Below the pieces are notes generated by a model that saw only the letters and a list, made by a program, of their open reading frames with translations, was not told the DNA's origin and ran no database searches. Made by a program: the position numbers and the translations under genes. From NCBI GenBank assembly GCA_004193545.1, contig RPGO01000033.1, forward strand, positions 3,841 through 67,840: a DNA stretch of 64,000 nt. Direction: 5' to 3'. This DNA is from Candidatus Argoarchaeum ethanivorans (GTDB taxonomy: Archaea > Halobacteriota > Methanosarcinia > Methanosarcinales > EX4572-44). This document shows, one piece after another, positions 1-64,000 of the stretch; position 1 is the first letter of the stretch, and each line of letters starts with the position of its first letter.

Positions 1-1
1 G

Positions 2-1270
2 ACATTCGGTGATGGTGGCGAAGGTACTGGAGTAACCACAACCCACACATACACAACTGCTGGAGCTAAGAACGTAATACTCAAGGTAACTGACAACGAC
101 AGCGCAACCAACAACACGACCGTAACAATCAATGTACTTAATACTGGAGATGTTCCACCAACCTGCACAGTATCTGTAACGAACTCAACAATCACACCAC
201 CACAGACTACAGACATCACTGCAACATTCTCTGAGCATGTGGACTACACACTCAACATCGAAACCAATGATGGTGCAGTGGTCTACGATTGGGATGGTAC
301 TAGGCATAACGATCGTACCGTGACATGGGATGGCAAAAACGAAACAACTGGCATACAAGTTCCAGATGGCACGTACACAGTGAATCTAACCGTTACAAAT
401 ACTACAACAGGACTTACAGACTATAACAGAACAGAAGCCGTTATTGTATCATCTGTCGTATCCAACCAACCCCCAACTGCATTCATCACAGCCCCAACCG
501 CAAGCGGTACATATCACGTGGGCGATGAAGTATCCTTCCATGCAACGGATTCTTCGGATCCTGATGGATACATTGTCTCGTATAACTGGACATTCGGTGA
601 TGGCAACACAAGTGAGGTAGCAAACACAACCCACACATACGCAACTGCTAACACATACACCGTAATACTCACGGTAACCGACAACGACAGCGCAACCAAC
701 ACCACGACCGTAACAATCGTCGTATCCAACCAACCCCCAACTGCATTCATCACAGCCCCAACCGCAAGCGGTACATATCACGTGGGCGATGAAGTATCCT
801 TCCATGCAACGGATTCTTCGGATCCTGATGGATACATTGTCTCGTATAACTGGACATTCGGTGATGGCAACACAAGTGAGGTAGCAAACACAACCCACAC
901 ATACGCAACTGCTAACACATACACCGTAATACTCACGGTAACCGACAACGACAGCGCAACCAACACCACGACAGTAACAATCAATGTACTTGAGACTGAA
1001 GCAGTTAGTGTCACCCTCTACACTGGATGGAATCTGATAGCGGTTCCTGTGAATGATTCAACTGCCAACACAGCAGAAGAATTGGCATTGAAGATCAACG
1101 GATGCAAAGAAGTTGTTAAATGGGACGCATTAACACAGATGTACATCACCTACAGTAAGATCAGTGGTGATTGGATAGGAACAGACTTTGCCATTACTGG
1201 CGGCATGGGACTCTTCGTGAATGTAGAAGGCAATACAACTGTCGGCTTCACAGGCGGCGCATGGAGTTAA
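2..1270 (+). CDS. PKD-domain repeat cell-surface protein; 5' end lies outside the window
   Basis: The frame is open from the window edge to the stop at 1270. It has repeated PKD-like units (FTFGDG..THTY...Y.V.L.VTDNDSATN..TVTI). The ORF-track start at 239 is an internal GTG. Confidence 0.8.
   Translation, partial: TFGDGGEGTGVTTTHTYTTAGAKNVILKVTDNDSATNNTTVTINVLNTGDVPPTCTVSVTNSTITPPQTTDITATFSEHVDYTLNIETNDGAVVYDWDGTRHNDRTVTWDGKNETTGIQVPDGTYTVNLTVTNTTTGLTDYNRTEAVIVSSVVSNQPPTAFITAPTASGTYHVGDEVSFHATDSSDPDGYIVSYNWTFGDGNTSEVANTTHTYATANTYTVILTVTDNDSATNTTTVTIVVSNQPPTAFITAPTASGTYHVGDEVSFHATDSSDPDGYIVSYNWTFGDGNTSEVANTTHTYATANTYTVILTVTDNDSATNTTTVTINVLETEAVSVTLYTGWNLIAVPVNDSTANTAEELALKINGCKEVVKWDALTQMYITYSKISGDWIGTDFAITGGMGLFVNVEGNTTVGFTGGAWS
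455..982 (+). repeat. 264-bp tandem duplication (2 copies) inside the PKD gene
   Basis: GTCGTATCCAACCAACCCCC.. recurs at 455 and 719 (period 264 bp = 88 codons). The two copies are essentially identical until about 970. Confidence 0.9.
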
Positions 1271-1275
1271 TCACC

Positions 1276-3147
1276 ATGAGAACAAAAGAAATAGTGGGTG
1301 CGATTTTAGCACTCACGTTTTTTTTAGGACTTGCACCATCTGTATTGACAGATATACCTGACACACCGTTTGAAGTCGGTGGACATGTCTATTCTGATGC
1401 AACATCAGTTTCAGGTGCTGCTGTCACTGTAACCAATCTAAACACAAGTGAATCTCTTACCACAACCACAGACAGCAATGGTGCTTATGTGGTGGCTCTG
1501 GGCAATCTGGCGAGTGGACACATTGCAGGAAATATAATAGAAGTAACTGCAACATACAGCGGAATGTCCGGTATTTCCCGTGCACCAAGGTCTAAAAGTC
1601 TCAGCGACAGTCCGCAGATCATCGATGTGACGATTGTAGAAGCTTTTGCCATAACAAGTGGACCACATGCAACGGACATCACCGCCAACACAGCTACCAT
1701 TGAGTGGACAACAAATATGATAGGCAACAGCAGCACCGTTAAGTATGGACTCAATGCATCTCACATGGATGAGTCAGTGAGCAATCAAACTCCGGTAAGA
1801 AACCACAGCATCAAGCTTTCAGGATTGAATTTGGGGACGGTCTACTACTACAATGTAAGCTCCACCAATGCAGAAGGAACTACAGTCAGCAGTTCAGATA
1901 ACTTTACAACCACACAGATACTTAATGTAAATATAGCAGCAAATAGTACAGAGACCTACAATTCCACATCCAATGAAACCACTGTAAAGATAGCTGCAAA
2001 TATAGATATCAATGGTACGATCAATATCACAGAGTATGACTTCCCTGTCAACGATAGCAACCAGGTCCCGCTAAACAAACCAACATTCAGTGTTTCAACA
2101 GGCGAACGACCGGTTGGAAGATATGTGGTTATCGATAACAGCAGCGAGATAAATGAAACCAGTGTCTCATGGATAATAATCAAGATGTGCTATAATGAAA
2201 CAGCGCTCACAGAAGCAGGGCTTGATAAAGATGAGGTTGGAATCGCATGGTACAATGACTCCCTTGGTAAATGGGAAATGCTTGAAACAGGAACTCCACT
2301 CTGGGTCAATGAAGCTCCGATACACCAAGGTGAAACTTGTGTCGCAGCAAACATAAGCCACTTCAGTATATTTGCAGTAACTGCTGCAATACTATATGTA
2401 CCACCAGGAGACGGTGATGGTGATGATGATGATGACGGCGGCTCCAGTGGCGGCGGCTCCAGTGGCACATCCTCTGGTGAGCCTTATGACAACATCGAAA
2501 AGCGTGAAGGACGTGATCAGTATCTCTATGTAAACAGAGAGGTTACCTACAGTTTTGTCACGCCTGAACTTGCTATCTATGAGATTATTATATCTTCCAA
2601 GAAGAACACTAACTTGATTACTGCAAGAATAGAACTTCTTAAAGGCACATCCACACTTGTAGATATACCACCTGAAGGTACGGTGTACAAGAATACCAAT
2701 ATATGGCTTGGTACCTATGGTTTTGCGACATCCGAGAATATCAAGGATGCTGCAATCAGGTTCAAAGTGAAGAAGTCATGGCTTACTGACAACAAGTTAA
2801 GCAAGAACGACATCTCTCTTGCAAAGTGGGAAAGTGGTAACTGGATCAAGCTTTCAACAACGGTTTTGAAAGACGACAGTGGCTATGTCTACTACGAGGC
2901 ACACACAACAAGCTTCTCACCGTTTGCTATCGTAGGGGAGTTTGTTCCACCAGTTGATGGAGAGAAACCAGATGGAGAGAAACCACCAACAGTGGAAGAG
3001 CCACCAGCAGATGGAGTACCACCAGTTGATGGAGAGAAACCACCAGTTAAGAAACCATGGTGGAAGATTCCTGGCTTCACATCGGCCTTCGCAATCGCTG
3101 GGCTATTTGCAGTTGCTTATGCGATGATGCGGCGCCGCAGGAAGTAG
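1276..3147 (+). CDS. secreted surface glycoprotein with FN3-like and PGF-pre-PGF-like regions and a PGF-CTERM sorting signal
   Basis: ATG at 1276 gives the signal-like N-terminus MRTKEIVGAILALTFFLGLAPSVL. The protein has many N-x-S/T sites and a Pro/Glu linker (PPVDGEKP repeats). Its C-terminus is IPGFTSAFAIAGLFAVAYAMMRRRRK (PGF motif + TM + basic tail). Confidence 0.85.
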   Translation: MRTKEIVGAILALTFFLGLAPSVLTDIPDTPFEVGGHVYSDATSVSGAAVTVTNLNTSESLTTTTDSNGAYVVALGNLASGHIAGNIIEVTATYSGMSGISRAPRSKSLSDSPQIIDVTIVEAFAITSGPHATDITANTATIEWTTNMIGNSSTVKYGLNASHMDESVSNQTPVRNHSIKLSGLNLGTVYYYNVSSTNAEGTTVSSSDNFTTTQILNVNIAANSTETYNSTSNETTVKIAANIDINGTINITEYDFPVNDSNQVPLNKPTFSVSTGERPVGRYVVIDNSSEINETSVSWIIIKMCYNETALTEAGLDKDEVGIAWYNDSLGKWEMLETGTPLWVNEAPIHQGETCVAANISHFSIFAVTAAILYVPPGDGDGDDDDDGGSSGGGSSGTSSGEPYDNIEKREGRDQYLYVNREVTYSFVTPELAIYEIIISSKKNTNLITARIELLKGTSTLVDIPPEGTVYKNTNIWLGTYGFATSENIKDAAIRFKVKKSWLTDNKLSKNDISLAKWESGNWIKLSTTVLKDDSGYVYYEAHTTSFSPFAIVGEFVPPVDGEKPDGEKPPTVEEPPADGVPPVDGEKPPVKKPWWKIPGFTSAFAIAGLFAVAYAMMRRRRK

Positions 3148-3188
3148 ACCAAATACGAATGAAGGGAAATATCCCTTCACCCCTTCTC

Positions 3189-3198
3189 TTTTTTTTTT
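3189..3198 (+). terminator. oligo-T tract after the surface protein gene
   Basis: A T10 run lies 42 nt after the stop. Archaeal terminators are typically oligo-T. Confidence 0.4.
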
Positions 3199-3224
3199 AA
3201 CGTATAGGAAAGTATAAACGCAAC
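3199..3224 (+). repeat. 26-nt motif AACGTATAGGAAAGTATAAACGCAAC (copy 1 of a dispersed family)
   Basis: Near-identical copies occur at 12076-12101 (+) and 22523-22548 (-). It contains a TATA-like GTATAAA about 30 nt before ATG 3252. Confidence 0.6.
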
Positions 3225-3319
3225 CAGATACAAATTAGTTGAAGTGATAATATGAAACAAGAGAGATTACTGCAAAAGGTAATGTCCAGAGGGTTGGGTA
3301 CAGAGATGCTGTAGAACGG

Positions 3320-3691
3320 ATGGCTCAGCAACTGGATATAACTGGTTTTGTCGAGAATCTGAAACCTTACTATGTTAAAATTGTTGCAGAAGGAGAAGAA
3401 GACATTCTCGATGAGTTTATATCTCAGATCCGCATAAAAAAGTTTCCGGTATCTGTCAAGAACCTCGATATCGAGTTCAAAGCTGCAACTGGCAAGTTCG
3501 AGTACTTTGACATTAAGCGAGGTGATTGGAGAGAAGAACTTGGAGAGTGTATGGATGTTGCAGGGACACTGCTTTATAGGTCGGTTGAACTTGGAGTGCT
3601 CAGTGAATCTCGAGTAGAGGTTGGTCGAACTTGGAGAGAATATGCTCGAAAAGCAGGATACTCATACGCACATCCTGGCAGATCTCCGTGA
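3320..3691 (+). CDS. acylphosphatase-like domain protein with a frame-disrupted 5' region
   Basis: The same frame upstream (from 3278) reads GNVQRVGYRDAVERMAQQLDITGFVENL, the acylphosphatase signature. No start codon exists in that frame. ATG 3252 lies in another frame. Confidence 0.55.
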   Translation: MAQQLDITGFVENLKPYYVKIVAEGEEDILDEFISQIRIKKFPVSVKNLDIEFKAATGKFEYFDIKRGDWREELGECMDVAGTLLYRSVELGVLSESRVEVGRTWREYARKAGYSYAHPGRSP

Positions 3692-3854
3692 TCAGACGCA
3701 GCAGAACTTTACCATACTTGATACAAAGTATGGAAGGATTGCAGACACGATGGAGAGACTCATTGATGAGATGAGAAACGAACGTAAAGACTCAAGAGTA
3801 ATGATGGAAAATCTCATAGAAGTGATCATCAGGCTTGCCGAATCTAAAAAATAA
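3642..3854 (+). CDS. hypothetical coiled-coil protein (may be the displaced C-terminal part of the preceding gene)
   Basis: A 70-codon ORF from ATG 3642 overlaps the end of 3320-3691 in another frame. No recognisable domain. Confidence 0.3.
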   Translation: MLEKQDTHTHILADLRDQTQQNFTILDTKYGRIADTMERLIDEMRNERKDSRVMMENLIEVIIRLAESKK

Positions 3855-3960
3855 ATCAGAAGAGTAACAAACGGTAGCAGAGATATACTTGCTCAAATTT
3901 AAGCTGTTTTATATTCCAGGATTTTAGCCACAAGGTTGGTACAGCTTGATTGCTGCAGCA

Positions 3961-4123
3961 CTCGATTGCTTCTCGCAATCGAGAATTGGCCGTTAACCGT
4001 TATCTCTGCAAAAATCAAAGGTTATCGGTTATTTCCACTCACGTTGTGTGCAGTTCTGTGTTAATTTTTGCACAACGAAGTTGTACAGTTACTGGTTATT
4101 TCTGCAAAGCGCAAGCTTTGCAG
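3961..4123. repeat. cluster of three hairpin repeats (9-bp stems)
   Basis: The three hairpins are CTCGATTGC-ttctc-GCAATCGAG (3961-3983), TGCACAAC-gaa-GTTGTACA (4069-4088) and CTGCAAAGC-gca-GCTTTGCAG (4102-4123). The GGTTATTT flank is present. Confidence 0.85.
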
Positions 4124-5481
4124 TGCTTAAGAGTTTCGTCTTCTTTTCCCATCGCCTGCATTACTTCTGCAAGCATTTCCACCTGCACAACAGCAGTTCC
4201 TATATAGTCGTATGGATTCATAATCTGTGCAATCTCCTCTCTACTCAACGATTGACGAATAGTGGAATTTGCAAGAAGTGCATCCTGCATGTGAAGCTTT
4301 TCTTCTCGTGCGAGCATTGCACATTCACGCACAAGTTTGTGTGCTTCCTGCCGTCCAACACCCCTTTTTGCAAGTTCAATCATCACAGCTTCCCCCATAT
4401 TCAAACCATTAAGCAGTTCAAGGTTTTGCTTGATGTTGTCCGGGTAAAAACGAAGATTTTTAATGACCTTTGTTGCAGTTCTGAGGATGTGATCTGTGAG
4501 TATGCACACCTCCGGAAAGATCACCCGTTCAGAGGCTGAGTTGGTAAGATCCCGTTCATCCCATAGTGTATTATTTAGCAACTCTGGTTCAACCATGCCC
4601 CTAATCACTCGTGCAAGCCCGCAGATTTGTTCAGACTTGATTGGATTTCGCTTATGCGGCATCGTGGATGAGCCAACCTGTTTCTTGCCAAAACTTTCCT
4701 GGACTTCTCCAATCTCACTTCTCTGTAAGCTCCGGATCTCGGTGCTGATTTTATCAAGGGTGGTTGCAAGATTTGCCATCCAGAACACAAACTCACTGTG
4801 CCGATCTCTCTGGATGATCTGGTTTGACACGTCAACACTGTTAATTCCAAGATGTTTCATTGCCAATTCCTGCACTTTAAGTCCATGTTTGCCAAAGGCT
4901 GCCTGTGTGCCGGATGCACCACTCATCTTTCCAACCACCACTCTTGGTATCAGCTCTTTAAGACGAGTGATGTGCCTGTCGACTTCTGATGCCCAGATGG
5001 CAAATCTTAAGCCATAGGTTGTAGGTATTCCAATCTGCCCATGAGTGCGGGCAACACAGACAGTATTTTTATGTTCAAGAGCAAGTGCAGTTAGTACACT
5101 TCTAAGCCTTCGAGCCTGCACAAAGAAAATATCAATGGCATCCTTGAACTGTAGGGCGGTTGCAGTATCCAGCATGTCATTGGAAGTAGCACCAAAGTGC
5201 ACCCACTTTCCGTAATCGCCACACTGTTCAGATAATGCCAGTACTATAGCCATCATGTCGTGATTAATCTCGTCTTCAATCTCTTTAACCCGTTCAAGCT
5301 CTACCTTTGAGGCAGCATCTTCAATAGCTATAGCTGCATTTTTTGGAATCATTCCAATTTCCACCTCAGCATTAGCAAGAGCAACCTCGACACTAAGAAC
5401 TTTTTTTAGACGAGATTGTTCGTCCCATACACCCTTCATCTCATAACTGCCGTATCGAAACTCGATCGGATGAATTGCCAT
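4096..5481 (-). CDS. purB: adenylosuccinate lyase
   Basis: The start is taken at MAIHPIEFRYGSYEMKGVWDE. It shows fumarate-lyase family signatures (GSSTMPHKRNP) and is about 461 aa. Confidence 0.9.
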   Translation of the reverse strand: MAIHPIEFRYGSYEMKGVWDEQSRLKKVLSVEVALANAEVEIGMIPKNAAIAIEDAASKVELERVKEIEDEINHDMMAIVLALSEQCGDYGKWVHFGATSNDMLDTATALQFKDAIDIFFVQARRLRSVLTALALEHKNTVCVARTHGQIGIPTTYGLRFAIWASEVDRHITRLKELIPRVVVGKMSGASGTQAAFGKHGLKVQELAMKHLGINSVDVSNQIIQRDRHSEFVFWMANLATTLDKISTEIRSLQRSEIGEVQESFGKKQVGSSTMPHKRNPIKSEQICGLARVIRGMVEPELLNNTLWDERDLTNSASERVIFPEVCILTDHILRTATKVIKNLRFYPDNIKQNLELLNGLNMGEAVMIELAKRGVGRQEAHKLVRECAMLAREEKLHMQDALLANSTIRQSLSREEIAQIMNPYDYIGTAVVQVEMLAEVMQAMGKEDETLKHCKACALQK

Positions 5482-5576
5482 GTAAATATCACACACGTGG
5501 TAAAATTTAAAGATTGGGCTGGTTAACAAAACCCAATCTTCATTCTTATATTTATTTTTCCTTTTTATAGTTATTT

Positions 5577-5596
5577 CTGCAAGCGTGAGCTTGCAG
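5577..5596. repeat. hairpin repeat
   Basis: CTGCAAGC-gtga-GCTTGCAG preceded by AGTTATTT. Confidence 0.75.
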
Positions 5597-5607
5597 GTTA
5601 CTTGTAT

Positions 5608-6153
5608 TTATTCGTCTTTTCCTATCATAATTTCTGTTGATTTGACTATAGCAGTCACATCATCGCCGTTCTGGATGTTCAGTGCTTCTGCTGCTTCTTC
5701 AGTAATTATTGCAGTTACTGTTGCAGGTTTAATGTCTATTTTGATCTTTGCTATAATCTCATTTTTCTCAATACTGGTTACTGTTCCTTTTATCTGGTTT
5801 CTTGCGGTTATCTTCAAACTTATCACCTCCCAAAACGTTTTATCATAGAGTGTCTGGCTAAGCAGGTTTTGATAGGAGTCATATTCTTTGAGGAGCTGTT
5901 TTGTTTTTGCAGTGAGTTTACTCCCCTGCATTTTTCCTCCACATTTTGTGGTAAGTACTTTCTCTCCGATAGCATGTTCTATTTCTTTTATCTGAAGCCA
6001 TGCATGCTTGTAGGATATATTCAGTTTTCCACAGGCTTTATTAAGAGAGCCTTCCACGTCTATGGTTTTAAGCAGTTTTACTTTGCCCTCACCAACGATT
6101 GGTATCTCTTTGTTTGTTAGCCAGAGTTTTGTTTTTGCCTGTGTTCTTACCAT
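5608..6153 (-). CDS. modE: ModE-like molybdate-responsive regulator (HTH + TOBE/Mop domain)
   Basis: The start is taken at MVRTQAKTKLW. The ModE-type HTH reads ISYKHAWLQIKEIEHAIGEKVLTTKCGG..GSKLT. The C-terminal TOBE-like part reads ITARNQIKGTVTSIE... Confidence 0.7.
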   Translation of the reverse strand: MVRTQAKTKLWLTNKEIPIVGEGKVKLLKTIDVEGSLNKACGKLNISYKHAWLQIKEIEHAIGEKVLTTKCGGKMQGSKLTAKTKQLLKEYDSYQNLLSQTLYDKTFWEVISLKITARNQIKGTVTSIEKNEIIAKIKIDIKPATVTAIITEEAAEALNIQNGDDVTAIVKSTEIMIGKDE

Positions 6154-6251
6154 TATTAAGTTTGCATGTTGTTTATTATTTATAACCTTAACTCCGCACC
6201 AGATTCGCAACAGTTTAATACCATTACATTCCATATATGACATGCATCTCA

Positions 6252-6902
6252 ATGATGGATATTGAAACACTAAAACACATTGCAGCACTCGGTGCTATGC
6301 AAAAAGCAGTGAAAATCGTCTCTTCACAACTGGCAGAGCTGATGCTCACAAGTCCACAGACTGCTGCAAGACGTCTTCAAATTCTTGAAAAGGAGGGCAT
6401 GATAGAGCGGCAGACAACTACTAACGGACAATGGATAAAACTTACTCCAGGTGGTATTAAACGACTTGAAGAAGAATATCGATTCTACAAGCAGTTATTC
6501 AATGTCAAAAGCACGATAGAACTGGTAGGAACAGTTCTGACAGGACTTGGTGAAGGACAGTACTACCTATCAAGCGAAGGATATAAAAAACAAATAGAGC
6601 AAAAACTTGGGTTTACACCATATCCCGGCACGTTAAATATAAAACTCGATTCTGAAAGTGTAAGACTACGCGGGAATTTAGATGCCAAAGCAGGAATCAA
6701 GATCAATGGGTTCACCAGTGAAAAAAGAACCTTTGGAGGAGGGATATGTTTTCCAGTTACTATCAAGGATGTCAAATGTGCCATAATACAGCCGGAGAGA
6801 ACTCATTACTCACCGGAAATACTTGAAATCATAGCACCGGTAAACCTTCGAAAGCACCTGAATCTCCACGACAGTTCGATTGTGAAAATAAATATCAACT
6901 GA
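6252..6902 (+). CDS. ribK: CTP-dependent riboflavin kinase with an N-terminal winged-helix domain
   Basis: It carries the archaeal RibK motifs GTVLTGLGEGQYY, PYPGTLN and TFGGG..P. The start is ATG 6252 or 6237. Confidence 0.8.
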   Translation: MMDIETLKHIAALGAMQKAVKIVSSQLAELMLTSPQTAARRLQILEKEGMIERQTTTNGQWIKLTPGGIKRLEEEYRFYKQLFNVKSTIELVGTVLTGLGEGQYYLSSEGYKKQIEQKLGFTPYPGTLNIKLDSESVRLRGNLDAKAGIKINGFTSEKRTFGGGICFPVTIKDVKCAIIQPERTHYSPEILEIIAPVNLRKHLNLHDSSIVKININ

Positions 6903-6921
6903 AAAGTAAGAGGTAAAAAAT

Positions 6922-7617
6922 ATGAAAGAACTAAGTAAAGCAATAGATTCCCTGAAAAATGGCAAAATGATACTATTATATGATGCAGATAACAGGGAGG
7001 GGGAAACAGACTTTGTTATCCCTGCACAAAGCATGACACCACGCGATGTCGCACAGATGCGAAAAGATGGTGGGGGACTTATATGTGTTGCAATCTCCGC
7101 ACCAGTTGCAAAGAAACTTGGACTTCCTTTTATGTCAGACCTGCTCAAACATGCAGGAAATAATGGAAATAAAGAATTAAAAACGATCGTTGAAAAAGAT
7201 GGAGATATAAAATATGACCACAGGTCATCCTTTTCAATATGGGTCAACCACCGAGATACCTGCACAGGCATACCTGACAATGACAGAGCACTGACTATAA
7301 ACAGGATTGCAGAGGTAACAAAACTGGTTGAAGATGGGGGTTATATCGATTTTGGCTCAGAGTTCCGCTGCCCGGGTCATGTGGCAATACTGAGAGCAGC
7401 AGACAAACTCCTTGAAGAGCGAGCAGGTCAAACAGAACTTTCGATAGCTCTTGCACAATTAGCAGGGATAACATCTGCAATGGTGGTCTGCGAAATGCTT
7501 GATGAAGAAGATGGCAGAGCACTCTCAAAACAAAAAGCAAGACAGTATGCAAAGAAGCACAATTTTCCATTCATAGAGGGAAAAGACGTTAACCACTCTC
7601 AGGAGTTGTGCAACTGA
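6922..7617 (+). CDS. ribB: 3,4-dihydroxy-2-butanone 4-phosphate synthase
   Basis: It reads LYDADNREGETDFVIPA...GGLICVA...RCPGHV, which is typical of archaeal RibB. Confidence 0.85.
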   Translation: MKELSKAIDSLKNGKMILLYDADNREGETDFVIPAQSMTPRDVAQMRKDGGGLICVAISAPVAKKLGLPFMSDLLKHAGNNGNKELKTIVEKDGDIKYDHRSSFSIWVNHRDTCTGIPDNDRALTINRIAEVTKLVEDGGYIDFGSEFRCPGHVAILRAADKLLEERAGQTELSIALAQLAGITSAMVVCEMLDEEDGRALSKQKARQYAKKHNFPFIEGKDVNHSQELCN

Positions 7618-7742
7618 CATTTCGCACTTGCTGCGCAATCAAGAGTTACTGGCGATCTCTACTCATGTTGTGTCGTACCGGTCACAGATAGAAAGCTGTT
7701 GAGAAATATATTGGGACGTAAGAATTACAGAGAGAGTGACTG

Positions 7743-7805
7743 AAATGTTTATAAAAAGAAAATCACTAACAAGCCTTGTACCTATAAGTACGGGGTCGGT
7801 GACTT
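7743..7805 (+). repeat. 63-bp conserved element (copy a) ending GGGGTCGGTGACTT
   Basis: It is about 85% identical to the reverse complement of 33303-33365. It contains a TATA-like TTTATAAA and an imperfect hairpin CCTTGTAC-ctataa-GTACGGGG. Confidence 0.8.
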
Positions 7806-7893
7806 ACGACACATTAAAGAACTTCTTGAACGTAATAAGTAAAGCTGTAAGATATATACTCATGTGGATAAATACGGATTCTAAGGTAGAAGA

Positions 7894-8742
7894 ATGGATA
7901 AATCTAAGATAGGTTCTGCAACTGCTAAAGGTGGATTTGCAAACGAGAGAGTAGTTTGCGAAAAGTTTAACAATTGGAAGAAGGATAAAGAAGCTCAAAT
8001 TTGGCTTAAAATTATGGGATACAATATAAAAAAGATTGATTTTGTAAATGCAATCCATATTCCAACCAGAATTAAGAGAAGTGATCTAGAGAAATTCGGA
8101 ATAAGTGAAGAAGATTATGAAGATCTGATGCGATTTAAGAAAGCAGATGCTCAAATCAAGATAATAATTGCAATCGGAAATATATTGAAAATAGAGAATC
8201 TATCTTTAAAAAAGGCCAATTCTGATGCCAATTATAATCAGGTAGACAAGAGACGGGTCGATTCGTATCAAGAGATGTGGGGTTTTGATGAGGATATAGC
8301 CCTTGGACTAAAGCTTTTTACAGGAGAGTTAAATCCTGAATTGTATCCCGAACTTATAGGAAAAAGAGAACTGCGAGATAAGAGAAGGTTGTTTTTGGAC
8401 GAATTGCCAGAATATATTAGAGCCAAAATTTTGAGTTTTTTTAAAGATAACAGGATAATTGTTGTAAATGATATTCTAAAAGGTAGAGGTGGGCTTTCAG
8501 CAGATTGGATGCTTGTTACCAGATACAATAAACAAGACCAGACTACTACATGGATATTTAAGGACATTAACACTGCTATGAATCTCTTTGGCGGTGGTGA
8601 TGTAAGAATTTCTCCCAAACGGAGTTTATATATCGGTAAAATCACAATGCAAAGGAAAGGTGGAACTCCTGATCCAACAAAGTTACAATTCAAGATTAAA
8701 CCGTGTGAACTATTTAAATTGGAGTGTAGGGATGGAAGTTGA
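7894..8742 (+). CDS. type II restriction endonuclease (HinP1I/MspI-like by recollection)
   Basis: It overlaps the downstream DNA methyltransferase by 11 nt. The N-terminal GSATAKGGFANE..FNNWKKDKEAQIWL and C-terminal ITMQRKGG..LQFKI segments resemble that REase family from memory; this is unverified. Confidence 0.6.
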   Translation: MDKSKIGSATAKGGFANERVVCEKFNNWKKDKEAQIWLKIMGYNIKKIDFVNAIHIPTRIKRSDLEKFGISEEDYEDLMRFKKADAQIKIIIAIGNILKIENLSLKKANSDANYNQVDKRRVDSYQEMWGFDEDIALGLKLFTGELNPELYPELIGKRELRDKRRLFLDELPEYIRAKILSFFKDNRIIVVNDILKGRGGLSADWMLVTRYNKQDQTTTWIFKDINTAMNLFGGGDVRISPKRSLYIGKITMQRKGGTPDPTKLQFKIKPCELFKLECRDGS

Positions 8743-9526
8743 CAAAGTATATTTAGGCGACTGCATTGAAATTATGAAAAAACTTCCTGGAAAGTCCATA
8801 GATTTGATCTTCGCAGATCCACCATTTAATATCGGGGTAAAGTATGATAAATACAATGACAATCTATCTTATGAAGAATATTATGATTGGTCAAAAGAAT
8901 GGATATTAGAGACATGCAGATTATTAAAAAAACATGGGTCGATATATATTGCGATTGGAGATGAATTTGCAGCTGAAATAAACATAATTTTGAAACAGAC
9001 CGGATATTACTTTAGAAACTGGATAATATGGTATTACACCTTTGGTCAAAATCAGCGAAAAAAATTTAATCGATCGCATACACATATCTTGTATTTTACT
9101 AAAGACAAAGAGAAGTCTGTATTTAACTCCGATGATATTCGAGTTCCTTCAGCAAGACAACTTGTTTATAAAGATAAAAGGGCAAATCCCAAGGGAAAAA
9201 TTCCAGATGATGTGTGGCAATTCTCAAGGGTATGTGGGACATTTAAAGAACGGTTAGGAACTCATCCGTGTCAGATGCCTGAATCTTTGCTAGAACGGAT
9301 AATCCAGGTAAGTTCTAATGAATGGGATAAAGTTCTGGATCCTTTTGGTGGGACAGGAACAACATCAGCAGTTGCTAAACGATTAAAAAGACATTTTATA
9401 ACGATGGAAATATCAGAAGAATACTATAATCTTATATTAAAAAGGTTGGATGGTAAAGTTGCAGAGATAAAAAGAGATGTGAAGGTTGAATCGGAAAAGC
9501 AGATGACATTACTTGATATGGCGTGA
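8732..9526 (+). CDS. beta-class N6-adenine/N4-cytosine DNA methyltransferase
   Basis: Motif IV DPPFN sits near the N-terminus and motif I LDPFGGTGTT near the C-terminus. The start ATG 8732 gives MEVDKVYLGDC. Confidence 0.85.
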   Translation: MEVDKVYLGDCIEIMKKLPGKSIDLIFADPPFNIGVKYDKYNDNLSYEEYYDWSKEWILETCRLLKKHGSIYIAIGDEFAAEINIILKQTGYYFRNWIIWYYTFGQNQRKKFNRSHTHILYFTKDKEKSVFNSDDIRVPSARQLVYKDKRANPKGKIPDDVWQFSRVCGTFKERLGTHPCQMPESLLERIIQVSSNEWDKVLDPFGGTGTTSAVAKRLKRHFITMEISEEYYNLILKRLDGKVAEIKRDVKVESEKQMTLLDMA

Positions 9527-9687
9527 TAAGAAGAATGCCCAACTAACGGTCCACTGGATGCCCTGTATTTTAATTGAGAGTGGCACGGCTTGGGCTTATG
9601 CACAAAGAAGTTATGCAGGGCTGCAACATAAAAACCGTCTAATTTATGTAATATGTTTTCCATTGAAGCGTGACTTAAGGAGTTATT

Positions 9688-11007
9688 ATGGTGCTTGATA
9701 AACTTGGCGGGTCTTTGCAGAATGTACTAAAAAGGATTGCCGGTGCCGGTCGAATCGATGAGCGTACAGTCAGTGAACTGGTCAAGGATATTCAGCGGGC
9801 ACTCTTGCAGGCTGATGTGAATGTGAAGCTTGTGATGAAGCTTTCAAAGCGAATAAAAGAGCGTTCATTGAAGGAGAAGCCGCCTGCTGGAATAAACCCG
9901 CGTGAGCACGTGGTTCACATCGTGTACCAGGAATTAATTGATATTATAGGTCGAAGCAGCGATATTAAGCTTGGTAAGCAGACCATTATGATGGTTGGTT
10001 TGCAGGGTGGAGGTAAGACAACTACTACAGTCAAGCTTGCGCGCTATTTTCAACGTAAAGGACTCAAGCCAGCAGTTATATGTGTGGATACATTTCGTCC
10101 CGGTGCTTATGAGCAACTTAAAACGCTCTGTGAACGCATCCATGTTGCTTTTTATGGTGAAGCTGGTAATTCAAATGCAGTAGAGATCTTAAAGCACGGA
10201 CTCCCACAGATAGAAAAATATGATGTCAAGATTATAGATACTGCCGGGAGGCACGCACTTGAATCAGAGTTAATTCAAGAAATGGAGGATATTTACGAAA
10301 TAGTAAAGCCTGATCACAAGTTTCTTGTGCTTGATGCTGCAATGGGTCAGCAGGCAAGTGAACAGGCAAAGGCATTCAATAACTCTATTGGCATCACAGG
10401 CATTATCATATCAAAACTTGATGGTACTGCCAAAGGTGGTGGAGCGCTTTCAGCGGTCTCGGAGACTGACTCGTCAATTGCGTTTATTGGTGCCGGGGAG
10501 ACGCCAGAAGATCTTGAGAAGTTCGAGCCAGACCGATTCATATCACGCCTGCTTGGTATGGGAGATATCAAGACTCTGATTGAAAAAGCAGAAGAATCCA
10601 TCGATGAAGAAGAGTTTAATATTGAAGACATGATGCAGGGCAAGTTTACACTAAAGGACATGTACAAACAGCTTAAAGCTATTAACAAGCTTGGACCACT
10701 TAAAAACGTGATGCAGATGCTGCCTATGGGGAAACTCGGACTTAAAGTCTCAGACGATATGTACAAGGTAACAACAGACCGTCTTGACAAATACAAAGTG
10801 GTCATGGATTCTATGAACGACAGAGAGCTTGAAGATCCACGAATCATCAACAGCTCACGAATGTTTCGCATTGCACACGGTTCTGGAAACGATATTGATG
10901 TGGTGCGTGAGCTAATAAAATACCACCGCACCATGCAGAAAGCTATGAAAGGTTTGCGTGGTGGTAATTTTAATGTCCAAAAAATGATGAAAAAACTTGG
11001 AATGTAA
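9688..11007 (+). CDS. srp54: signal recognition particle protein SRP54
   Basis: It has N, G and M domains: [15 protein letters not shown], and a Met-rich C-terminus. Confidence 0.95.
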
Positions 11008-11015
11008 AAAAGAAT

Positions 11016-11552
11016 ATGTCGTCAGCAGAACATAAAAAACACACACCAATGCATCTAAAATTTGCAATAATAACAGTCAGCACTTCAAGGTATGAAAAAA
11101 ACACGAGAGCTTTAAATCCCGGTGACACCGAAGACGGCTCAGGCAAACTTATGATAAAGATGGCTAAAGAGGCAGGGCATGCGGTTTGGTCTTATCTTCT
11201 TGTGCCTGACCAGGTAAACAAAATCATAGATGCAGTTGAAAAGGTTCAAAAGCAGGTTGATGCAATAATTATCAGTGGTGGGACTGGCATATCGCCAACA
11301 GATGTTACAATAGAAGCAGTATCCCCGCTTTTTATTCGTGAAATACCAGGATTTGGCGAGTTTTTTAGAGAATTGAGCAGAGAGGATATAGGCACTGCTG
11401 CAATGTTAAGCCGTGCAGCAGCAGGCATAATCAACAAGGATGTTATCGTATTCTGCCTGCCAGGCTCACCTGATGGAGTGCGTATTGCCTTAACAAGGCT
11501 CATTCTTCCAGAAATCGGGCATCTGGTCAAACATGCTCGAATGCTTGCGTAG
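11016..11552 (+). CDS. moaB: molybdenum cofactor biosynthesis protein B (MoaB/MogA family)
   Basis: It reads ITVSTSR...DAIIISGGTGISPTDVT...PGFGE...LPGSP. Confidence 0.85.
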   Translation: MSSAEHKKHTPMHLKFAIITVSTSRYEKNTRALNPGDTEDGSGKLMIKMAKEAGHAVWSYLLVPDQVNKIIDAVEKVQKQVDAIIISGGTGISPTDVTIEAVSPLFIREIPGFGEFFRELSREDIGTAAMLSRAAAGIINKDVIVFCLPGSPDGVRIALTRLILPEIGHLVKHARMLA

Positions 11553-11828
11553 AAAGGTATTCGAGTGCATTATCCATGCTTTATTGCCAAGAGTGGTTAA
11601 AATTCCTGAATCTTTCAACAACTCGTTTTTTCTTTTTCTGTACTGTTCTACCTTTTCCTTAACAGCGCCCACCAGGGAAAGTTCGTCTTTATCAAGAGTA
11701 ACTTCAATACCTTTACTGATCGTTCCCACGATTTCAGGCACACACATTTCAAGACACTTGCTTACTTTAGCCAGAGTTTCAGCTTCACTGAACTTCTGAC
11801 ATGTGTTTCGTTGATGTTTATTGTACAA
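11490..11828 (-). CDS. hypothetical protein (weak call)
   Basis: A 112-codon ORF converges on moaB and overlaps its end by 63 nt. No recognisable motif. Confidence 0.25.
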   Translation of the reverse strand: MYNKHQRNTCQKFSEAETLAKVSKCLEMCVPEIVGTISKGIEVTLDKDELSLVGAVKEKVEQYRKRKNELLKDSGILTTLGNKAWIMHSNTFLRKHSSMFDQMPDFWKNEPC

Positions 11829-12075
11829 TTTGTAAGGTCTATATTTGAGGCACCAGTACCAGTCTGGGAGGGGGTTAATTTTCGGTAGTGTCCCAATTTA
11901 CGATAGTTTATTATAGTATGCAAGAGAACCATTCTTCTGGTGAACACCATGGTGCGACAGTCTCGCTGCACCGAAAGCCTAATATAGTTACTCAACAGAG
12001 GTATTTGAACGTTATAAAAACAATCACATCCTGTGAACTAAAACAAAACTCTAAAAAATTTCCTAACAATTATTT

Positions 12076-12373
12076 AACGTATAGGAAAGTATAAATGCAA
12101 CAACATTTTCCTGCTATTGAAATCCGATACATAACTCTGCACAACGAAGTTGTGCAGTTTTTAAAAAAGATAGGAAGCTAAGAGAAATGCAGACGGTGTA
12201 TAAATACAGACTGTGTCCAGCATCCAAACAAGAGCAGTCTCTGTTATTTGTTATGAATGTCTATCGGTGGATTTACAAACAGCATTACCGGAACTGAAAA
12301 ATAATCATCCCAATCTGAAAAAAGTCAACTCAAAAATCCTTCAGATGGCATTATTCATGCTTTCCTATACGTT
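12076..12373 (+). mobile_element. MITE-like about 300-bp element with 14-bp perfect terminal inverted repeats, carrying a TnpB-like remnant
   Basis: AACGTATAGGAAAG at 12076 pairs with CTTTCCTATACGTT at 12360-12373. The internal ORF (12213-) reads TALPELKNNHPNLKKVNSKILQMA, like the N-terminal segment of IS605/IS1341 TnpB. It also contains hairpin 12137-12157. Confidence 0.5.
12137..12157. repeat. hairpin repeat
   Basis: CTGCACAAC-gaa-GTTGTGCAG is a perfect 9-bp stem followed by T5. Confidence 0.85.
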
Positions 12374-12451
12374 AAAAAAGAATGGTAAAACCTCCTTTCC
12401 ATTGGGGGCAGTTCATAACAAATGTGTGATCATAAATAAAAGGAATTACTG

Positions 12452-13654
12452 ATGAAAGCGATTATTCTTGCTGCAGGAGAAGGAATCAGATGCAGGCCAC
12501 TAACATTTACAAGATCAAAGGTGATGCTGCCAATCGCAAACAAACCAGTGATTGAGTATGCGGTTCGTGCACTTTATGACAATGGAATTGTCGATATTAT
12601 CATCGTTGTAGGGTATGCAAAAGAGCGCATCATGAACTATTTTGGTAATGGGAAAGATTTTGATCTGAATATTGAATATGTAGAGCAAAAACAACAACTT
12701 GGTACAGCCCATGCAATAGATCAGGTAAAAGATTTAGTCGATGATGAATTTCTTGTGTTAAACGGGGATAATCTTGTCAGTGCAAAGACAATCACAGACC
12801 TCATTAAAAGACATGAAGGCGGCATATCGATCCTGACAGTAGCAAGTGCCAATACCACCGAATATGCAATCGTTGAAGAAACGAATACAAAGGTGAAAAG
12901 AGTCGTCGAGGGGCAGAAACTAAAAAAGGTTAGCAATATCAATACTGGAATTTATATACTAAACCCAGATATTTTTGGTGCAATCAGGGAGACGCTTCAG
13001 TCAAATCTTGGTGAGTTCGGGATCACAGACTCGATACAGAACATGGTTGATGAAGGCTACAATGTGCATGCATACAAAACAAATCACACATGGATGGATG
13101 TTGCACATTCATGGGACTTGCTTGATGTAAATGCACGAATTCTTGAGGATGTTTCAAGGTCGGTACATGGAACAATACACGGCACAACCAAAGGCCAGGT
13201 AAAGGTCGGCAGTAATTCAATCATTAGAGAAGGTTCCTATATTACAGGTCCTGTCGTCATAGGAAAAAACTGTGACATCGGTGCAAACGTGGTCATTGCT
13301 CCATCCACATCCATTGGAGATAATGTCACAATCGAGCCGTTTACATATATTAGAAACAGCGTAATCTTTGATAATGTCTACATCGGTTCACAGAGCACCA
13401 TAAAGAATTCTATCATCGCAGAAAACAATATCATTGGCAGTCATTTCACTACAGATACCGGGAAGAACCTGTTGATAGAACTTGGTGGAAACCTGTATCG
13501 TGCAGACGAGTTTGGTACCATACTTGGAGATAGTAACATTATAGGAGGCAATGTTTCTATGATGGCAGGAACGCTGGTTGGAACAGAGTGCAGGATTGAA
13601 ACAGGTACTGTCATCAGGAAGCAGATACCAAACCACTCACTGGTGATGCAGTAG
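12452..13654 (+). CDS. glmU: bifunctional sugar-1-phosphate nucleotidylyltransferase/acetyltransferase (archaeal GlmU type)
   Basis: The N-terminus is LAAGEG.R..PLT..R.K. The C-terminus has hexapeptide (left-handed beta-helix) repeats. The gene is adjacent to glmS. Confidence 0.8.
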   Translation: MKAIILAAGEGIRCRPLTFTRSKVMLPIANKPVIEYAVRALYDNGIVDIIIVVGYAKERIMNYFGNGKDFDLNIEYVEQKQQLGTAHAIDQVKDLVDDEFLVLNGDNLVSAKTITDLIKRHEGGISILTVASANTTEYAIVEETNTKVKRVVEGQKLKKVSNINTGIYILNPDIFGAIRETLQSNLGEFGITDSIQNMVDEGYNVHAYKTNHTWMDVAHSWDLLDVNARILEDVSRSVHGTIHGTTKGQVKVGSNSIIREGSYITGPVVIGKNCDIGANVVIAPSTSIGDNVTIEPFTYIRNSVIFDNVYIGSQSTIKNSIIAENNIIGSHFTTDTGKNLLIELGGNLYRADEFGTILGDSNIIGGNVSMMAGTLVGTECRIETGTVIRKQIPNHSLVMQ

Positions 13655-15454
13655 ATGTGTGGCATTGTAGGCTATCTTGGCGGCTCCAGTGCTGCTGCAC
13701 AACCAGTTCTTTTTGATCTTCTAAAGAGACTTGAGTATCGTGGATATGATTCTGCAGGTATTGCTGTTATGAACGGGAGCATCCAGGTACTCAAGACAAA
13801 GGGAAGTGTTAATAATCTGATGTCGGAAACTCCCATTCTTAGAGGATGCTGCGGCATCGGTCATACCAGATGGGCAACACATGGAAAGCCGTCATCTAAA
13901 AATGCGCATCCACACTGTTGCGATACCAACAAGATCGCTGTTGTCCATAATGGAATCATTGAAAACTATATAGAAATCAGGGACAAGCTGATTGATTTAG
14001 GACACAAGTTCAGATCTGAAACAGACACAGAGGTGCTTCCACACTTAATCGAGGAAAATTATAATAATGACCTTGAATCATCGGTGAGACAGGCACTATC
14101 AATGGTTCGTGGATCGTATGCACTTGCTGCGATAAGCTCGAACGATCCCGATAAAATCGTAGTAGCAAGAAAAGATAGTCCTCTTGTTCTTGGACTTGGT
14201 GAGACTGGTTTTTTTATTGCATCTGATGTTTCTGGCATCCTGAAATATACAAAAGATGTAATTTTTTTGAATGACCGTGAGCTTGCAGTAATCAGTCATA
14301 ATGGAATAGAAATTACAACACTGGATGGAAAAAAGGTTGACAAAAAAATCGAAACGATTAAATGGAACGCCGAATCCGCAGAAAAAAGCGGGTATCCACA
14401 CTTCATGCTAAAAGAGATCTTTGAACAACCAGACGTTATCCGTGAAACATTTTCAGGAAGAATGTCCGCTGAAGGAGTTGATCTTGAGGTAGTGATGCCA
14501 GATGCACGACGAATTATTATCACAGCATGCGGAACCTCATACCATGCAGGACTGTTCGGAAGATATGTGATCGAGCGATTTGCTCGTATCCCTGTGAATG
14601 TTGAGATTGCATCTGAATTCAGATACATCAATCCGATTGTTAATTCCAGTGATCTGGTGATAGGGATAACCCAGTCAGGAGAGACCGCAGACACCCTTGC
14701 AGCAGTGAGAGAAGTTAACCTTGAAAAAAGCCAGAAATTTGGTATCGTCAATGTACCAGGAAGCAGCATCACAAGGGAGTCTCAATGTTTATTCACAAGA
14801 GCAGGACCTGAAATTGGGGTTGCTGCTACCAAATCATTTACCTCTCAGCTTGCTGTACTGCTTCTATTAGCAGTGCAACTTGGAAGGGCAAGAAAAGAGA
14901 TGTCAACAGCAGATGCAAATGACTTTGTTTATGACTTAAAGCAGATGAGCGGTAATATCCAGCGGGTATTAAACGAAGCAGATAATATCAAAAAATGCGC
15001 TCTGGTCTTTGCCGATGCCGACCAGTTTTTATTTATGGGAAGGGGCGCAAACTATCCGATTGCTCTTGAAGGTGCACTGAAATTAAAAGAGATCTCATAC
15101 ATTAAAGCAGAGGGCTTTCCTGCAGGCGAATTGAAGCATGGGCCGCTTGCATTAATCTACGATGGAGTTCCAGTAGTAGCGATCGCAACAGAAGGTGTGA
15201 CATACGAGAAGATGCTTGGTAACATCAAGGAAATAAAAGCAAGAGGCGCTACTGTTATTGGTATTGCAAATGAAAGCGATACCAAGATAGAAAAGTATGT
15301 GGATCGTGTGCTTCGTATACCTGATTCTAACCCCTGGATTTCACCTGTACTTTCCTCGGTTGTACTTCAGTTATTTGCATACTATGTTGCAGACTACAAA
15401 GGATGCGAAATTGATAAGCCGAGAAATCTTGCAAAGAGTGTTACTGTTGAATAA
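13655..15454 (+). CDS. glmS: glutamine--fructose-6-phosphate aminotransferase
   Basis: It has the MCGIVGY N-terminal nucleophile, two SIS domains and the C-terminal KSVTVE. Confidence 0.95.
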   Translation: MCGIVGYLGGSSAAAQPVLFDLLKRLEYRGYDSAGIAVMNGSIQVLKTKGSVNNLMSETPILRGCCGIGHTRWATHGKPSSKNAHPHCCDTNKIAVVHNGIIENYIEIRDKLIDLGHKFRSETDTEVLPHLIEENYNNDLESSVRQALSMVRGSYALAAISSNDPDKIVVARKDSPLVLGLGETGFFIASDVSGILKYTKDVIFLNDRELAVISHNGIEITTLDGKKVDKKIETIKWNAESAEKSGYPHFMLKEIFEQPDVIRETFSGRMSAEGVDLEVVMPDARRIIITACGTSYHAGLFGRYVIERFARIPVNVEIASEFRYINPIVNSSDLVIGITQSGETADTLAAVREVNLEKSQKFGIVNVPGSSITRESQCLFTRAGPEIGVAATKSFTSQLAVLLLLAVQLGRARKEMSTADANDFVYDLKQMSGNIQRVLNEADNIKKCALVFADADQFLFMGRGANYPIALEGALKLKEISYIKAEGFPAGELKHGPLALIYDGVPVVAIATEGVTYEKMLGNIKEIKARGATVIGIANESDTKIEKYVDRVLRIPDSNPWISPVLSSVVLQLFAYYVADYKGCEIDKPRNLAKSVTVE

Positions 15455-15459
15455 CTGCA

Positions 15460-15548
15460 CTGCACAACTTCGTTGTGCAGAAAATAACTCTCGATTGCGC
15501 TAGCAATCGAGTGCATAGAAAATAACTCTCGACTACGAAGTAGTCGAG
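15460..15548. repeat. array of three hairpin repeats separated by the constant linker GAAAATAACT
   Basis: The hairpins are CTGCACAAC-ttc-GTTGTGCAG (15460-15480), CTCGATTGC-gcta-GCAATCGAG (15490-15511) and CTCGACTAC-gaa-GTAGTCGAG (15528-15548). Confidence 0.9.
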
Positions 15549-15551
15549 TTC

Positions 15552-16118
15552 CTATACGTTCAAAAAATTAAAAACAATCTTGAGACCTGCTGGTGTGAGC
15601 ACAGATTCCGGATGAAATTGCACCCCCTCTATGGGATACTTGTTGTGGCGAATTCCCATGATCAAGCCACTTTCAGTCTTTGCAGTAACTACAAACTCTG
15701 CTGGAAGAAGTGTAATGGCAAGTGAGTGATAGCGTGCGGCCTCAAACGGATTCTCAATTCCTTTATAGATGCGTCTACCATCATGGTATATGTTGGCAGT
15801 TTTGCCATGAATCGGACCATCTGGTGAATGGCTAACTTTGCCGCCAAAAGCTACTGCAATTGCCTGGTGACCAAGACAAACTCCAAGCTGCGGAGTATCA
15901 GTGAAATGCCTGATTATTTCGATACAATTTCCAATATCTCGATTGTTGGAAGGATTGCCAGGTCCCGGTGAGATAACAATTGCATCAGGCGATATTTCCC
16001 TTACTTTTTCTATAGTGATTGTATTAGGAGCTACTATCGTATCTGGCTCGAATTTTGATACGTAATCCACTAGGTTCCATACAAAAGAATCTTTATTGTT
16101 GATAAACAGCACCTTCAT
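15552..16118 (-). CDS. trpG: anthranilate synthase component II (glutamine amidotransferase; TrpG/PabA family)
   Basis: It is a class I GATase (GVCLGHQ, HPES). It overlaps the component I gene by 4 nt. Confidence 0.85.
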   Translation of the reverse strand: MKVLFINNKDSFVWNLVDYVSKFEPDTIVAPNTITIEKVREISPDAIVISPGPGNPSNNRDIGNCIEIIRHFTDTPQLGVCLGHQAIAVAFGGKVSHSPDGPIHGKTANIYHDGRRIYKGIENPFEAARYHSLAITLLPAEFVVTAKTESGLIMGIRHNKYPIEGVQFHPESVLTPAGLKIVFNFLNV

Positions 16119-17680
16119 GTAGAATCGCCTTTAAGTACTGTTTGCATCATTGCAGCCATCTTGCGTTCAGTCTCATTGTATTCGTAGAGAGGGTCAGAAT
16201 CAGCCACAATTCCAGCACCAGCCTGCACATATATCTTGCTGCCCTGTTGTATCATCGTTCGGATTACAATAGCAAAATCTGCATCACCATTAAAACAGTA
16301 ATAGCCAGCGCCGCCGCCATAGATTCCACGCGGAGCCATCTCCAGATCATGGATAATTTCCATTGCCCGAATCTTTGGAGCACCACTCAGTGTTCCGGCT
16401 GGAAAAATCTCCCGCGTGGCATCAAACGCATCGCACTCTTCCCGAAGCTCTCCTGTAACGGTGCTTTCGATATGCTGCACATGAGAGTATTTGAGAACTG
16501 ACATAAAATCTTCCACTATTACACTATTAGACTTGCATACAGCACGCACATCATTACGTCCAAGATCAACCAGCATCACGTGTTCAGCCCTCTCTTTTTC
16601 ACTCGAGAGCATCTGCTCAGCAAAAACACTGTCTTCCTCGGGCGTGCTGCCTCTTGGACATGTGCCAGCAATGGGGTTTGTGACAACCTTTCGATTATGT
16701 ACTGAAAGAAGAGTCTCGGGACTTGCACCGATAATAGCTGTGTCTTTAAACTCAAACAGGTACATGTACGGGCTTGGATTCACCTTTCGGAGTTGTTGAT
16801 ACAACTGATAAGCACTCTGTTGTGTTTCAAGTTCACAGCGCCGTGATGGTACAACCTGTAGAATATCGCCGTCAATAATGTGCTGCTTTGCACGCTCTAC
16901 CATCTGTTCAAAATCCATCTTATCAGCAGTGCAGCCAACAACATGAACATTGTGCTGTGAAACAGACTCTGGAATGGTTTGAGTCTGGGAGAGTAAATGC
17001 TCAATGTTTGATACTTCAAAGACTATATTTTCATATATTGCTTTTAGATTTGAATCTTCTGTGATGTGTTCGGTGAATATCAGATGTGTTTTTTTTGTCA
17101 GGTGGTCAAAAAGTATTGTTTTTGTTGTAAGCACAAACTGGGCATCTGGAGTTTCGGAATAAAATGGCTGAAGGTCTATGTGGGAATCGTACACACAGTC
17201 GTAAGCAACAAAACCAATAGCTCCGCCAGAAAATACCTGGCGAGAAAAAACCATATCCTCGTGTACTATCTTGTCTATCAATATTGCTGCACGAAGAGCA
17301 TCAAACACGTCATATCCATCAGCAATATCACCTACAATCGCATTATTTGAGTAAGTAATTTTTTCACATACCTGTCCCACATTCGCTTTGACATCGTCAA
17401 TTACAGCAGTCTTGATGAAAAAATTGATCACAATCTTCCGATTTTTGATTGTGATTACTGCAAGAGGGCTCGCTCCAACAAAAGAAAATCTTGCATGCCT
17501 TTTCTCCTTTTCAACCGACTCAAGCAAATATGAATAGCCAGTTGAGTCATGCGATTTTAAAATGGCATAAACCTCTGAGGGGACAAGCTTTGTGTCAAGA
17601 AGAGTTGCAACCTGCACGAGACCATTTTTTTTATTCATCTTATTCAAAAATTCATTTTTAGATAATGTGATCATTTTCAA
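16115..17680 (-). CDS. trpE: anthranilate synthase component I (TrpE/PabB family)
   Basis: It has chorismate-binding signatures (GAPK..AMEII..LE...RG.YGG..GY, GAGIVADS). Confidence 0.8.
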   Translation of the reverse strand: MKMITLSKNEFLNKMNKKNGLVQVATLLDTKLVPSEVYAILKSHDSTGYSYLLESVEKEKRHARFSFVGASPLAVITIKNRKIVINFFIKTAVIDDVKANVGQVCEKITYSNNAIVGDIADGYDVFDALRAAILIDKIVHEDMVFSRQVFSGGAIGFVAYDCVYDSHIDLQPFYSETPDAQFVLTTKTILFDHLTKKTHLIFTEHITEDSNLKAIYENIVFEVSNIEHLLSQTQTIPESVSQHNVHVVGCTADKMDFEQMVERAKQHIIDGDILQVVPSRRCELETQQSAYQLYQQLRKVNPSPYMYLFEFKDTAIIGASPETLLSVHNRKVVTNPIAGTCPRGSTPEEDSVFAEQMLSSEKERAEHVMLVDLGRNDVRAVCKSNSVIVEDFMSVLKYSHVQHIESTVTGELREECDAFDATREIFPAGTLSGAPKIRAMEIIHDLEMAPRGIYGGGAGYYCFNGDADFAIVIRTMIQQGSKIYVQAGAGIVADSDPLYEYNETERKMAAMMQTVLKGDST

Positions 17681-17727
17681 GCCTCTTGACTATAAGTTTG
17701 TAGTTTAATATTTAAACATTGTTGCAT

Positions 17728-17776
17728 TTGATTGTTACGCAATCAAAAGTTAATTTCTGCACAACGAAGCTGTGTA
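17728..17776. repeat. two degenerate hairpin repeats
   Basis: The pair is TTGATTG-ttacg-CAATCAA (17728-17746) and CTGCACAAC-gaa-GCTGTGTAA (17757-17776, decayed right arm). Confidence 0.6.
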
Positions 17777-17870
17777 ATTAGGTTTTTCGTGCTTCATGTA
17801 TGAGACAACGACTCGTGGAGGTTTAATTAATATACAGTGAGACTTTATACATTGTAATTTGTAAAGAATA

Positions 17871-19653
<1,783 letters not shown>

Positions 19654-19667
19654 TTTCCTTTATCTTC

Positions 19668-19676
19668 TTTTTTTTT
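19668..19676 (+). terminator. oligo-T tract after glnK
   Basis: A T9 run lies about 15 nt after the stop. Confidence 0.4.
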
Positions 19677-19856
19677 GCACGTGTTTCGAGCTGATTCAAA
19701 AAAACCACGAGAGTTTACAAGATTAACACAGAGGGGAAAAATGGAAAATACGAATAAAAAGTGGCTCCATATGGGAGACTGCCATGTCATCTGGTGTTGA
19801 CACTGTTTTGAAGTTTTTGAAAATCATTATAGATACATATCTTGATTGCTGACGCA

Positions 19857-19921
19857 CTCGACTACTTCGTAGTCGAGAGTTGAAAGCTACCGGTTATTTT
19901 CTGCACAACGAAGTTGTACAG
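19857..19921. repeat. two hairpin repeats
   Basis: The pair is CTCGACTAC-ttc-GTAGTCGAG (19857-19877) and CTGCACAAC-gaa-GTTGTACAG (19901-19921), preceded by CGGTTATTTT. Confidence 0.85.
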
Positions 19922-20016
19922 TTCAGGAAAATCATCATTTGTGAGTTTCCCAATGTGGCAGCCCGGTGTTTCGATGAATTCATATAGTGTTATTCATGTT
20001 GTAGCTATTAGTATAT

Positions 20017-22329
20017 ATGGAATACATTGTACACCAATTAGTGAAACCAAGTACTGTGGAAAAGCGTGTATATCAACTCAACCTTGCAGCAGCAGCTTTG
20101 AAAGAGTCAAGTCTGGTGGTGCTTCCAACAGGGCTCGGTAAGACCATCGTAGCGCTTTTGGTTATAGTACAGCGTCTTAGAAAAGGTAAAATACTGGTGC
20201 TGTCTCCAACAAAGCCACTGGTGGAACAGCACGCAGCTTTCTTTAAAAGTGTGCTGAAACTATCAGAAGAACAGATCGTTACTTTTACCGGGAGTATCCC
20301 ACCAGCAAAGAGGATGGAGATGTGGAACGGTGCAAAAATTATTGTATCAACCCCGCAGGTGATTGAAAATGACCTGCTATCGCGACGCATAAACATCGAT
20401 AATGTAGCTCACATCACTTTTGATGAGGCACATCGAGCGGTTGGCAACTACGCTTATGTATATATTGCAGAGCGTTATTTCAAAGAGGCAGCAGATCCAC
20501 TCGTACTTGGTATTACTGCAAGTCCTGGAAGCACTGTTGAGAAGATAACTGATGTGTGCAGCAATCTCAATCTTACTAATATTGAACTGCGTGACGAGTA
20601 TGATGCCGATATCCAGCCATACGTATTCGAGAGAGAAATACAATGGAAAATCGTGAACATTCCAGTGGAACTAAAGGGGTTAAATAAACTGCTCACTGCT
20701 GTGATGGATGAAAAAGTAAAAAAGCTTGCAGAGCTTGGAACAATCATGCCACGACAAAAGAGACTTACTAAAACTGAACTGCTTGAACTACAAAAACGAC
20801 TTCAGGGGCAAATTCGAAGCTTTCCAAACCAGCAAATCTATCAATCAGTATCCCTGGTTGCAGAGGTCTTCAAGATCAGCCATGCAATCGAACTCGCTGA
20901 GACACAAGGACCGGATGCACTCTTGAAATACTTCAAACGCCTGGAGCACGAAGCAAACTCAAGAGGTGGCAGCAAAGCCTCCAAGCGATTGATGGAGGAT
21001 GTTCGTGTGCTAAAGGCGATACATGAACTGAAAAATATAGATATATCGTATCCAAAAATAAAAATGGTAGAGGAAGTCGTACAGGAAGAACTATTCCATA
21101 ACCCTGACTCACGTATTATTGTGTTTACCAATTATCGAGACACTTCAGAACTGGTAACAAACGCATTAAATGAAATCGAAGGAATAAAAGCAGTAAGATT
21201 TGTTGGACAAGCGAATAAATACAAAGATAACGGGCTAACCCAGAAACAGCAAGTAGCAATCATCAAGGACTTTAAAAAAGGAGAGTATAACACGCTTGTA
21301 GCAACATCTGTTGCAGAAGAGGGGCTTGACATACCTGCAACAGACCTTGTAGTATTCTACGAGCCAGTGCCATCAGAGATTCGAAGCATCCAGCGAAAGG
21401 GACGCACAGGCAGAAAACACGAGGGACGCATCACGGTCCTTGCTGCACGTGGCAGTCGAGACGAGGCTTACTACTGGAGCAGCGTTCACAAAGAGAAACA
21501 GATGCGGAAGATGATAGAAGAATTCAGACGCGATCTTAAAAATATCAGTATCAAACCACAATCACTGGATGCAGAAGCAATCGTTCTTCAGCAAGACAAT
21601 TTACCTGCCATAAACATGGTAGATATGAAAAACCCACCACAGAGACAACTTCTTGATTTTACCGCCTCCAAAGACCTGATAGTACCGCAGATATACATTG
21701 ACCAGCGGGAAATCCGTTCTACTGTCGCAAGAGAGCTTGAAAAACTCGGTGCTTGCATAATACTGCACACACTCGAAGTTGGAGACTATGTTCTAAGCGA
21801 TCGAGTGTGTGTCGAGAGAAAAACCACTGCAGACCTTCTATCAACCTTTATAGAAGAAGGACGCGACCTGTTTGCACAGCTTGGCGATTTATCCAGAAAC
21901 TATGAGCGTCCAATCATCATACTTGAAGGAAGAGACCTCTACACACAAAGACGCATTCACCCAAACGCTATTCGAGGTATCCTTGCAAGCATTGTCGTGG
22001 ACTTTAACATATCAATTATTCCAACAGATAATGAAGAAGAAACCGCAGCTATTATTTATACGATAGCAAGAAGAGAACAGGAAAATAAGAAGCGAATCCC
22101 AAAGCTGCACGGCAAAAAAACAAGCCAGAATTTGAAAGAACAGCAGGAATACGTGATAGCAGCTATTTCTAATATAGGACCAGTCGCAGCAGCGAAACTT
22201 CTTAATCACTTCAAACAGATCAAAGCTATTACAACAGCCAGTGAAGAAGAACTTATTGGGGTTGAGGGAATTGGCAGAAAAACCGCTAAGCGAATCATAG
22301 AAACTACCCAGAGCCAGTACAAAGGATAA
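20017..22329 (+). CDS. hef: Hef helicase/nuclease (long archaeal XPF/FANCM-type)
   Basis: It has SF2 helicase motifs (PTGLGKT, DEAH, TSVAEEGLD, QRKGRTGR). It also has an ERCC4 nuclease motif (GDYVLSDRVCVERK) and a C-terminal HhH2. Confidence 0.9.
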   Translation: MEYIVHQLVKPSTVEKRVYQLNLAAAALKESSLVVLPTGLGKTIVALLVIVQRLRKGKILVLSPTKPLVEQHAAFFKSVLKLSEEQIVTFTGSIPPAKRMEMWNGAKIIVSTPQVIENDLLSRRINIDNVAHITFDEAHRAVGNYAYVYIAERYFKEAADPLVLGITASPGSTVEKITDVCSNLNLTNIELRDEYDADIQPYVFEREIQWKIVNIPVELKGLNKLLTAVMDEKVKKLAELGTIMPRQKRLTKTELLELQKRLQGQIRSFPNQQIYQSVSLVAEVFKISHAIELAETQGPDALLKYFKRLEHEANSRGGSKASKRLMEDVRVLKAIHELKNIDISYPKIKMVEEVVQEELFHNPDSRIIVFTNYRDTSELVTNALNEIEGIKAVRFVGQANKYKDNGLTQKQQVAIIKDFKKGEYNTLVATSVAEEGLDIPATDLVVFYEPVPSEIRSIQRKGRTGRKHEGRITVLAARGSRDEAYYWSSVHKEKQMRKMIEEFRRDLKNISIKPQSLDAEAIVLQQDNLPAINMVDMKNPPQRQLLDFTASKDLIVPQIYIDQREIRSTVARELEKLGACIILHTLEVGDYVLSDRVCVERKTTADLLSTFIEEGRDLFAQLGDLSRNYERPIIILEGRDLYTQRRIHPNAIRGILASIVVDFNISIIPTDNEEETAAIIYTIARREQENKKRIPKLHGKKTSQNLKEQQEYVIAAISNIGPVAAAKLLNHFKQIKAITTASEEELIGVEGIGRKTAKRIIETTQSQYKG

Positions 22330-22412
22330 TAGATAATAGCTACAATACTACTTTCCAGTTCTGTGTCTGAAATATATTTTTAAGACACTGATTAACAAGA
22401 GATTTAAATAAA

Positions 22413-22431
22413 CTGCACACCCCGTGTGCAG
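22413..22431. repeat. hairpin repeat
   Basis: CTGCACAC-ccc-GTGTGCAG followed by AAATAAC. Confidence 0.75.
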
Positions 22432-22522
22432 AAATAACAAATTCTGATTGTAACTCTTGATTGTGCAAGTGCACACTTCGTATGTAGAATTCTGTATCGA
22501 ATTTCAGTAGCAAGAGAACTGG

Positions 22523-22548
22523 GTGCGTTTATACTTTCCTATGCGTTT
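22523..22548 (-). repeat. 26-nt motif family copy (AAACGCATAGGAAAGTATAAACGCAC on the minus strand)
   Basis: It matches 3199-3224 and 12076-12101 with 2-3 mismatches. Confidence 0.6.
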
Positions 22549-22616
22549 AAAATAAGCCGGACGCTCCCATGATTTATTGTTTCAAAACCATCCTTCTTCC
22601 GTATTTCTTCAGTGAG

Positions 22617-22943
22617 TATAGTCAAACACCCAACATTTAGGACTTTTGAATGTGTGGCGCAAATTTATTATAGTTACGAACCTAATATTTCTAACTTATG
22701 TTCCTCATCAATAAATTTTTCAATCCACCCTTTCGCAAAGCTAATCTGTGATGAATATTTCCGAAACTTATCAATGATTATCTCTTTCATGTGATTTAAA
22801 TCTACAGAATATTTCCGAAACTTATCAATGATTATCTCTTTCATGTGATTTAAATCTACAATAAACTCGCGTGAAATGACTTTCTTGATGCTTTTCCAGA
22901 TGAATTCAATTGGATTCCATGCGTGATCGGTTAAGCTCTCCAC
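22617..22943 (-). pseudogene. 3' fragment of an IS630-family transposase gene plus its terminal repeat region
   Basis: It has a C-terminal ..WNPIEFIWKSIKK.. motif. An in-frame 54-bp tandem duplication spans 22753-22860. The 54-bp end sequence 22617-22670 recurs at 48516-48569. Confidence 0.6.
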
Positions 22944-24372
22944 TCATCCATTAATCTCTTCCGATTTACGTTCGGATCAAGCGCTTGACTTTGATAAACT
23001 TCAAATAGCTCTATAAGGCTTGCATCAATATCTGAATAGTTGAGAATAGCATCAAAGAGTCGGTGTGCTTTTTCAACAAATATGGTTGCCCATCTCAAGT
23101 GGGTATATCTTGGCGCATTTTCGAGATTGGCCGAGAAAACCAAAAGGTATACACGTCTTGATATTATCAGTGCTAATATCCTCACCCATAAGAGTACTTT
23201 TACTATTTGTGGATTTGAAAAGGGCAAGATGTCAATGCCATATCTGCTTTTGAGTTCTTTAAAGATCTGTTCTATTTCCCATCTTGCCGAATATAGAACT
23301 GCTATATACTCAGCATCAAGTCGATCTGTAGGAATGTTTGTGATATAAGTATGATATTTTTTTCTTCTGTGTTATAAATCGCCACCATGCGGAATTTTTT
23401 CACATCTCTTTTTTGCTTTCCCTTATATTTTCTACGATTGAACTCAACTTCTACCTCAGCATCAATAACTTGCCTTTTCAGGTTATCTATAACCTCACTT
23501 ACTTTCTTTCCCATGATATCTATATAACGTCCACGACACGTACGGTTATTTTTTATAATAAGAGGATCGACCTTACCTTTCAGCCTACTGATAAAGAATC
23601 CACCATTTTCATCAATACGAGCGAAGGTATTGTGTTTATAAAATCCAAGATCTGTTAGTAGTATGCGATCTTTTAACCAGGGACCCATTCGAAGTGTCTT
23701 AACTTCACTGGTGCGTTCCCCATGTAATACTACCCTTTTAGGACCTTCTGCTATTGCACTAATAAGAAGACTTATTTTAACACCAGCAGCTGTTTTTCTT
23801 GTTCTTGCAGCAGGCCATTTATCAGCTAATCTCTCATGTAATCGAATGATTGTACTATCCTGAGCAACGATGTCTTTGAAACCGGATAGTTTATCATTCA
23901 GTTTCCGATTAGAGCTTTGCGTAATGTCTTCCGGACCATGTAAGATACAGGCATGAATAAATTTCACAAGTTCTGGTGTGAAACGATCATAAAAACTACT
24001 ACTACTGATGTGTATTTCACCTTTTTCTTCATAAAGGACGTCGCAAACTTGCTAACGTTCTCTGAAGCTGCACTCCAAATCCTAATGATAATGTCCAGAA
24101 CATAAGTACAGGATTTATCTTTCTGTCTCGCTTGATAAATCCCGTTTCTTTGGCTGTTTTTTGAAGAAATTCTGGTGAAAATAATCTACTGAGGTCTTCT
24201 TCTATTACTTTTGCTTTTTGTTTCTTTTTCGCCACTCAGATTCCCTCCGAATGGATGGGATATTCATGTAAATATATTTAAACTTTTACAGACAGCTTTT
24301 AATCAGTTATAGATGTACTCATTTTTCTAAAAACCATAAGCAAGGAGGCTATTAGATTCCTTAACCGATCAC
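22923..24372 (-). mobile_element. IS4-family-like insertion sequence with a frameshifted transposase
   Basis: A 13-bp perfect inverted repeat GTGATCGGTTAAG (22923-22935) pairs with CTTAACCGATCAC (24360-24372). The transposase is split over ORFs 24235-24029, 23967-23302 and 23227-22931. Confidence 0.65.
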
Positions 24373-24458
24373 CAATGGAGTGTGATAATTTCTTGGGACC
24401 AGTTTTTACTATGGCACAGTATTCATTCCCAGGTGATTCGTAACAAGTCTTAATAAAA

Positions 24459-25655
24459 ATGCCGCCAGTTCAATCATACATGTCTGAACGAAAACTAACA
24501 ATCGTTGTTGACATCAACGATGACGCAGTCAACAGCATAGAGGATCTCGAAAGGGAGATTCTTGCCCAAGACATCTGCGGGCAGGCGGCAAGGAAATATC
24601 TCGACAGTTTGCAGGATAATCTGGCACAACAAGTGGAAATAAGGAAGGGAAGCAAAAAAGTACACATCAAAACACCCCATTTTGAATTTGACTTCCATGC
24701 AAAGAGAACACTCGATGAAGCGGGGAAAAAACGTTTATAATACCTTATCTACACAACCGAAATAAAAATCTGCTCGATTCCATACATTATCCTTCATGGA
24801 AATACCTCTGCACAATAGTCTCATTTTCGGAGGCATCTTTTCTGATTGACATCTTACAGGGTATCAAAGTGAGTTCTTTTAAGTTAAAGAAGATATTTTA
24901 CGAAAGCAATGTACTCCCTGCAAGAAATCCAATTTATTCGCAATACAACTACCAAACGATCGGTGCTATAAGCATAGATGACACCAAATCGAAACGAAGG
25001 TCTGGCGGTCGTCCCAGCATCAAAGGAGCGTTGGGGCTCGATTTGGAAAGCGGGGAAGCGTTTCTTCTATACCTGGGTGCGGTCAAGAACTGGTCAGAGG
25101 CCCTATCCCCACATCAGGGATAATTACAACATTTCTGATGAAGTATATGCCATCTGCGACGGTGACGAAAACTTACAGCGGCATCTGGAAGGGTATGGCT
25201 ACAAAGTACAGCAATGCACGAATCATTTTGTCAAAACATCAATGTATTACCTGTGGAAAGAGCAATATCCAAAAGGTGAGCGAATGAAGCTCAAAAAGGA
25301 GATAAGCAGAATAATTTCTACGTTGAAGAATTCGGTGAAAAAGCACAGAATAGATCACGATTTTGCAAGACTCGAGTGGAGGATCGATAAGACCCAAAAA
25401 GAGTTGCTATTAATCGCCAATGAGTTGCTATCAAGGAACAAAGACAGCACTACTGCCAAATTTATTCTCAGGACTGCTGGCAAAGTAACCCTCTTCGCAG
25501 AATTGACAACAAGAGTAATACAGATTCATGACACCAACAATCATGTTGAAAAACTCATGGGGATCGTTGGACAGAGAATAAAGAAGAATCGCCAGTCATG
25601 GGTTGATAAGAACCTGGATATTATGGTGAACACAATCTGGCAGATAATCTCGTAG
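24459..25655 (+). pseudogene. second DDE transposase gene, fragmented (IS256/ISLre2-like motifs)
   Basis: Three overlapping or consecutive ORFs carry ISIDDT, ICDGDE and TNNHVEKLMG..R.KKNRQSW (D, D, E-like motifs). Confidence 0.5.
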
Positions 25656-25990
25656 GCGACGGTTTTGGGCATGTGTTGTTGTGTGTTCCGGATCCGCACC
25701 AGTGTTACTGGATTTTTCGGTCAGATCCCCAGTGCCCCAAATTGATACTGGTCCCAAATTATTTAATATTGAAATTAATAATTGATGGTGCAAAGAGTTT
25801 TTCAACGGGCGCTGGAAACTTTTTCAAGACTATTATGTTTTATAAAAATTTCCATTTCTATTCTTCGGGATCAAATAAAGATAAGAATACAATGCATTCC
25901 ATAGGAGTTAATTCAGATTCGATGTTTGATTTTATCCAATTGCATTAAGAGCGCCAACATGTAATGTAATGTAATACTCAAAAATTCCCC

Positions 25991-26256
25991 GATCCCAACC
26001 AAATAAAAAGGAAATACAAGACATATCAAGGAATACTCGCCTTTCTAACAAGAAAAATGGAATACTGGACATCAAAACATGGGAAGATACAACACCCAAC
26101 AAGTTGACAGCCCCCTTGTAGCAAAGTCTTTGATCCCAACCAAATAAAAAGGAAATACAAGACATATCAAGGAATACTCGCCTTTCTAACAAGAAAAATG
26201 GAATACTGGACATCAAAACATGGGAAGATACAACACCCAACAAGTTGACAGCCCCC
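25991..26256 (+). repeat. 125-bp perfect direct repeat, two copies separated by 16 bp
   Basis: 25991-26115 is identical to 26132-26256. The terminal 24 nt recurs inverted at 60019-60042. Confidence 0.9.
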
Positions 26257-26309
26257 ATTAAAGGGAATCCTTTTATCCTTTCAGTCAGTTCTATGAACTG
26301 TTTCAAAAG

Positions 26310-27266
26310 ATGACGATAAAATTGAATGAACTGCTTGATATTCAGGAGAATATCATATTAATGGAATCTGAATATCAAAACAATACTTACATAACAAAAA
26401 GCTTAAAATTTTTATATAACACTGTATCAGAGCTTTCACGATTTAATGAGCCAGTGGATGCGAAAATAATTATGCTTGAGGAATTGGGTAGCGTCTATGC
26501 TCTTGGGTTGTACAATCCTCCTATCAAGCAACCGGCCTTTTGGACACTACTCACAACAGTACTTGACACAGAACATCAAAACACATTTAACGAATTTGTG
26601 CATGCAATAAAAAGTCACATCGCAGATGAAGGTGTCTTAACACTCCATATTGAAAAAAGTGAGTTTATAGAAGCCATAAGGGAGTATTATTCGATAAAGC
26701 TTATAGAGACTCTAAAAAATTGTCCTGTTAACTCTGAGTTCGTATACAATAAGCCACGAGTGGAGCGGTTAAAAATAATAATAAATCAATTAGAACAATC
26801 CCATAGTCTTGACCTGTCTGGAAGGGTACTTGAAATATGCTGTGGCAACGGCATGGCAACCGCAGCTTTAAGCGAACTTGATATTCGACCGTTGTGTATA
26901 GACAACGATTCATATTCTATCCTCGAAGGACTTGCCAGTGAGGTGTTAAAACCGGAAAAAACGATAGTTGCAAATGTGGCAGAATTAACAGATGTTATAA
27001 AAGGTGAAGAATTTGACGCTTCTATTGGATTCATGCTTGGAGATATTGATGAATTCAACAGACCTTCATGGAAAGAGATACTAATACAAACCATAAAACT
27101 AACAAAAAAAGGCGGGAATCTCCTGTTTACTTTTCGAACAGAACCGGAAGTTGTGTTTGTCAAAGACTTGCTTGAAGAACTTGCAACAGGTGATGTGATT
27201 TGCCAGAGTGAAACAGAATCGCTGTATGATTGCTGGATATATATTGGAAAAAAGAAACCTGTGTAA
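26310..27266 (+). CDS. class I SAM-dependent methyltransferase with an unknown N-terminal domain
   Basis: Motif I-like VLEICCGNGMATAAL lies in the C-terminal half. The N-terminal about 170 aa has no recognisable motif. Confidence 0.6.
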   Translation: MTIKLNELLDIQENIILMESEYQNNTYITKSLKFLYNTVSELSRFNEPVDAKIIMLEELGSVYALGLYNPPIKQPAFWTLLTTVLDTEHQNTFNEFVHAIKSHIADEGVLTLHIEKSEFIEAIREYYSIKLIETLKNCPVNSEFVYNKPRVERLKIIINQLEQSHSLDLSGRVLEICCGNGMATAALSELDIRPLCIDNDSYSILEGLASEVLKPEKTIVANVAELTDVIKGEEFDASIGFMLGDIDEFNRPSWKEILIQTIKLTKKGGNLLFTFRTEPEVVFVKDLLEELATGDVICQSETESLYDCWIYIGKKKPV

Positions 27267-27448
27267 GTTATTGTATTATTCCATAAGTATAATTTGGAAT
27301 TTTTGTGGCATAAACCATAGAGGGATGTGAAGGGTGGTGGTTTTGGGTGGTAAAAGTGCATATCTGTGATAGAGACTGTCACGTCATCTGGCGATAACAC
27401 GGTTTTGAAGTTATGTTGATTTGAGTCTCGCGGACGCCGCTATGAAAT

Positions 27449-28345
27449 TCATCCGGATAATAGTATCTCTGCACTTCCCATCGTGTCAATCTTCGATGGC
27501 AGGATGTCGTTTTTTGCTTGTAATATCAGCTCAGCAATCTCATGTGTGAGAACCTGACTTACTGGTACAATCGAGGCTGTTGCCCTTGGGTTTACATCCA
27601 CTACACAGGGCTGATCGCTGTTGATGATGTCCACACCAGCATACCCACGACAACCAAGTATTTTTATCGCTGTTGATGCGATACCAAGTATTTCCTTTTT
27701 GTTCTCCACTTCAAAAGGTGTCTGATTTCCATGGTATGTGATACTGCCTCTATTATGGCGTATTATCTGGCGGTTAATCGTAAGCGGTAGTATGCTGCTG
27801 TTTGACGCTACAAGGCTCACACTGATGTGCTCTCCTTTGATATACTCTGTTGCAACAGCATCTTTGGGAATCTTCTGCATACCTGTCACATTTATCCTGT
27901 TTATCCCCTCACTGCCACAGCCAAAGCGGGGTTTTACCACCCAGATTCCCTGTGTCACACAATTAATTACTGTGCGGGGCACTGGAAGATTGTGCTGCTT
28001 CAGCATCCTTGTGCAGGCAAGCTTATCAGCACATACATGAACGGCATCAGGAGATGAGCCAAGATTACAGGTATTCTCTTCAAGTATCTCTGTTGCCTTC
28101 TTCAACAGTTCATCAGGTGCTATTACCATGCCCGCATCACAGCTCTTTGAAAATTCAAGAGACTTGAAAAAACTTCTTGAAGGCAAAGCATGCCCGCATG
28201 AAAGCCTGGTTCCTGCTGTTGGATAATACACAGTGTGCTTGCAGCGAGAAAAACTTGCTACAAGTGTATTAAGCATCATCAGCCCCTGTTGAATGAACTT
28301 GGCATCATTATTTGCCACTGCATACTCAGCAACGAAAATGCGCAT
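27449..28345 (-). CDS. ATP-grasp ligase (MfnD-like, tentative)
   Basis: It is about 298 aa with N-terminal MRIFVAEYAV and ATP-grasp-like WVVKPR.G.GS / EYI.G. The specific assignment is from memory of archaeal MfnD-type proteins. Confidence 0.45.
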   Translation of the reverse strand: MRIFVAEYAVANNDAKFIQQGLMMLNTLVASFSRCKHTVYYPTAGTRLSCGHALPSRSFFKSLEFSKSCDAGMVIAPDELLKKATEILEENTCNLGSSPDAVHVCADKLACTRMLKQHNLPVPRTVINCVTQGIWVVKPRFGCGSEGINRINVTGMQKIPKDAVATEYIKGEHISVSLVASNSSILPLTINRQIIRHNRGSITYHGNQTPFEVENKKEILGIASTAIKILGCRGYAGVDIINSDQPCVVDVNPRATASIVPVSQVLTHEIAELILQAKNDILPSKIDTMGSAEILLSG

Positions 28346-28564
28346 GTGAAATTAATAGTCCTTTATTTTATGCCACGTCAATGTCATCCCACAATATACC
28401 ATGATATACAAAAGTATATACATTTTTCTATTAACATCGCCAGAAATCAATTTCGCCTAACCTTCCGAGCATATACGATGTTGCGATCGAAGGGGGCAAT
28501 GTCCCGAAGGGCAAAGGCGTAAGCCCGTAGCGTATATGCGGTGTCATGTACTGTGTCGCCCAAA

Positions 28565-29374
28565 TTATTCTCTTGAAGCAAATCGTATACTATTTTCCCA
28601 TTCCTGATAAGGTTCAAGATCATATCGTTTTGCCACTTCTTTAAGATACTTCTTAGCTGTCCCTTGGGGCAATTCCAATCTTTCATCAAGTTTTTGATAG
28701 TGAACTAATTTGCCCATAAATACGGACGAATCACGATCCTTATAAAGGGTAGAATACTTAGTATAGTTATGATGCTCATTATACAAATACTCCTCATCCA
28801 ATACTTCTTTTAGCTCATCACTTGAATAAACCCCATATGGCCCCGTATATATCGTTCCCGTATCTAGATCTTTGCTATCTAATTTTAATTCCGTATATTT
28901 AGGAAGACGTGATTTTATAGCACTTCCCTTAAAACCTTTCATGTTTCCAAAGCCAAATTGATCGCAAAGGGTTTGAAAAAACAGTTTTATGTGTTCAGCT
29001 TTACCTAACGATAAAGCTTGCAACCGACTAAGTGGTTCAGGAAGTTCAGAAAATTCTATTTCAGGAGCACATAAGGGGTATATCCTACCTTTACCTTCAG
29101 TCATTTTAGACCAAGAAGCTCCTACTTCAAACCATATCCAAGGTCTATTGATAGAAACAGGCGTCATCAATACAACAACAGCCTTTGCTTTATCTAGATT
29201 TTCTTTGACACTATTTAGCCAGTCAGAACCAGGTTTCATAACGCCAGGTACACTTGAAGCAAAGACATGGACACCATTGGCAAACACACGATCAATTTCT
29301 GCTTTCAAGATTTCCGCGATAGGTTTATCTGTTGCAGCATGACTGACGAATATTACTGGCTTTTCGTTTTTCAT
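28565..29374 (-). CDS. TIR-like domain protein with an unknown C-terminal domain
   Basis: The N-terminal about 130 aa reads IFVSHAATDKPIAEILKAEI..VFASS....G..W...V...L..AKAVVVLMTP.S..RPWIWFEVG, a TIR/ThsB-like pattern including a candidate catalytic Glu. Confidence 0.7.
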   Translation of the reverse strand: MKNEKPVIFVSHAATDKPIAEILKAEIDRVFANGVHVFASSVPGVMKPGSDWLNSVKENLDKAKAVVVLMTPVSINRPWIWFEVGASWSKMTEGKGRIYPLCAPEIEFSELPEPLSRLQALSLGKAEHIKLFFQTLCDQFGFGNMKGFKGSAIKSRLPKYTELKLDSKDLDTGTIYTGPYGVYSSDELKEVLDEEYLYNEHHNYTKYSTLYKDRDSSVFMGKLVHYQKLDERLELPQGTAKKYLKEVAKRYDLEPYQEWENSIRFASRE

Positions 29375-29517
29375 ATTTTCCCTCTTTTATGCGGCATTTC
29401 ATATAACGGATTTGGTATATCTGAAGTTTTTGCGGAGCGTAGCGGAGCAAATTTAGGCGAAACGAAGTGAGCCGTATATGCGGTGTTATCTGCCGTCAAG
29501 ATTCCCTTTTTTTCATA

Positions 29518-30543
29518 CTATGCCTTGGTATTTTTTACAAATTTAATTGTCCGTTCCGCGGAGATTATCAAATCATTGTATGTGAGAATTTCTATTGCGG
29601 GATTCAGTCTCTCCTTCGCCCTTACTTTCTTCAGTTCATCATCAGAAATCCCAAATCCAATAATGAGATAACATTTTGGATTATCAAAGTTTAATCCTTT
29701 GCGTCCAAGGTAGTCTTTTTCTTCTCTCGCAAAATTTAGATACCTTTCTATCTGATTCCATGCATCATTGAATTCAGAAGTAAAATTTCTGTCTTTGCGA
29801 AAAATAGGTACAAATGGCTGTTTAATCTCAAAAATATCCCTATTTTTATTATTGACCTTTACTCCAGTAAAATCAGGGATGTTTTCATCATCAAGTTTTC
29901 TATGACCTTGGACTGATTCGTACCGGAGATCCAATACCCAAGAGTGTCTTTGGATCCATTTTTGATATTCAGATTCATTTGTTTCCCGTCTCTCGAGCAA
30001 TTCTTTTAGCTCATGAATAGGTTTGTCTAAATCAGAGATTTCGTTAGGTGGTAATGTCTTCAGCAGTTTTTTAACCTCCGCCCTACCAATAAAGATACAA
30101 TTTTCTGGACCCGGTTGTTCCCCAACTCTTATTTCTCTGGTTGATTTGGCAAATCTTAGTTCTTCTTTGTTACGATACAAAACAAACCCTCCCGCAAAAC
30201 GCTCTTCGCCCAATAAAAAAATAACCCCGTCTTCGACCCACTGATTGTGCTCTGGTGAAAAAAAGACTTCTTGTCCTGCCATATTAATACTTTTGAAGCT
30301 GTAGTTTTGGGTAATAGTATATCGCATTAAAGCGAGGAGAGATGCTCTTGTTTTGTTCGCAAGAAGGAACTCTGCAATACTCGGATACCTTTTGACCTTT
30401 GAAGGGTCAAGAATTGCCCTCAAAAGATCATCCATTGCCCCCGCACCAAGTAACTTACCCACTTCAGAGTCTGAAAGTTCCTGTAATATGTCCGCCAATT
30501 CCTTGGTTATCTGTTTCCCTCTTTTAATTTTTTCTTCGTTCAT
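29518..30543 (-). CDS. Shedu-like nuclease (DUF4263 / PD-(D/E)xK C-terminal domain) with an unknown N-terminal domain
   Basis: The C-terminal half reads ESEYQKWIQRHSWVLD...IPDF...DIFEIKQP...W.QIERYL......PKCYLIIG....TYNDLI. This matches the DUF4263 layout as I remember it. Confidence 0.7.
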   Translation of the reverse strand: MNEEKIKRGKQITKELADILQELSDSEVGKLLGAGAMDDLLRAILDPSKVKRYPSIAEFLLANKTRASLLALMRYTITQNYSFKSINMAGQEVFFSPEHNQWVEDGVIFLLGEERFAGGFVLYRNKEELRFAKSTREIRVGEQPGPENCIFIGRAEVKKLLKTLPPNEISDLDKPIHELKELLERRETNESEYQKWIQRHSWVLDLRYESVQGHRKLDDENIPDFTGVKVNNKNRDIFEIKQPFVPIFRKDRNFTSEFNDAWNQIERYLNFAREEKDYLGRKGLNFDNPKCYLIIGFGISDDELKKVRAKERLNPAIEILTYNDLIISAERTIKFVKNTKA

Positions 30544-30682
30544 TTTCTAACAGTCCATCTTTAACAAGTTGATGGCAGATAACTCATTTATATCTGCATT
30601 GCACATATCATTCCATTTTTGGAGTATATCTGCATTGCGTAGTATACTTATTTTGGATGTGTTGTCCAGCTTTTTCCATATG

Positions 30683-30925
30683 CTACCTCTTTGTTTCTTT
30701 GAAATCCAATGTATCCAGAGGGTTTATAATCTTCCCTATAGTTTTATTGTTTACATGGACATATATCTCTGTTTTTTTGTAGTTCCATACGTGCCCAATT
30801 TCAGTGCCTTGACTGTTATTCAGATTAACTCCCAATTTCTTTGATTTACCACCCATTGAAGTACCTGATGGTGGTTTTGTTTTGTAGCGTGATACAATCC
30901 AGATACATGCAACGAGAATTCTCAA
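30683..30925 (-). CDS. hypothetical small protein upstream of the Shedu-like gene (possibly frameshifted)
   Basis: It is an 80-codon ORF. A further open frame (IWKKLDNTSKISILRNADILQKWNDMCNADINELSAINLLKMDC) continues to 4 nt before the Shedu-like ATG. Confidence 0.25.
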   Translation of the reverse strand: MRILVACIWIVSRYKTKPPSGTSMGGKSKKLGVNLNNSQGTEIGHVWNYKKTEIYVHVNNKTIGKIINPLDTLDFKETKR

Positions 30926-30937
30926 AGGCCCGCAGTT

Positions 30938-31873
30938 TTACCAACGAAGCTGTGTTGCAGCGTCCTCCGGTGATACCGGGTTAATATAAATATTGGTATT
31001 CTCTTCAAAGCCACCAGTAACTGAAAGTTTTGGAAATACTTTCAGATGAAAGTGGTACCTCTTATCAGTGCACTGGAAAAACGCATAGTTATAGGCAAAC
31101 CCCCCAAACAACGCATGCATTCTCGAGAGGACATTACGAAGCATAAAAGCAAGACCGGATACATCAGATAACTTGCTCATGTCTGGGAAATGCTCTTTTG
31201 GCATAATCCACACCTCGAATGGATATTTTGAGAAATAAGGTGCAAAAGCAATCCAGTCGTTCTGCATTAGAATAAGACGCTTCGATATCGACTCTCGCTG
31301 AATAATGTCACAAAATGGACAGGTTTCTGTTTCCATCTCTTTTTTAATGATTGGTGGAATAAGAGGCAGTGCTATCAACTGTGAGTGGCTGTGAGCTATT
31401 GAAGCACCAGCAGAACTTCCATAGTTTTTAAATAATGATACGAATTTTATGCCATCTTTGTTGATGTAGAAGGTGTACCTGTCAGCATATATGCGGATTA
31501 ATCTGGTTATCTCTTCATCCAGGAACATTGAAGGTTCATAATCATGTTCTGGTGTTTCAATGATTACTTCATGAAAACCAAAACCTTCTGCAAGTTGGTC
31601 ACTGCTGCTTTTCTTGGGAGAGAGTGCAGGATACATGTTTGGAATACAGCGCACATTCCAGTCGCGTACCACACCACCTTCATCAGATGTAACTCCCGCG
31701 GGGGTGTACACTGCTGTTGCAGGTGGTGTTTTTTCCTCGTTTCCCTTGCAAAAAATGCACTTCTTGCTATTTGAAGCTTCATCGGTTTTTTTGAAGTCTG
31801 ATGGTCGAAAACCTCGATTTGGCGCAATGATGCAGTACTCATCAAGAAAATAATGCTTTCGTATCTCAGACAT
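30938..31873 (-). CDS. GalT-type HIT-family nucleotidyltransferase (galactose-1-phosphate uridylyltransferase-like)
   Basis: It has a Cys-rich zinc site CIFCKG and the active-site motif HSHSQLIALP. Confidence 0.7.
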   Translation of the reverse strand: MSEIRKHYFLDEYCIIAPNRGFRPSDFKKTDEASNSKKCIFCKGNEEKTPPATAVYTPAGVTSDEGGVVRDWNVRCIPNMYPALSPKKSSSDQLAEGFGFHEVIIETPEHDYEPSMFLDEEITRLIRIYADRYTFYINKDGIKFVSLFKNYGSSAGASIAHSHSQLIALPLIPPIIKKEMETETCPFCDIIQRESISKRLILMQNDWIAFAPYFSKYPFEVWIMPKEHFPDMSKLSDVSGLAFMLRNVLSRMHALFGGFAYNYAFFQCTDKRYHFHLKVFPKLSVTGGFEENTNIYINPVSPEDAATQLRW

Positions 31874-31997
31874 GTCAAATCACATCTTATTCTATTATAA
31901 ATTTATTTGTTTTGCTACACTTGATTGCTGCGCAGCTACAACCTTGCCACACCCGGGATAAATTGCGGGACATCCCTGACAGTTGGACGAGACCTTA

Positions 31998-32291
31998 TTA
32001 TTTCCTTATAGATTCTCTTGCTCTATACTCTGCTTCCGCTTCTTTCTTTTCAAGTGCTTTCTCTATCCAGCGGACAGCATTTAAGTAATGTACTGTTATT
32101 CCAATTCCCCAACCTAAAAGAGGATAAAAAAACCAAATGGCCTCTGGAGAGTATATGAAATTAATAGCTATCAACATAGCGTTAACAAACACATACGCTA
32201 CTAGATGAATTAGAAAGTCCCTTTTCTCCTTCTCTGCATTCATTTCCCTGTATGCTTTTTTGTATTCCTCTAATGATATTTCTTCTGCCAT
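31998..32291 (-). CDS. 2TM-domain small membrane protein
   Basis: It is 97 aa with two adjacent TM helices (FLIHLVAYVFVNAMLIAINFIY / FFYPLLGWGIGITVHYL) flanked by charged helices. Confidence 0.6.
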   Translation of the reverse strand: MAEEISLEEYKKAYREMNAEKEKRDFLIHLVAYVFVNAMLIAINFIYSPEAIWFFYPLLGWGIGITVHYLNAVRWIEKALEKKEAEAEYRARESIRK

Positions 32292-32327
32292 ATTTTTTTA
32301 CCTCTGTACATAAGTCACTATACCCAT

Positions 32328-33287
32328 TCATTCATCTCTTGTAATCATCTTTTCGCTCCCACAGTTTGGGCAAAAAGGAGTTAAAATCGATCTCATTTTA
32401 CCACATTCTTGGCATTTATCAGCTAATTTTTTTCCACAATTTTGACAATAAGGCATATCATATCTGATAGGAAAAGTGCACCTTGGGCATTTATTTTCCT
32501 TTAGTCTAGACATGGAAATACGCTCAAGGCTGAAGAATTGCTTTTTGAGGTATGCAAGCGAGATGGCACATGCAACTACCCCTAAAATGGATATACCGAC
32601 CACATGGACCACTTCCCATACGTTCACGACAATCATGTATATCAATAACAGAGATGCAAATGCCATGAATGCATTAGCGTGGATAGTGTACTTGCTTTTC
32701 ACTTTCTTAGTCTTTAAAAACGTAACAATGGCAACTGCCAATAGGGGCAAAACAAAAGCTAACCTTACTGCCAAAACTTTCAAGCTATATATCTGGTGAG
32801 CAGTATTGTATTCGTCCCGCGCTAAATTACGAGCAGTAGATACTTTCCCCCTCTTTTGATCTAATCTCTCATCGATCTCATCGTAAATAGCTTGTTTCTC
32901 ATTAAGTTTTACTTGAGATTCCTCGTATCTTTCTCTTGCCTCTTCATATTTTCTTTCTTTTACTTCATCCGCCTCTCCTTTATCAAGTATTACCCTGTAT
33001 TCCTCTCTTTTAAACAGGTAGTTTTCTTTAGCACTAAGATATTGATCATTAGCCTTTGCCAAGGCATCACTGGCAATTCTTAACTCTGTATTAATGCTTC
33101 TTTCCACATTTTCCAACTTATAAACACCATATTTTTCATAATAAACGTTTATCTGAGGTATTTTAGGAATATCTTCTAACTCGCTAAGGACATTTATTCC
33201 TCCTATTAGAAGGAAAACAACCATAGCGGAAGCGAGTATTTTTTCGCCCCTTGTAGCCTCCAATTTTTCATCCTCATATTCTGACAT
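32328..33287 (-). CDS. membrane protein with a long coiled-coil and a C-terminal double zinc-ribbon
   Basis: It has an N-terminal TM helix, a charged coiled-coil and three TM helices. The C-terminus is CPRC..(10)..CQNCG...CQECG....CPNCG. AGGAGG precedes the ATG. Confidence 0.6.
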   Translation of the reverse strand: MSEYEDEKLEATRGEKILASAMVVFLLIGGINVLSELEDIPKIPQINVYYEKYGVYKLENVERSINTELRIASDALAKANDQYLSAKENYLFKREEYRVILDKGEADEVKERKYEEARERYEESQVKLNEKQAIYDEIDERLDQKRGKVSTARNLARDEYNTAHQIYSLKVLAVRLAFVLPLLAVAIVTFLKTKKVKSKYTIHANAFMAFASLLLIYMIVVNVWEVVHVVGISILGVVACAISLAYLKKQFFSLERISMSRLKENKCPRCTFPIRYDMPYCQNCGKKLADKCQECGKMRSILTPFCPNCGSEKMITRDE

Positions 33288-33302
33288 TATATTCCTCCTG
33301 AA

Positions 33303-33365
33303 AAGTCACTATACCCCATACTTATAAGTACAGAGCTTGTTAGTGATTTCTTCTTATAAACATTT
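33303..33365 (-). repeat. 63-bp conserved element (copy b)
   Basis: Its reverse complement aligns with 7743-7805 (about 85% identity, two 1-nt indels). It ends GGGGTATAGTGACTT, 15 nt before ATG 33287. Confidence 0.8.
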
Positions 33366-33623
33366 TGGTTTTACAGTTATAAAATATTTTGGTAAATATT
33401 TATATAAATCTGACTCTGTAAGAACCAAAAACAGTGTGTTTATTGTGCTGCATTCTTCCCGCCGCTTCATGCAGAACTAATCCAGTGATTTATCACCGCG
33501 GAGAGTGCAGAGGATGCAGAGTTTTAAAGACCGTTCCAATCCTCGCTCTGGTTTTCTAACGGCTCTCTCGTTCTCAGCGTGCTCTGCGGTAATATTTAAG
33601 GATATAGTGATAACACTCGGATT

Positions 33624-34145
33624 TTACTGTTGTTTCAAGTTTTTATGTTTTCTCTCTAAAAAGTTATACACCGTCCCATGTGGAGAGCCATTAATTAACA
33701 TTTCAATGCCTGTGCGTACTACTCGATTTTGTTCAGGGTAACCGATAATGCTTACTGTTTTGCCATAGATCGAAATGCTGCTTCCAGTCATTACTTCAAG
33801 ATACTCCCGCATTTTTCCGCCGGCACCGATGATACGACCATTGACACGCTTTATGTCTTTTTCACTGGATGCATACTCAGATATATCGATTATCTCAAAG
33901 ACCAGTGCTTCATCATTAGAAAGACGCATGGCTTTTTCCGGATTAAAACCCCTGCCTATTGCAAGCACAATTTCCCTTGTACGCAAAGCCATCAATGGGT
34001 CTGCATGACTAATCTCCACCGTGCCGGTGCTGCTGCTTATCTGAAGCTCACATCCTGTTTTCTCTTCGATCGCTCTTTTAACTGCTGCCTGTGGTCCAAT
34101 GAGAACTCCAATTCTCTCGTGCGGTATCATAACATATTGCATCAT
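33624..34145 (-). CDS. KH-domain RNA-binding protein (archaeal Dim2/Pno1-like)
   Basis: It has two KH modules (IGVLIGPQAAVKRAIE; GRIIGAGGKMREYLE). It sits in the conserved aIF1A-Rio1-KH neighbourhood. Confidence 0.8.
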   Translation of the reverse strand: MMQYVMIPHERIGVLIGPQAAVKRAIEEKTGCELQISSSTGTVEISHADPLMALRTREIVLAIGRGFNPEKAMRLSNDEALVFEIIDISEYASSEKDIKRVNGRIIGAGGKMREYLEVMTGSSISIYGKTVSIIGYPEQNRVVRTGIEMLINGSPHGTVYNFLERKHKNLKQQ

Positions 34146-34205
34146 TATATTATCCCTGTGTCGTTATTGTCTCTGCAAAGACTGCGTAATCGAGATTTAT
34201 TGTCT

Positions 34206-34226
34206 CTGTAAAGCGCAGCTTTACAG
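34206..34226. repeat. hairpin repeat
   Basis: CTGTAAAGC-gca-GCTTTACAG preceded by ATTTATTGTCT. Confidence 0.8.
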
Positions 34227-34243
34227 GTGTATAGATGATCATA

Positions 34244-35020
34244 TTACCCCCGCGTTATAGTCGTCATAATTTGTTCATCAGTAGCATTCACACCACGTTT
34301 TTTAAAAAACCTGGCGATATTACTAACATCGCGTTTTAAAAATTGTTCAGACATTGGATGAGAACGCAGCACTCCCTGTCCAATATCAATAATCACTGGA
34401 GTTGCACCCTCCTCGATAAGTATATTGTATTCACTTAAATCGCTGTGAACCATATCAGCATCACAGTACATGATTCTCATATATTCGACAATTTGCTCAA
34501 ACACGTGCTTTGTATCTTCCAATTCCATTTTCACATTTCGAAGTTGTGGGGATGGAATGCTATTCTGCCCAATAAACTCCATGATCAGCACATTTCTTTC
34601 AATAACAAACGGCTGTGGAACCCTTACCCCGGCATCACGTACTCGCTTAAGGTTCTGAAACTCTTTTTTTGCCAGTGTTAAAACAATATTTTTCCTGTCA
34701 TGTCTTACATTCTCAAATCGGTGATCGCCAAGAATGTACTCCTGCACTGCTTTAAAATTGCTCGAGGATATTCTATATATTTTAATAGCAACATCTTTAT
34801 CGTTTTTTCCTATAGCATCAAACACGTTTGCCTCTTTGCCTGTGCTGATTGACCCACCAAATGCCTTGATATAGCCGCGATTTGAAAGATAATAAAGCGT
34901 TTTTAACGTTGCATCATCAAAAACATTTTCAGCTACCTGGTGATTATCTGAATCCTTGTGCTTAATCCGTAGTTTATCCAGTTTAGCTTCTATTTTCAAA
35001 ATTTTTTTATCGGGGCGCAT
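34244..35020 (-). CDS. rio1: RIO-type serine/threonine protein kinase
   Basis: It has a RIO domain: STGKEANVF, a kinase catalytic loop HSDLSEYNIL, and IDIGQ. Confidence 0.9.
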   Translation of the reverse strand: MRPDKKILKIEAKLDKLRIKHKDSDNHQVAENVFDDATLKTLYYLSNRGYIKAFGGSISTGKEANVFDAIGKNDKDVAIKIYRISSSNFKAVQEYILGDHRFENVRHDRKNIVLTLAKKEFQNLKRVRDAGVRVPQPFVIERNVLIMEFIGQNSIPSPQLRNVKMELEDTKHVFEQIVEYMRIMYCDADMVHSDLSEYNILIEEGATPVIIDIGQGVLRSHPMSEQFLKRDVSNIARFFKKRGVNATDEQIMTTITRG

Positions 35021-35162
35021 AACATTGTGTTTTGTGATTAAATTAATGTATCAAATCAATACAGAAACAGAAATGGTATTTTATCTGTGTTAATCTTCTC
35101 GTAATCTTGTGGCTCTACACAAATACCTGAAGTTATATACATTATTTCTCAACATGCCTTTA

Positions 35163-35378
35163 TCACTCTCTAAGATAGCCGCGTCTTTCGAGCCATTCCG
35201 CATGCATTCTTTCATATCGCCATTTTATGTCTGCTTTTTCATTTTGAAATGGCCATGGTACAAGTATGACTACGTCGCCCACCCTGATCCATGTGCGTTT
35301 TTTCATTTTACCAGGTATTCGTCCAATACGGACAACCCCATCCATGCATCGCACTCTTATTCGATTAGCACCGAGCAT
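35163..35378 (-). CDS. eif1a: translation initiation factor aIF-1A (annotated from the first ATG; homology extends upstream to about 35504)
   Basis: The ORF reads MLGANRIRVRCMDGVVRIGRIPGKMKKRTWIRVGDVVILVPW.FQ..KADI.WRY. The upstream in-frame sequence DEVIRVRTPNEKEREVLGIVET is also aIF-1A-like but has no canonical start. Confidence 0.8.
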   Translation of the reverse strand: MLGANRIRVRCMDGVVRIGRIPGKMKKRTWIRVGDVVILVPWPFQNEKADIKWRYERMHAEWLERRGYLRE

Positions 35379-35541
35379 GGTTTCTACAATGCCAAGAACT
35401 TCCCTCTCTTTTTCGTTGGGTGTTCTTACTCTAATAACTTCATCAGTTGGTTTGTTGTTTTTATTACTTTTTTTATATTTCAGTTTAACACCTCTAAATA
35501 TAAACTACTATTGTTCTGGTGGTTATTTATCTTTTTTTAAT

Positions 35542-35982
35542 CTATTGGAAAGTATAATTTTTCCTGTACTGCCGGTTAGCACTCAACTGAACATTATACT
35601 GCAATCTATCGATGTAACTATCCAGTCCTTCAACATCTTTTATGTCTTTTCTAACAAGACTGCTCAGCAGTCGGTGAAACCGCATATTTGGCACAACCCC
35701 AAAAGACAGCAGATGCTGCATGAGTTTCTTTGCAAGTTTTTCACCTGCTTTGTCCCAGTCTGTCAATATTATAATCTCACTATTCATTTGCGAGAGTTTC
35801 TCTGAGAAACTGAAAACAGGGTCGTACGTTGCAAATACAATCCTTCCAGTAACGCCAAGCTTTCTAAGCGTGTGCTCATCCCTGCGACCTTCAACCACCA
35901 CCACCACTGCACCATCAAGTGAGGATACTCCAAGTTCTTTTATCAGCTCTTTCACTCGCTCGAGTCGTTTCTCTTTATCCAT
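35542..35982 (-). CDS. small Toprim-domain protein
   Basis: It reads VVVVEGRRDE..L..LG and ILTDWDKAGEKL (Toprim E and DxD). It overlaps the upstream gene by 8 nt. Confidence 0.7.
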   Translation of the reverse strand: MDKEKRLERVKELIKELGVSSLDGAVVVVVEGRRDEHTLRKLGVTGRIVFATYDPVFSFSEKLSQMNSEIIILTDWDKAGEKLAKKLMQHLLSFGVVPNMRFHRLLSSLVRKDIKDVEGLDSYIDRLQYNVQLSANRQYRKNYTFQ

Positions 35983-36292
35983 CGTGTAATTTATCCTCTA
36001 CTATTCTTAAAACTTTGTCAATGCTGATATCATCGATTTTAATGCTTTTTTTGCTCGCTGTACTGCCAGAACAAATAGATACTTTTTGCACTGGAACGTT
36101 AAACAAAGTGGAAAACTCGACCATTAGCTCTTTATTTGCCAATCCCTTCTGCGGAACAGAACTAACGCGCACTTCTATTCGCTTTCGCCATTGGTTGTAG
36201 CCCTGTATCTGGAAAAACTTTGCACCAGCATTAACATCCACATCGATGCACACGCCATCAGGAAGTGTGTGAAGAGCATTCGAAAGGCTCAA
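35975..36292 (-). CDS. DUF167 (YggU-like) family protein
   Basis: It is about 105 aa with V.V...A.........R..V.V...P..G.AN.EL..F.. and SGSTASKKSIKI. Confidence 0.6.
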   Translation of the reverse strand: MSLSNALHTLPDGVCIDVDVNAGAKFFQIQGYNQWRKRIEVRVSSVPQKGLANKELMVEFSTLFNVPVQKVSICSGSTASKKSIKIDDISIDKVLRIVEDKLHDG

Positions 36293-36294
36293 TC

Positions 36295-36504
36295 TTAACC
36301 ACCTGATGCAATCACAAGGATTGTTATCTCACCATCAGGTAAGACAATTTTATCAAATGGCTGTGGAGCATCGTTCTGGAGCACCACAACGGTTTCGGGA
36401 TTGATATCAAATCTTTCTAAAACATCATCATACGTGCTGGATTCATCCACTGTAATGCATTCTCGCTGGACCACATTTGTACATATACTAACAGTTATTT
36501 CCAA
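36295..36504 (-). CDS. ubiquitin-like small modifier / sulfur carrier (MoaD/ThiS/SAMP family)
   Basis: It is 69 aa ending in the diglycine ..VIASGG. The beta-grasp-sized size fits. Confidence 0.65.
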   Translation of the reverse strand: MEITVSICTNVVQRECITVDESSTYDDVLERFDINPETVVVLQNDAPQPFDKIVLPDGEITILVIASGG

Positions 36505-36510
36505 TGTATT

Positions 36511-36651
36511 TCAATCCTCTTCCGGGAGTTCTTCTAATTCACCTGTTGGAGCAACAAGGTCATCAAGGTTTTCCTCAATCAGTTTATCTTCGATGCCTTG
36601 CTGTTTTTTTACACCTTTTCTTTCCACGTCTCTTCGTTTGAAATTCGACAT
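36511..36651 (-). CDS. hypothetical 46-aa acidic protein (not in the ORF track)
   Basis: ATG at 36651 gives MSNFKRRDVERKGVKKQQGIEDKLIEENLDDLVAPTGELEELPEED. It ends 6 nt before the SAMP-like gene start. Confidence 0.3.
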   Translation of the reverse strand: MSNFKRRDVERKGVKKQQGIEDKLIEENLDDLVAPTGELEELPEED

Positions 36652-36807
36652 AATTATTCCCACTCCACACATCAGTCTTATATGCTATAAACATTAGTGT
36701 CTGAAGATTGGTTTATAACCAGTAATAAAAGTTTTATATGTTAAGTATAATCAGTTCACAAAGAAAAGTTTTATATTAAATGTATAAATAAGTTGTAAAG
36801 AAATGAT

Positions 36808-37224
36808 ATGGTGATAAAAATGAAAATTAGAGTTGTAAGTTCAAAAGATGAAATAGCATCCCTTAACCCGGGAGAGTCCATAATCCACCTGACATTCAGG
36901 CCATCAAACAAGGATATATTCAACCTGGTTAAAAACTGTGCAGACCTTAAAGCAATTCATATACCCAGTTCCTACAAAAAAACAATCTCAGAAGCCACTG
37001 AAATATTTTTATCAATGCAAGGAATCGAATTGTTGGAAGGGGATGTTTGGGGGCATCGAAAAGACATAAACGAGTATTCAGAAATAGGATCGGGAATACA
37101 CGACAGAATTGATGCACTAAAAAGCGATGGGCTTTCAGATGAAGCTATAGCAGAACGAATAAACAAAGAATCCAGAATCAGTAAAGACCTTGTAAAATAT
37201 ATTCTTGAAGAACAAAAGAAGTAG
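36808..37224 (+). CDS. conserved hypothetical protein (possibly DUF1699-like)
   Basis: It is a 138-codon ORF with good coding character. The family assignment is from memory only. Confidence 0.5.
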   Translation: MVIKMKIRVVSSKDEIASLNPGESIIHLTFRPSNKDIFNLVKNCADLKAIHIPSSYKKTISEATEIFLSMQGIELLEGDVWGHRKDINEYSEIGSGIHDRIDALKSDGLSDEAIAERINKESRISKDLVKYILEEQKK

Positions 37225-37327
37225 CCAAGGAGCCGCACACAAATTCTAAGTCCCTAAGCATCACAAGGTTACACAGGGCTAATAATAATTTATCAAAAAA
37301 TTAAGTTTAAGACAGGAGTTGACTACT

Positions 37328-37594
37328 CTATCCGATTAGTATCTCCATTGATGAGACATTGGATTCGCCTCTATCAGATTCTATTTTTTCTGTAGAAATG
37401 CGTATGTCTTTAACTTCTACATTTGGCAAAAATCTATTTCTTGAAACCTCTGCAACATCAACAGCTCTTGATATTGCACGTCCTCTTGCTTTAATCGTTA
37501 CTTCGCTTGCACCGTTGTTAAACTGTGTAACAACTGCCAAGACATAGTTCATTACTGGTTTATTTCCGATATATACTACGTCATCATCTGTCAT
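37328..37594 (-). CDS. albA: DNA/RNA-binding protein Alba
   Basis: The start is taken at [25 protein letters not shown]. It contains [15 protein letters not shown]. Confidence 0.9.
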
Positions 37595-38092
37595 GTTTGT
37601 TACCTCTATTGTGTTAAAGATCAACAGTAACTTACACAACGATGGTACATATATCTTTTTATCGTTTTTACATTTCATTATGAGGCTGTCAAATTACCCC
37701 GTGAATTTCGTGTTTCTAATTTGATGGTTATCTGTTCTGTTAGGGTTTCTTTGCTTTTGTCTCCTGTTTAGTTTGATTAAGAGCCAACAGGACCAATTTC
37801 ACCTCCGTAATGCTTACACAATAATAATGATTGAGTATCGTGCCAATATCCCATTTATCTGGTGGAAATCTTTCAATTTTGGTAGGGAATTCTTTGACTG
37901 TAGTTAATCTTCGTATCAACTTCGTTGTGCAAAAAAAACAACAAACCCGGTAACCCTTTAATTTAATTATTATAATTTCAGCTCCGCTGCAGTTGGGACA
38001 AAAGGAGTATAGTCAGATGGAACTTTTAGATTTTGAATAAGACCGGATAATGTTTTATTTCCGGCACGGAACATGCCCCGCGGCACTTTGAC

Positions 38093-38113
38093 CTCGATTG
38101 CGAAGCAATCGAG
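38093..38113. repeat. hairpin repeat
   Basis: CTCGATTGC-gaa-GCAATCGAG. Confidence 0.85.
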
Positions 38114-38683
38114 TGCAATAGGTACCATATATTTTGTTTCCAGTAGCAAGAGTGAACACGCTTCCAAACCGAACCATGAAATCATGAAAGAGGGTATTTG
38201 CTATAGTACTGTGTGGCTTTCACAAAAACAACCACAACTTGCCCGGGCGTGTTTGATACTTCCACCTCGTTTTATACACGGTGTACCAGTGGGATGGAAC
38301 CGATTTTCCATTATTACAAACAAGCATTGGATATTCGAGTAGTGAACACACACAACTTCCTGATCTTGCACCACTTCAATTGTTTGTGTATGCCACCAGC
38401 TGAAATACTGATTGTATCGATAGTTTGTTATGGATAGCCTCTTATCCAGATACTTGTGTAGTGTTTTTACAATAGTTATTCACCATCAAAGCTCAATGTT
38501 ATCACAATCTTTATGTATTATAAAGTCAACAATAACTTGCCGTCTTCCTGCTGGAGGACGCGATCTACAGGAGACTTAAGAGATGAATCGAAGCAAAGGA
38601 ATAGTGGCAAGTGTCTCACACACTTGTAATGATGCTGGTTCAATCAGCGTCTGCAGGCGATATGGGCAGAACATAAGAATTAA

Positions 38684-39517
<834 letters not shown>

Positions 39518-39525
39518 GTGATCTC

Positions 39526-39843
39526 ATGCAGATGATAAGAGCAATCATACGACCTGAAAAAGTGGACGAAGTAGTGGATGAACTGGATTCCAAAGGATTT
39601 CCAGCATTCACGAAAATCGATGTTTTCGGCAGGGGCAAGCAGAAAGGGATACAAATCGGACCGGTTGTTTATGATGAACTGGCAAAGGTGATGTTGATGA
39701 TAGCTGTCGATGACGAGGATGTTGGTACTGTCATCAAAATCATCGAAGACTCTGCGCGGACAGGAAGTTTCGGCGATGGCAAAATCTTTGTAAGCCCGAT
39801 CGATGAAGCCTACACCATCCGTACCGGGGAGCAGGGATTATGA
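39526..39843 (+). CDS. nifI1: nitrogenase-associated P-II protein NifI1
   Basis: It is a 105-aa P-II fold lying between nifH and nifD. Confidence 0.85.
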   Translation: MQMIRAIIRPEKVDEVVDELDSKGFPAFTKIDVFGRGKQKGIQIGPVVYDELAKVMLMIAVDDEDVGTVIKIIEDSARTGSFGDGKIFVSPIDEAYTIRTGEQGL

Positions 39844-40196
39844 GAGAAGTAATCGCCCTGATCCGAATGAATAAGATACAGCGAACCAAAGAGGCTCTGG
39901 CAGAGGCTGGATATCCCTGCCTCACTGCCACCCTCGCTTATGGTCGCGGCAAGCAGAGAGGACTCTACATAACCCCTCTTGGAAACGTTAAACCCGATTC
40001 AAAGAGAGCAGCTATACGATTTATCCCAAAGAGGATGCTAAACATTGTGGTTGACAACGAATCTATCCCGGAAGTGGTTGAGACGATCATGCAGGTCAAC
40101 CGGACAGGAATGATCGGCGATGGAAGGATCTTTGTCTGCCCGATAGAAGATGCAGTCCGTATCCGTACAGGGGAACGAGGCGATGAGGCATTATAA
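39840..40196 (+). CDS. nifI2: nitrogenase-associated P-II protein NifI2
   Basis: It is a 118-aa P-II fold with an extended T-loop. It overlaps nifI1 by 4 nt. Confidence 0.85.
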   Translation: MREVIALIRMNKIQRTKEALAEAGYPCLTATLAYGRGKQRGLYITPLGNVKPDSKRAAIRFIPKRMLNIVVDNESIPEVVETIMQVNRTGMIGDGRIFVCPIEDAVRIRTGERGDEAL

Positions 40197-40267
40197 GCAT
40201 TTGTTCGGTGAACCACACGTCTTGTGTAATCTCGTGATTTTATGCAATGATAGAATAGGAGGAAGCA

Positions 40268-41638
40268 ATGCCACTGACACTACTTGAGTGTGATGTACCA
40301 ATACCTGAACGTGAAAAGCATACCTACATCAAGAAGTCTGGCGAAACGATTATTCCAAGATGCAATGTCCAGACAACGCCAGGAGACCTGACCGAACGCG
40401 GCTGCACGTATGCAGGGTGTATGGGTGTCGTTGGAGGACCTGTCAAGGATGTGATACATCTCGTACACGGTCCGATCGGCTGTGCCTACTACACATGGGG
40501 CGGAGGTCGCAGGCAGAATCTTTCAGATAACACCGGGTTTCACAGAAAGTACTGTTTCTCAACCTCAATGCAGGAAGCAAATATCATCTTCGGCGGTGAG
40601 AAGAAGCTGTACAATGCGATTCTCGAGGCTTATGAGAGGTTTCCTGAAGTAAAAGGCGTATTCGTCTATGCAACATGCGTGATTGGTCTCATCGGAGACG
40701 ACATCGACAAGGTTTGCAAGAATGCATCAAAGGAGATCGGAATCCCAGTCATTGCGTTCAGTTGCGAAGGATTCAGAGGTGTCAGCCAGTCACTCGGGCA
40801 CCACATCGCAAACGATACGATCTTTGAGAAGATCGTTGGCACAAAGGAACCGGATTATCTCACACCGTATGACATCAACATCATTGGAGACTACAACATC
40901 CAGGGCGATCTTTGGGTCATTAATCCACTCTTTGAAGCGATGGGACTCCGGATAATCGGTACGTTCACAGGAAACGCATCGATTGACGATATTGCCATGG
41001 TGCACAGAGCGAAGTTAAATGTGATGCACTGCCAGAGGTCCACCCCGTACATCTGCCAGCTTATGGAAGAGAAATATAATCTTCCGTACATGCCAGTCTC
41101 TCTATTCGGAATCGAGCAGACATCAAAAGCCCTTCGTGATGTAGCAGCCTTCTTTGGTCTCGAAGAAAAAGCAGAAAAGGTAATCGAGGAGGAAGTCTCC
41201 AAGATACTTCCTGAGATGGAGTATTATAAAGAAAAACTCACCGGAAAGCGAGTATTCATCTACCAGGGTGCGCCGCGTGCATGGCACTGGATCAAACTGA
41301 TGGAGGAACTGGGAATGGAGGTAATAGGCGCTGCAACGACATTTGGGCACAGCGATGATTATGAGAAGATCATCGAACGGATTGGTGACGGCGCTCTTGT
41401 AATCGACAACCCGAATTCTGTTGAGCTAAAGGAGATTCTAATCAAATACAAGCCTGATCTCTTTATCTCAGGATTGAAAGAGAAGTTTCTCTCATACAAG
41501 CTCGGAGTGCCGTTTGTAAATGGTCACTCGTACGAGAGAGGACCTTATGCGGCATACAGCGGATTTGTGAAATTTGCACGGGATATGTACACAACGATCA
41601 ATCATCCAGCGTGGAAACTAGTGGAGGGAAGAGCATGA
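40268..41638 (+). CDS. nifD: nitrogenase molybdenum-iron protein alpha chain NifD
   Basis: P-cluster Cys contexts are GCTYAGC, GPIGCAYY and ATCVIGLIGDD. The homocitrate/FeMo-co region is CEGFRGVSQSLGHHIAND. The FeMo-co ligands lie in MHCQRS and NGHSYE. Confidence 0.9.
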   Translation: MPLTLLECDVPIPEREKHTYIKKSGETIIPRCNVQTTPGDLTERGCTYAGCMGVVGGPVKDVIHLVHGPIGCAYYTWGGGRRQNLSDNTGFHRKYCFSTSMQEANIIFGGEKKLYNAILEAYERFPEVKGVFVYATCVIGLIGDDIDKVCKNASKEIGIPVIAFSCEGFRGVSQSLGHHIANDTIFEKIVGTKEPDYLTPYDINIIGDYNIQGDLWVINPLFEAMGLRIIGTFTGNASIDDIAMVHRAKLNVMHCQRSTPYICQLMEEKYNLPYMPVSLFGIEQTSKALRDVAAFFGLEEKAEKVIEEEVSKILPEMEYYKEKLTGKRVFIYQGAPRAWHWIKLMEELGMEVIGAATTFGHSDDYEKIIERIGDGALVIDNPNSVELKEILIKYKPDLFISGLKEKFLSYKLGVPFVNGHSYERGPYAAYSGFVKFARDMYTTINHPAWKLVEGRA

Positions 41639-42942
41639 GCCAAACAAAGACAAAGAGGTCGGTAACGATTAATCCTGGCATGTTGTGCCAGCCAATTGGT
41701 GCGATGCAGGCAGTACTTGGCGTACATGCCGCAATACCGCTCGTGCACGGATCGCAGGGATGCGCTGCCTATCCAATGCGGATGTTCAACCGACACTTCG
41801 CAGAACCAGCAGAGATTGCATTAAGTTCGCTTGGTGAAGATGCTGCAGTCTTCGGGGGAGCAGACAATCTCGTTAAGGGAGTACACGCTCTTGCGGCACG
41901 AAGACATCCCGAATTAATTGCGGTCGTCACGACCTGCCTTTCTGAAACAATCGGAGATGATGTTGATGGCATCCTTAGGAAGGTCGATCTGCCAGTGAAA
42001 CTGGTACCGATGCACACGCCGAGTTATGTCGGTTCGCATGTTACAGGATACGACAACGCGGTAAAAGCACTTGTAACACACCTTGCAGAGCAGACAGGAC
42101 CTAACAGTAAGATCAATGTCACTGTCGGGCTCCTTGATCCCGGGGATATCAAGGAACTCAAGAGCATGCTTGGAATGATGCGGGTCAAAGCGATTATCTT
42201 AACCGATATCACAGGTGCCTTTGATGCACCGTTGATACTGCCAAGACCGCCATTCCCGGATGGCGGAACCACGGTTGGAGAAATCAGGGATACAGCAAAC
42301 TCGATCGGCTCAATAGCCCTCTCTAAACACGCAGGCGGAGCGGCTGTAAAATATCTTGAAATGAAGCACAAGGTGCCGATGATTGCAGGTGCATGTCCAA
42401 TCGGTGTTGAAAATACTGATGCGTTCCTTGATAACGTGAGTCAGCTCACAGGAAGACCAGTTCCGGATGAACTGCGAAAGGAGCGGGGAAGGCTCATCGA
42501 TGCGATCATAGATGTGCAGTTCAAGGTTGCACAGAAGAAGGTTGCGGTCTTTGCAGACCCTGATGTCGCATCCGGGATGGCACGGTTTGTGCATGAACTC
42601 GGGATGGACCCCGTAATCGTTGCAACCGGTACCGAGAGCAAAGAGTTTGTAAAGGATGTACAGGCGATAGCAAGCCAGACCGGGCACGAGATCGAGATTA
42701 TCCTGGGATGCGACCTCTATGAGTTGCACGAGGCGATAAAAAGGGTTGGTGTTGATCTGTTGATGGGAAACACGCACGGGAAGAGTATTGCAGATGATGA
42801 AAAAATCGCTTTTGCAAGACTCGGGTTTCCTGTCTATGACCGTGTTGGCTACCAGAGGATACCGATTATCGGATACAACGGCGGGATCAATCTTGTCGAC
42901 CGGATCGCGAACGCGATTCTGGATCACGCGGACGCGGCGTGA
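41635..42942 (+). CDS. nifK: nitrogenase molybdenum-iron protein beta chain NifK
   Basis: The ATGA start overlaps the nifD stop. P-cluster Cys contexts are HGSQGCAAY, TTCLSETIGDD and the P..SY.GSH region. Confidence 0.9.
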   Translation: MSQTKTKRSVTINPGMLCQPIGAMQAVLGVHAAIPLVHGSQGCAAYPMRMFNRHFAEPAEIALSSLGEDAAVFGGADNLVKGVHALAARRHPELIAVVTTCLSETIGDDVDGILRKVDLPVKLVPMHTPSYVGSHVTGYDNAVKALVTHLAEQTGPNSKINVTVGLLDPGDIKELKSMLGMMRVKAIILTDITGAFDAPLILPRPPFPDGGTTVGEIRDTANSIGSIALSKHAGGAAVKYLEMKHKVPMIAGACPIGVENTDAFLDNVSQLTGRPVPDELRKERGRLIDAIIDVQFKVAQKKVAVFADPDVASGMARFVHELGMDPVIVATGTESKEFVKDVQAIASQTGHEIEIILGCDLYELHEAIKRVGVDLLMGNTHGKSIADDEKIAFARLGFPVYDRVGYQRIPIIGYNGGINLVDRIANAILDHADAA

Positions 42943-43223
42943 ATGCATGGCACTGTTTGGGATGATAGATAGGCTCATCCTGGCGGTGCTGTTGCAGTGG
43001 GGGATGTGAGTATTTTTATAGAGAGTCTGTTAGAAGATTCTCGTAAGACTTATGTGGGATGTGTTCTCGATTAGTGTGCATGGAGTGCAGAGAACTGTGC
43101 AAGGCATTAAGGTAGTGCCTTGGTCTGTGGGAACCATCCTGCTTACATGGATCGGTTGGACATGGATGGAAGGTTGTGGAGCGATACATACAGAATCAGG
43201 AGAAGCCAAATGCGAAATCGCTA

Positions 43224-43262
43224 TGTACAGGCTCCGTACTTAAGTCCGGGGTTTGGTGACTT
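43224..43262 (+). repeat. partial copy (3' 39 nt) of the 63-bp element, ending GGGGTTTGGTGACTT
   Basis: It aligns with 7767-7805. It marks the switch from nif-flank sequence to AT-rich sequence. Confidence 0.6.
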
Positions 43263-43617
43263 CGATGGATGAACCCATGCTCCATTAGCGAAATAAATTC
43301 CAAATATCTGTTGTTGAATTCTTTATATGTGTTAAAAAGAATGAAAAAATTCCCAGAGAAACATCAAAAAAATAAAATTTGTGCCTCATTCAAAAAATTG
43401 CTAAATAGCACCAATTTACTAAAGAAAGTGTATTAAAAAAGCTATTTGATCCATCCATTCAACTTTTGCGGAAATTCAGACATCTAAACAATATAATAGA
43501 GAGCTTTCAGAGTTATGATCTTAGAGAGGGGGTACAAGTATATCCATAGTTGGGGAAAGTAATATTTATCTTAATGCAAGTAAGTTACATTATTTGAGAA
43601 TATGGAATAGGGGTAAT

Positions 43618-44370
43618 ATGAGGTTTTTTTTATATGCATCGAAGGCAAAAATAGATATGTTATACTCACAAATAAGTAATAGTCATATTGAAACTACATC
43701 TACGAAGAAGTTGAATACAAAAATCGCTTCAATAGAGAGTAAAAAGATAAGTAAAACTATTAATGATATTTATTTAAAAATTCCATTTATAGAGAGACAA
43801 TTAGAAAAAAATCAACAGGTCATAGATATCGAAAAATTAGATAAACAGAATATAAAACCTTATCTAAATAATACAGGAATTTGGAATGTTTCACCCATTA
43901 AAAAAAAGTATGTTTTGGATGAACAAGTTGAGGAAGTTGCACCCACGGTTTATTGTCTCTTTAGACAATACCAAAATGTTCTCTACTTTTTAATTGGTTC
44001 ACCATTAAACTTAACTGGACAGCATGGTATCACGCCGAATTATACTTATGTATCTCCCACATGGACAGCTGATGAATATATCATGAATCTCGTTGATTCA
44101 GGATATTCAGACAAATTTTATTTTGATAGGATTTTGCCGGCATTGCTTGGGTATTGCTCAAAAGTATGTTCCTTTCTACCGCAAATGCACATTGAGCTTC
44201 TCTTTAAAGTGTATCACGTTTACAGCATTAACGATGAAGTGTTAGATGAAGCAGTTTCACATTATTCTATCGAAAATTTTAAAGATAAGCCAAATTTTCT
44301 TGTTATTGGATCTCCAATATTTGTATGTTTAGCTCAACCAAAAATTCAAGGAAGAAGATTTAATGAGTGA
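43618..44370 (+). CDS. hypothetical protein (island gene A)
   Basis: ATG 43618 gives MRFFLYASKAKIDMLYSQI... It is 250 aa with no motif I can assign. Its stop overlaps the next start (ATGAGTGA). Confidence 0.55.
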   Translation: MRFFLYASKAKIDMLYSQISNSHIETTSTKKLNTKIASIESKKISKTINDIYLKIPFIERQLEKNQQVIDIEKLDKQNIKPYLNNTGIWNVSPIKKKYVLDEQVEEVAPTVYCLFRQYQNVLYFLIGSPLNLTGQHGITPNYTYVSPTWTADEYIMNLVDSGYSDKFYFDRILPALLGYCSKVCSFLPQMHIELLFKVYHVYSINDEVLDEAVSHYSIENFKDKPNFLVIGSPIFVCLAQPKIQGRRFNE

Positions 44371-44815
44371 AGTAGGAAGTGTCTATGCGTGGCAAGGTGA
44401 AATAGATGGTAATCAACTAATCGGAATGCAGTATTTAAGTAAGTCAAGTTTTGGTATTTTCATCGCAAAAGAAGCTAAAAGAATAGTTATTGGTTTTCTG
44501 GATGACGATAAAGTTATTGGATATCATTATTTACTAAAAAAAGATATAAAGAATCTGCAAACATTTTTTGAAGGCAATACTGAAATAAAAGAGTTAACGA
44601 AATTCGAGGAAAAACGGCCTATAGGCATAATGCTGGGATACGAACTTCAGTTAGTGAATACATCAGAAAAGTCTATACGCATGTATGCAAATTTACCAGT
44701 ATTTGATGATCAAGTACTGTTTGCTCTGACAGAATGTAATAAAGAATTCTGCTGTGTAGCATTTAATCTCAATGAATTAATATCGATAAAAGCACTTATA
44801 GATAGTTTTAATTGA
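44363..44815 (+). CDS. hypothetical protein (island gene B), translationally coupled to gene A
   Basis: It is 150 aa with an 8-nt overlap with gene A. No recognisable motif. Confidence 0.55.
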   Translation: MSEVGSVYAWQGEIDGNQLIGMQYLSKSSFGIFIAKEAKRIVIGFLDDDKVIGYHYLLKKDIKNLQTFFEGNTEIKELTKFEEKRPIGIMLGYELQLVNTSEKSIRMYANLPVFDDQVLFALTECNKEFCCVAFNLNELISIKALIDSFN

Positions 44816-44922
44816 AATACAACATTAAAGCTTATAACTTTCCTAATAAAAATCCCACGCATGATTTGAAAATAAAAAGCAGACAAACTTACAAAATATA
44901 AAATTTGAGCATCCTCTTGATG

Positions 44923-44953
44923 CCTCCCGTTTCTAGCGGGAGGTCGTGACTTA
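44923..44953 (+). repeat. hairpin plus TCGTGACTTA junction motif
   Basis: CCTCCCG-tttctag-CGGGAGG is followed by TCGTGACTTA. Compare GGGGTCGGTGACTTA at 7792-7806. Confidence 0.65.
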
Positions 44954-45131
44954 TATTATGGTAAAATTATATATAGGAAAAATAAGTAGAAATGAAACGA
45001 CGAAAAGAAAAATTGTGGAAGGAATCACAGTCAAAAGCGTTCGCCTATAGGGATGTGTATACAAACAATGTTCAGATATAAGTTGTTATATAACATTTTG
45101 GATTTGAGACAAAATTGATAGAGGAGAAAAA

Positions 45132-46964
45132 ATGGAAAATCTAACCAATAAGATAATTATTGAAAGGATAGAAATGGCTTTTGGTAAAAGAATCGTCTTT
45201 TTCGTCGGCGCTGGGATATCAGTTCCCTCAGGAGTTCGAGACTTTAAGAAATTGACTGAAGAGGTTATACAAACGCTTGCAGACGATGAACTTGAAGAGC
45301 TTGAGGAGAAAGATCTTGAAAAGAAAAAGAAGGATTATGAATTACTCACTGAGAACATTCGGCCTGAGGTCATGTACCAGATGGCGATGGACGAACTAGA
45401 CTCGAAAGTACTTTATTCTTTGGAAATGTTGGAGGGATACGAGCCGAATTATTACCATTATTTCTTGGCAGAGGTTATCAGGCGAGGTAATTGGGTATTT
45501 ACTACAAATCAAGACAATTTGATAGAGGAAGCTTGCAAGAGAAGGGGAATGAAACCGGAGGTAGATTTCAAAACATATTATGGCCGCGGCAATGACGAGG
45601 ATTTCAGAGAATACCTTCGATATATAAATTCTGGGGATATATATAGAGGGTGTATATTCAAGTTGCATGGTAGCATCGAGGAGGATGCAAGGGGAGAAGA
45701 AAAATATAAGACAGTTCGATTTTCACTCCGACAGGTTGGGGAAGGGTTATTTGGACCTAGAAAGGAAGTTCTCGAATATTTCCTTAAGGAATTCGATTTC
45801 TGCTTCATAGGCTACAGATGTAGGGATGACTTTAGCGTGTTCCCTGTGCTTTCAAGTACGAAAAGTGACAAGAATATATTTTGGTCTCGTTTTGATGAAG
45901 GACCCCTTAGTTTATACATTCCAAAAGAAGACAGGCTTCTGTGGGAAACGGAAAAAGAAGAAAATAAACCATTAGATGAGAAGAGGAATTTAGATCTGCT
46001 CAATATAAATGAGGTTCTCTTGCAAAGAGGCAAAAAGTTCGTATTCAGTGGTAACTTAGGCGAATTCATAAACGTTAAGCTGCCCACTCTATTAGGAGTT
46101 AAAAACCTTTCTTTTGATGAAGAAAAAGCAAGGGAAAAAGGAAAGGCGAAGGAAAGTGGGGCTTTCTTCAGATGGGCTAAGAGTAAAGAGAAGTTTGAGC
46201 GGTATCTATTCCTGGGACGTTTATTTGAGCACGCGGGTAAGTTGAATAATGGAATTGAGTCCTGTAGCAAAGCATTAGGCGAGGCAAAGAATGATTTCCA
46301 ACTTATAAGGGCAAAACAGAAACTGGCTGATCTTTACTACAGAAGACAAGAAGGGGATGATGAAGGGGAGGCGAGCAAGCTTTATGAGCAATGTATTAAT
46401 TCCTCTAAGGATCCACTTGAAAGGGCAAGTCTGAAGGCCAGCCTCTCCAATATTCTACGCAGGCGAGGGAAAGATTTTTACTCTGAAGCATATGTGACGG
46501 CAGAAAAAGCAAAAGAAGAATTTGAAACGTATATTATTGAGGGGAAGGGTAAGGGGTTGGATTATGCTAGGTGCTTAAATATTCATGGATTGGCCCTTTA
46601 TAGTATAGGCAAGTTTGAGGAGGCAAGGAAATCCTGTTCAGATAGCATAAATGTAAAGCAAGATTTGGGCGACGTTGATGGGATAGCAGAATCAGAAAAT
46701 GGAATAAGCTTAGCCTTTACCCAGGAGGGTAGAAGGCTTAAAGATCAAGGAAATAAGGAAGAAGCCAAAGATAAATTTTTTAAAGCTATTGAGCATGCAA
46801 GAAGAGCTCTTGATTGTAGGCGAAAGATAGGAAATTTTAGAGGGTATGCTCAGAACAGCCGTAACTTGGCTTGGCCGAATAGCGAGCTGATGAAACTTGC
46901 CTCGAAAGAAGATGAAGACAAGAATACTTCAAAAAAGCAAGAGATGGTTACAAAGCCGGGATAA
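45132..46964 (+). CDS. SIR2-family (sirtuin-like NADase) domain fused to TPR-like repeats; zero-frame product
   Basis: It reads VFFVGAGISVPSG, TTNQDNLIEE and KLHGS. The C-terminal half is helical-repeat-like. No Walker A is seen. Confidence 0.75.
   Translation: MENLTNKIIIERIEMAFGKRIVFFVGAGISVPSGVRDFKKLTEEVIQTLADDELEELEEKDLEKKKKDYELLTENIRPEVMYQMAMDELDSKVLYSLEMLEGYEPNYYHYFLAEVIRRGNWVFTTNQDNLIEEACKRRGMKPEVDFKTYYGRGNDEDFREYLRYINSGDIYRGCIFKLHGSIEEDARGEEKYKTVRFSLRQVGEGLFGPRKEVLEYFLKEFDFCFIGYRCRDDFSVFPVLSSTKSDKNIFWSRFDEGPLSLYIPKEDRLLWETEKEENKPLDEKRNLDLLNINEVLLQRGKKFVFSGNLGEFINVKLPTLLGVKNLSFDEEKAREKGKAKESGAFFRWAKSKEKFERYLFLGRLFEHAGKLNNGIESCSKALGEAKNDFQLIRAKQKLADLYYRRQEGDDEGEASKLYEQCINSSKDPLERASLKASLSNILRRRGKDFYSEAYVTAEKAKEEFETYIIEGKGKGLDYARCLNIHGLALYSIGKFEEARKSCSDSINVKQDLGDVDGIAESENGISLAFTQEGRRLKDQGNKEEAKDKFFKAIEHARRALDCRRKIGNFRGYAQNSRNLAWPNSELMKLASKEDEDKNTSKKQEMVTKPG
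46931..46937 (+). promoter_or_regulatory. candidate -1 frameshift heptamer A AAA AAG, in phase with the SIR2-TPR zero frame
   Basis: The zero-frame codons are tcA AAA AAG. The -1 frame is open from 46916 through 47284. Confidence 0.4.
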
Positions 46965-47284
46965 GCTATTGGGATCGTTTCTATCCTGCACCTGCTACCG
47001 AAAGTGTACTTTTTAGAAATCTTTTAGCTAGGTTGTATATTGATTTTTGCTCTCTGACAGAAGATCAAGAGCAAAAGAAAAGGTGGGCTCAAGAGGTCAT
47101 TCTCATTCCCATGTATGGGGTGATACTTGGAGACTCAAAGAGAAGGCAAAAAGCCAAAGAGGATAAGCGTACGCCTACTGCCGAGCAAAATCTAGAAAAT
47201 ATTAAAGAGATGCTCAAAGAGGTTAATTTAGACTCAGAACAAAAGGAAGCGGAGAGAATGCTCAAGGAGCTAAGAGAGGAGTAA
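46937..47284 (+). CDS. -1 frame continuation of the SIR2-TPR gene (ORF track lists only 47033-47284 from a TTG)
   Basis: It reads ARDGYKAGISYWDRFYPAPATESVLFRNLLARLYIDFCSLTEDQEQKKRWAQEV..., which is helical and repeat-like. Confidence 0.5.
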   Translation, partial: ARDGYKAGISYWDRFYPAPATESVLFRNLLARLYIDFCSLTEDQEQKKRWAQEVILIPMYGVILGDSKRRQKAKEDKRTPTAEQNLENIKEMLKEVNLDSEQKEAERMLKELREE

Positions 47285-47359
47285 GGAATTTCGAAAGTTG
47301 TCTCAAAGCCAAAACTCGAAGAGAATAATAAAACACTTAAACATTATTTGGAAGAGCTT

Positions 47360-47668
47360 ATGTTAAAAATGTTGCCTGAAATTTCAGGGGAATTAATTGC
47401 ACAAGAATCAAAGAGGCTTGAGGAAGTTAAGCAGCTTTCAACACTTGAGAATACAGATATGTTTGAATATCTCAAAAGTATGTTTCTTTTTTCAATATCG
47501 GATTATCGAGAAGCTGTAATAGCAAGTAAATCGGGTGATGAATTTCTTGAAAAGCTGTCCGAATATGTAAAAGATAAATTTTGGAAATTAGAAATTCGCA
47601 ACATGGGAGACGTAATGGTTGATCTTAATCTATCTAGAGAAATACTTGGGCTCAATCCTATTGAATAA
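47360..47668 (+). CDS. hypothetical protein
   Basis: It is a 102-aa ORF from ATG 47360, AT-rich, with no motif. Confidence 0.4.
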   Translation: MLKMLPEISGELIAQESKRLEEVKQLSTLENTDMFEYLKSMFLFSISDYREAVIASKSGDEFLEKLSEYVKDKFWKLEIRNMGDVMVDLNLSREILGLNPIE

Positions 47669-48515
47669 ACATTGGCAATAAGATTTGAAAAAAGTGATAT
47701 TTATGCAAATATTGAAGCCTATGCAATTTTGAGTAGATTACATAGTTACGCATATAGAGAATACTTTATCCCACAAACTAAAAGGAATATAAAAACCTGA
47801 GCATCCATCCGATGCCCTATATTTGAGCGAATCGAAATCCGAGGTCGTTGACGTTAAAAGTCTCTGATAAACCGTATGGAAGAATAACCTGTTCAAAACA
47901 TCCATAGCCAACCAACCCCCATGTAAGCTTATGATCCACATTCCGTATCCCCCCAGATGCCCACAAAAATTTAAGCGACCATCAGACACAACAGGGGGTC
48001 TTGATCATGCATGTTAAAAAAAACCATAACCCTCTCTAAAGAACTGGAGAAGTGAGGTGGAAGACCACTTTATAGGCACATCATATTACTCAAATCTCTC
48101 GGACGCCATAAGAGATGGGCTCAGAAAGATTCTTGCAGAGTACAAGAAAAAAAATGAGGTTGAGATTGCTGCAACCCTCTGCAAAGAGGAAGATAACGCT
48201 GCGGGAAGCTGCTGCCATAATGGACGCCCCTGTGTGAAAAACTTCTGGGGAGCTTGGTTGGGGGGGGCTGTGTACCTGGGATACGGAATAGAAGAAACCG
48301 GAAGAGGATCCTGGATGATCACTGTAAGCGATTCCACCCCCTTTCATCTATTTTGGAACGATCAAGCGACCCCATCTTCTTTGATCCATATACGGTCAGG
48401 TCATAATCACAGAGGTGGTGCACCGGGAAGTATTAACAGAAGGAATCGCTTTTGGTGACGGATGCCAATCTTTTTGGAAAAGGCGATTGAGGACTATTAT
48501 ATTAATTTCTGAGAT

Positions 48516-48569
48516 TATAGTCAAACATCTAACCTTTAGAACTTTTGAATGTGTGGCGCAAATTTATTA
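48516..48569 (+). repeat. solo IS630-type terminal sequence
   Basis: It is about 90% identical to 22617-22670, which abuts the IS630-family transposase remnant. Confidence 0.6.
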
Positions 48570-48640
48570 ATCCATGATTTAGCGTAACTTAATTTCTTTG
48601 AACATTCAAAGAACATCTTTGATATTACACGATTCAATAC

Positions 48641-49302
48641 AGAGCCTGTCCCATAATTAACATCGTTCCGATACTTTTATCACTCTTCCAGCCATATTAT
48701 GTAATATGGCGTTCATTAGAAGGCTTCACAATCAAAACTGGTTATTTCCCCCAAGTATTTCAGATTTAATCGATGAAGACCATGTTTGCAGACTTGTAGA
48801 TGAAGTAGTGGAGAGCATTGACCTTGGAAATATCGAAGAAAGGTATGATGGCCCTGGCAGTCCAGCGTATCATCCAAAGGTTATGATGAAGCTTCTTATC
48901 CAGGGTACTATCGATGGGATTCGGTCTTCTCGTAGGATTTCCAAGGCAACAAAGGAAAATGTTGTCTATATGTACCTTTCAGACCGATTAAATCCGGATT
49001 TTCGTACGATCTGTAGGTTTAGGAAGGATAATTTAGATGTTATTAAACTTGTTTTTGCCGGGATCATAAAGTTAGCTAGGGGAATGAATATGGTAAACCT
49101 TGGTCATTTGAGCATTGATGGTACGAAAATCAAGGATATTGAAGCGAATACTGTTGAAAATAGATGGTATAATCACACTTCACTCAAGAAACTATGCGAA
49201 AAACTAAGAAAACATGGTCTAATCTCTTGTATTCCATAAGCGAAAGTTTAAGACATAATCCAACTATTCAGCACCATTGAACCCAGTTGTGGGACAGGCT
49301 CT
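48641..49302 (+). mobile_element. internally deleted IS1182/IS5-like element
   Basis: 13-bp perfect TIRs AGAGCCTGTCCCA (48641-48653) and TGGGACAGGCTCT (49290-49302) flank it. ORF 48706-49239 keeps only the N-terminal transposase region (..GSPAYHPKVMMKLLIQG..SSRRI...). Confidence 0.65.
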
Positions 49303-49404
49303 TCATTGCATAGTGGCGCAGACGTGACTTTTCAAAATATAGTGAGGTAAAAAATCACTGGTTTTTTAGATAGTGTCTTACGCAGTAATCAAGATCCTCA
49401 AAAA

Positions 49405-49519
49405 CTGCACAACTTCATTGTGCAAAACCGCACACACTCATATGCGAAAACAATTCTTGATTGTGCTATCAATCAAGTGTAGAAGTAACCGGTAATTCTC
49501 GATTGCGCAAGCAATCGAG
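49405..49519. repeat. cluster of three hairpin repeats
   Basis: The hairpins are CTGCACAAC-ttc-ATTGTGCA (49405-49424), CTTGATTG-tgctat-CAATCAAG (49456-49477) and CTCGATTGC-gcaa-GCAATCGAG (49498-49519). Confidence 0.85.
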
Positions 49520-49549
49520 TGCGACAGCAATCAAGTGGAGCAACAGGTT

Positions 49550-50593
49550 ATGAAAAACTATATTCAAAAAATCATACAACACGAAAACCTCGCGAGGAAC
49601 GAGGCAGAAGATGCAATGCATAAAATATTCACCGAGGCTACTGATGCGCAGATCTCAGCTTTTCTCATTGCCCTTGCAATGAAGGGCGAAACCATCCAGG
49701 AGATAGCAGGACTTGCAAAAGGTATGAGAAAAGCAGCAAGGACTATACACCCACACGTATCAGGAACTCTCGTAGATACCTGTGGTACTGGCGGCGATTC
49801 ACAGGGTACTATTAATATCAGCACTGCTGCTGCCATAATCACTGCTTCGGCAGGTATACCTGTAGCCAAGCATGGCAATTATTCCATCACCTCAAAATCC
49901 GGTAGTGCGGACCTGCTCAAAACAATGGGCGTAACTATTGACCTGCCACCTGAAAGAGTACAGCAGAATATTGAGAAAACAGGCATCGGCTTCATGCTTG
50001 CACCAGTATTTCATCCTTCAATGAAACGGGTAGCGGGGTTACGAAAAGAAATTGGTGTTCGAACCGTGTTCAATATTCTTGGCCCACTGACAAACCCGGC
50101 AGGTGCTAAAGCACAATTGATCGGATGCTTCAGTCAAAAGCAATGTGTTACTCTTGCAGCATCACTTAATATTCTTGGAACAGAGAGAGCCATGGTAGTA
50201 CACGGGGAAAGACTTGATGAAATTACCACTACAGGCACTACAAACATCACAGAACTTAATAACGGAAAGATTGCAAGCTACACACTAACTCCGGAAGAGC
50301 TTGGAATACAGCGAGCTCTAATCAAAGACATCCGGGGTGGTACGCCTCTCGATAACTCAAAGGATATCATCAGGGTGCTTCTTGGGGAACATGGAGCAAA
50401 ACGTGACATTATAGCTTTAAACGCAGCAGCTTCAATTGTGCTGGGTGGAAAAGCAGAAAACTTCAGAGAAGGTCTTGTTATTGCAGAAAACACCATTGAT
50501 AGCGGCAGAGCCTTGAAAAAACTGAAAGATTTTGTCAAAGAGGCTGGAGATCCTGCCGTACTCGAGGTTTTAATTGATGACAGTTCGTGTTAA
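49550..50593 (+). CDS. trpD: anthranilate phosphoribosyltransferase
   Basis: It reads GTGGD, KHGN...SGSAD and NILGPL.NP. Confidence 0.9.
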   Translation: MKNYIQKIIQHENLARNEAEDAMHKIFTEATDAQISAFLIALAMKGETIQEIAGLAKGMRKAARTIHPHVSGTLVDTCGTGGDSQGTINISTAAAIITASAGIPVAKHGNYSITSKSGSADLLKTMGVTIDLPPERVQQNIEKTGIGFMLAPVFHPSMKRVAGLRKEIGVRTVFNILGPLTNPAGAKAQLIGCFSQKQCVTLAASLNILGTERAMVVHGERLDEITTTGTTNITELNNGKIASYTLTPEELGIQRALIKDIRGGTPLDNSKDIIRVLLGEHGAKRDIIALNAAASIVLGGKAENFREGLVIAENTIDSGRALKKLKDFVKEAGDPAVLEVLIDDSSC

Positions 50594-51266
50594 AATCTGC
50601 GGAAACAAAAACATAAGTGAACTAAAACTTGCAATCGATGCTGGTTGTGACGCTGTAGGATTTATTACAGAAGTCCCGGTGAGTACACCTCGTAATATCA
50701 CCCTTAGAGCTGCTTCGGAATTGATAAAAAAGGTTCCACCTTTTATCGACAGCGTGCTTGTTATCATGCCTGAAACCGCGGAAAAGGTCTTTGAAATGGC
50801 ATACACAGCTCACCCAAACGTCATCCAGCTTCACAATTTCACCTCATACAAACTACTTGAGGAGATACAGGACCTCAGAGCACAGAGTATAAACATTATA
50901 CAAACAGTAGCTATTCCGGAGCAAGCAATCGACCAGATCAACAACTTTCACCAGCACATCAAGAATTTATCAAAGTATGTGGACGCTGTGCTCCTGGATA
51001 CCAAGATCAGTAAACGAAGTGGCGGCACAGGCAAAACCCACGACTGGCAGATAAGTAGAGCTATTACAGAAAAGTCGCCCTTGCCAGTAATTCTTGCAGG
51101 AGGGTTAAACCATCAAAACGTGGAAGATGCAGTAAGAATCGTAAAACCTTTTGCAGTTGATACGGCATCCGGTGTTGAAACCGAGGGAACAAAAGATGAG
51201 TATAAGGTTAGAATGTTTATTTACCGTGCAAAATGTAGATTGGAGGAATCAGTAAAAAATGTATGA
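50577..51266 (+). CDS. trpF: phosphoribosylanthranilate isomerase
   Basis: It reads VKICG, ..GFI.. and GGTGKTHDW. It overlaps the trpD end. Confidence 0.85.
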   Translation: MTVRVKICGNKNISELKLAIDAGCDAVGFITEVPVSTPRNITLRAASELIKKVPPFIDSVLVIMPETAEKVFEMAYTAHPNVIQLHNFTSYKLLEEIQDLRAQSINIIQTVAIPEQAIDQINNFHQHIKNLSKYVDAVLLDTKISKRSGGTGKTHDWQISRAITEKSPLPVILAGGLNHQNVEDAVRIVKPFAVDTASGVETEGTKDEYKVRMFIYRAKCRLEESVKNV

Positions 51267-52170
51267 TGTTGTAATTATCGGAGCAGGTCCCGCTGGTATT
51301 ACAGCCGGAATCTATGCAAAACGAGCTATGTTAAACACCGTGCTTGTTGAAAAACTCGGTTACGGCGGGCAGATTGCCCTCACCGATGTGATAGAGAACT
51401 ACCCGGGGTTTTCTAAGATCACCGGACCAGAGTTGATTCAAAAATTTGAAGAGCACGTGGCAGGGCTTGGACTTGAAATAACTTATGCAGAGATAGAAAA
51501 AATTGAAGATTCCGGTGATGTTAAGATACTTCACACAACCGATGGTGAGAAGATCTCGACACGTTCTGTGATTATTGCCACAGGAGCTCATCCAAACAAA
51601 CTTGGTGTCCCTGGCGAGACTGCATACACCGGGCGTGGAGTGTCATATTGTGCCACCTGTGATGGGTTTTTTTTCACAGGCAAGGATGTTGCCTTAGTAG
51701 GTGGCGGCGGCACTGCAATCACAGAAGCGATATTTCTTGCAAAAATGGTAAGCAGGGTGTATGTGATTCATCGCAGAGATGCGCTTCGGGCTGAGAAAAT
51801 ATTGCAGGAACGTGCTTTTAATAATCCAAAGATAGAGTTTGTATGGAACAGTGTGGTTGAAGAAATAAAAGGTAAAAAAACCGTAAACACAGTTGTTGTA
51901 AAGAACGTTAAAACTGAAAAGCTTCAGGAAATTGCAGTTGATGGCGTGTTTGTTTTTGTAGGCTTAAAACCAAACACTGATTTTATTGATTGCCAGAAGG
52001 ACGAGCGCGGTTTTATTAAAACAGATGTAAATCTTGCAACAAGTATGAGTGGTGTGTTTGCAGCAGGGGACTGCCGGGATAAACCACTTCGACAGGTGGT
52101 AACAGCCGCGGGAGATGGCGCCATTGCATCAGCATCTGTTGAAAAATATCTTGAATCAATGCGGCATTGA
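51259..52170 (+). CDS. trxB: thioredoxin-disulfide reductase
   Basis: It has GAGPAG, the redox-active CATCDG and a second Rossmann motif GGGGTA. Confidence 0.9.
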   Translation: MYDVVIIGAGPAGITAGIYAKRAMLNTVLVEKLGYGGQIALTDVIENYPGFSKITGPELIQKFEEHVAGLGLEITYAEIEKIEDSGDVKILHTTDGEKISTRSVIIATGAHPNKLGVPGETAYTGRGVSYCATCDGFFFTGKDVALVGGGGTAITEAIFLAKMVSRVYVIHRRDALRAEKILQERAFNNPKIEFVWNSVVEEIKGKKTVNTVVVKNVKTEKLQEIAVDGVFVFVGLKPNTDFIDCQKDERGFIKTDVNLATSMSGVFAAGDCRDKPLRQVVTAAGDGAIASASVEKYLESMRH

Positions 52171-52172
52171 AT

Positions 52173-53438
52173 TTAGACGTCTCTTGGATCTGTAATTTCT
52201 CCAGTGAGCGCTGTTGCTGCTGCGGTTGCAGGTGACGAGAGATAAACGAAGGACTCAGCACTTCCCTGTCTACCTTTAAAATTGCGATTAGAAGTTGAAA
52301 GTGCCACTTCTCCAGCTCCAAGCAGTCCAAAGGATCCGCCCATGCAGGGCCCACAACATGGTGATTCAACGATTGCTCCTGCCTTGATGAACTGTTTGAT
52401 ATAACCTGCTTTAAGAGCTTTTAAATACTCGGTTCTGGATGCAGGTATTACAAGCAATCTCACTCCTTTTGCAACTGGCTCATGCCCCATAATTCTTGCT
52501 GCAATCTCAAGGTCTTCAAATCTCCCGTTGGTGCACGAGCCAATAAAAATCTGGTCGACCTTTGTGCCTGCAACTTCCTGCACCGGTTTTACATTATCGA
52601 CATTATGGGGGCACGCAACCATTGGCTCAAGATTGCTCACGTCATAATGTTTTATTTTATAATCGGAATCATCATCAGTTCTCCAGTATGAATCAAGTCT
52701 GAAGTCTAAAATCCTCTCCTTGATGTATGCTTCAGTGGTTCTGTCAGCTTCTATGATGCCTGCCTTGCCACCCATCTCAATTGCCATATTTGAGACTGTC
52801 ATTCGTTCAGAGATGTTCATATTTCGAACAGTTGAACCTGCAAACTCGCAAGCCATATACCTACCCCCTTCTGCAGAGACATCCCCGATTATGTGAAGAA
52901 TGACGTCCTTGGAGTACACGTGAGCTTGCAGTGCTCCATCAATTACCAATCGAAGGGTTTCTGGCACTTTAAACCAGAGCTTTCCTGTGGCAAAGACTGC
53001 TGCCATATCGGTACTGCCAATGCCAGTTGAGAATGCCCCGAGTGCCCCATACGTGCAGGTATGAGAGTCGGAACCTACAACAAGTTCCCCTGGCTCTACA
53101 TGCCCCTTTTCAGGGACCACCTGGTGGCACACCCCTTCAAATATGTCGTAGTTGAGTATGTTTTGCTCCTTTGCAAACTTTCGAAGCAGTATCTGGTTTT
53201 CTGCTGCACTCAGGGAATCGGCGGGTGACTGATGGTCAAAGACCATTACAATCTTGCTTGCATCCCACACACGAGGATTCTCTTTATTATGCATGATTTC
53301 ATAAAAACCCTGTAATGCAAGAGGGCCAGTGATATCGTGCGTCATTGCACAATCAATATCTGCAAGTACGAAATCACCAGCTTTAACATTCTTACCAGAA
53401 GCTCTTGAAAAAATTTTCTCAGAAATTGTTGTTTTCAT
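52173..53438 (-). CDS. leuC: 3-isopropylmalate/homoaconitate dehydratase large subunit (aconitase family)
   Basis: It has DSHT, GSCTNGR and CGPCMG cluster ligands and is 421 aa. LeuC versus HacA is not resolvable here. Confidence 0.85.
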
Positions 53439-53690
53439 GTTATATCCTTTTTGTTTATTCCTGTTGATAATACTTTTTTAACTTGAGTTTCAGGGTTCTA
53501 TAGGTTACATCCACTTAAAATTAGCCAACTCTACTCGTCTCACTTGAATTCTGTAGCCTATATATAAACTACAAAAATTCCTTCGCTATAACCAACATCC
53601 AACAACACTGGTGTGTTTTCATAATATTTAAAATTTTGCAGCACTTAAAACCCTGAATGTCAGGGTATGAGTGACAAGACTCAATATGGA

Positions 53691-56600
53691 TCATCGAATC
53701 TTACCACCAAACAGAGGACTAACTTCAGCCTGTAAAATCATTAGAGCATCAACAGAACTTACCTTGCCATCTTGGTTTATGTCTGCTTCTGCACTCCATT
53801 TGCCACGTACTGCCATCTCAAGCACACTCGCAGCATCTATACATTTTACTGGTGGTCGTGCTTGTGTATAAACTACAGAAGTCCCCGCTCCCTGTGTATT
53901 TGTATAATAAAGAATACTGTTACTTATTCCAGCACCGACACTATATGGAATATTGTTCAAATAGTTATAATTGAATCTGATTGTTCCATTTTCATATAAT
54001 ATTACTTCAAAAAGGTCCTTGTTGAGACATCCTCCACCACAAGTCCCGGTGTACCAGACTACAACTACTCTGTCTCCTTTATCCTGAACCGATATATTTG
54101 TTTCTTCACCACACGACTGAGACAGATCGCCCCAGAAGGGAGCTATTGCCTCGGTATTTTCTAAATGCGGCGAGCAACAATGGCTCGAAGTATCAGGCAG
54201 GAATGTAATCAATCCATTTGTGCTAATCTGTATGGAACTATGATTTTCACAGAAGAACGTGAAATTCCAGGGAAGGACATAATTATAGGAGCAGTCATCA
54301 CAGCCGGTCCAATTTTGGTCTGGCGTGCTAATCCCATCCCAATCATAAGTAACGTATTCTTTAGTATAAGTATAGCATGGAGGAATTGTCTGGAAATCGG
54401 TGTAGTTGTAATACGAAGTTATGTATGCATCTTCTATGTAATCAAATTGAACACCGGTTGAGGAATTATATAAATACAAATACTTCAGATTGTACGGTCC
54501 ATTGACCCCATTCTGTCGGATTTTAATTCCTTCGAAATTGAGTTGCACGGTTTGACTGCCAGTACTTAAGTAGGTGGTATTGGATTCGTAATCTATTTGA
54601 TATCCAGTAATATCATACAAGTATCCATATACTCTATAACTTCCAGCAGTGGTCACATTCACACCTATATCTAAGGTTAAATTATTATACAATCCACCAC
54701 CATCGGTATCTGTTCCATTATCTGAATAAAACTCGTTGAACTCAGCAGGCAGTCTCTGGAAGTCGGTGTAGTTGTAATATGGGGTGGTGTAAGCATCGTA
54801 TATGTAGTCAAGTTGTGTCCAATCAGTTGTATTGTATAGATATAAATACTTCAAATCAAATGTTCCATTGACCTTATTTTGCCTGATCTTTATACCCTCA
54901 AAGTCAAGTTTAACGGTTTGGTTTCCCGTGTTTAGGTAAGTATAGTTATTTCTCCATTCTATATAGCCTCCATGACAATCATTCAGTCTTCCCTCTACTA
55001 TGTAGTTACCTGCCTTTGTCACATTCACGCCGACATCTATTGTTAAGTAGTTATACAACCCATCGCCATCGATATCGATTCCGTGATCTGAGTAAACATC
55101 ATTAAACTCCGCCGGTGGCTTCTGGAAGTCAGTCCAATCGTAGTCGTTGGTAAAGTACTCCATTTTATCTATATGTTTCCATTCTTCAGTCTCATAAAGG
55201 CTTAACCATGTTCTGAAGCTTCCGTTATGCTCTGTGTTATATATCCTGATTCCGTCAAACTGTAATGTGATATTATGAATGCCAGCATCGAGATATGTTC
55301 TGTTCCAATCACTGTCAATTCCCCACCAGTAACCCTCTTCTTCATCGTAATACTGCAAATTTCCACTTAATTCATATTCTCCCGCCTTTGTGACGTTTAT
55401 CTCTGCTTCTATCACAAGATGGTTGTATAAAGTATCATTATTTGTGTCTAATCCATAGTCACTAAAGTTTCCAGTAAATTCTGGTGGTTTATCAAAATCA
55501 GTATAGCTATAATAGAAAGTAGTATCAGTTGCCCGACCTAACCACCTCCCATTATCCCTATCATATAAATCCATGTCCACATCGAAGTTGCCAGAATCTC
55601 CTGATAGATATATGCTTGGTCCATAGAATTTAAGCGTCACATTGTGCAATCCCTCATTTAAATACGTATGATTTGAATCAGAATCAAGCCATTGTCCTGA
55701 AGGTGCTCTAAGCGAACCGTATAGCTTATAATTACCAGCTTCTCTTACTTCTATTCCTTTTTCAATCACCAGATAATCATAGAGCGAGTTATTGGTTGTA
55801 TCCAATCCATAGTCGTTGAATCCTGATGTGAATTCTGCTGGGGGCTTTTGGAACTCGGTGTAATTGTAATGATTTGTGGTACATGCATAGCGTCTATAAT
55901 CAAATTCCTCTCCGTAAAGAACCGTGAAGTTATTTGTATTCCCTGTTGCTTTTGTTTCTGATTTTTCAAGTGGTGGTACTTCTTTAGCGGGTGGATGCCC
56001 TATTGGTTGTGGTACCGGATATGTATAGGTTACATTGTATAGACGAAGATATTTTAAGTCGTAAGTTCCGTTATACTCATTTTGTCTCAGTTTTATTCCA
56101 TCAAATCTTAATTGAACCGTTTGATTCCCTTTGTTTAGATAAGTCATGTTGCTGTCATAATCTACAGAATTATACGTTCCCTTTTCATACAAAGACCCAC
56201 TTATCCGGTAGTCTCCATCATCTCTTACGTTTACACCCACATTTATCACCAAATAATTATACAATTCATCCTCATCTTTATCCTCTCCGTAATCTGAGTA
56301 TATATCGTTGAATTCTGCACCGGGTGGTTGAAAATCAGTGTATTCGTAGTAAGAAGTAACGTATGCATCATGTCTACTATCTTGCTGAACATAATCATCA
56401 CCGTATAGCCTAAGATATTTTAGATAATAGGGACCGTCAGCTTTGTGCTTACGAATCATAAGTCCATCAAAATTGAGCTTGATTATCTGTGTTCCATTCT
56501 CAAGATATGCAGAGTTTCCTTCGTATGCGATGCTGTTACCATAACTATCATATAGCTCAGCATACCAGCGGTAATTGCCTGATTCTGATACATTCACACC

Positions 56601-59600
56601 TATACCAATAGAAAGATAGTTATGAAACGTGTCGTCGTCTGTATCAATACCTGAGTCATTGTAAACATCTGTGAAGACTGCCGTTGGTAGTTGGAACTCT
56701 TTACTATCATAAGATGATGTGTTATATGCTTTCAATCTCCTATCAATAGTGTTCCAATAGTTATCTCTGAGTCTCAGGTTGGTAAGCGTGTAAGGTCCAT
56801 TCAGATCAACCCTGTGAATGTCTATTCCATTAAAGAGCAATGTTATATTCTGTTTGCCAATTGATAAGTAGGTATTATTTCTTGCATCTGTAATGCAAAA
56901 CCCATTTAATGTCTCTATGTCGCCATACAAATAATAAAAATCTGCTTTGGCAACATTTACACCAACATCTATTGCAAGATAATCATACAATCCATCGCTG
57001 TCCAGATCGATGCCATAATCAGCATATATATCGGTCAAAACCGCTTTGGGCACTTCTACATAACGGGTTGCCAGATTATTTACCACATAACCTTCACCAG
57101 GAACAGGTTCTGCATAGACTGAAACATTGTAGTATCCAACTGCAGTAGGCGTCCAATTGAAATTTATCGTTGTATCCGTTCCGTTTTGGATAAGGGGAAT
57201 GGTTTTGCTGCCTAATTTTGTTCCATCTACCAATAAGTCTATGATCACATCTGTTTCGCTGTTCAACCCGGTATTTGCTATTGTCGCATTTATCTGTGCA
57301 GAAACATTGATTCCAACTATACTGGGTGCATCAATTAATACCTCTATATCATGCGCCTGTGGAGGCAATGTAATCCACCTGAAGATGTTTCTCCCAAAGA
57401 TTCCGTTATCAGCATTATAAATATAAGCTAAGACCTCATCTGAAATTACAACGACTTTTCCATTTCCATATCGTCTCACACCAATCATTTTATTCCCAGC
57501 GACATCTCTTGCAACATCTATGGCTGGCGAATACACGTTAAGAGAATTTACCGGACTAAAGTATATACTTGAAACGCCTCTTGTTATACTATGCATTGAT
57601 ATATCGGTTGATTCGCCGTAGTATCCCTGAATGCCACTGTATGACATGTTAAATACATTTACAATTGTTGGATCTCCCAGTTCATCTCCTTCAACAAAAA
57701 GACCGCCTCCATTTTCAACATACGTAGCAAGAGCACTTTTTTCATTAGTGCTCCAACTACCTCCTCGCTCATCAATCCAAATTGCATCATAATTATTTAG
57801 TAGCGAAAGCGAAATCGGTCCGGAAGTGATATCTGATACAATAAAGCCCTCACTCTTTATGTCATCGATTATGTCAATATACCAGGATGACGGTCTTCCT
57901 CCATGTGTTGTATCATATCCTATTATGTAGATATTTGATAAAACATTTATACCTCTTGATGCCAGATTATTTATCGTGACGCTTTCACCTGGCACAGGTA
58001 CTGCATGCACTGACACATTATACGAACCTTCTTCATAATGTGTCCATGTAAAATTTACCGAGCAATTTGTACCGCTATCCAAACTTGTAATTGTTTTTGT
58101 CGCATCGATTGAACCGTTTATAAGTAATTGCACTGTGATATTGGTTTCGTTGTTCAAGCCATTATTAAATATGGTTGAATTTATCGGTATTGACTTATTT
58201 ATTTTTATATACTCTGGAATAAAAAGCAAACTCACCTTAATATCGTGCTCCTGTGGTATTGCCATAGGTAATGCAAACATCGCATCCACAACACCCCAGC
58301 CATAATTGTTATCAGGTCCTATTATACCTCTATCAACGGCAGTATCCATTAGTATCTCCTTTATCTCAAGCGGCGCTAAATTTGGATTGTATTCGAGCAT
58401 CAGTGCAGCGACGCCAGCAACGTGAGGAGTTGACATCGAGGTTCCACCATGAGGTACATAACCATTTCCAGTATCAGCCTCGGCAGACGTAACATCTACA
58501 CCAACGGCACATACCTCTGGTTTTGTCCTTCCATCAGCAGTAGGACCGCGTGATGAGAAATAAGCAATGTCCATGTAATCGTCAATTGCACCCACTGTAA
58601 TAACTTTTTTAGCGCATGCCGGGTCACCAACCGTTTTACCACCCCACATACCAGCATTTCCAGCAGCAACCGAAACAACTATTCCAGCATCTACGGCAGC
58701 ATCACAAGCCAATGCCATCGGAGTGGTTCCATCATTGTTGTAGTCTCTACCCAAACTCATTGAGATTATCTTTATGCCATAATCATCTTTATTTTGAACA
58801 GCCCAATCTATTCCAGCAATGATCGTTGATTCTCTGCCCGAGCCCCATTTATTAAGCACCTTAACCCCAACCAATTTTGCACCTGGTGCAACCCCCTTAT
58901 ATACAGAGGGGCCACCCGTGCCTGCTGCAATACCAGCACAATGAGTTCCATGCCCATGATCGTCATAAGGATCAGGATAAAAATTAACGAAATCCTTAAA
59001 ACCAATTATCTTTGGATCGCTTGTTGCAAGGTTGTCATCCATATCGTCCAGTGACTCGTGTGCATCGTCAATGCCTGTATCAATCACTGCTATGGTCACG
59101 TTAGACCCTGTAACATTGTATGCGATTCTTGCCGTATCTGCCTTGATTACCGGTACACTCGAATCCAAGTATGCTTGCACCTTATGATCCTCGTAAACCA
59201 TTTTAACATCTTGAATTGTTGATAATTCATACAGTCTGTTACAAGGAATGCTTATTACTGTAGCGTTTATAACAGAATAATCATATTTTATTTCTGCGTC
59301 AATTAACGAATAATCGGTTACGGTGAGATCAACACTTTGGTTATACAAGACAATAACATCAATCTTTAATACATTCTCGCCGCTTGCTTTAAACTCTAAC
59401 GAATCTTCAATTTTATTGTTGTTAGCATCAAAAGCTGTCACATCGCTTTTTCCTGTAATAGAGACATCATCATAAGTAATATCTACAACATCAATTTCGT
59501 TTTCGCTTATGTTTATATCAGAATGGATTTCATTGTGAATGCGATCCACCCAACTTAAATTTGTTACTTCATTTGGTTCTGTTATTCCAAATAGCGATCT

Positions 59601-59798
59601 ATTTTGTCCAGTGTAATGGGCTACTTTATATTTCGCCAATTCATTAGAGCTTTTAACATTCACTATTGTTTGAACATCTTCTTCGGAAACACTTTCCATA
59701 AGTTTTTCTGATGTGTCACTGGCCAAAACTATACTGCTAAATACTGACCAGAGAACTATCAACACCACAATCAAACCAAAAATCCTCATGCTTTTCAT
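53691..59798 (-). CDS. 2035-aa secreted S8 (subtilisin-like) peptidase with CARDB-like domains, seven repeat modules and a C-terminal dockerin-like segment
   Basis: The signal peptide is MKSMRIFGLIVVLIVLWSVFSSIVLA. The triad contexts are VIDTGID, HGHGTHCAG and GGTSMSTPH. The C-terminus reads DINQDGKVSSVDALMILQ. Confidence 0.85.
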   Translation of the reverse strand: MKSMRIFGLIVVLIVLWSVFSSIVLASDTSEKLMESVSEEDVQTIVNVKSSNELAKYKVAHYTGQNRSLFGITEPNEVTNLSWVDRIHNEIHSDINISENEIDVVDITYDDVSITGKSDVTAFDANNNKIEDSLEFKASGENVLKIDVIVLYNQSVDLTVTDYSLIDAEIKYDYSVINATVISIPCNRLYELSTIQDVKMVYEDHKVQAYLDSSVPVIKADTARIAYNVTGSNVTIAVIDTGIDDAHESLDDMDDNLATSDPKIIGFKDFVNFYPDPYDDHGHGTHCAGIAAGTGGPSVYKGVAPGAKLVGVKVLNKWGSGRESTIIAGIDWAVQNKDDYGIKIISMSLGRDYNNDGTTPMALACDAAVDAGIVVSVAAGNAGMWGGKTVGDPACAKKVITVGAIDDYMDIAYFSSRGPTADGRTKPEVCAVGVDVTSAEADTGNGYVPHGGTSMSTPHVAGVAALMLEYNPNLAPLEIKEILMDTAVDRGIIGPDNNYGWGVVDAMFALPMAIPQEHDIKVSLLFIPEYIKINKSIPINSTIFNNGLNNETNITVQLLINGSIDATKTITSLDSGTNCSVNFTWTHYEEGSYNVSVHAVPVPGESVTINNLASRGINVLSNIYIIGYDTTHGGRPSSWYIDIIDDIKSEGFIVSDITSGPISLSLLNNYDAIWIDERGGSWSTNEKSALATYVENGGGLFVEGDELGDPTIVNVFNMSYSGIQGYYGESTDISMHSITRGVSSIYFSPVNSLNVYSPAIDVARDVAGNKMIGVRRYGNGKVVVISDEVLAYIYNADNGIFGRNIFRWITLPPQAHDIEVLIDAPSIVGINVSAQINATIANTGLNSETDVIIDLLVDGTKLGSKTIPLIQNGTDTTINFNWTPTAVGYYNVSVYAEPVPGEGYVVNNLATRYVEVPKAVLTDIYADYGIDLDSDGLYDYLAIDVGVNVAKADFYYLYGDIETLNGFCITDARNNTYLSIGKQNITLLFNGIDIHRVDLNGPYTLTNLRLRDNYWNTIDRRLKAYNTSSYDSKEFQLPTAVFTDVYNDSGIDTDDDTFHNYLSIGIGVNVSESGNYRWYAELYDSYGNSIAYEGNSAYLENGTQIIKLNFDGLMIRKHKADGPYYLKYLRLYGDDYVQQDSRHDAYVTSYYEYTDFQPPGAEFNDIYSDYGEDKDEDELYNYLVINVGVNVRDDGDYRISGSLYEKGTYNSVDYDSNMTYLNKGNQTVQLRFDGIKLRQNEYNGTYDLKYLRLYNVTYTYPVPQPIGHPPAKEVPPLEKSETKATGNTNNFTVLYGEEFDYRRYACTTNHYNYTEFQKPPAEFTSGFNDYGLDTTNNSLYDYLVIEKGIEVREAGNYKLYGSLRAPSGQWLDSDSNHTYLNEGLHNVTLKFYGPSIYLSGDSGNFDVDMDLYDRDNGRWLGRATDTTFYYSYTDFDKPPEFTGNFSDYGLDTNNDTLYNHLVIEAEINVTKAGEYELSGNLQYYDEEEGYWWGIDSDWNRTYLDAGIHNITLQFDGIRIYNTEHNGSFRTWLSLYETEEWKHIDKMEYFTNDYDWTDFQKPPAEFNDVYSDHGIDIDGDGLYNYLTIDVGVNVTKAGNYIVEGRLNDCHGGYIEWRNNYTYLNTGNQTVKLDFEGIKIRQNKVNGTFDLKYLYLYNTTDWTQLDYIYDAYTTPYYNYTDFQRLPAEFNEFYSDNGTDTDGGGLYNNLTLDIGVNVTTAGSYRVYGYLYDITGYQIDYESNTTYLSTGSQTVQLNFEGIKIRQNGVNGPYNLKYLYLYNSSTGVQFDYIEDAYITSYYNYTDFQTIPPCYTYTKEYVTYDWDGISTPDQNWTGCDDCSYNYVLPWNFTFFCENHSSIQISTNGLITFLPDTSSHCCSPHLENTEAIAPFWGDLSQSCGEETNISVQDKGDRVVVVWYTGTCGGGCLNKDLFEVILYENGTIRFNYNYLNNIPYSVGAGISNSILYYTNTQGAGTSVVYTQARPPVKCIDAASVLEMAVRGKWSAEADINQDGKVSSVDALMILQAEVSPLFGGKIR
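54390..57044 (-). repeat. seven tandem, diverged 118-160-aa protein modules inside the protease gene
   Basis: Each module starts F(T/N)D.Y.D.G.D.D.D.LY.YL.I.VGVNV..AG.Y. Each ends ..L(K/T)YL.LY........Y.Y(T)DFQ.PPAE. Confidence 0.8.
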
Positions 59799-60358
59799 TT
59801 GTTAATTCTCCTATAGACAAATAATAAACACATATAATTAATAACACATAAGATTTTCGATTCATTTTTTGTATGTGCTTCGAGCTGTCTTGACAAGGAC
59901 AGTACTACGAATTTTGCCCCAAAGCAAGGAGTATGCAAAAGATAAAATACAGGATCAAGTATTGACAGATAATATTTATGACTTTGTTACAGCCAATACT
60001 TGTAACCTGTGGTCTGCCGGGGCTGTCAACTTGTTGGGTGTTATACCAGAACTCTAATTTCTTTCATACGTTCAAACCCAGAACAGTAGACATTATACCT
60101 GAATATACAACCAGGTCGAAACAATACCAACACCCAATAACTTTACAACCACCTTTAATGTAATTACCATGTACATACAATCTAGCATCATTATCTGTAT
60201 ATTCGTTCGATTCTTTGTTTTTGCAGGGGCTAGTATAACGATTCCAAATTAATCTTACAATAATCATACCACAATTCTGCCAGGCATATCATCCATTTTG
60301 TATTTCCACTTAAATATCACTGGAGTTTCGTTTATATCATCAAAATATTGACTTATGC

Positions 60359-61457
60359 GATCAATGGAGTATCTCAACGATTTCGTGAAATGGGGCGTAA
60401 AGTTGCGCGAGAGAACTGACCCGGCACATATTTTGCTTCTGGTCAATGATGGAAAAAGGAAATGGAGATAAAAGATACGCTGCGGATCAGCAGGGCAAAT
60501 CCGTTTCCAAACAATTCAAGAAGAAATACCGCGAAGAAAGTTCCAAAACGCCCCTCGCGGAGAAACCAACATCCGGTCAGCCTAAAAGTATACAGATGAA
60601 ACATGCGGCGGAAGTTATAGAGCTGCAGGCATGCAACTGAATCACCTGATGGGGCGCAAGAGATGGACACACTACACTACTACCAGGAAGAAAATGCGAA
60701 GAAGGATGGGTTTGAAACGATAAAACAAAGAGAGTATCAGGCTTATTTTAAAAAGCAAAACTAAACCCGGTTAAGGCGTGGATGTGGTGCATACAGACGA
60801 TCGATTACCGAATACAGAGCGAGAACGGATGTACGATGTTTCCGATCTGTAATGAAGAACTGTAATGAATTCCGGAAGTCCCATTGTCTGTTTTGACGAG
60901 AAACCAAAGCAACTTGAGATAAAAGGATTTCCATCCCTATGAAGCCTGGAATCCTCGTGAAATATGATTATGAATATATCAGGAACGGTACAGCAAACAT
61001 ATTCATGGCGGTCGAATCAAAGCAGGAAACGGTGACGAGGATCACCAAAAGAAGAACTATGGTGGATTTTGCAATAATTCGTGAAGATGCTTGTCGATGA
61101 AGAATAATTGACGTTGAAAACATCCAACTATCAAGGCGGATAACCCTCAATAATTACAAGGAAAAGTCATTTTACGAGGCATCTAAAGTGAGGAGGAGGC
61201 GGGAAAGGATTTGAGCTAAGATCGAGTTTCCATTACACGCCAAAACATGCAAGCTGGCTTAATGCCGCTGAAATCGAGATCAATGATGGATATCGAATGC
61301 ACTGACAGACGGATTGGAGATATGGAGACACTGGTCCGGGAAGTGGCCGTATTTTGACCAGGAAACGGAATGACGATGAAAAGAAAATCAACTGGGGCTT
61401 CATTGAGGGAAGGCGATAAGAAACTGGTCCAAGCATTATGTCTAAGACTAAATTCAT
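60359..61457 (+). pseudogene. heavily decayed IS630-family transposase gene
   Basis: Fragments in several frames read EYLNDFVKWG..AHILLL, VCFDEKPKQL, KYDYEYIRNGTANIFMAVE, HYTPKHASWLNAAEIEI and KINWGF. Confidence 0.65.
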
Positions 61458-62450
61458 CGGTTAATAATTCAGTGTATCGATTCCAAAATAATATAACAAT
61501 ATTTAACGATGGCTGCTAATTAACTTTGATGCCATTTATACAAAACGTCCAAAATTGACTGATAAAGAACTTGAATACTTAATTTCCTACCGACTCGTTC
61601 AATGACCGAACCAGTGAGAACAGCTGTAAAGGGCAAAAATTCTGGTTTCAGGTTATCAGGAATCGAAATGATTCACAAATAGCTAATGAATTAAACACAA
61701 ATCGTCAAAAGTAATCCGATGTATAAAAGGCTCTCGCCTAAGGATTTATGAAGCGATCGATGATTTATCGAGAAATGGTAGACTAAAAACTCACTCCTGA
61801 AGGACGCGTGGATTATCTCTTTGCCTGTATGAAACCAAAGATTTTGATATCCATGAACTTTGGACAACGACTATTGGCAGAATATAGCTCCCGCGATAAC
61901 TGTATAGATAGCTGATATCCTAGAGGCAGGGAAGATTATCTTCAGGAACAATTTCAAAAAATTCTTAGTGCAAGCAACATAAAACCACATAAAAATCTAC
62001 CGCTATATTAACCAAATCGATCCGAATTTCGAGTCGAAGAGTGCTGTTACTTTGCATACATATGCTGCAGAAAAAATCCCGGAAGTGAGGAAAATTTCGG
62101 CAAAGATGGATGTAGCAATTGGTTTCTGGGTATGATGAAAACCGGTGCATGCAAGCAGTTGGGAACAAATATCCGTGATTTAACGCCAGTAGCGATGTAA
62201 CATCCTACTATTTCGCGTGATTATGAATATATGTATGAACAGAACTCTTCTTTGTTGGTGCGGAATCGACTTGTTAACCGGAACACCATTATCAAGTTTA
62301 TAAGTTCACCGGAGCAGTTGAATTCATTGATTTTGTGCCGATACCTGATTTATACTATCCACAAAACTTAAAAAATCAGTCAACTCTTTAATAATCCAGT
62401 GGGTTCATACGTCAAAGCCGAAACCAAAATATCTGGTAAAGCAAGTTCCT

Positions 62451-62594
62451 TTAATAACTTATCAATTCGTCTTTAATCTTGTTCCGTGCCGAATATTGGC
62501 TTTGAAAGCTCTGGTTCAAAATACGTAAGCGCCCCATTTTCACGAAATCGTTGAGATACTCCACCTCTTTCTCTGTAAGTTTTATTTTTTCCAT
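62451..62594 (-). pseudogene. N-terminal fragment of another IS630-family transposase
   Basis: It reads MEKIKLTEKEVEYLNDFVKMG... The stretch 62530-62563 is an inverted copy of 60364-60396 (one indel). Confidence 0.5.
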
Positions 62595-62641
62595 AGAATA
62601 TGGTTGGACTCACAGGTTTATAAACTTTGTCTAAAAATTAA

Positions 62642-63541
62642 GTTGCTGAGACACTAGTAGATGGAGAACCGATCTATTACTGGATCGACCAACAGAACAA
62701 GGAAGTTCCCATTGATGCAGGCTTTGTTGGACTTGTGAACTCCACAAATATAACGGTTAAAGACCTCACACTGACGAATAACCTACAGGGAGTGTTACTC
62801 GCATACACAAAGAATTCGAGGATAGAACGCATCAATGCATCGAACAACGGCAACGGCATCCGCCTATATTCTTCGAGTGATAACGCGCTCACGAACAACA
62901 ACGACGGCATCTACCTGCATTCTTCGAGTAACAATACACTCACAAACAACACTGCATCGAACAACCACTACGGCATCTGGCTGTATTCTTCGAGCAACAA
63001 CACCGCACCGAACAACCACTACGGCATCTGGCTGTATTCTTCGAGCAACAACACGCTCACAGAGAACACCGCCAACTCGAACAACCACTACGGCATCTGG
63101 CTGTATTCTTCGAGCAACAACAACCTACTCTACCACAACAATCTCATCAACAACACCAAGAACGCTTATGACACAAGCCCCAACCAGTGGAACACCTCAA
63201 CCGTTGGCAACTATTACTCAGACTACACAGGAAGCGACAACGACAGCGACGGTATAGGCGACACTTCGCATCAGATTCCAGGCGGAAGCAGCATTGATTA
63301 TTTCCCTCTGATGCATCCATGGGGAAAACCACCACTGAAAGGCGACCTTGACGGCGATTTCCAAATCACTTCAACAGATGCTGCAATCGCACTTCAAATT
63401 GCAGTCGGCAACCGCCCCTGCAATCCTGAAACCCTCGCTATTGCTGATGTTAGTGGCGACGGCAGGGTTTCATCACTTGATGCTCTTATGATTCTACAGA
63501 ACTGTACAACTTCGTTGTGCAGAGATACCGATAACCTTTGA
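62642..63541 (+). pseudogene. 5'-truncated parallel beta-helix (NosD/PbH1-like) repeat protein with a C-terminal dockerin-like domain
   Basis: The frame is open from 62642 without an ATG. It has repeats NNHYGIWLYSSSNNT and a C-terminal GDLDGDFQITSTDAAIALQ...DVSGDGRVSSLDALMILQ. It abuts the IS630 fragments. Confidence 0.65.
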
Positions 63542-63564
63542 TTCTCGATTGCGGAGCAATCGAG
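63502..63564. repeat. two hairpin repeats
   Basis: The pair is CTGTACAAC-ttc-GTTGTGCAG (63502-63522) and CTCGATTGC-gga-GCAATCGAG (63544-63564). Confidence 0.85.
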
Positions 63565-64000
63565 TGTGGATTAAACTTAAATAAGAAAGCCGATCATTAT
63601 ATTATGTCTGACTACGAATCAGACATCGTGTTATTAGGTCCTCGCGTGAGAGTTTATTGACATACGTCTGTTCTGTGAGCGTGTAGTCAACCACAACACG
63701 GTATATTACCTGATGCATGGGTCACTAAACTGTACAACGGAATTGGAATCCAGTGGATGATGGTTTGGAGTTAGCATCAGGTTATATTTCAAACCTTTAG
63801 CTGTGTAAAAAGTTTTAATTTTATGTGAAAGTCACCCAAGCTTCAGTACAATCCATTTTAGGTACTTCAAGGGGTGATAAATCAAAGAAGTTAAGAGTCG
63901 ATCTGAAAAATTGTGGATTTGGCAAAGAAAAGACTTTTTATAATGTAACTATCCATAAAACGGAAGAATGTGCTATCAATTCGAGTAGACGATCATGTTT

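What the first reader, a model, noticed from the sequence alone, without database searches (positions are those of the whole stretch)
45132..47284. SIR2-TPR gene is split exactly at an in-phase A-AAA-AAG slippery heptamer
ORF 45132-46964 opens with sirtuin-type motifs (VFFVGAGISVPSG, TTNQDN, KLHGS) and runs straight into helical TPR-like repeats. I see no Walker A or STAND NTPase between the two parts, unlike the described SIR2-STAND-TPR architecture. The zero frame stops at 46962-46964. The -1 frame is open from 46916 to 47284 and keeps reading repeat-like sequence (KARDGYKAGISYWDRFYPAPATESVLFRNLLARLYIDF...). The only obvious switch point is A AAA AAG at 46931-46937. It is phased X XXY YYZ relative to the zero frame, which is the classical dnaX-type -1 site. 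That would give a 610-aa short form and a roughly 717-aa long form of a putative NAD-depleting sensor/effector. A homopolymer assembly error (A6 versus A7) or a true pseudogene are equally simple explanations.
Basis: partly seen in the sequence, partly recalled or inferred. Interest (0 to 1): 0.8.

Follow-up and report, generated by a model that had tools for sequence, protein, structure and literature searches.

The report
Frameshift-broken SIR2-TPR defence-type gene
This is one archaeal copy of a sirtuin-plus-helical-repeat gene of the anti-virus NAD-destroying type, broken by a single missing base found in no relative; the "slippery" A-AAA-AAG nearby is ordinary lysine-coding sequence that fell into a suspicious phase, not an evolved frameshift signal.

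Summary
The coordinates, the 610-aa ORF, the open -1 frame and the in-phase A-AAA-AAG (46931-46937) are all real. The N-terminus is a SIR2_2 domain with no NTPase between it and the helical repeats. The gene is not split at the heptamer, though. DNA alignment with six intact orthologues shows one non-triplet gap: a 1-nt deletion at 46915-46916 (GAAG where the closest orthologues have GAAAG), 15 nt upstream of the heptamer. The native frame resumes at 46916 (RQEYFKKARDGY...). The closest orthologues carry the same CAAAAAAG, read in frame as Phe-Lys-Lys-Ala; more distant ones have AAAGAG. A 1-nt deletion upstream of an in-frame AAA-AAA pair automatically gives the X-XXY-YYZ phase. All 60 aligned full-length homologues (694-784 aa) are uninterrupted and keep the C-terminal ~116 residues. 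The 610-aa product is in a cluster of one (NCBI RZB28934.1, Candidatus Argoarchaeum ethanivorans MAG). No stimulatory RNA structure follows the heptamer, and in-phase slippery heptamers are common in this window. Best reading: a very recent inactivating deletion, or a consensus error, in an uncharacterised DSR-like SIR2-TPR gene lying in a low-GC island. Incidental low-level slippage cannot be excluded. Reads are needed to separate mutation from artefact.

The parts
45132..46964 (+). Zero-frame ORF of 610 aa, annotated in NCBI as AEth_01538 / RZB28934.1. It holds the SIR2_2 domain (about aa 1-330; GAGIS at 26, TTNQDN at 124, KLHGS at 177) and then a helical TPR-like solenoid. The last 16 codons (DKNTSKKQEMVTKPG*) are out-of-frame junk.
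46915..46916 (+). Site of the 1-nt deletion. The window reads GATGAAGACAAG. The closest intact orthologues (L001, L007, L008) read GATGAAAGACAAG; L002-L005 read GATGAGAGACAAG and L006 GATGAAAAACAAG. This is the true frameshift lesion.
46931..46937 (+). A-AAA-AAG heptamer. It is ancestral TTC-AAA-AAA-GCA (F-K-K-A) coding sequence. It sits in the X-XXY-YYZ phase only because of the deletion 15 nt upstream. It is a possible site of incidental, unselected -1 slippage.
46916..47284 (+). Native-frame C-terminal remainder (122 codons plus stop), corresponding to the last seven helices of the solenoid. It has no further stops or frameshifts. NCBI calls only its last 57 codons, as AEth_01539 / RZB28935.1.
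47100..47110 (+). In-frame 6-nt insertion private to the window copy (EVILIPMYGV versus EVIPIYR[MV] in orthologues). Coordinates are approximate.
44945..45131 (+). Upstream non-coding region nearly identical to that of orthologue L001. It contains TTATATAA about 40 nt before the ATG and AGAGGAG just before it. I read it as the probable promoter and leader that travel with the gene (inference).
43000..49500 (.). Low-GC island (31-41% against 43-51% in the flanks), lying between the nifH/PII/nifDK-like cluster and the trpD/trpF genes. It holds a DUF7019 gene, a 150-aa gene, the SIR2-TPR gene, small ORFs and a truncated DUF772 transposase.

Best explanation
The locus is a single-gene SIR2-TPR protein. 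An N-terminal sirtuin-type NAD-binding domain, predicted to consume NAD, is fused directly to a C-terminal TPR-like alpha-solenoid, which I infer to be the sensor or oligomerisation part by analogy with DSR2. In this one assembly of Candidatus Argoarchaeum ethanivorans the gene carries a 1-nt deletion at 46915-46916. The ribosome therefore leaves the native frame after ...ASKEDE, reads 15 junk codons and stops at 46962-46964. The result is a 610-aa product that lacks the last seven helices, which every homologue keeps. The A-AAA-AAG heptamer is inherited Lys-Lys coding sequence, and its slippery phase is a by-product of the deletion. The lesion is very recent, or it is a consensus error: the downstream part has no second lesion and no excess of non-synonymous change. 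Shown here: the position of the deletion, its uniqueness, the intact orthologues, the domain content, and the defence-island context of relatives. Inferred: NADase and anti-virus function, loss of function of the truncated product, and that the lesion is more likely a real mutation (about 2:1) than an artefact. The confidence given is for 'an ordinary 1-nt lesion, real or artefactual, and not programmed recoding'.
For:: the window gene has a single non-triplet gap against six orthologues, at 46914/15; two more intact close relatives read GATGAAAGACAAGAATACTTCAAAAAAGC; 118 homologues were found, and the full-length ones cover 97-100% of the fused query without interruption; all 60 aligned homologues retain at least 106 of the 116 C-terminal positions; K606 and K607 are Lys in only 24 and 28 of 60; the 610-aa product is a cluster of one, and all members of the nearest cluster whose sequences were retrieved (P0001, P0119-P0121, P0127, P0130) read KEDERQEYFK(K/E)A through the site; the RNA downstream of the heptamer folds no better than shuffles (z = +0.31); in-phase slippery heptamers are frequent in the window's other long ORFs; dN/dS downstream of the lesion is 0.27-0.51, within the 0.35-0.73 seen among intact orthologues; the AlphaFold2 model has pLDDT 89.7, and the lesion falls between helices 574-594 and 598-619 of a continuous solenoid; about 30 other genes in the window have end-to-end Pfam coverage, so there is no sign of a high indel error rate. 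SIR2_2 domain, and DSR2 and ThsA as the nearest solved relatives; relatives lie beside a Hachiman-type helicase, a PNP-STAND-TPR protein plus Mrr, HEPN/HD-CE/another SIR2 protein, and Z1-DUF4420-AIPR-Dcm.
Against: No reads were available, so a real mutation and an assembly or consensus error cannot be separated. An in-phase A-AAA-AAG does sit inside the 46-nt overlap. The one proven archaeal -1 PRF (fucA1 of S. solfataricus, A-AAA-AAT, 40-bp overlap) is likewise a two-ORF gene with an A-rich heptamer in a short overlap. Some rescue by slippage is therefore not excluded. The clean downstream frame also fits continued selection on a slipped product. No member of this SIR2-TPR family has been tested for NADase or defence activity.
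Confidence: 0.85

Rival explanations
1. Assembly or consensus artefact. The organism's gene is intact (GAAAG), and the MAG consensus dropped one A, or fixed a minority variant, at 46915-46916. This is a sub-case of the best explanation's 'ordinary lesion'; the confidence given here is its share of the total.
For: The lesion is private to one assembly. The downstream frame is perfectly clean and shows no relaxed-selection signal. The change is a one-base length difference in a short A run.
Against: About 30 other genes in the window show full-length Pfam matches and no second frameshift, so the indel error rate of this assembly is low. A run of 2-3 A is not a typical error hotspot. The repaired 717-aa sequence is not found in any other assembly in the collection, although that is only weak evidence.
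Confidence: 0.3
2. Incidental, unselected -1 ribosomal slippage at A-AAA-AAG partly suppresses the deletion. This would yield a small fraction of a 717-aa protein with DKNTS in place of RQEYF, so the allele is leaky rather than null.
For: The heptamer is in the right phase inside the only window where a -1 shift restores the native frame (46916-46961). There is an archaeal precedent at a similar A-AAA-AAT with about 10% efficiency in vitro (PMC8211752).
Against: There is no downstream stimulatory structure. The slipped product would replace the conserved Y604 and F605 (Tyr in 44/60 and Phe in 51/60) with Thr and Ser. The heptamer is not conserved beyond the closest relatives. From general knowledge: A-AAA-AAG is highly shifty in E. 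coli because that organism lacks a tRNA-Lys(CUU), and whether this archaeon has one was not tested. No tRNA genes lie in the window.
Confidence: 0.12
3. Programmed, selected -1 frameshifting that produces regulated short (610 aa) and long (717 aa) isoforms of the sensor/effector.
For: An in-phase heptamer and a short overlap are present. The -1 ORF is family sequence.
Against: No orthologue or homologue has the two-ORF arrangement, and there is no natural class of about 610 aa. The lesion is 15 nt upstream of the heptamer. In intact relatives the heptamer is in-frame Lys-Lys and is not conserved. No stimulator is present.
Confidence: 0.03

Closest known systems
DSR2 (defence-associated sirtuin 2, Bacillus subtilis; PDB 8k98, 8wkt, 8z18 and others)
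   Same: A single polypeptide with an N-terminal SIR2 NADase-type domain followed directly by an all-helical repeat solenoid, with no NTPase. DSR2 is the best PDB sequence match through the SIR2 domain (E = 5.5e-8) and gives full-length Foldseek hits. Relatives of the window gene lie in defence islands.
   Different: The window family is about 720 aa, against about 1005 aa for DSR2. Its solenoid is TPR-like: the best fold matches are the LGN/Pins TPR domains (TM-score 0.70 normalised by target length), not the DSR2 MID/CTD. Overall TM-score to DSR2 is only about 0.25. No PADLOC Dsr2 model hit was obtained, and Dsr1 matches only about 50 N-terminal residues. The trigger, oligomeric state and activity are untested.
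SIR2-STAND / Avs-type NLR-like defence proteins (SIR2 effector + STAND NTPase + TPR sensor)
   Same: A SIR2 effector and a TPR-type repeat region in one protein, in a defence-island context.
   Different: No STAND or P-loop module is present. There is no NTPase Pfam hit and no Walker A motif. In the model the Rossmann-type domain runs straight into the helices at about residue 333.
fucA1 alpha-L-fucosidase of Saccharolobus solfataricus P2, the only demonstrated archaeal -1 PRF
   Same: Two ORFs with a short overlap (40 bp there, 46 nt here) and an in-phase A-rich heptamer (A-AAA-AAT there, A-AAA-AAG here) (PMC8211752).
   Different: For fucA1, frameshifting was shown experimentally and a putative stem-loop is described. 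Here nothing is shown, no structure beats shuffles, and the alignment places the genetic lesion upstream of the heptamer.
dnaX-type -1 PRF of E. coli (A-AAA-AAG)
   Same: The identical heptamer in the identical phase.
   Different: From general knowledge, dnaX has an upstream SD-like stimulator and a downstream stem-loop, is conserved among relatives, and makes a functional shorter product. None of these features is found here.
Thoeris ThsA (SIR2-SLOG)
   Same: SIR2 domain similarity (PADLOC ThsA E = 1.4e-6; PDB 6lhx E = 2.3e-5).
   Different: There is no SLOG/STALD ligand-binding domain and no ThsB/TIR partner gene next to it.

Membership tests
Programmed -1 ribosomal frameshift site (dnaX / fucA1 type) | In-phase X-XXY-YYZ heptamer inside the ORF overlap | tested here: met
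   A|AAA|AAG at 46931-46937, within the overlap 46916-46961
Programmed -1 ribosomal frameshift site (dnaX / fucA1 type) | The two-ORF arrangement and the heptamer are conserved among orthologues | tested here: not met
   All full-length homologues are uninterrupted. The heptamer is in-frame Lys-Lys in L001, L007 and L008, and is AAAGAG in L002-L006
Programmed -1 ribosomal frameshift site (dnaX / fucA1 type) | Downstream stimulatory RNA structure | tested here: not met
   The MFE of 46938-47030 is -17.4 kcal/mol against a shuffle mean of -18.4 (z = +0.31)
Programmed -1 ribosomal frameshift site (dnaX / fucA1 type) | Both products are detected, or frameshift efficiency is measured | not testable with these tools
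   Needs proteomics or a reporter assay
SIR2 superfamily (Pfam SIR2_2, PF13289) | Profile match above the curated cut-off | tested here: met
   37.6 bits against a cut-off of 24.5, aa 122-234. PF02146 scores 22.7, just under its cut-off of 24
SIR2 superfamily (Pfam SIR2_2, PF13289) | NAD-binding GAGxS loop and the conserved Asn and His of the active site | tested here: met
   G26-A27-G28-S30, N129 and H182 (P0001 numbering) are invariant in 60 homologues. The window has GAGIS at 26, TTNQDN at 124 and KLHGS at 177. Their assignment as catalytic residues is by analogy with sirtuins, ThsA and DSR2 (general knowledge)
SIR2 superfamily (Pfam SIR2_2, PF13289) | NAD-consuming activity | not testable with these tools
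   Needs a biochemical assay
Defence-associated sirtuins DSR1 / DSR2 | N-terminal SIR2 fused to a C-terminal helical-repeat sensor, with no NTPase | tested here: met
   AF2 model: strands and helices up to about residue 330, then all-helical to 720. Foldseek gives full-length hits to DSR2
Defence-associated sirtuins DSR1 / DSR2 | Full-length sequence membership in the PADLOC Dsr1 / Dsr2 profiles | tested here: not met
   Dsr1 is matched only over aa 20-71 (E = 1e-5) and there is no Dsr2 hit. The PDB DSR2 match is limited to aa 6-145
Defence-associated sirtuins DSR1 / DSR2 | Activation by a phage structural protein, and protection against phage | not testable with these tools
   Only the defence-island context of relatives is available
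SIR2-STAND-TPR (Avs-like) | Central STAND / P-loop NTPase with a Walker A motif | tested here: not met
   No NTPase family in Pfam and no [AG]xxxxGK[ST] motif
TPR repeat proteins | TPR profile match or TPR fold | tested here: met
   By sequence the match is sub-threshold: TPR_12 scores 28.3 bits against a cut-off of 30.1. By fold the LGN/Pins TPR domains are the top Foldseek hits, with TM-score 0.70 normalised by target. The feature is therefore met by fold and borderline by sequence

The most novel reading that the evidence does not exclude
The private 1-nt deletion is real and is partly suppressed by -1 slippage at the fortuitously phased A-AAA-AAG. The archaeon would then make mostly a truncated 610-aa SIR2-TPR and a few per cent of a near-native 717-aa protein. 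This would be a second, naturally arising archaeal case of the fucA1 type, in a predicted NAD-depleting immune gene, where dosage reduction could lower self-toxicity.
Probability: 0.1. Interest if true: 0.55.

Novelty: new member of a known kind. Interest (0 to 1): 0.2.

Why it matters
For the frameshift claim the result is a useful negative. It shows how a plain 1-nt deletion upstream of an in-frame AAA-AAA pair mimics a textbook dnaX-type site, and that a DNA alignment with orthologues resolves the question at once. What remains of interest is the gene family. It is a compact (about 720 aa) SIR2 plus TPR-solenoid protein with no NTPase. It is present in more than a hundred metagenomic and MAG sequences; those that carry a source name are mostly labelled as archaeal (Argoarchaeum, Methanosarcina, Bathyarchaeia, Asgard-type), and two carry bacterial labels. 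The five relatives whose neighbourhoods were read sit next to known or candidate defence genes in four cases. Defence databases cover it only through its SIR2 domain. It is a reasonable candidate for an archaeal DSR-like single-gene abortive-infection system, but the copy in this window is probably non-functional.

Tried and rejected
1. Exact look-up of the 610-aa product in the contig index found nothing. Look-up of the repaired 717-aa protein among 15 billion sequences also found nothing. No independent assembly of the same strain could therefore be used in place of reads.

2. A genome-contig scan with the repaired protein returned one locus, L007, which is intact. A metagenome-contig scan with a pattern accepting either A2 or A3 returned one locus, L008, also intact. 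No second copy of the lesion exists in these collections.

3. I tried to read Chen et al. 2019 (doi 10.1038/s41586-019-1063-0) for the sequencing technology, but it is not held. Searches for 'Eth-Arch1' and 'Argoarchaeum ethanivorans' gave no assembly details.

4. Rfam found no family anywhere in the window. ARAGORN found no tRNA, so the tRNA-Lys repertoire could not be assessed.

5. A literature search for 'SIR2-TPR' found no paper.

6. I looked for a second frameshift in the window as a proxy for assembly error rate and found none among about 30 genes with Pfam coverage. The overlap of 239-1270 with 1171-3147 turned out to be two separate genes, the second starting with a signal-peptide-like N-terminus.

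7. Rejected: transcriptional slippage or phase variation. From general knowledge, A6 and A2/A3 runs are too short for either.

8. Rejected: a link between the upstream DUF7019 pair and the SIR2-TPR gene. The orthologue loci L006 and L007 have different neighbours.
Full report
OBSERVATION. ORF 45132-46964 encodes 610 aa and ends at TAA 46962-46964. A run of six A followed by G occupies 46931-46937 and is phased A|AAA|AAG in that frame. The -1 frame is open from 46916 to 47284, and a slip at the heptamer would give 717 aa. Pfam places the N-terminus in SIR2_2 (PF13289, 37.6 bits against a cut-off of 24.5). The canonical SIR2 model is just under threshold, and TPR_12 is sub-threshold for the middle part. 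There is no Walker A motif and no NTPase family hit. The descriptive part of the finding stands.

WHERE THE GENE IS REALLY BROKEN. A search with the fused 717-aa sequence returned 118 homologues. The full-length ones (about 694-822 aa) cover 97-100% of the fused query in a single uninterrupted protein. The only exact counterpart of the 610-aa product is NCBI RZB28934.1 (AEth_01538) from a MAG of Candidatus Argoarchaeum ethanivorans. It forms a cluster of one. The same record annotates a 57-aa remnant, AEth_01539, downstream.

I fetched DNA for six orthologues of 82-92% amino-acid identity and aligned the genes. The window copy has exactly one gap that is not a multiple of three. That gap is a single missing base at 46914/15. 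The window reads GATGAAGACAAG; the closest orthologue L001 reads GATGAAAGACAAG, L002-L005 GATGAGAGACAAG and L006 GATGAAAAACAAG. Two further intact relatives, L007 (93%) and L008, also read GATGAAAGACAAGAATACTTCAAAAAAGC. In window coordinates the lesion is the A2 run at 46915-46916, which is A3 in the closest orthologues, 15 nt upstream of the heptamer.

The -1 frame accordingly reads native protein from its very first codon: RQEYFKKARDGYKAGI..., identical to the orthologues' ...KEDERQEYFKKARDGYKAGI.... The zero-frame DKNTSKKQEMVTKPG* is junk.

WHY THE HEPTAMER LOOKS PROGRAMMED. In the intact close relatives the same CAAAAAAG is read TTC-AAA-AAA-GCA, that is Phe-Lys-Lys-Ala. A 1-nt deletion upstream of any in-frame AAA-AAA pair puts the incoming ribosome in the A-AAA-AAN phase, and the frame reached by a -1 slip is then the native one. 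The 'classical phasing' is therefore a consequence of the lesion, not an independent coincidence.

The heptamer is also not conserved. The 82-85% orthologues have AAAGAG, and across 60 homologues the two positions are Lys in only 24 and 28 sequences. The RNA downstream folds no better than shuffled sequence (z = +0.31). In-phase slippery heptamers are common in this 41% GC window: 78 X-XXW-WWZ sites in 14,489 codons of the ORFs I took as genes, eight of them A-AAA-AAG in ORFs other than this one.

WHAT THE PROTEIN IS. An alignment of 60 homologues (29-88% identity to P0001) has invariant G26-A27-G28-S30, N129 and H182. These are the NAD-binding loop and the Asn and His expected in a SIR2 active site. 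There are further invariant or near-invariant positions right through the C-terminal tail (A608, Y612, P624, P626, E629, L640, Y665, A687, L691). All 60 retain at least 106 of the 116 tail positions, and there is no natural class of about 610 aa.

AlphaFold2 on this alignment gives a confident model (pLDDT 89.7, pTM 0.85). It shows a strand-helix SIR2 domain to about residue 330, then a continuous helical solenoid to residue 720. The lesion falls in the loop between helices 574-594 and 598-619, so the truncated product loses the last seven helices.

Foldseek against the PDB gives the LGN/Pins TPR domains (TM-score 0.70 normalised by target) and full-length alignments to DSR2. A profile search of PDB sequences gives DSR2 first (5.5e-8) and ThsA further down, in both cases through the SIR2 domain only. 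PADLOC models hit only the SIR2 part (SIR2, LmuA, ThsA, and about 50 residues of Dsr1).

Neighbourhoods of relatives are typical of defence islands:
- a Hachiman-type HamB helicase (L006);
- a PNP-STAND-TPR protein and an Mrr-like nuclease (L009, L010);
- HEPN_Swt1, HD-CE and a second, 1188-aa SIR2 protein (L011);
- Z1-DUF4420-AIPR plus a cytosine methylase (L013).

Close orthologues sit in unrelated contexts; L007, for example, follows Cdc48 and a GH38 mannosidase. In the window the gene lies in a low-GC island (31-41% against 43-51% in the flanks) that also holds a truncated DUF772 transposase. The island sits between a nifH/PII/nifDK-like cluster and trpD/trpF.

The best functional reading, by analogy and not shown, is a mobile single-gene immune protein of the DSR type. 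Its TPR solenoid would sense a trigger and release the SIR2 domain to deplete NAD+.

MUTATION OR ARTEFACT. The downstream part has no second stop or frameshift. Its dN/dS against orthologues (0.27-0.51) lies within the range seen for that segment among intact orthologues (0.35-0.73), while the upstream part gives 0.20-0.24. The lesion is therefore either very young or not real.

About 30 other genes in the window match their Pfam models end to end, and I found no second frameshift. This argues against an error-prone assembly and tilts me towards a real mutation, at roughly 2:1. Loss of a costly NADase gene in a long-maintained enrichment culture would be unremarkable, although that is an inference. 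I could not obtain reads, an independent assembly of the same strain, or the sequencing methods.

COULD SLIPPAGE STILL HAPPEN? It is not excluded. The only proven archaeal -1 PRF, fucA1 of S. solfataricus, uses A-AAA-AAT in a 40-bp overlap, with about 10% efficiency in vitro (PMC8211752). Here a slip would give a 717-aa protein with DKNTS in place of RQEYF, replacing the conserved Tyr604 and Phe605 (Tyr in 44/60 and Phe in 51/60) with Thr and Ser. Without a stimulator, without conservation, and with a lesion that explains the phase, I rate selected frameshifting at about 3% and incidental measurable leakiness at about 10-12%.

VERDICT. The interpretation as programmed recoding is not supported. 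The gene is a frameshift-disrupted (or mis-assembled) member of an uncharacterised, mostly archaeal SIR2-TPR family. It works like the DSR sirtuins but is not a sequence member of DSR1 or DSR2, and it lacks the STAND module of Avs-type proteins. Interest is low for the frameshift and modest for the family.

Noticed in passing
L001 about 2430-2489; L007 8206-8267; also L002, L003, L006 and L008, downstream of the orthologous genes: A palindromic element of about 62 nt (CGGTGTAAAAGA...TCTTTTACACCG; RNA fold -24.1 kcal/mol, z = -3.8) lies about 35-45 nt after the stop codon of the orthologues. Many independent contigs (2.3-2.5 kb, and the 12,973-nt contig behind L007) end inside or just after it, which suggests a multi-copy repeat that breaks assemblies. 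It is absent from the window (0 matches with up to 3 mismatches).
   Followed up: partly
window 43594-44815: A DUF7019 gene (258 aa, PF22880, E = 8e-13) overlaps by 8 nt a 150-aa gene with no family hit. Both lie in the lowest-GC part (31-33%) of the island, just upstream of the SIR2-TPR gene. They give no PADLOC hit and are not linked to the SIR2-TPR gene in the orthologue loci.
   Followed up: partly
window 48706-49239: A truncated transposase. Only the N-terminal DUF772 domain (177 aa) is present, with no DDE domain before trpD starts at 49535. It is an IS remnant at the edge of the low-GC island.
   Followed up: partly
window 7894-9526: An apparently intact type II restriction-modification pair: an R.HinP1I-family endonuclease (282 aa, E = 1e-51) followed by an N6/N4 DNA methylase (288 aa, E = 2e-60).
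   Followed up: no
window 38699-42942: A nifH-like gene (Fer4_NifH, full length), a P-II gene and two Oxidored_nitro genes (nifD- and nifK-like) immediately precede the island. An Amt ammonium transporter plus P-II lie at 17871-19653.
   Followed up: no
window 53691-59798 (- strand): A 2035-aa predicted surface protein with a subtilase S8 domain, CARDB and DUF4785 repeats, and a C-terminal dockerin-like segment.
   Followed up: no
L007 (JABCSP010000035.1): The 93%-identical intact orthologue sits on a contig binned to a 'Candidatus Thorarchaeota' MAG, with stated coverage 0.37. P0003 (85%) is labelled 'candidate division WS2 bacterium' and P0033 'Syntrophomonadaceae'. Such high identity across such distant labels suggests mis-binning or recent horizontal transfer of the gene.
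   Followed up: no
whole window: AAAAAAG is over-represented: 40 copies against 24.4 +/- 5.1 in dinucleotide-preserving shuffles, with none of 100 shuffles reaching 40. Its phase distribution within the ORFs taken as genes shows no avoidance of the slippery phase (7, 6 and 9 across the three phases).
   Followed up: partly
window 60064-60670 (- strand): Three small ORFs (75, 60 and 67 aa) are chained by 4-nt overlaps and have no Pfam hits. They may form a small operon of unknown function in an otherwise ORF-poor stretch (59800-62700).
   Followed up: no
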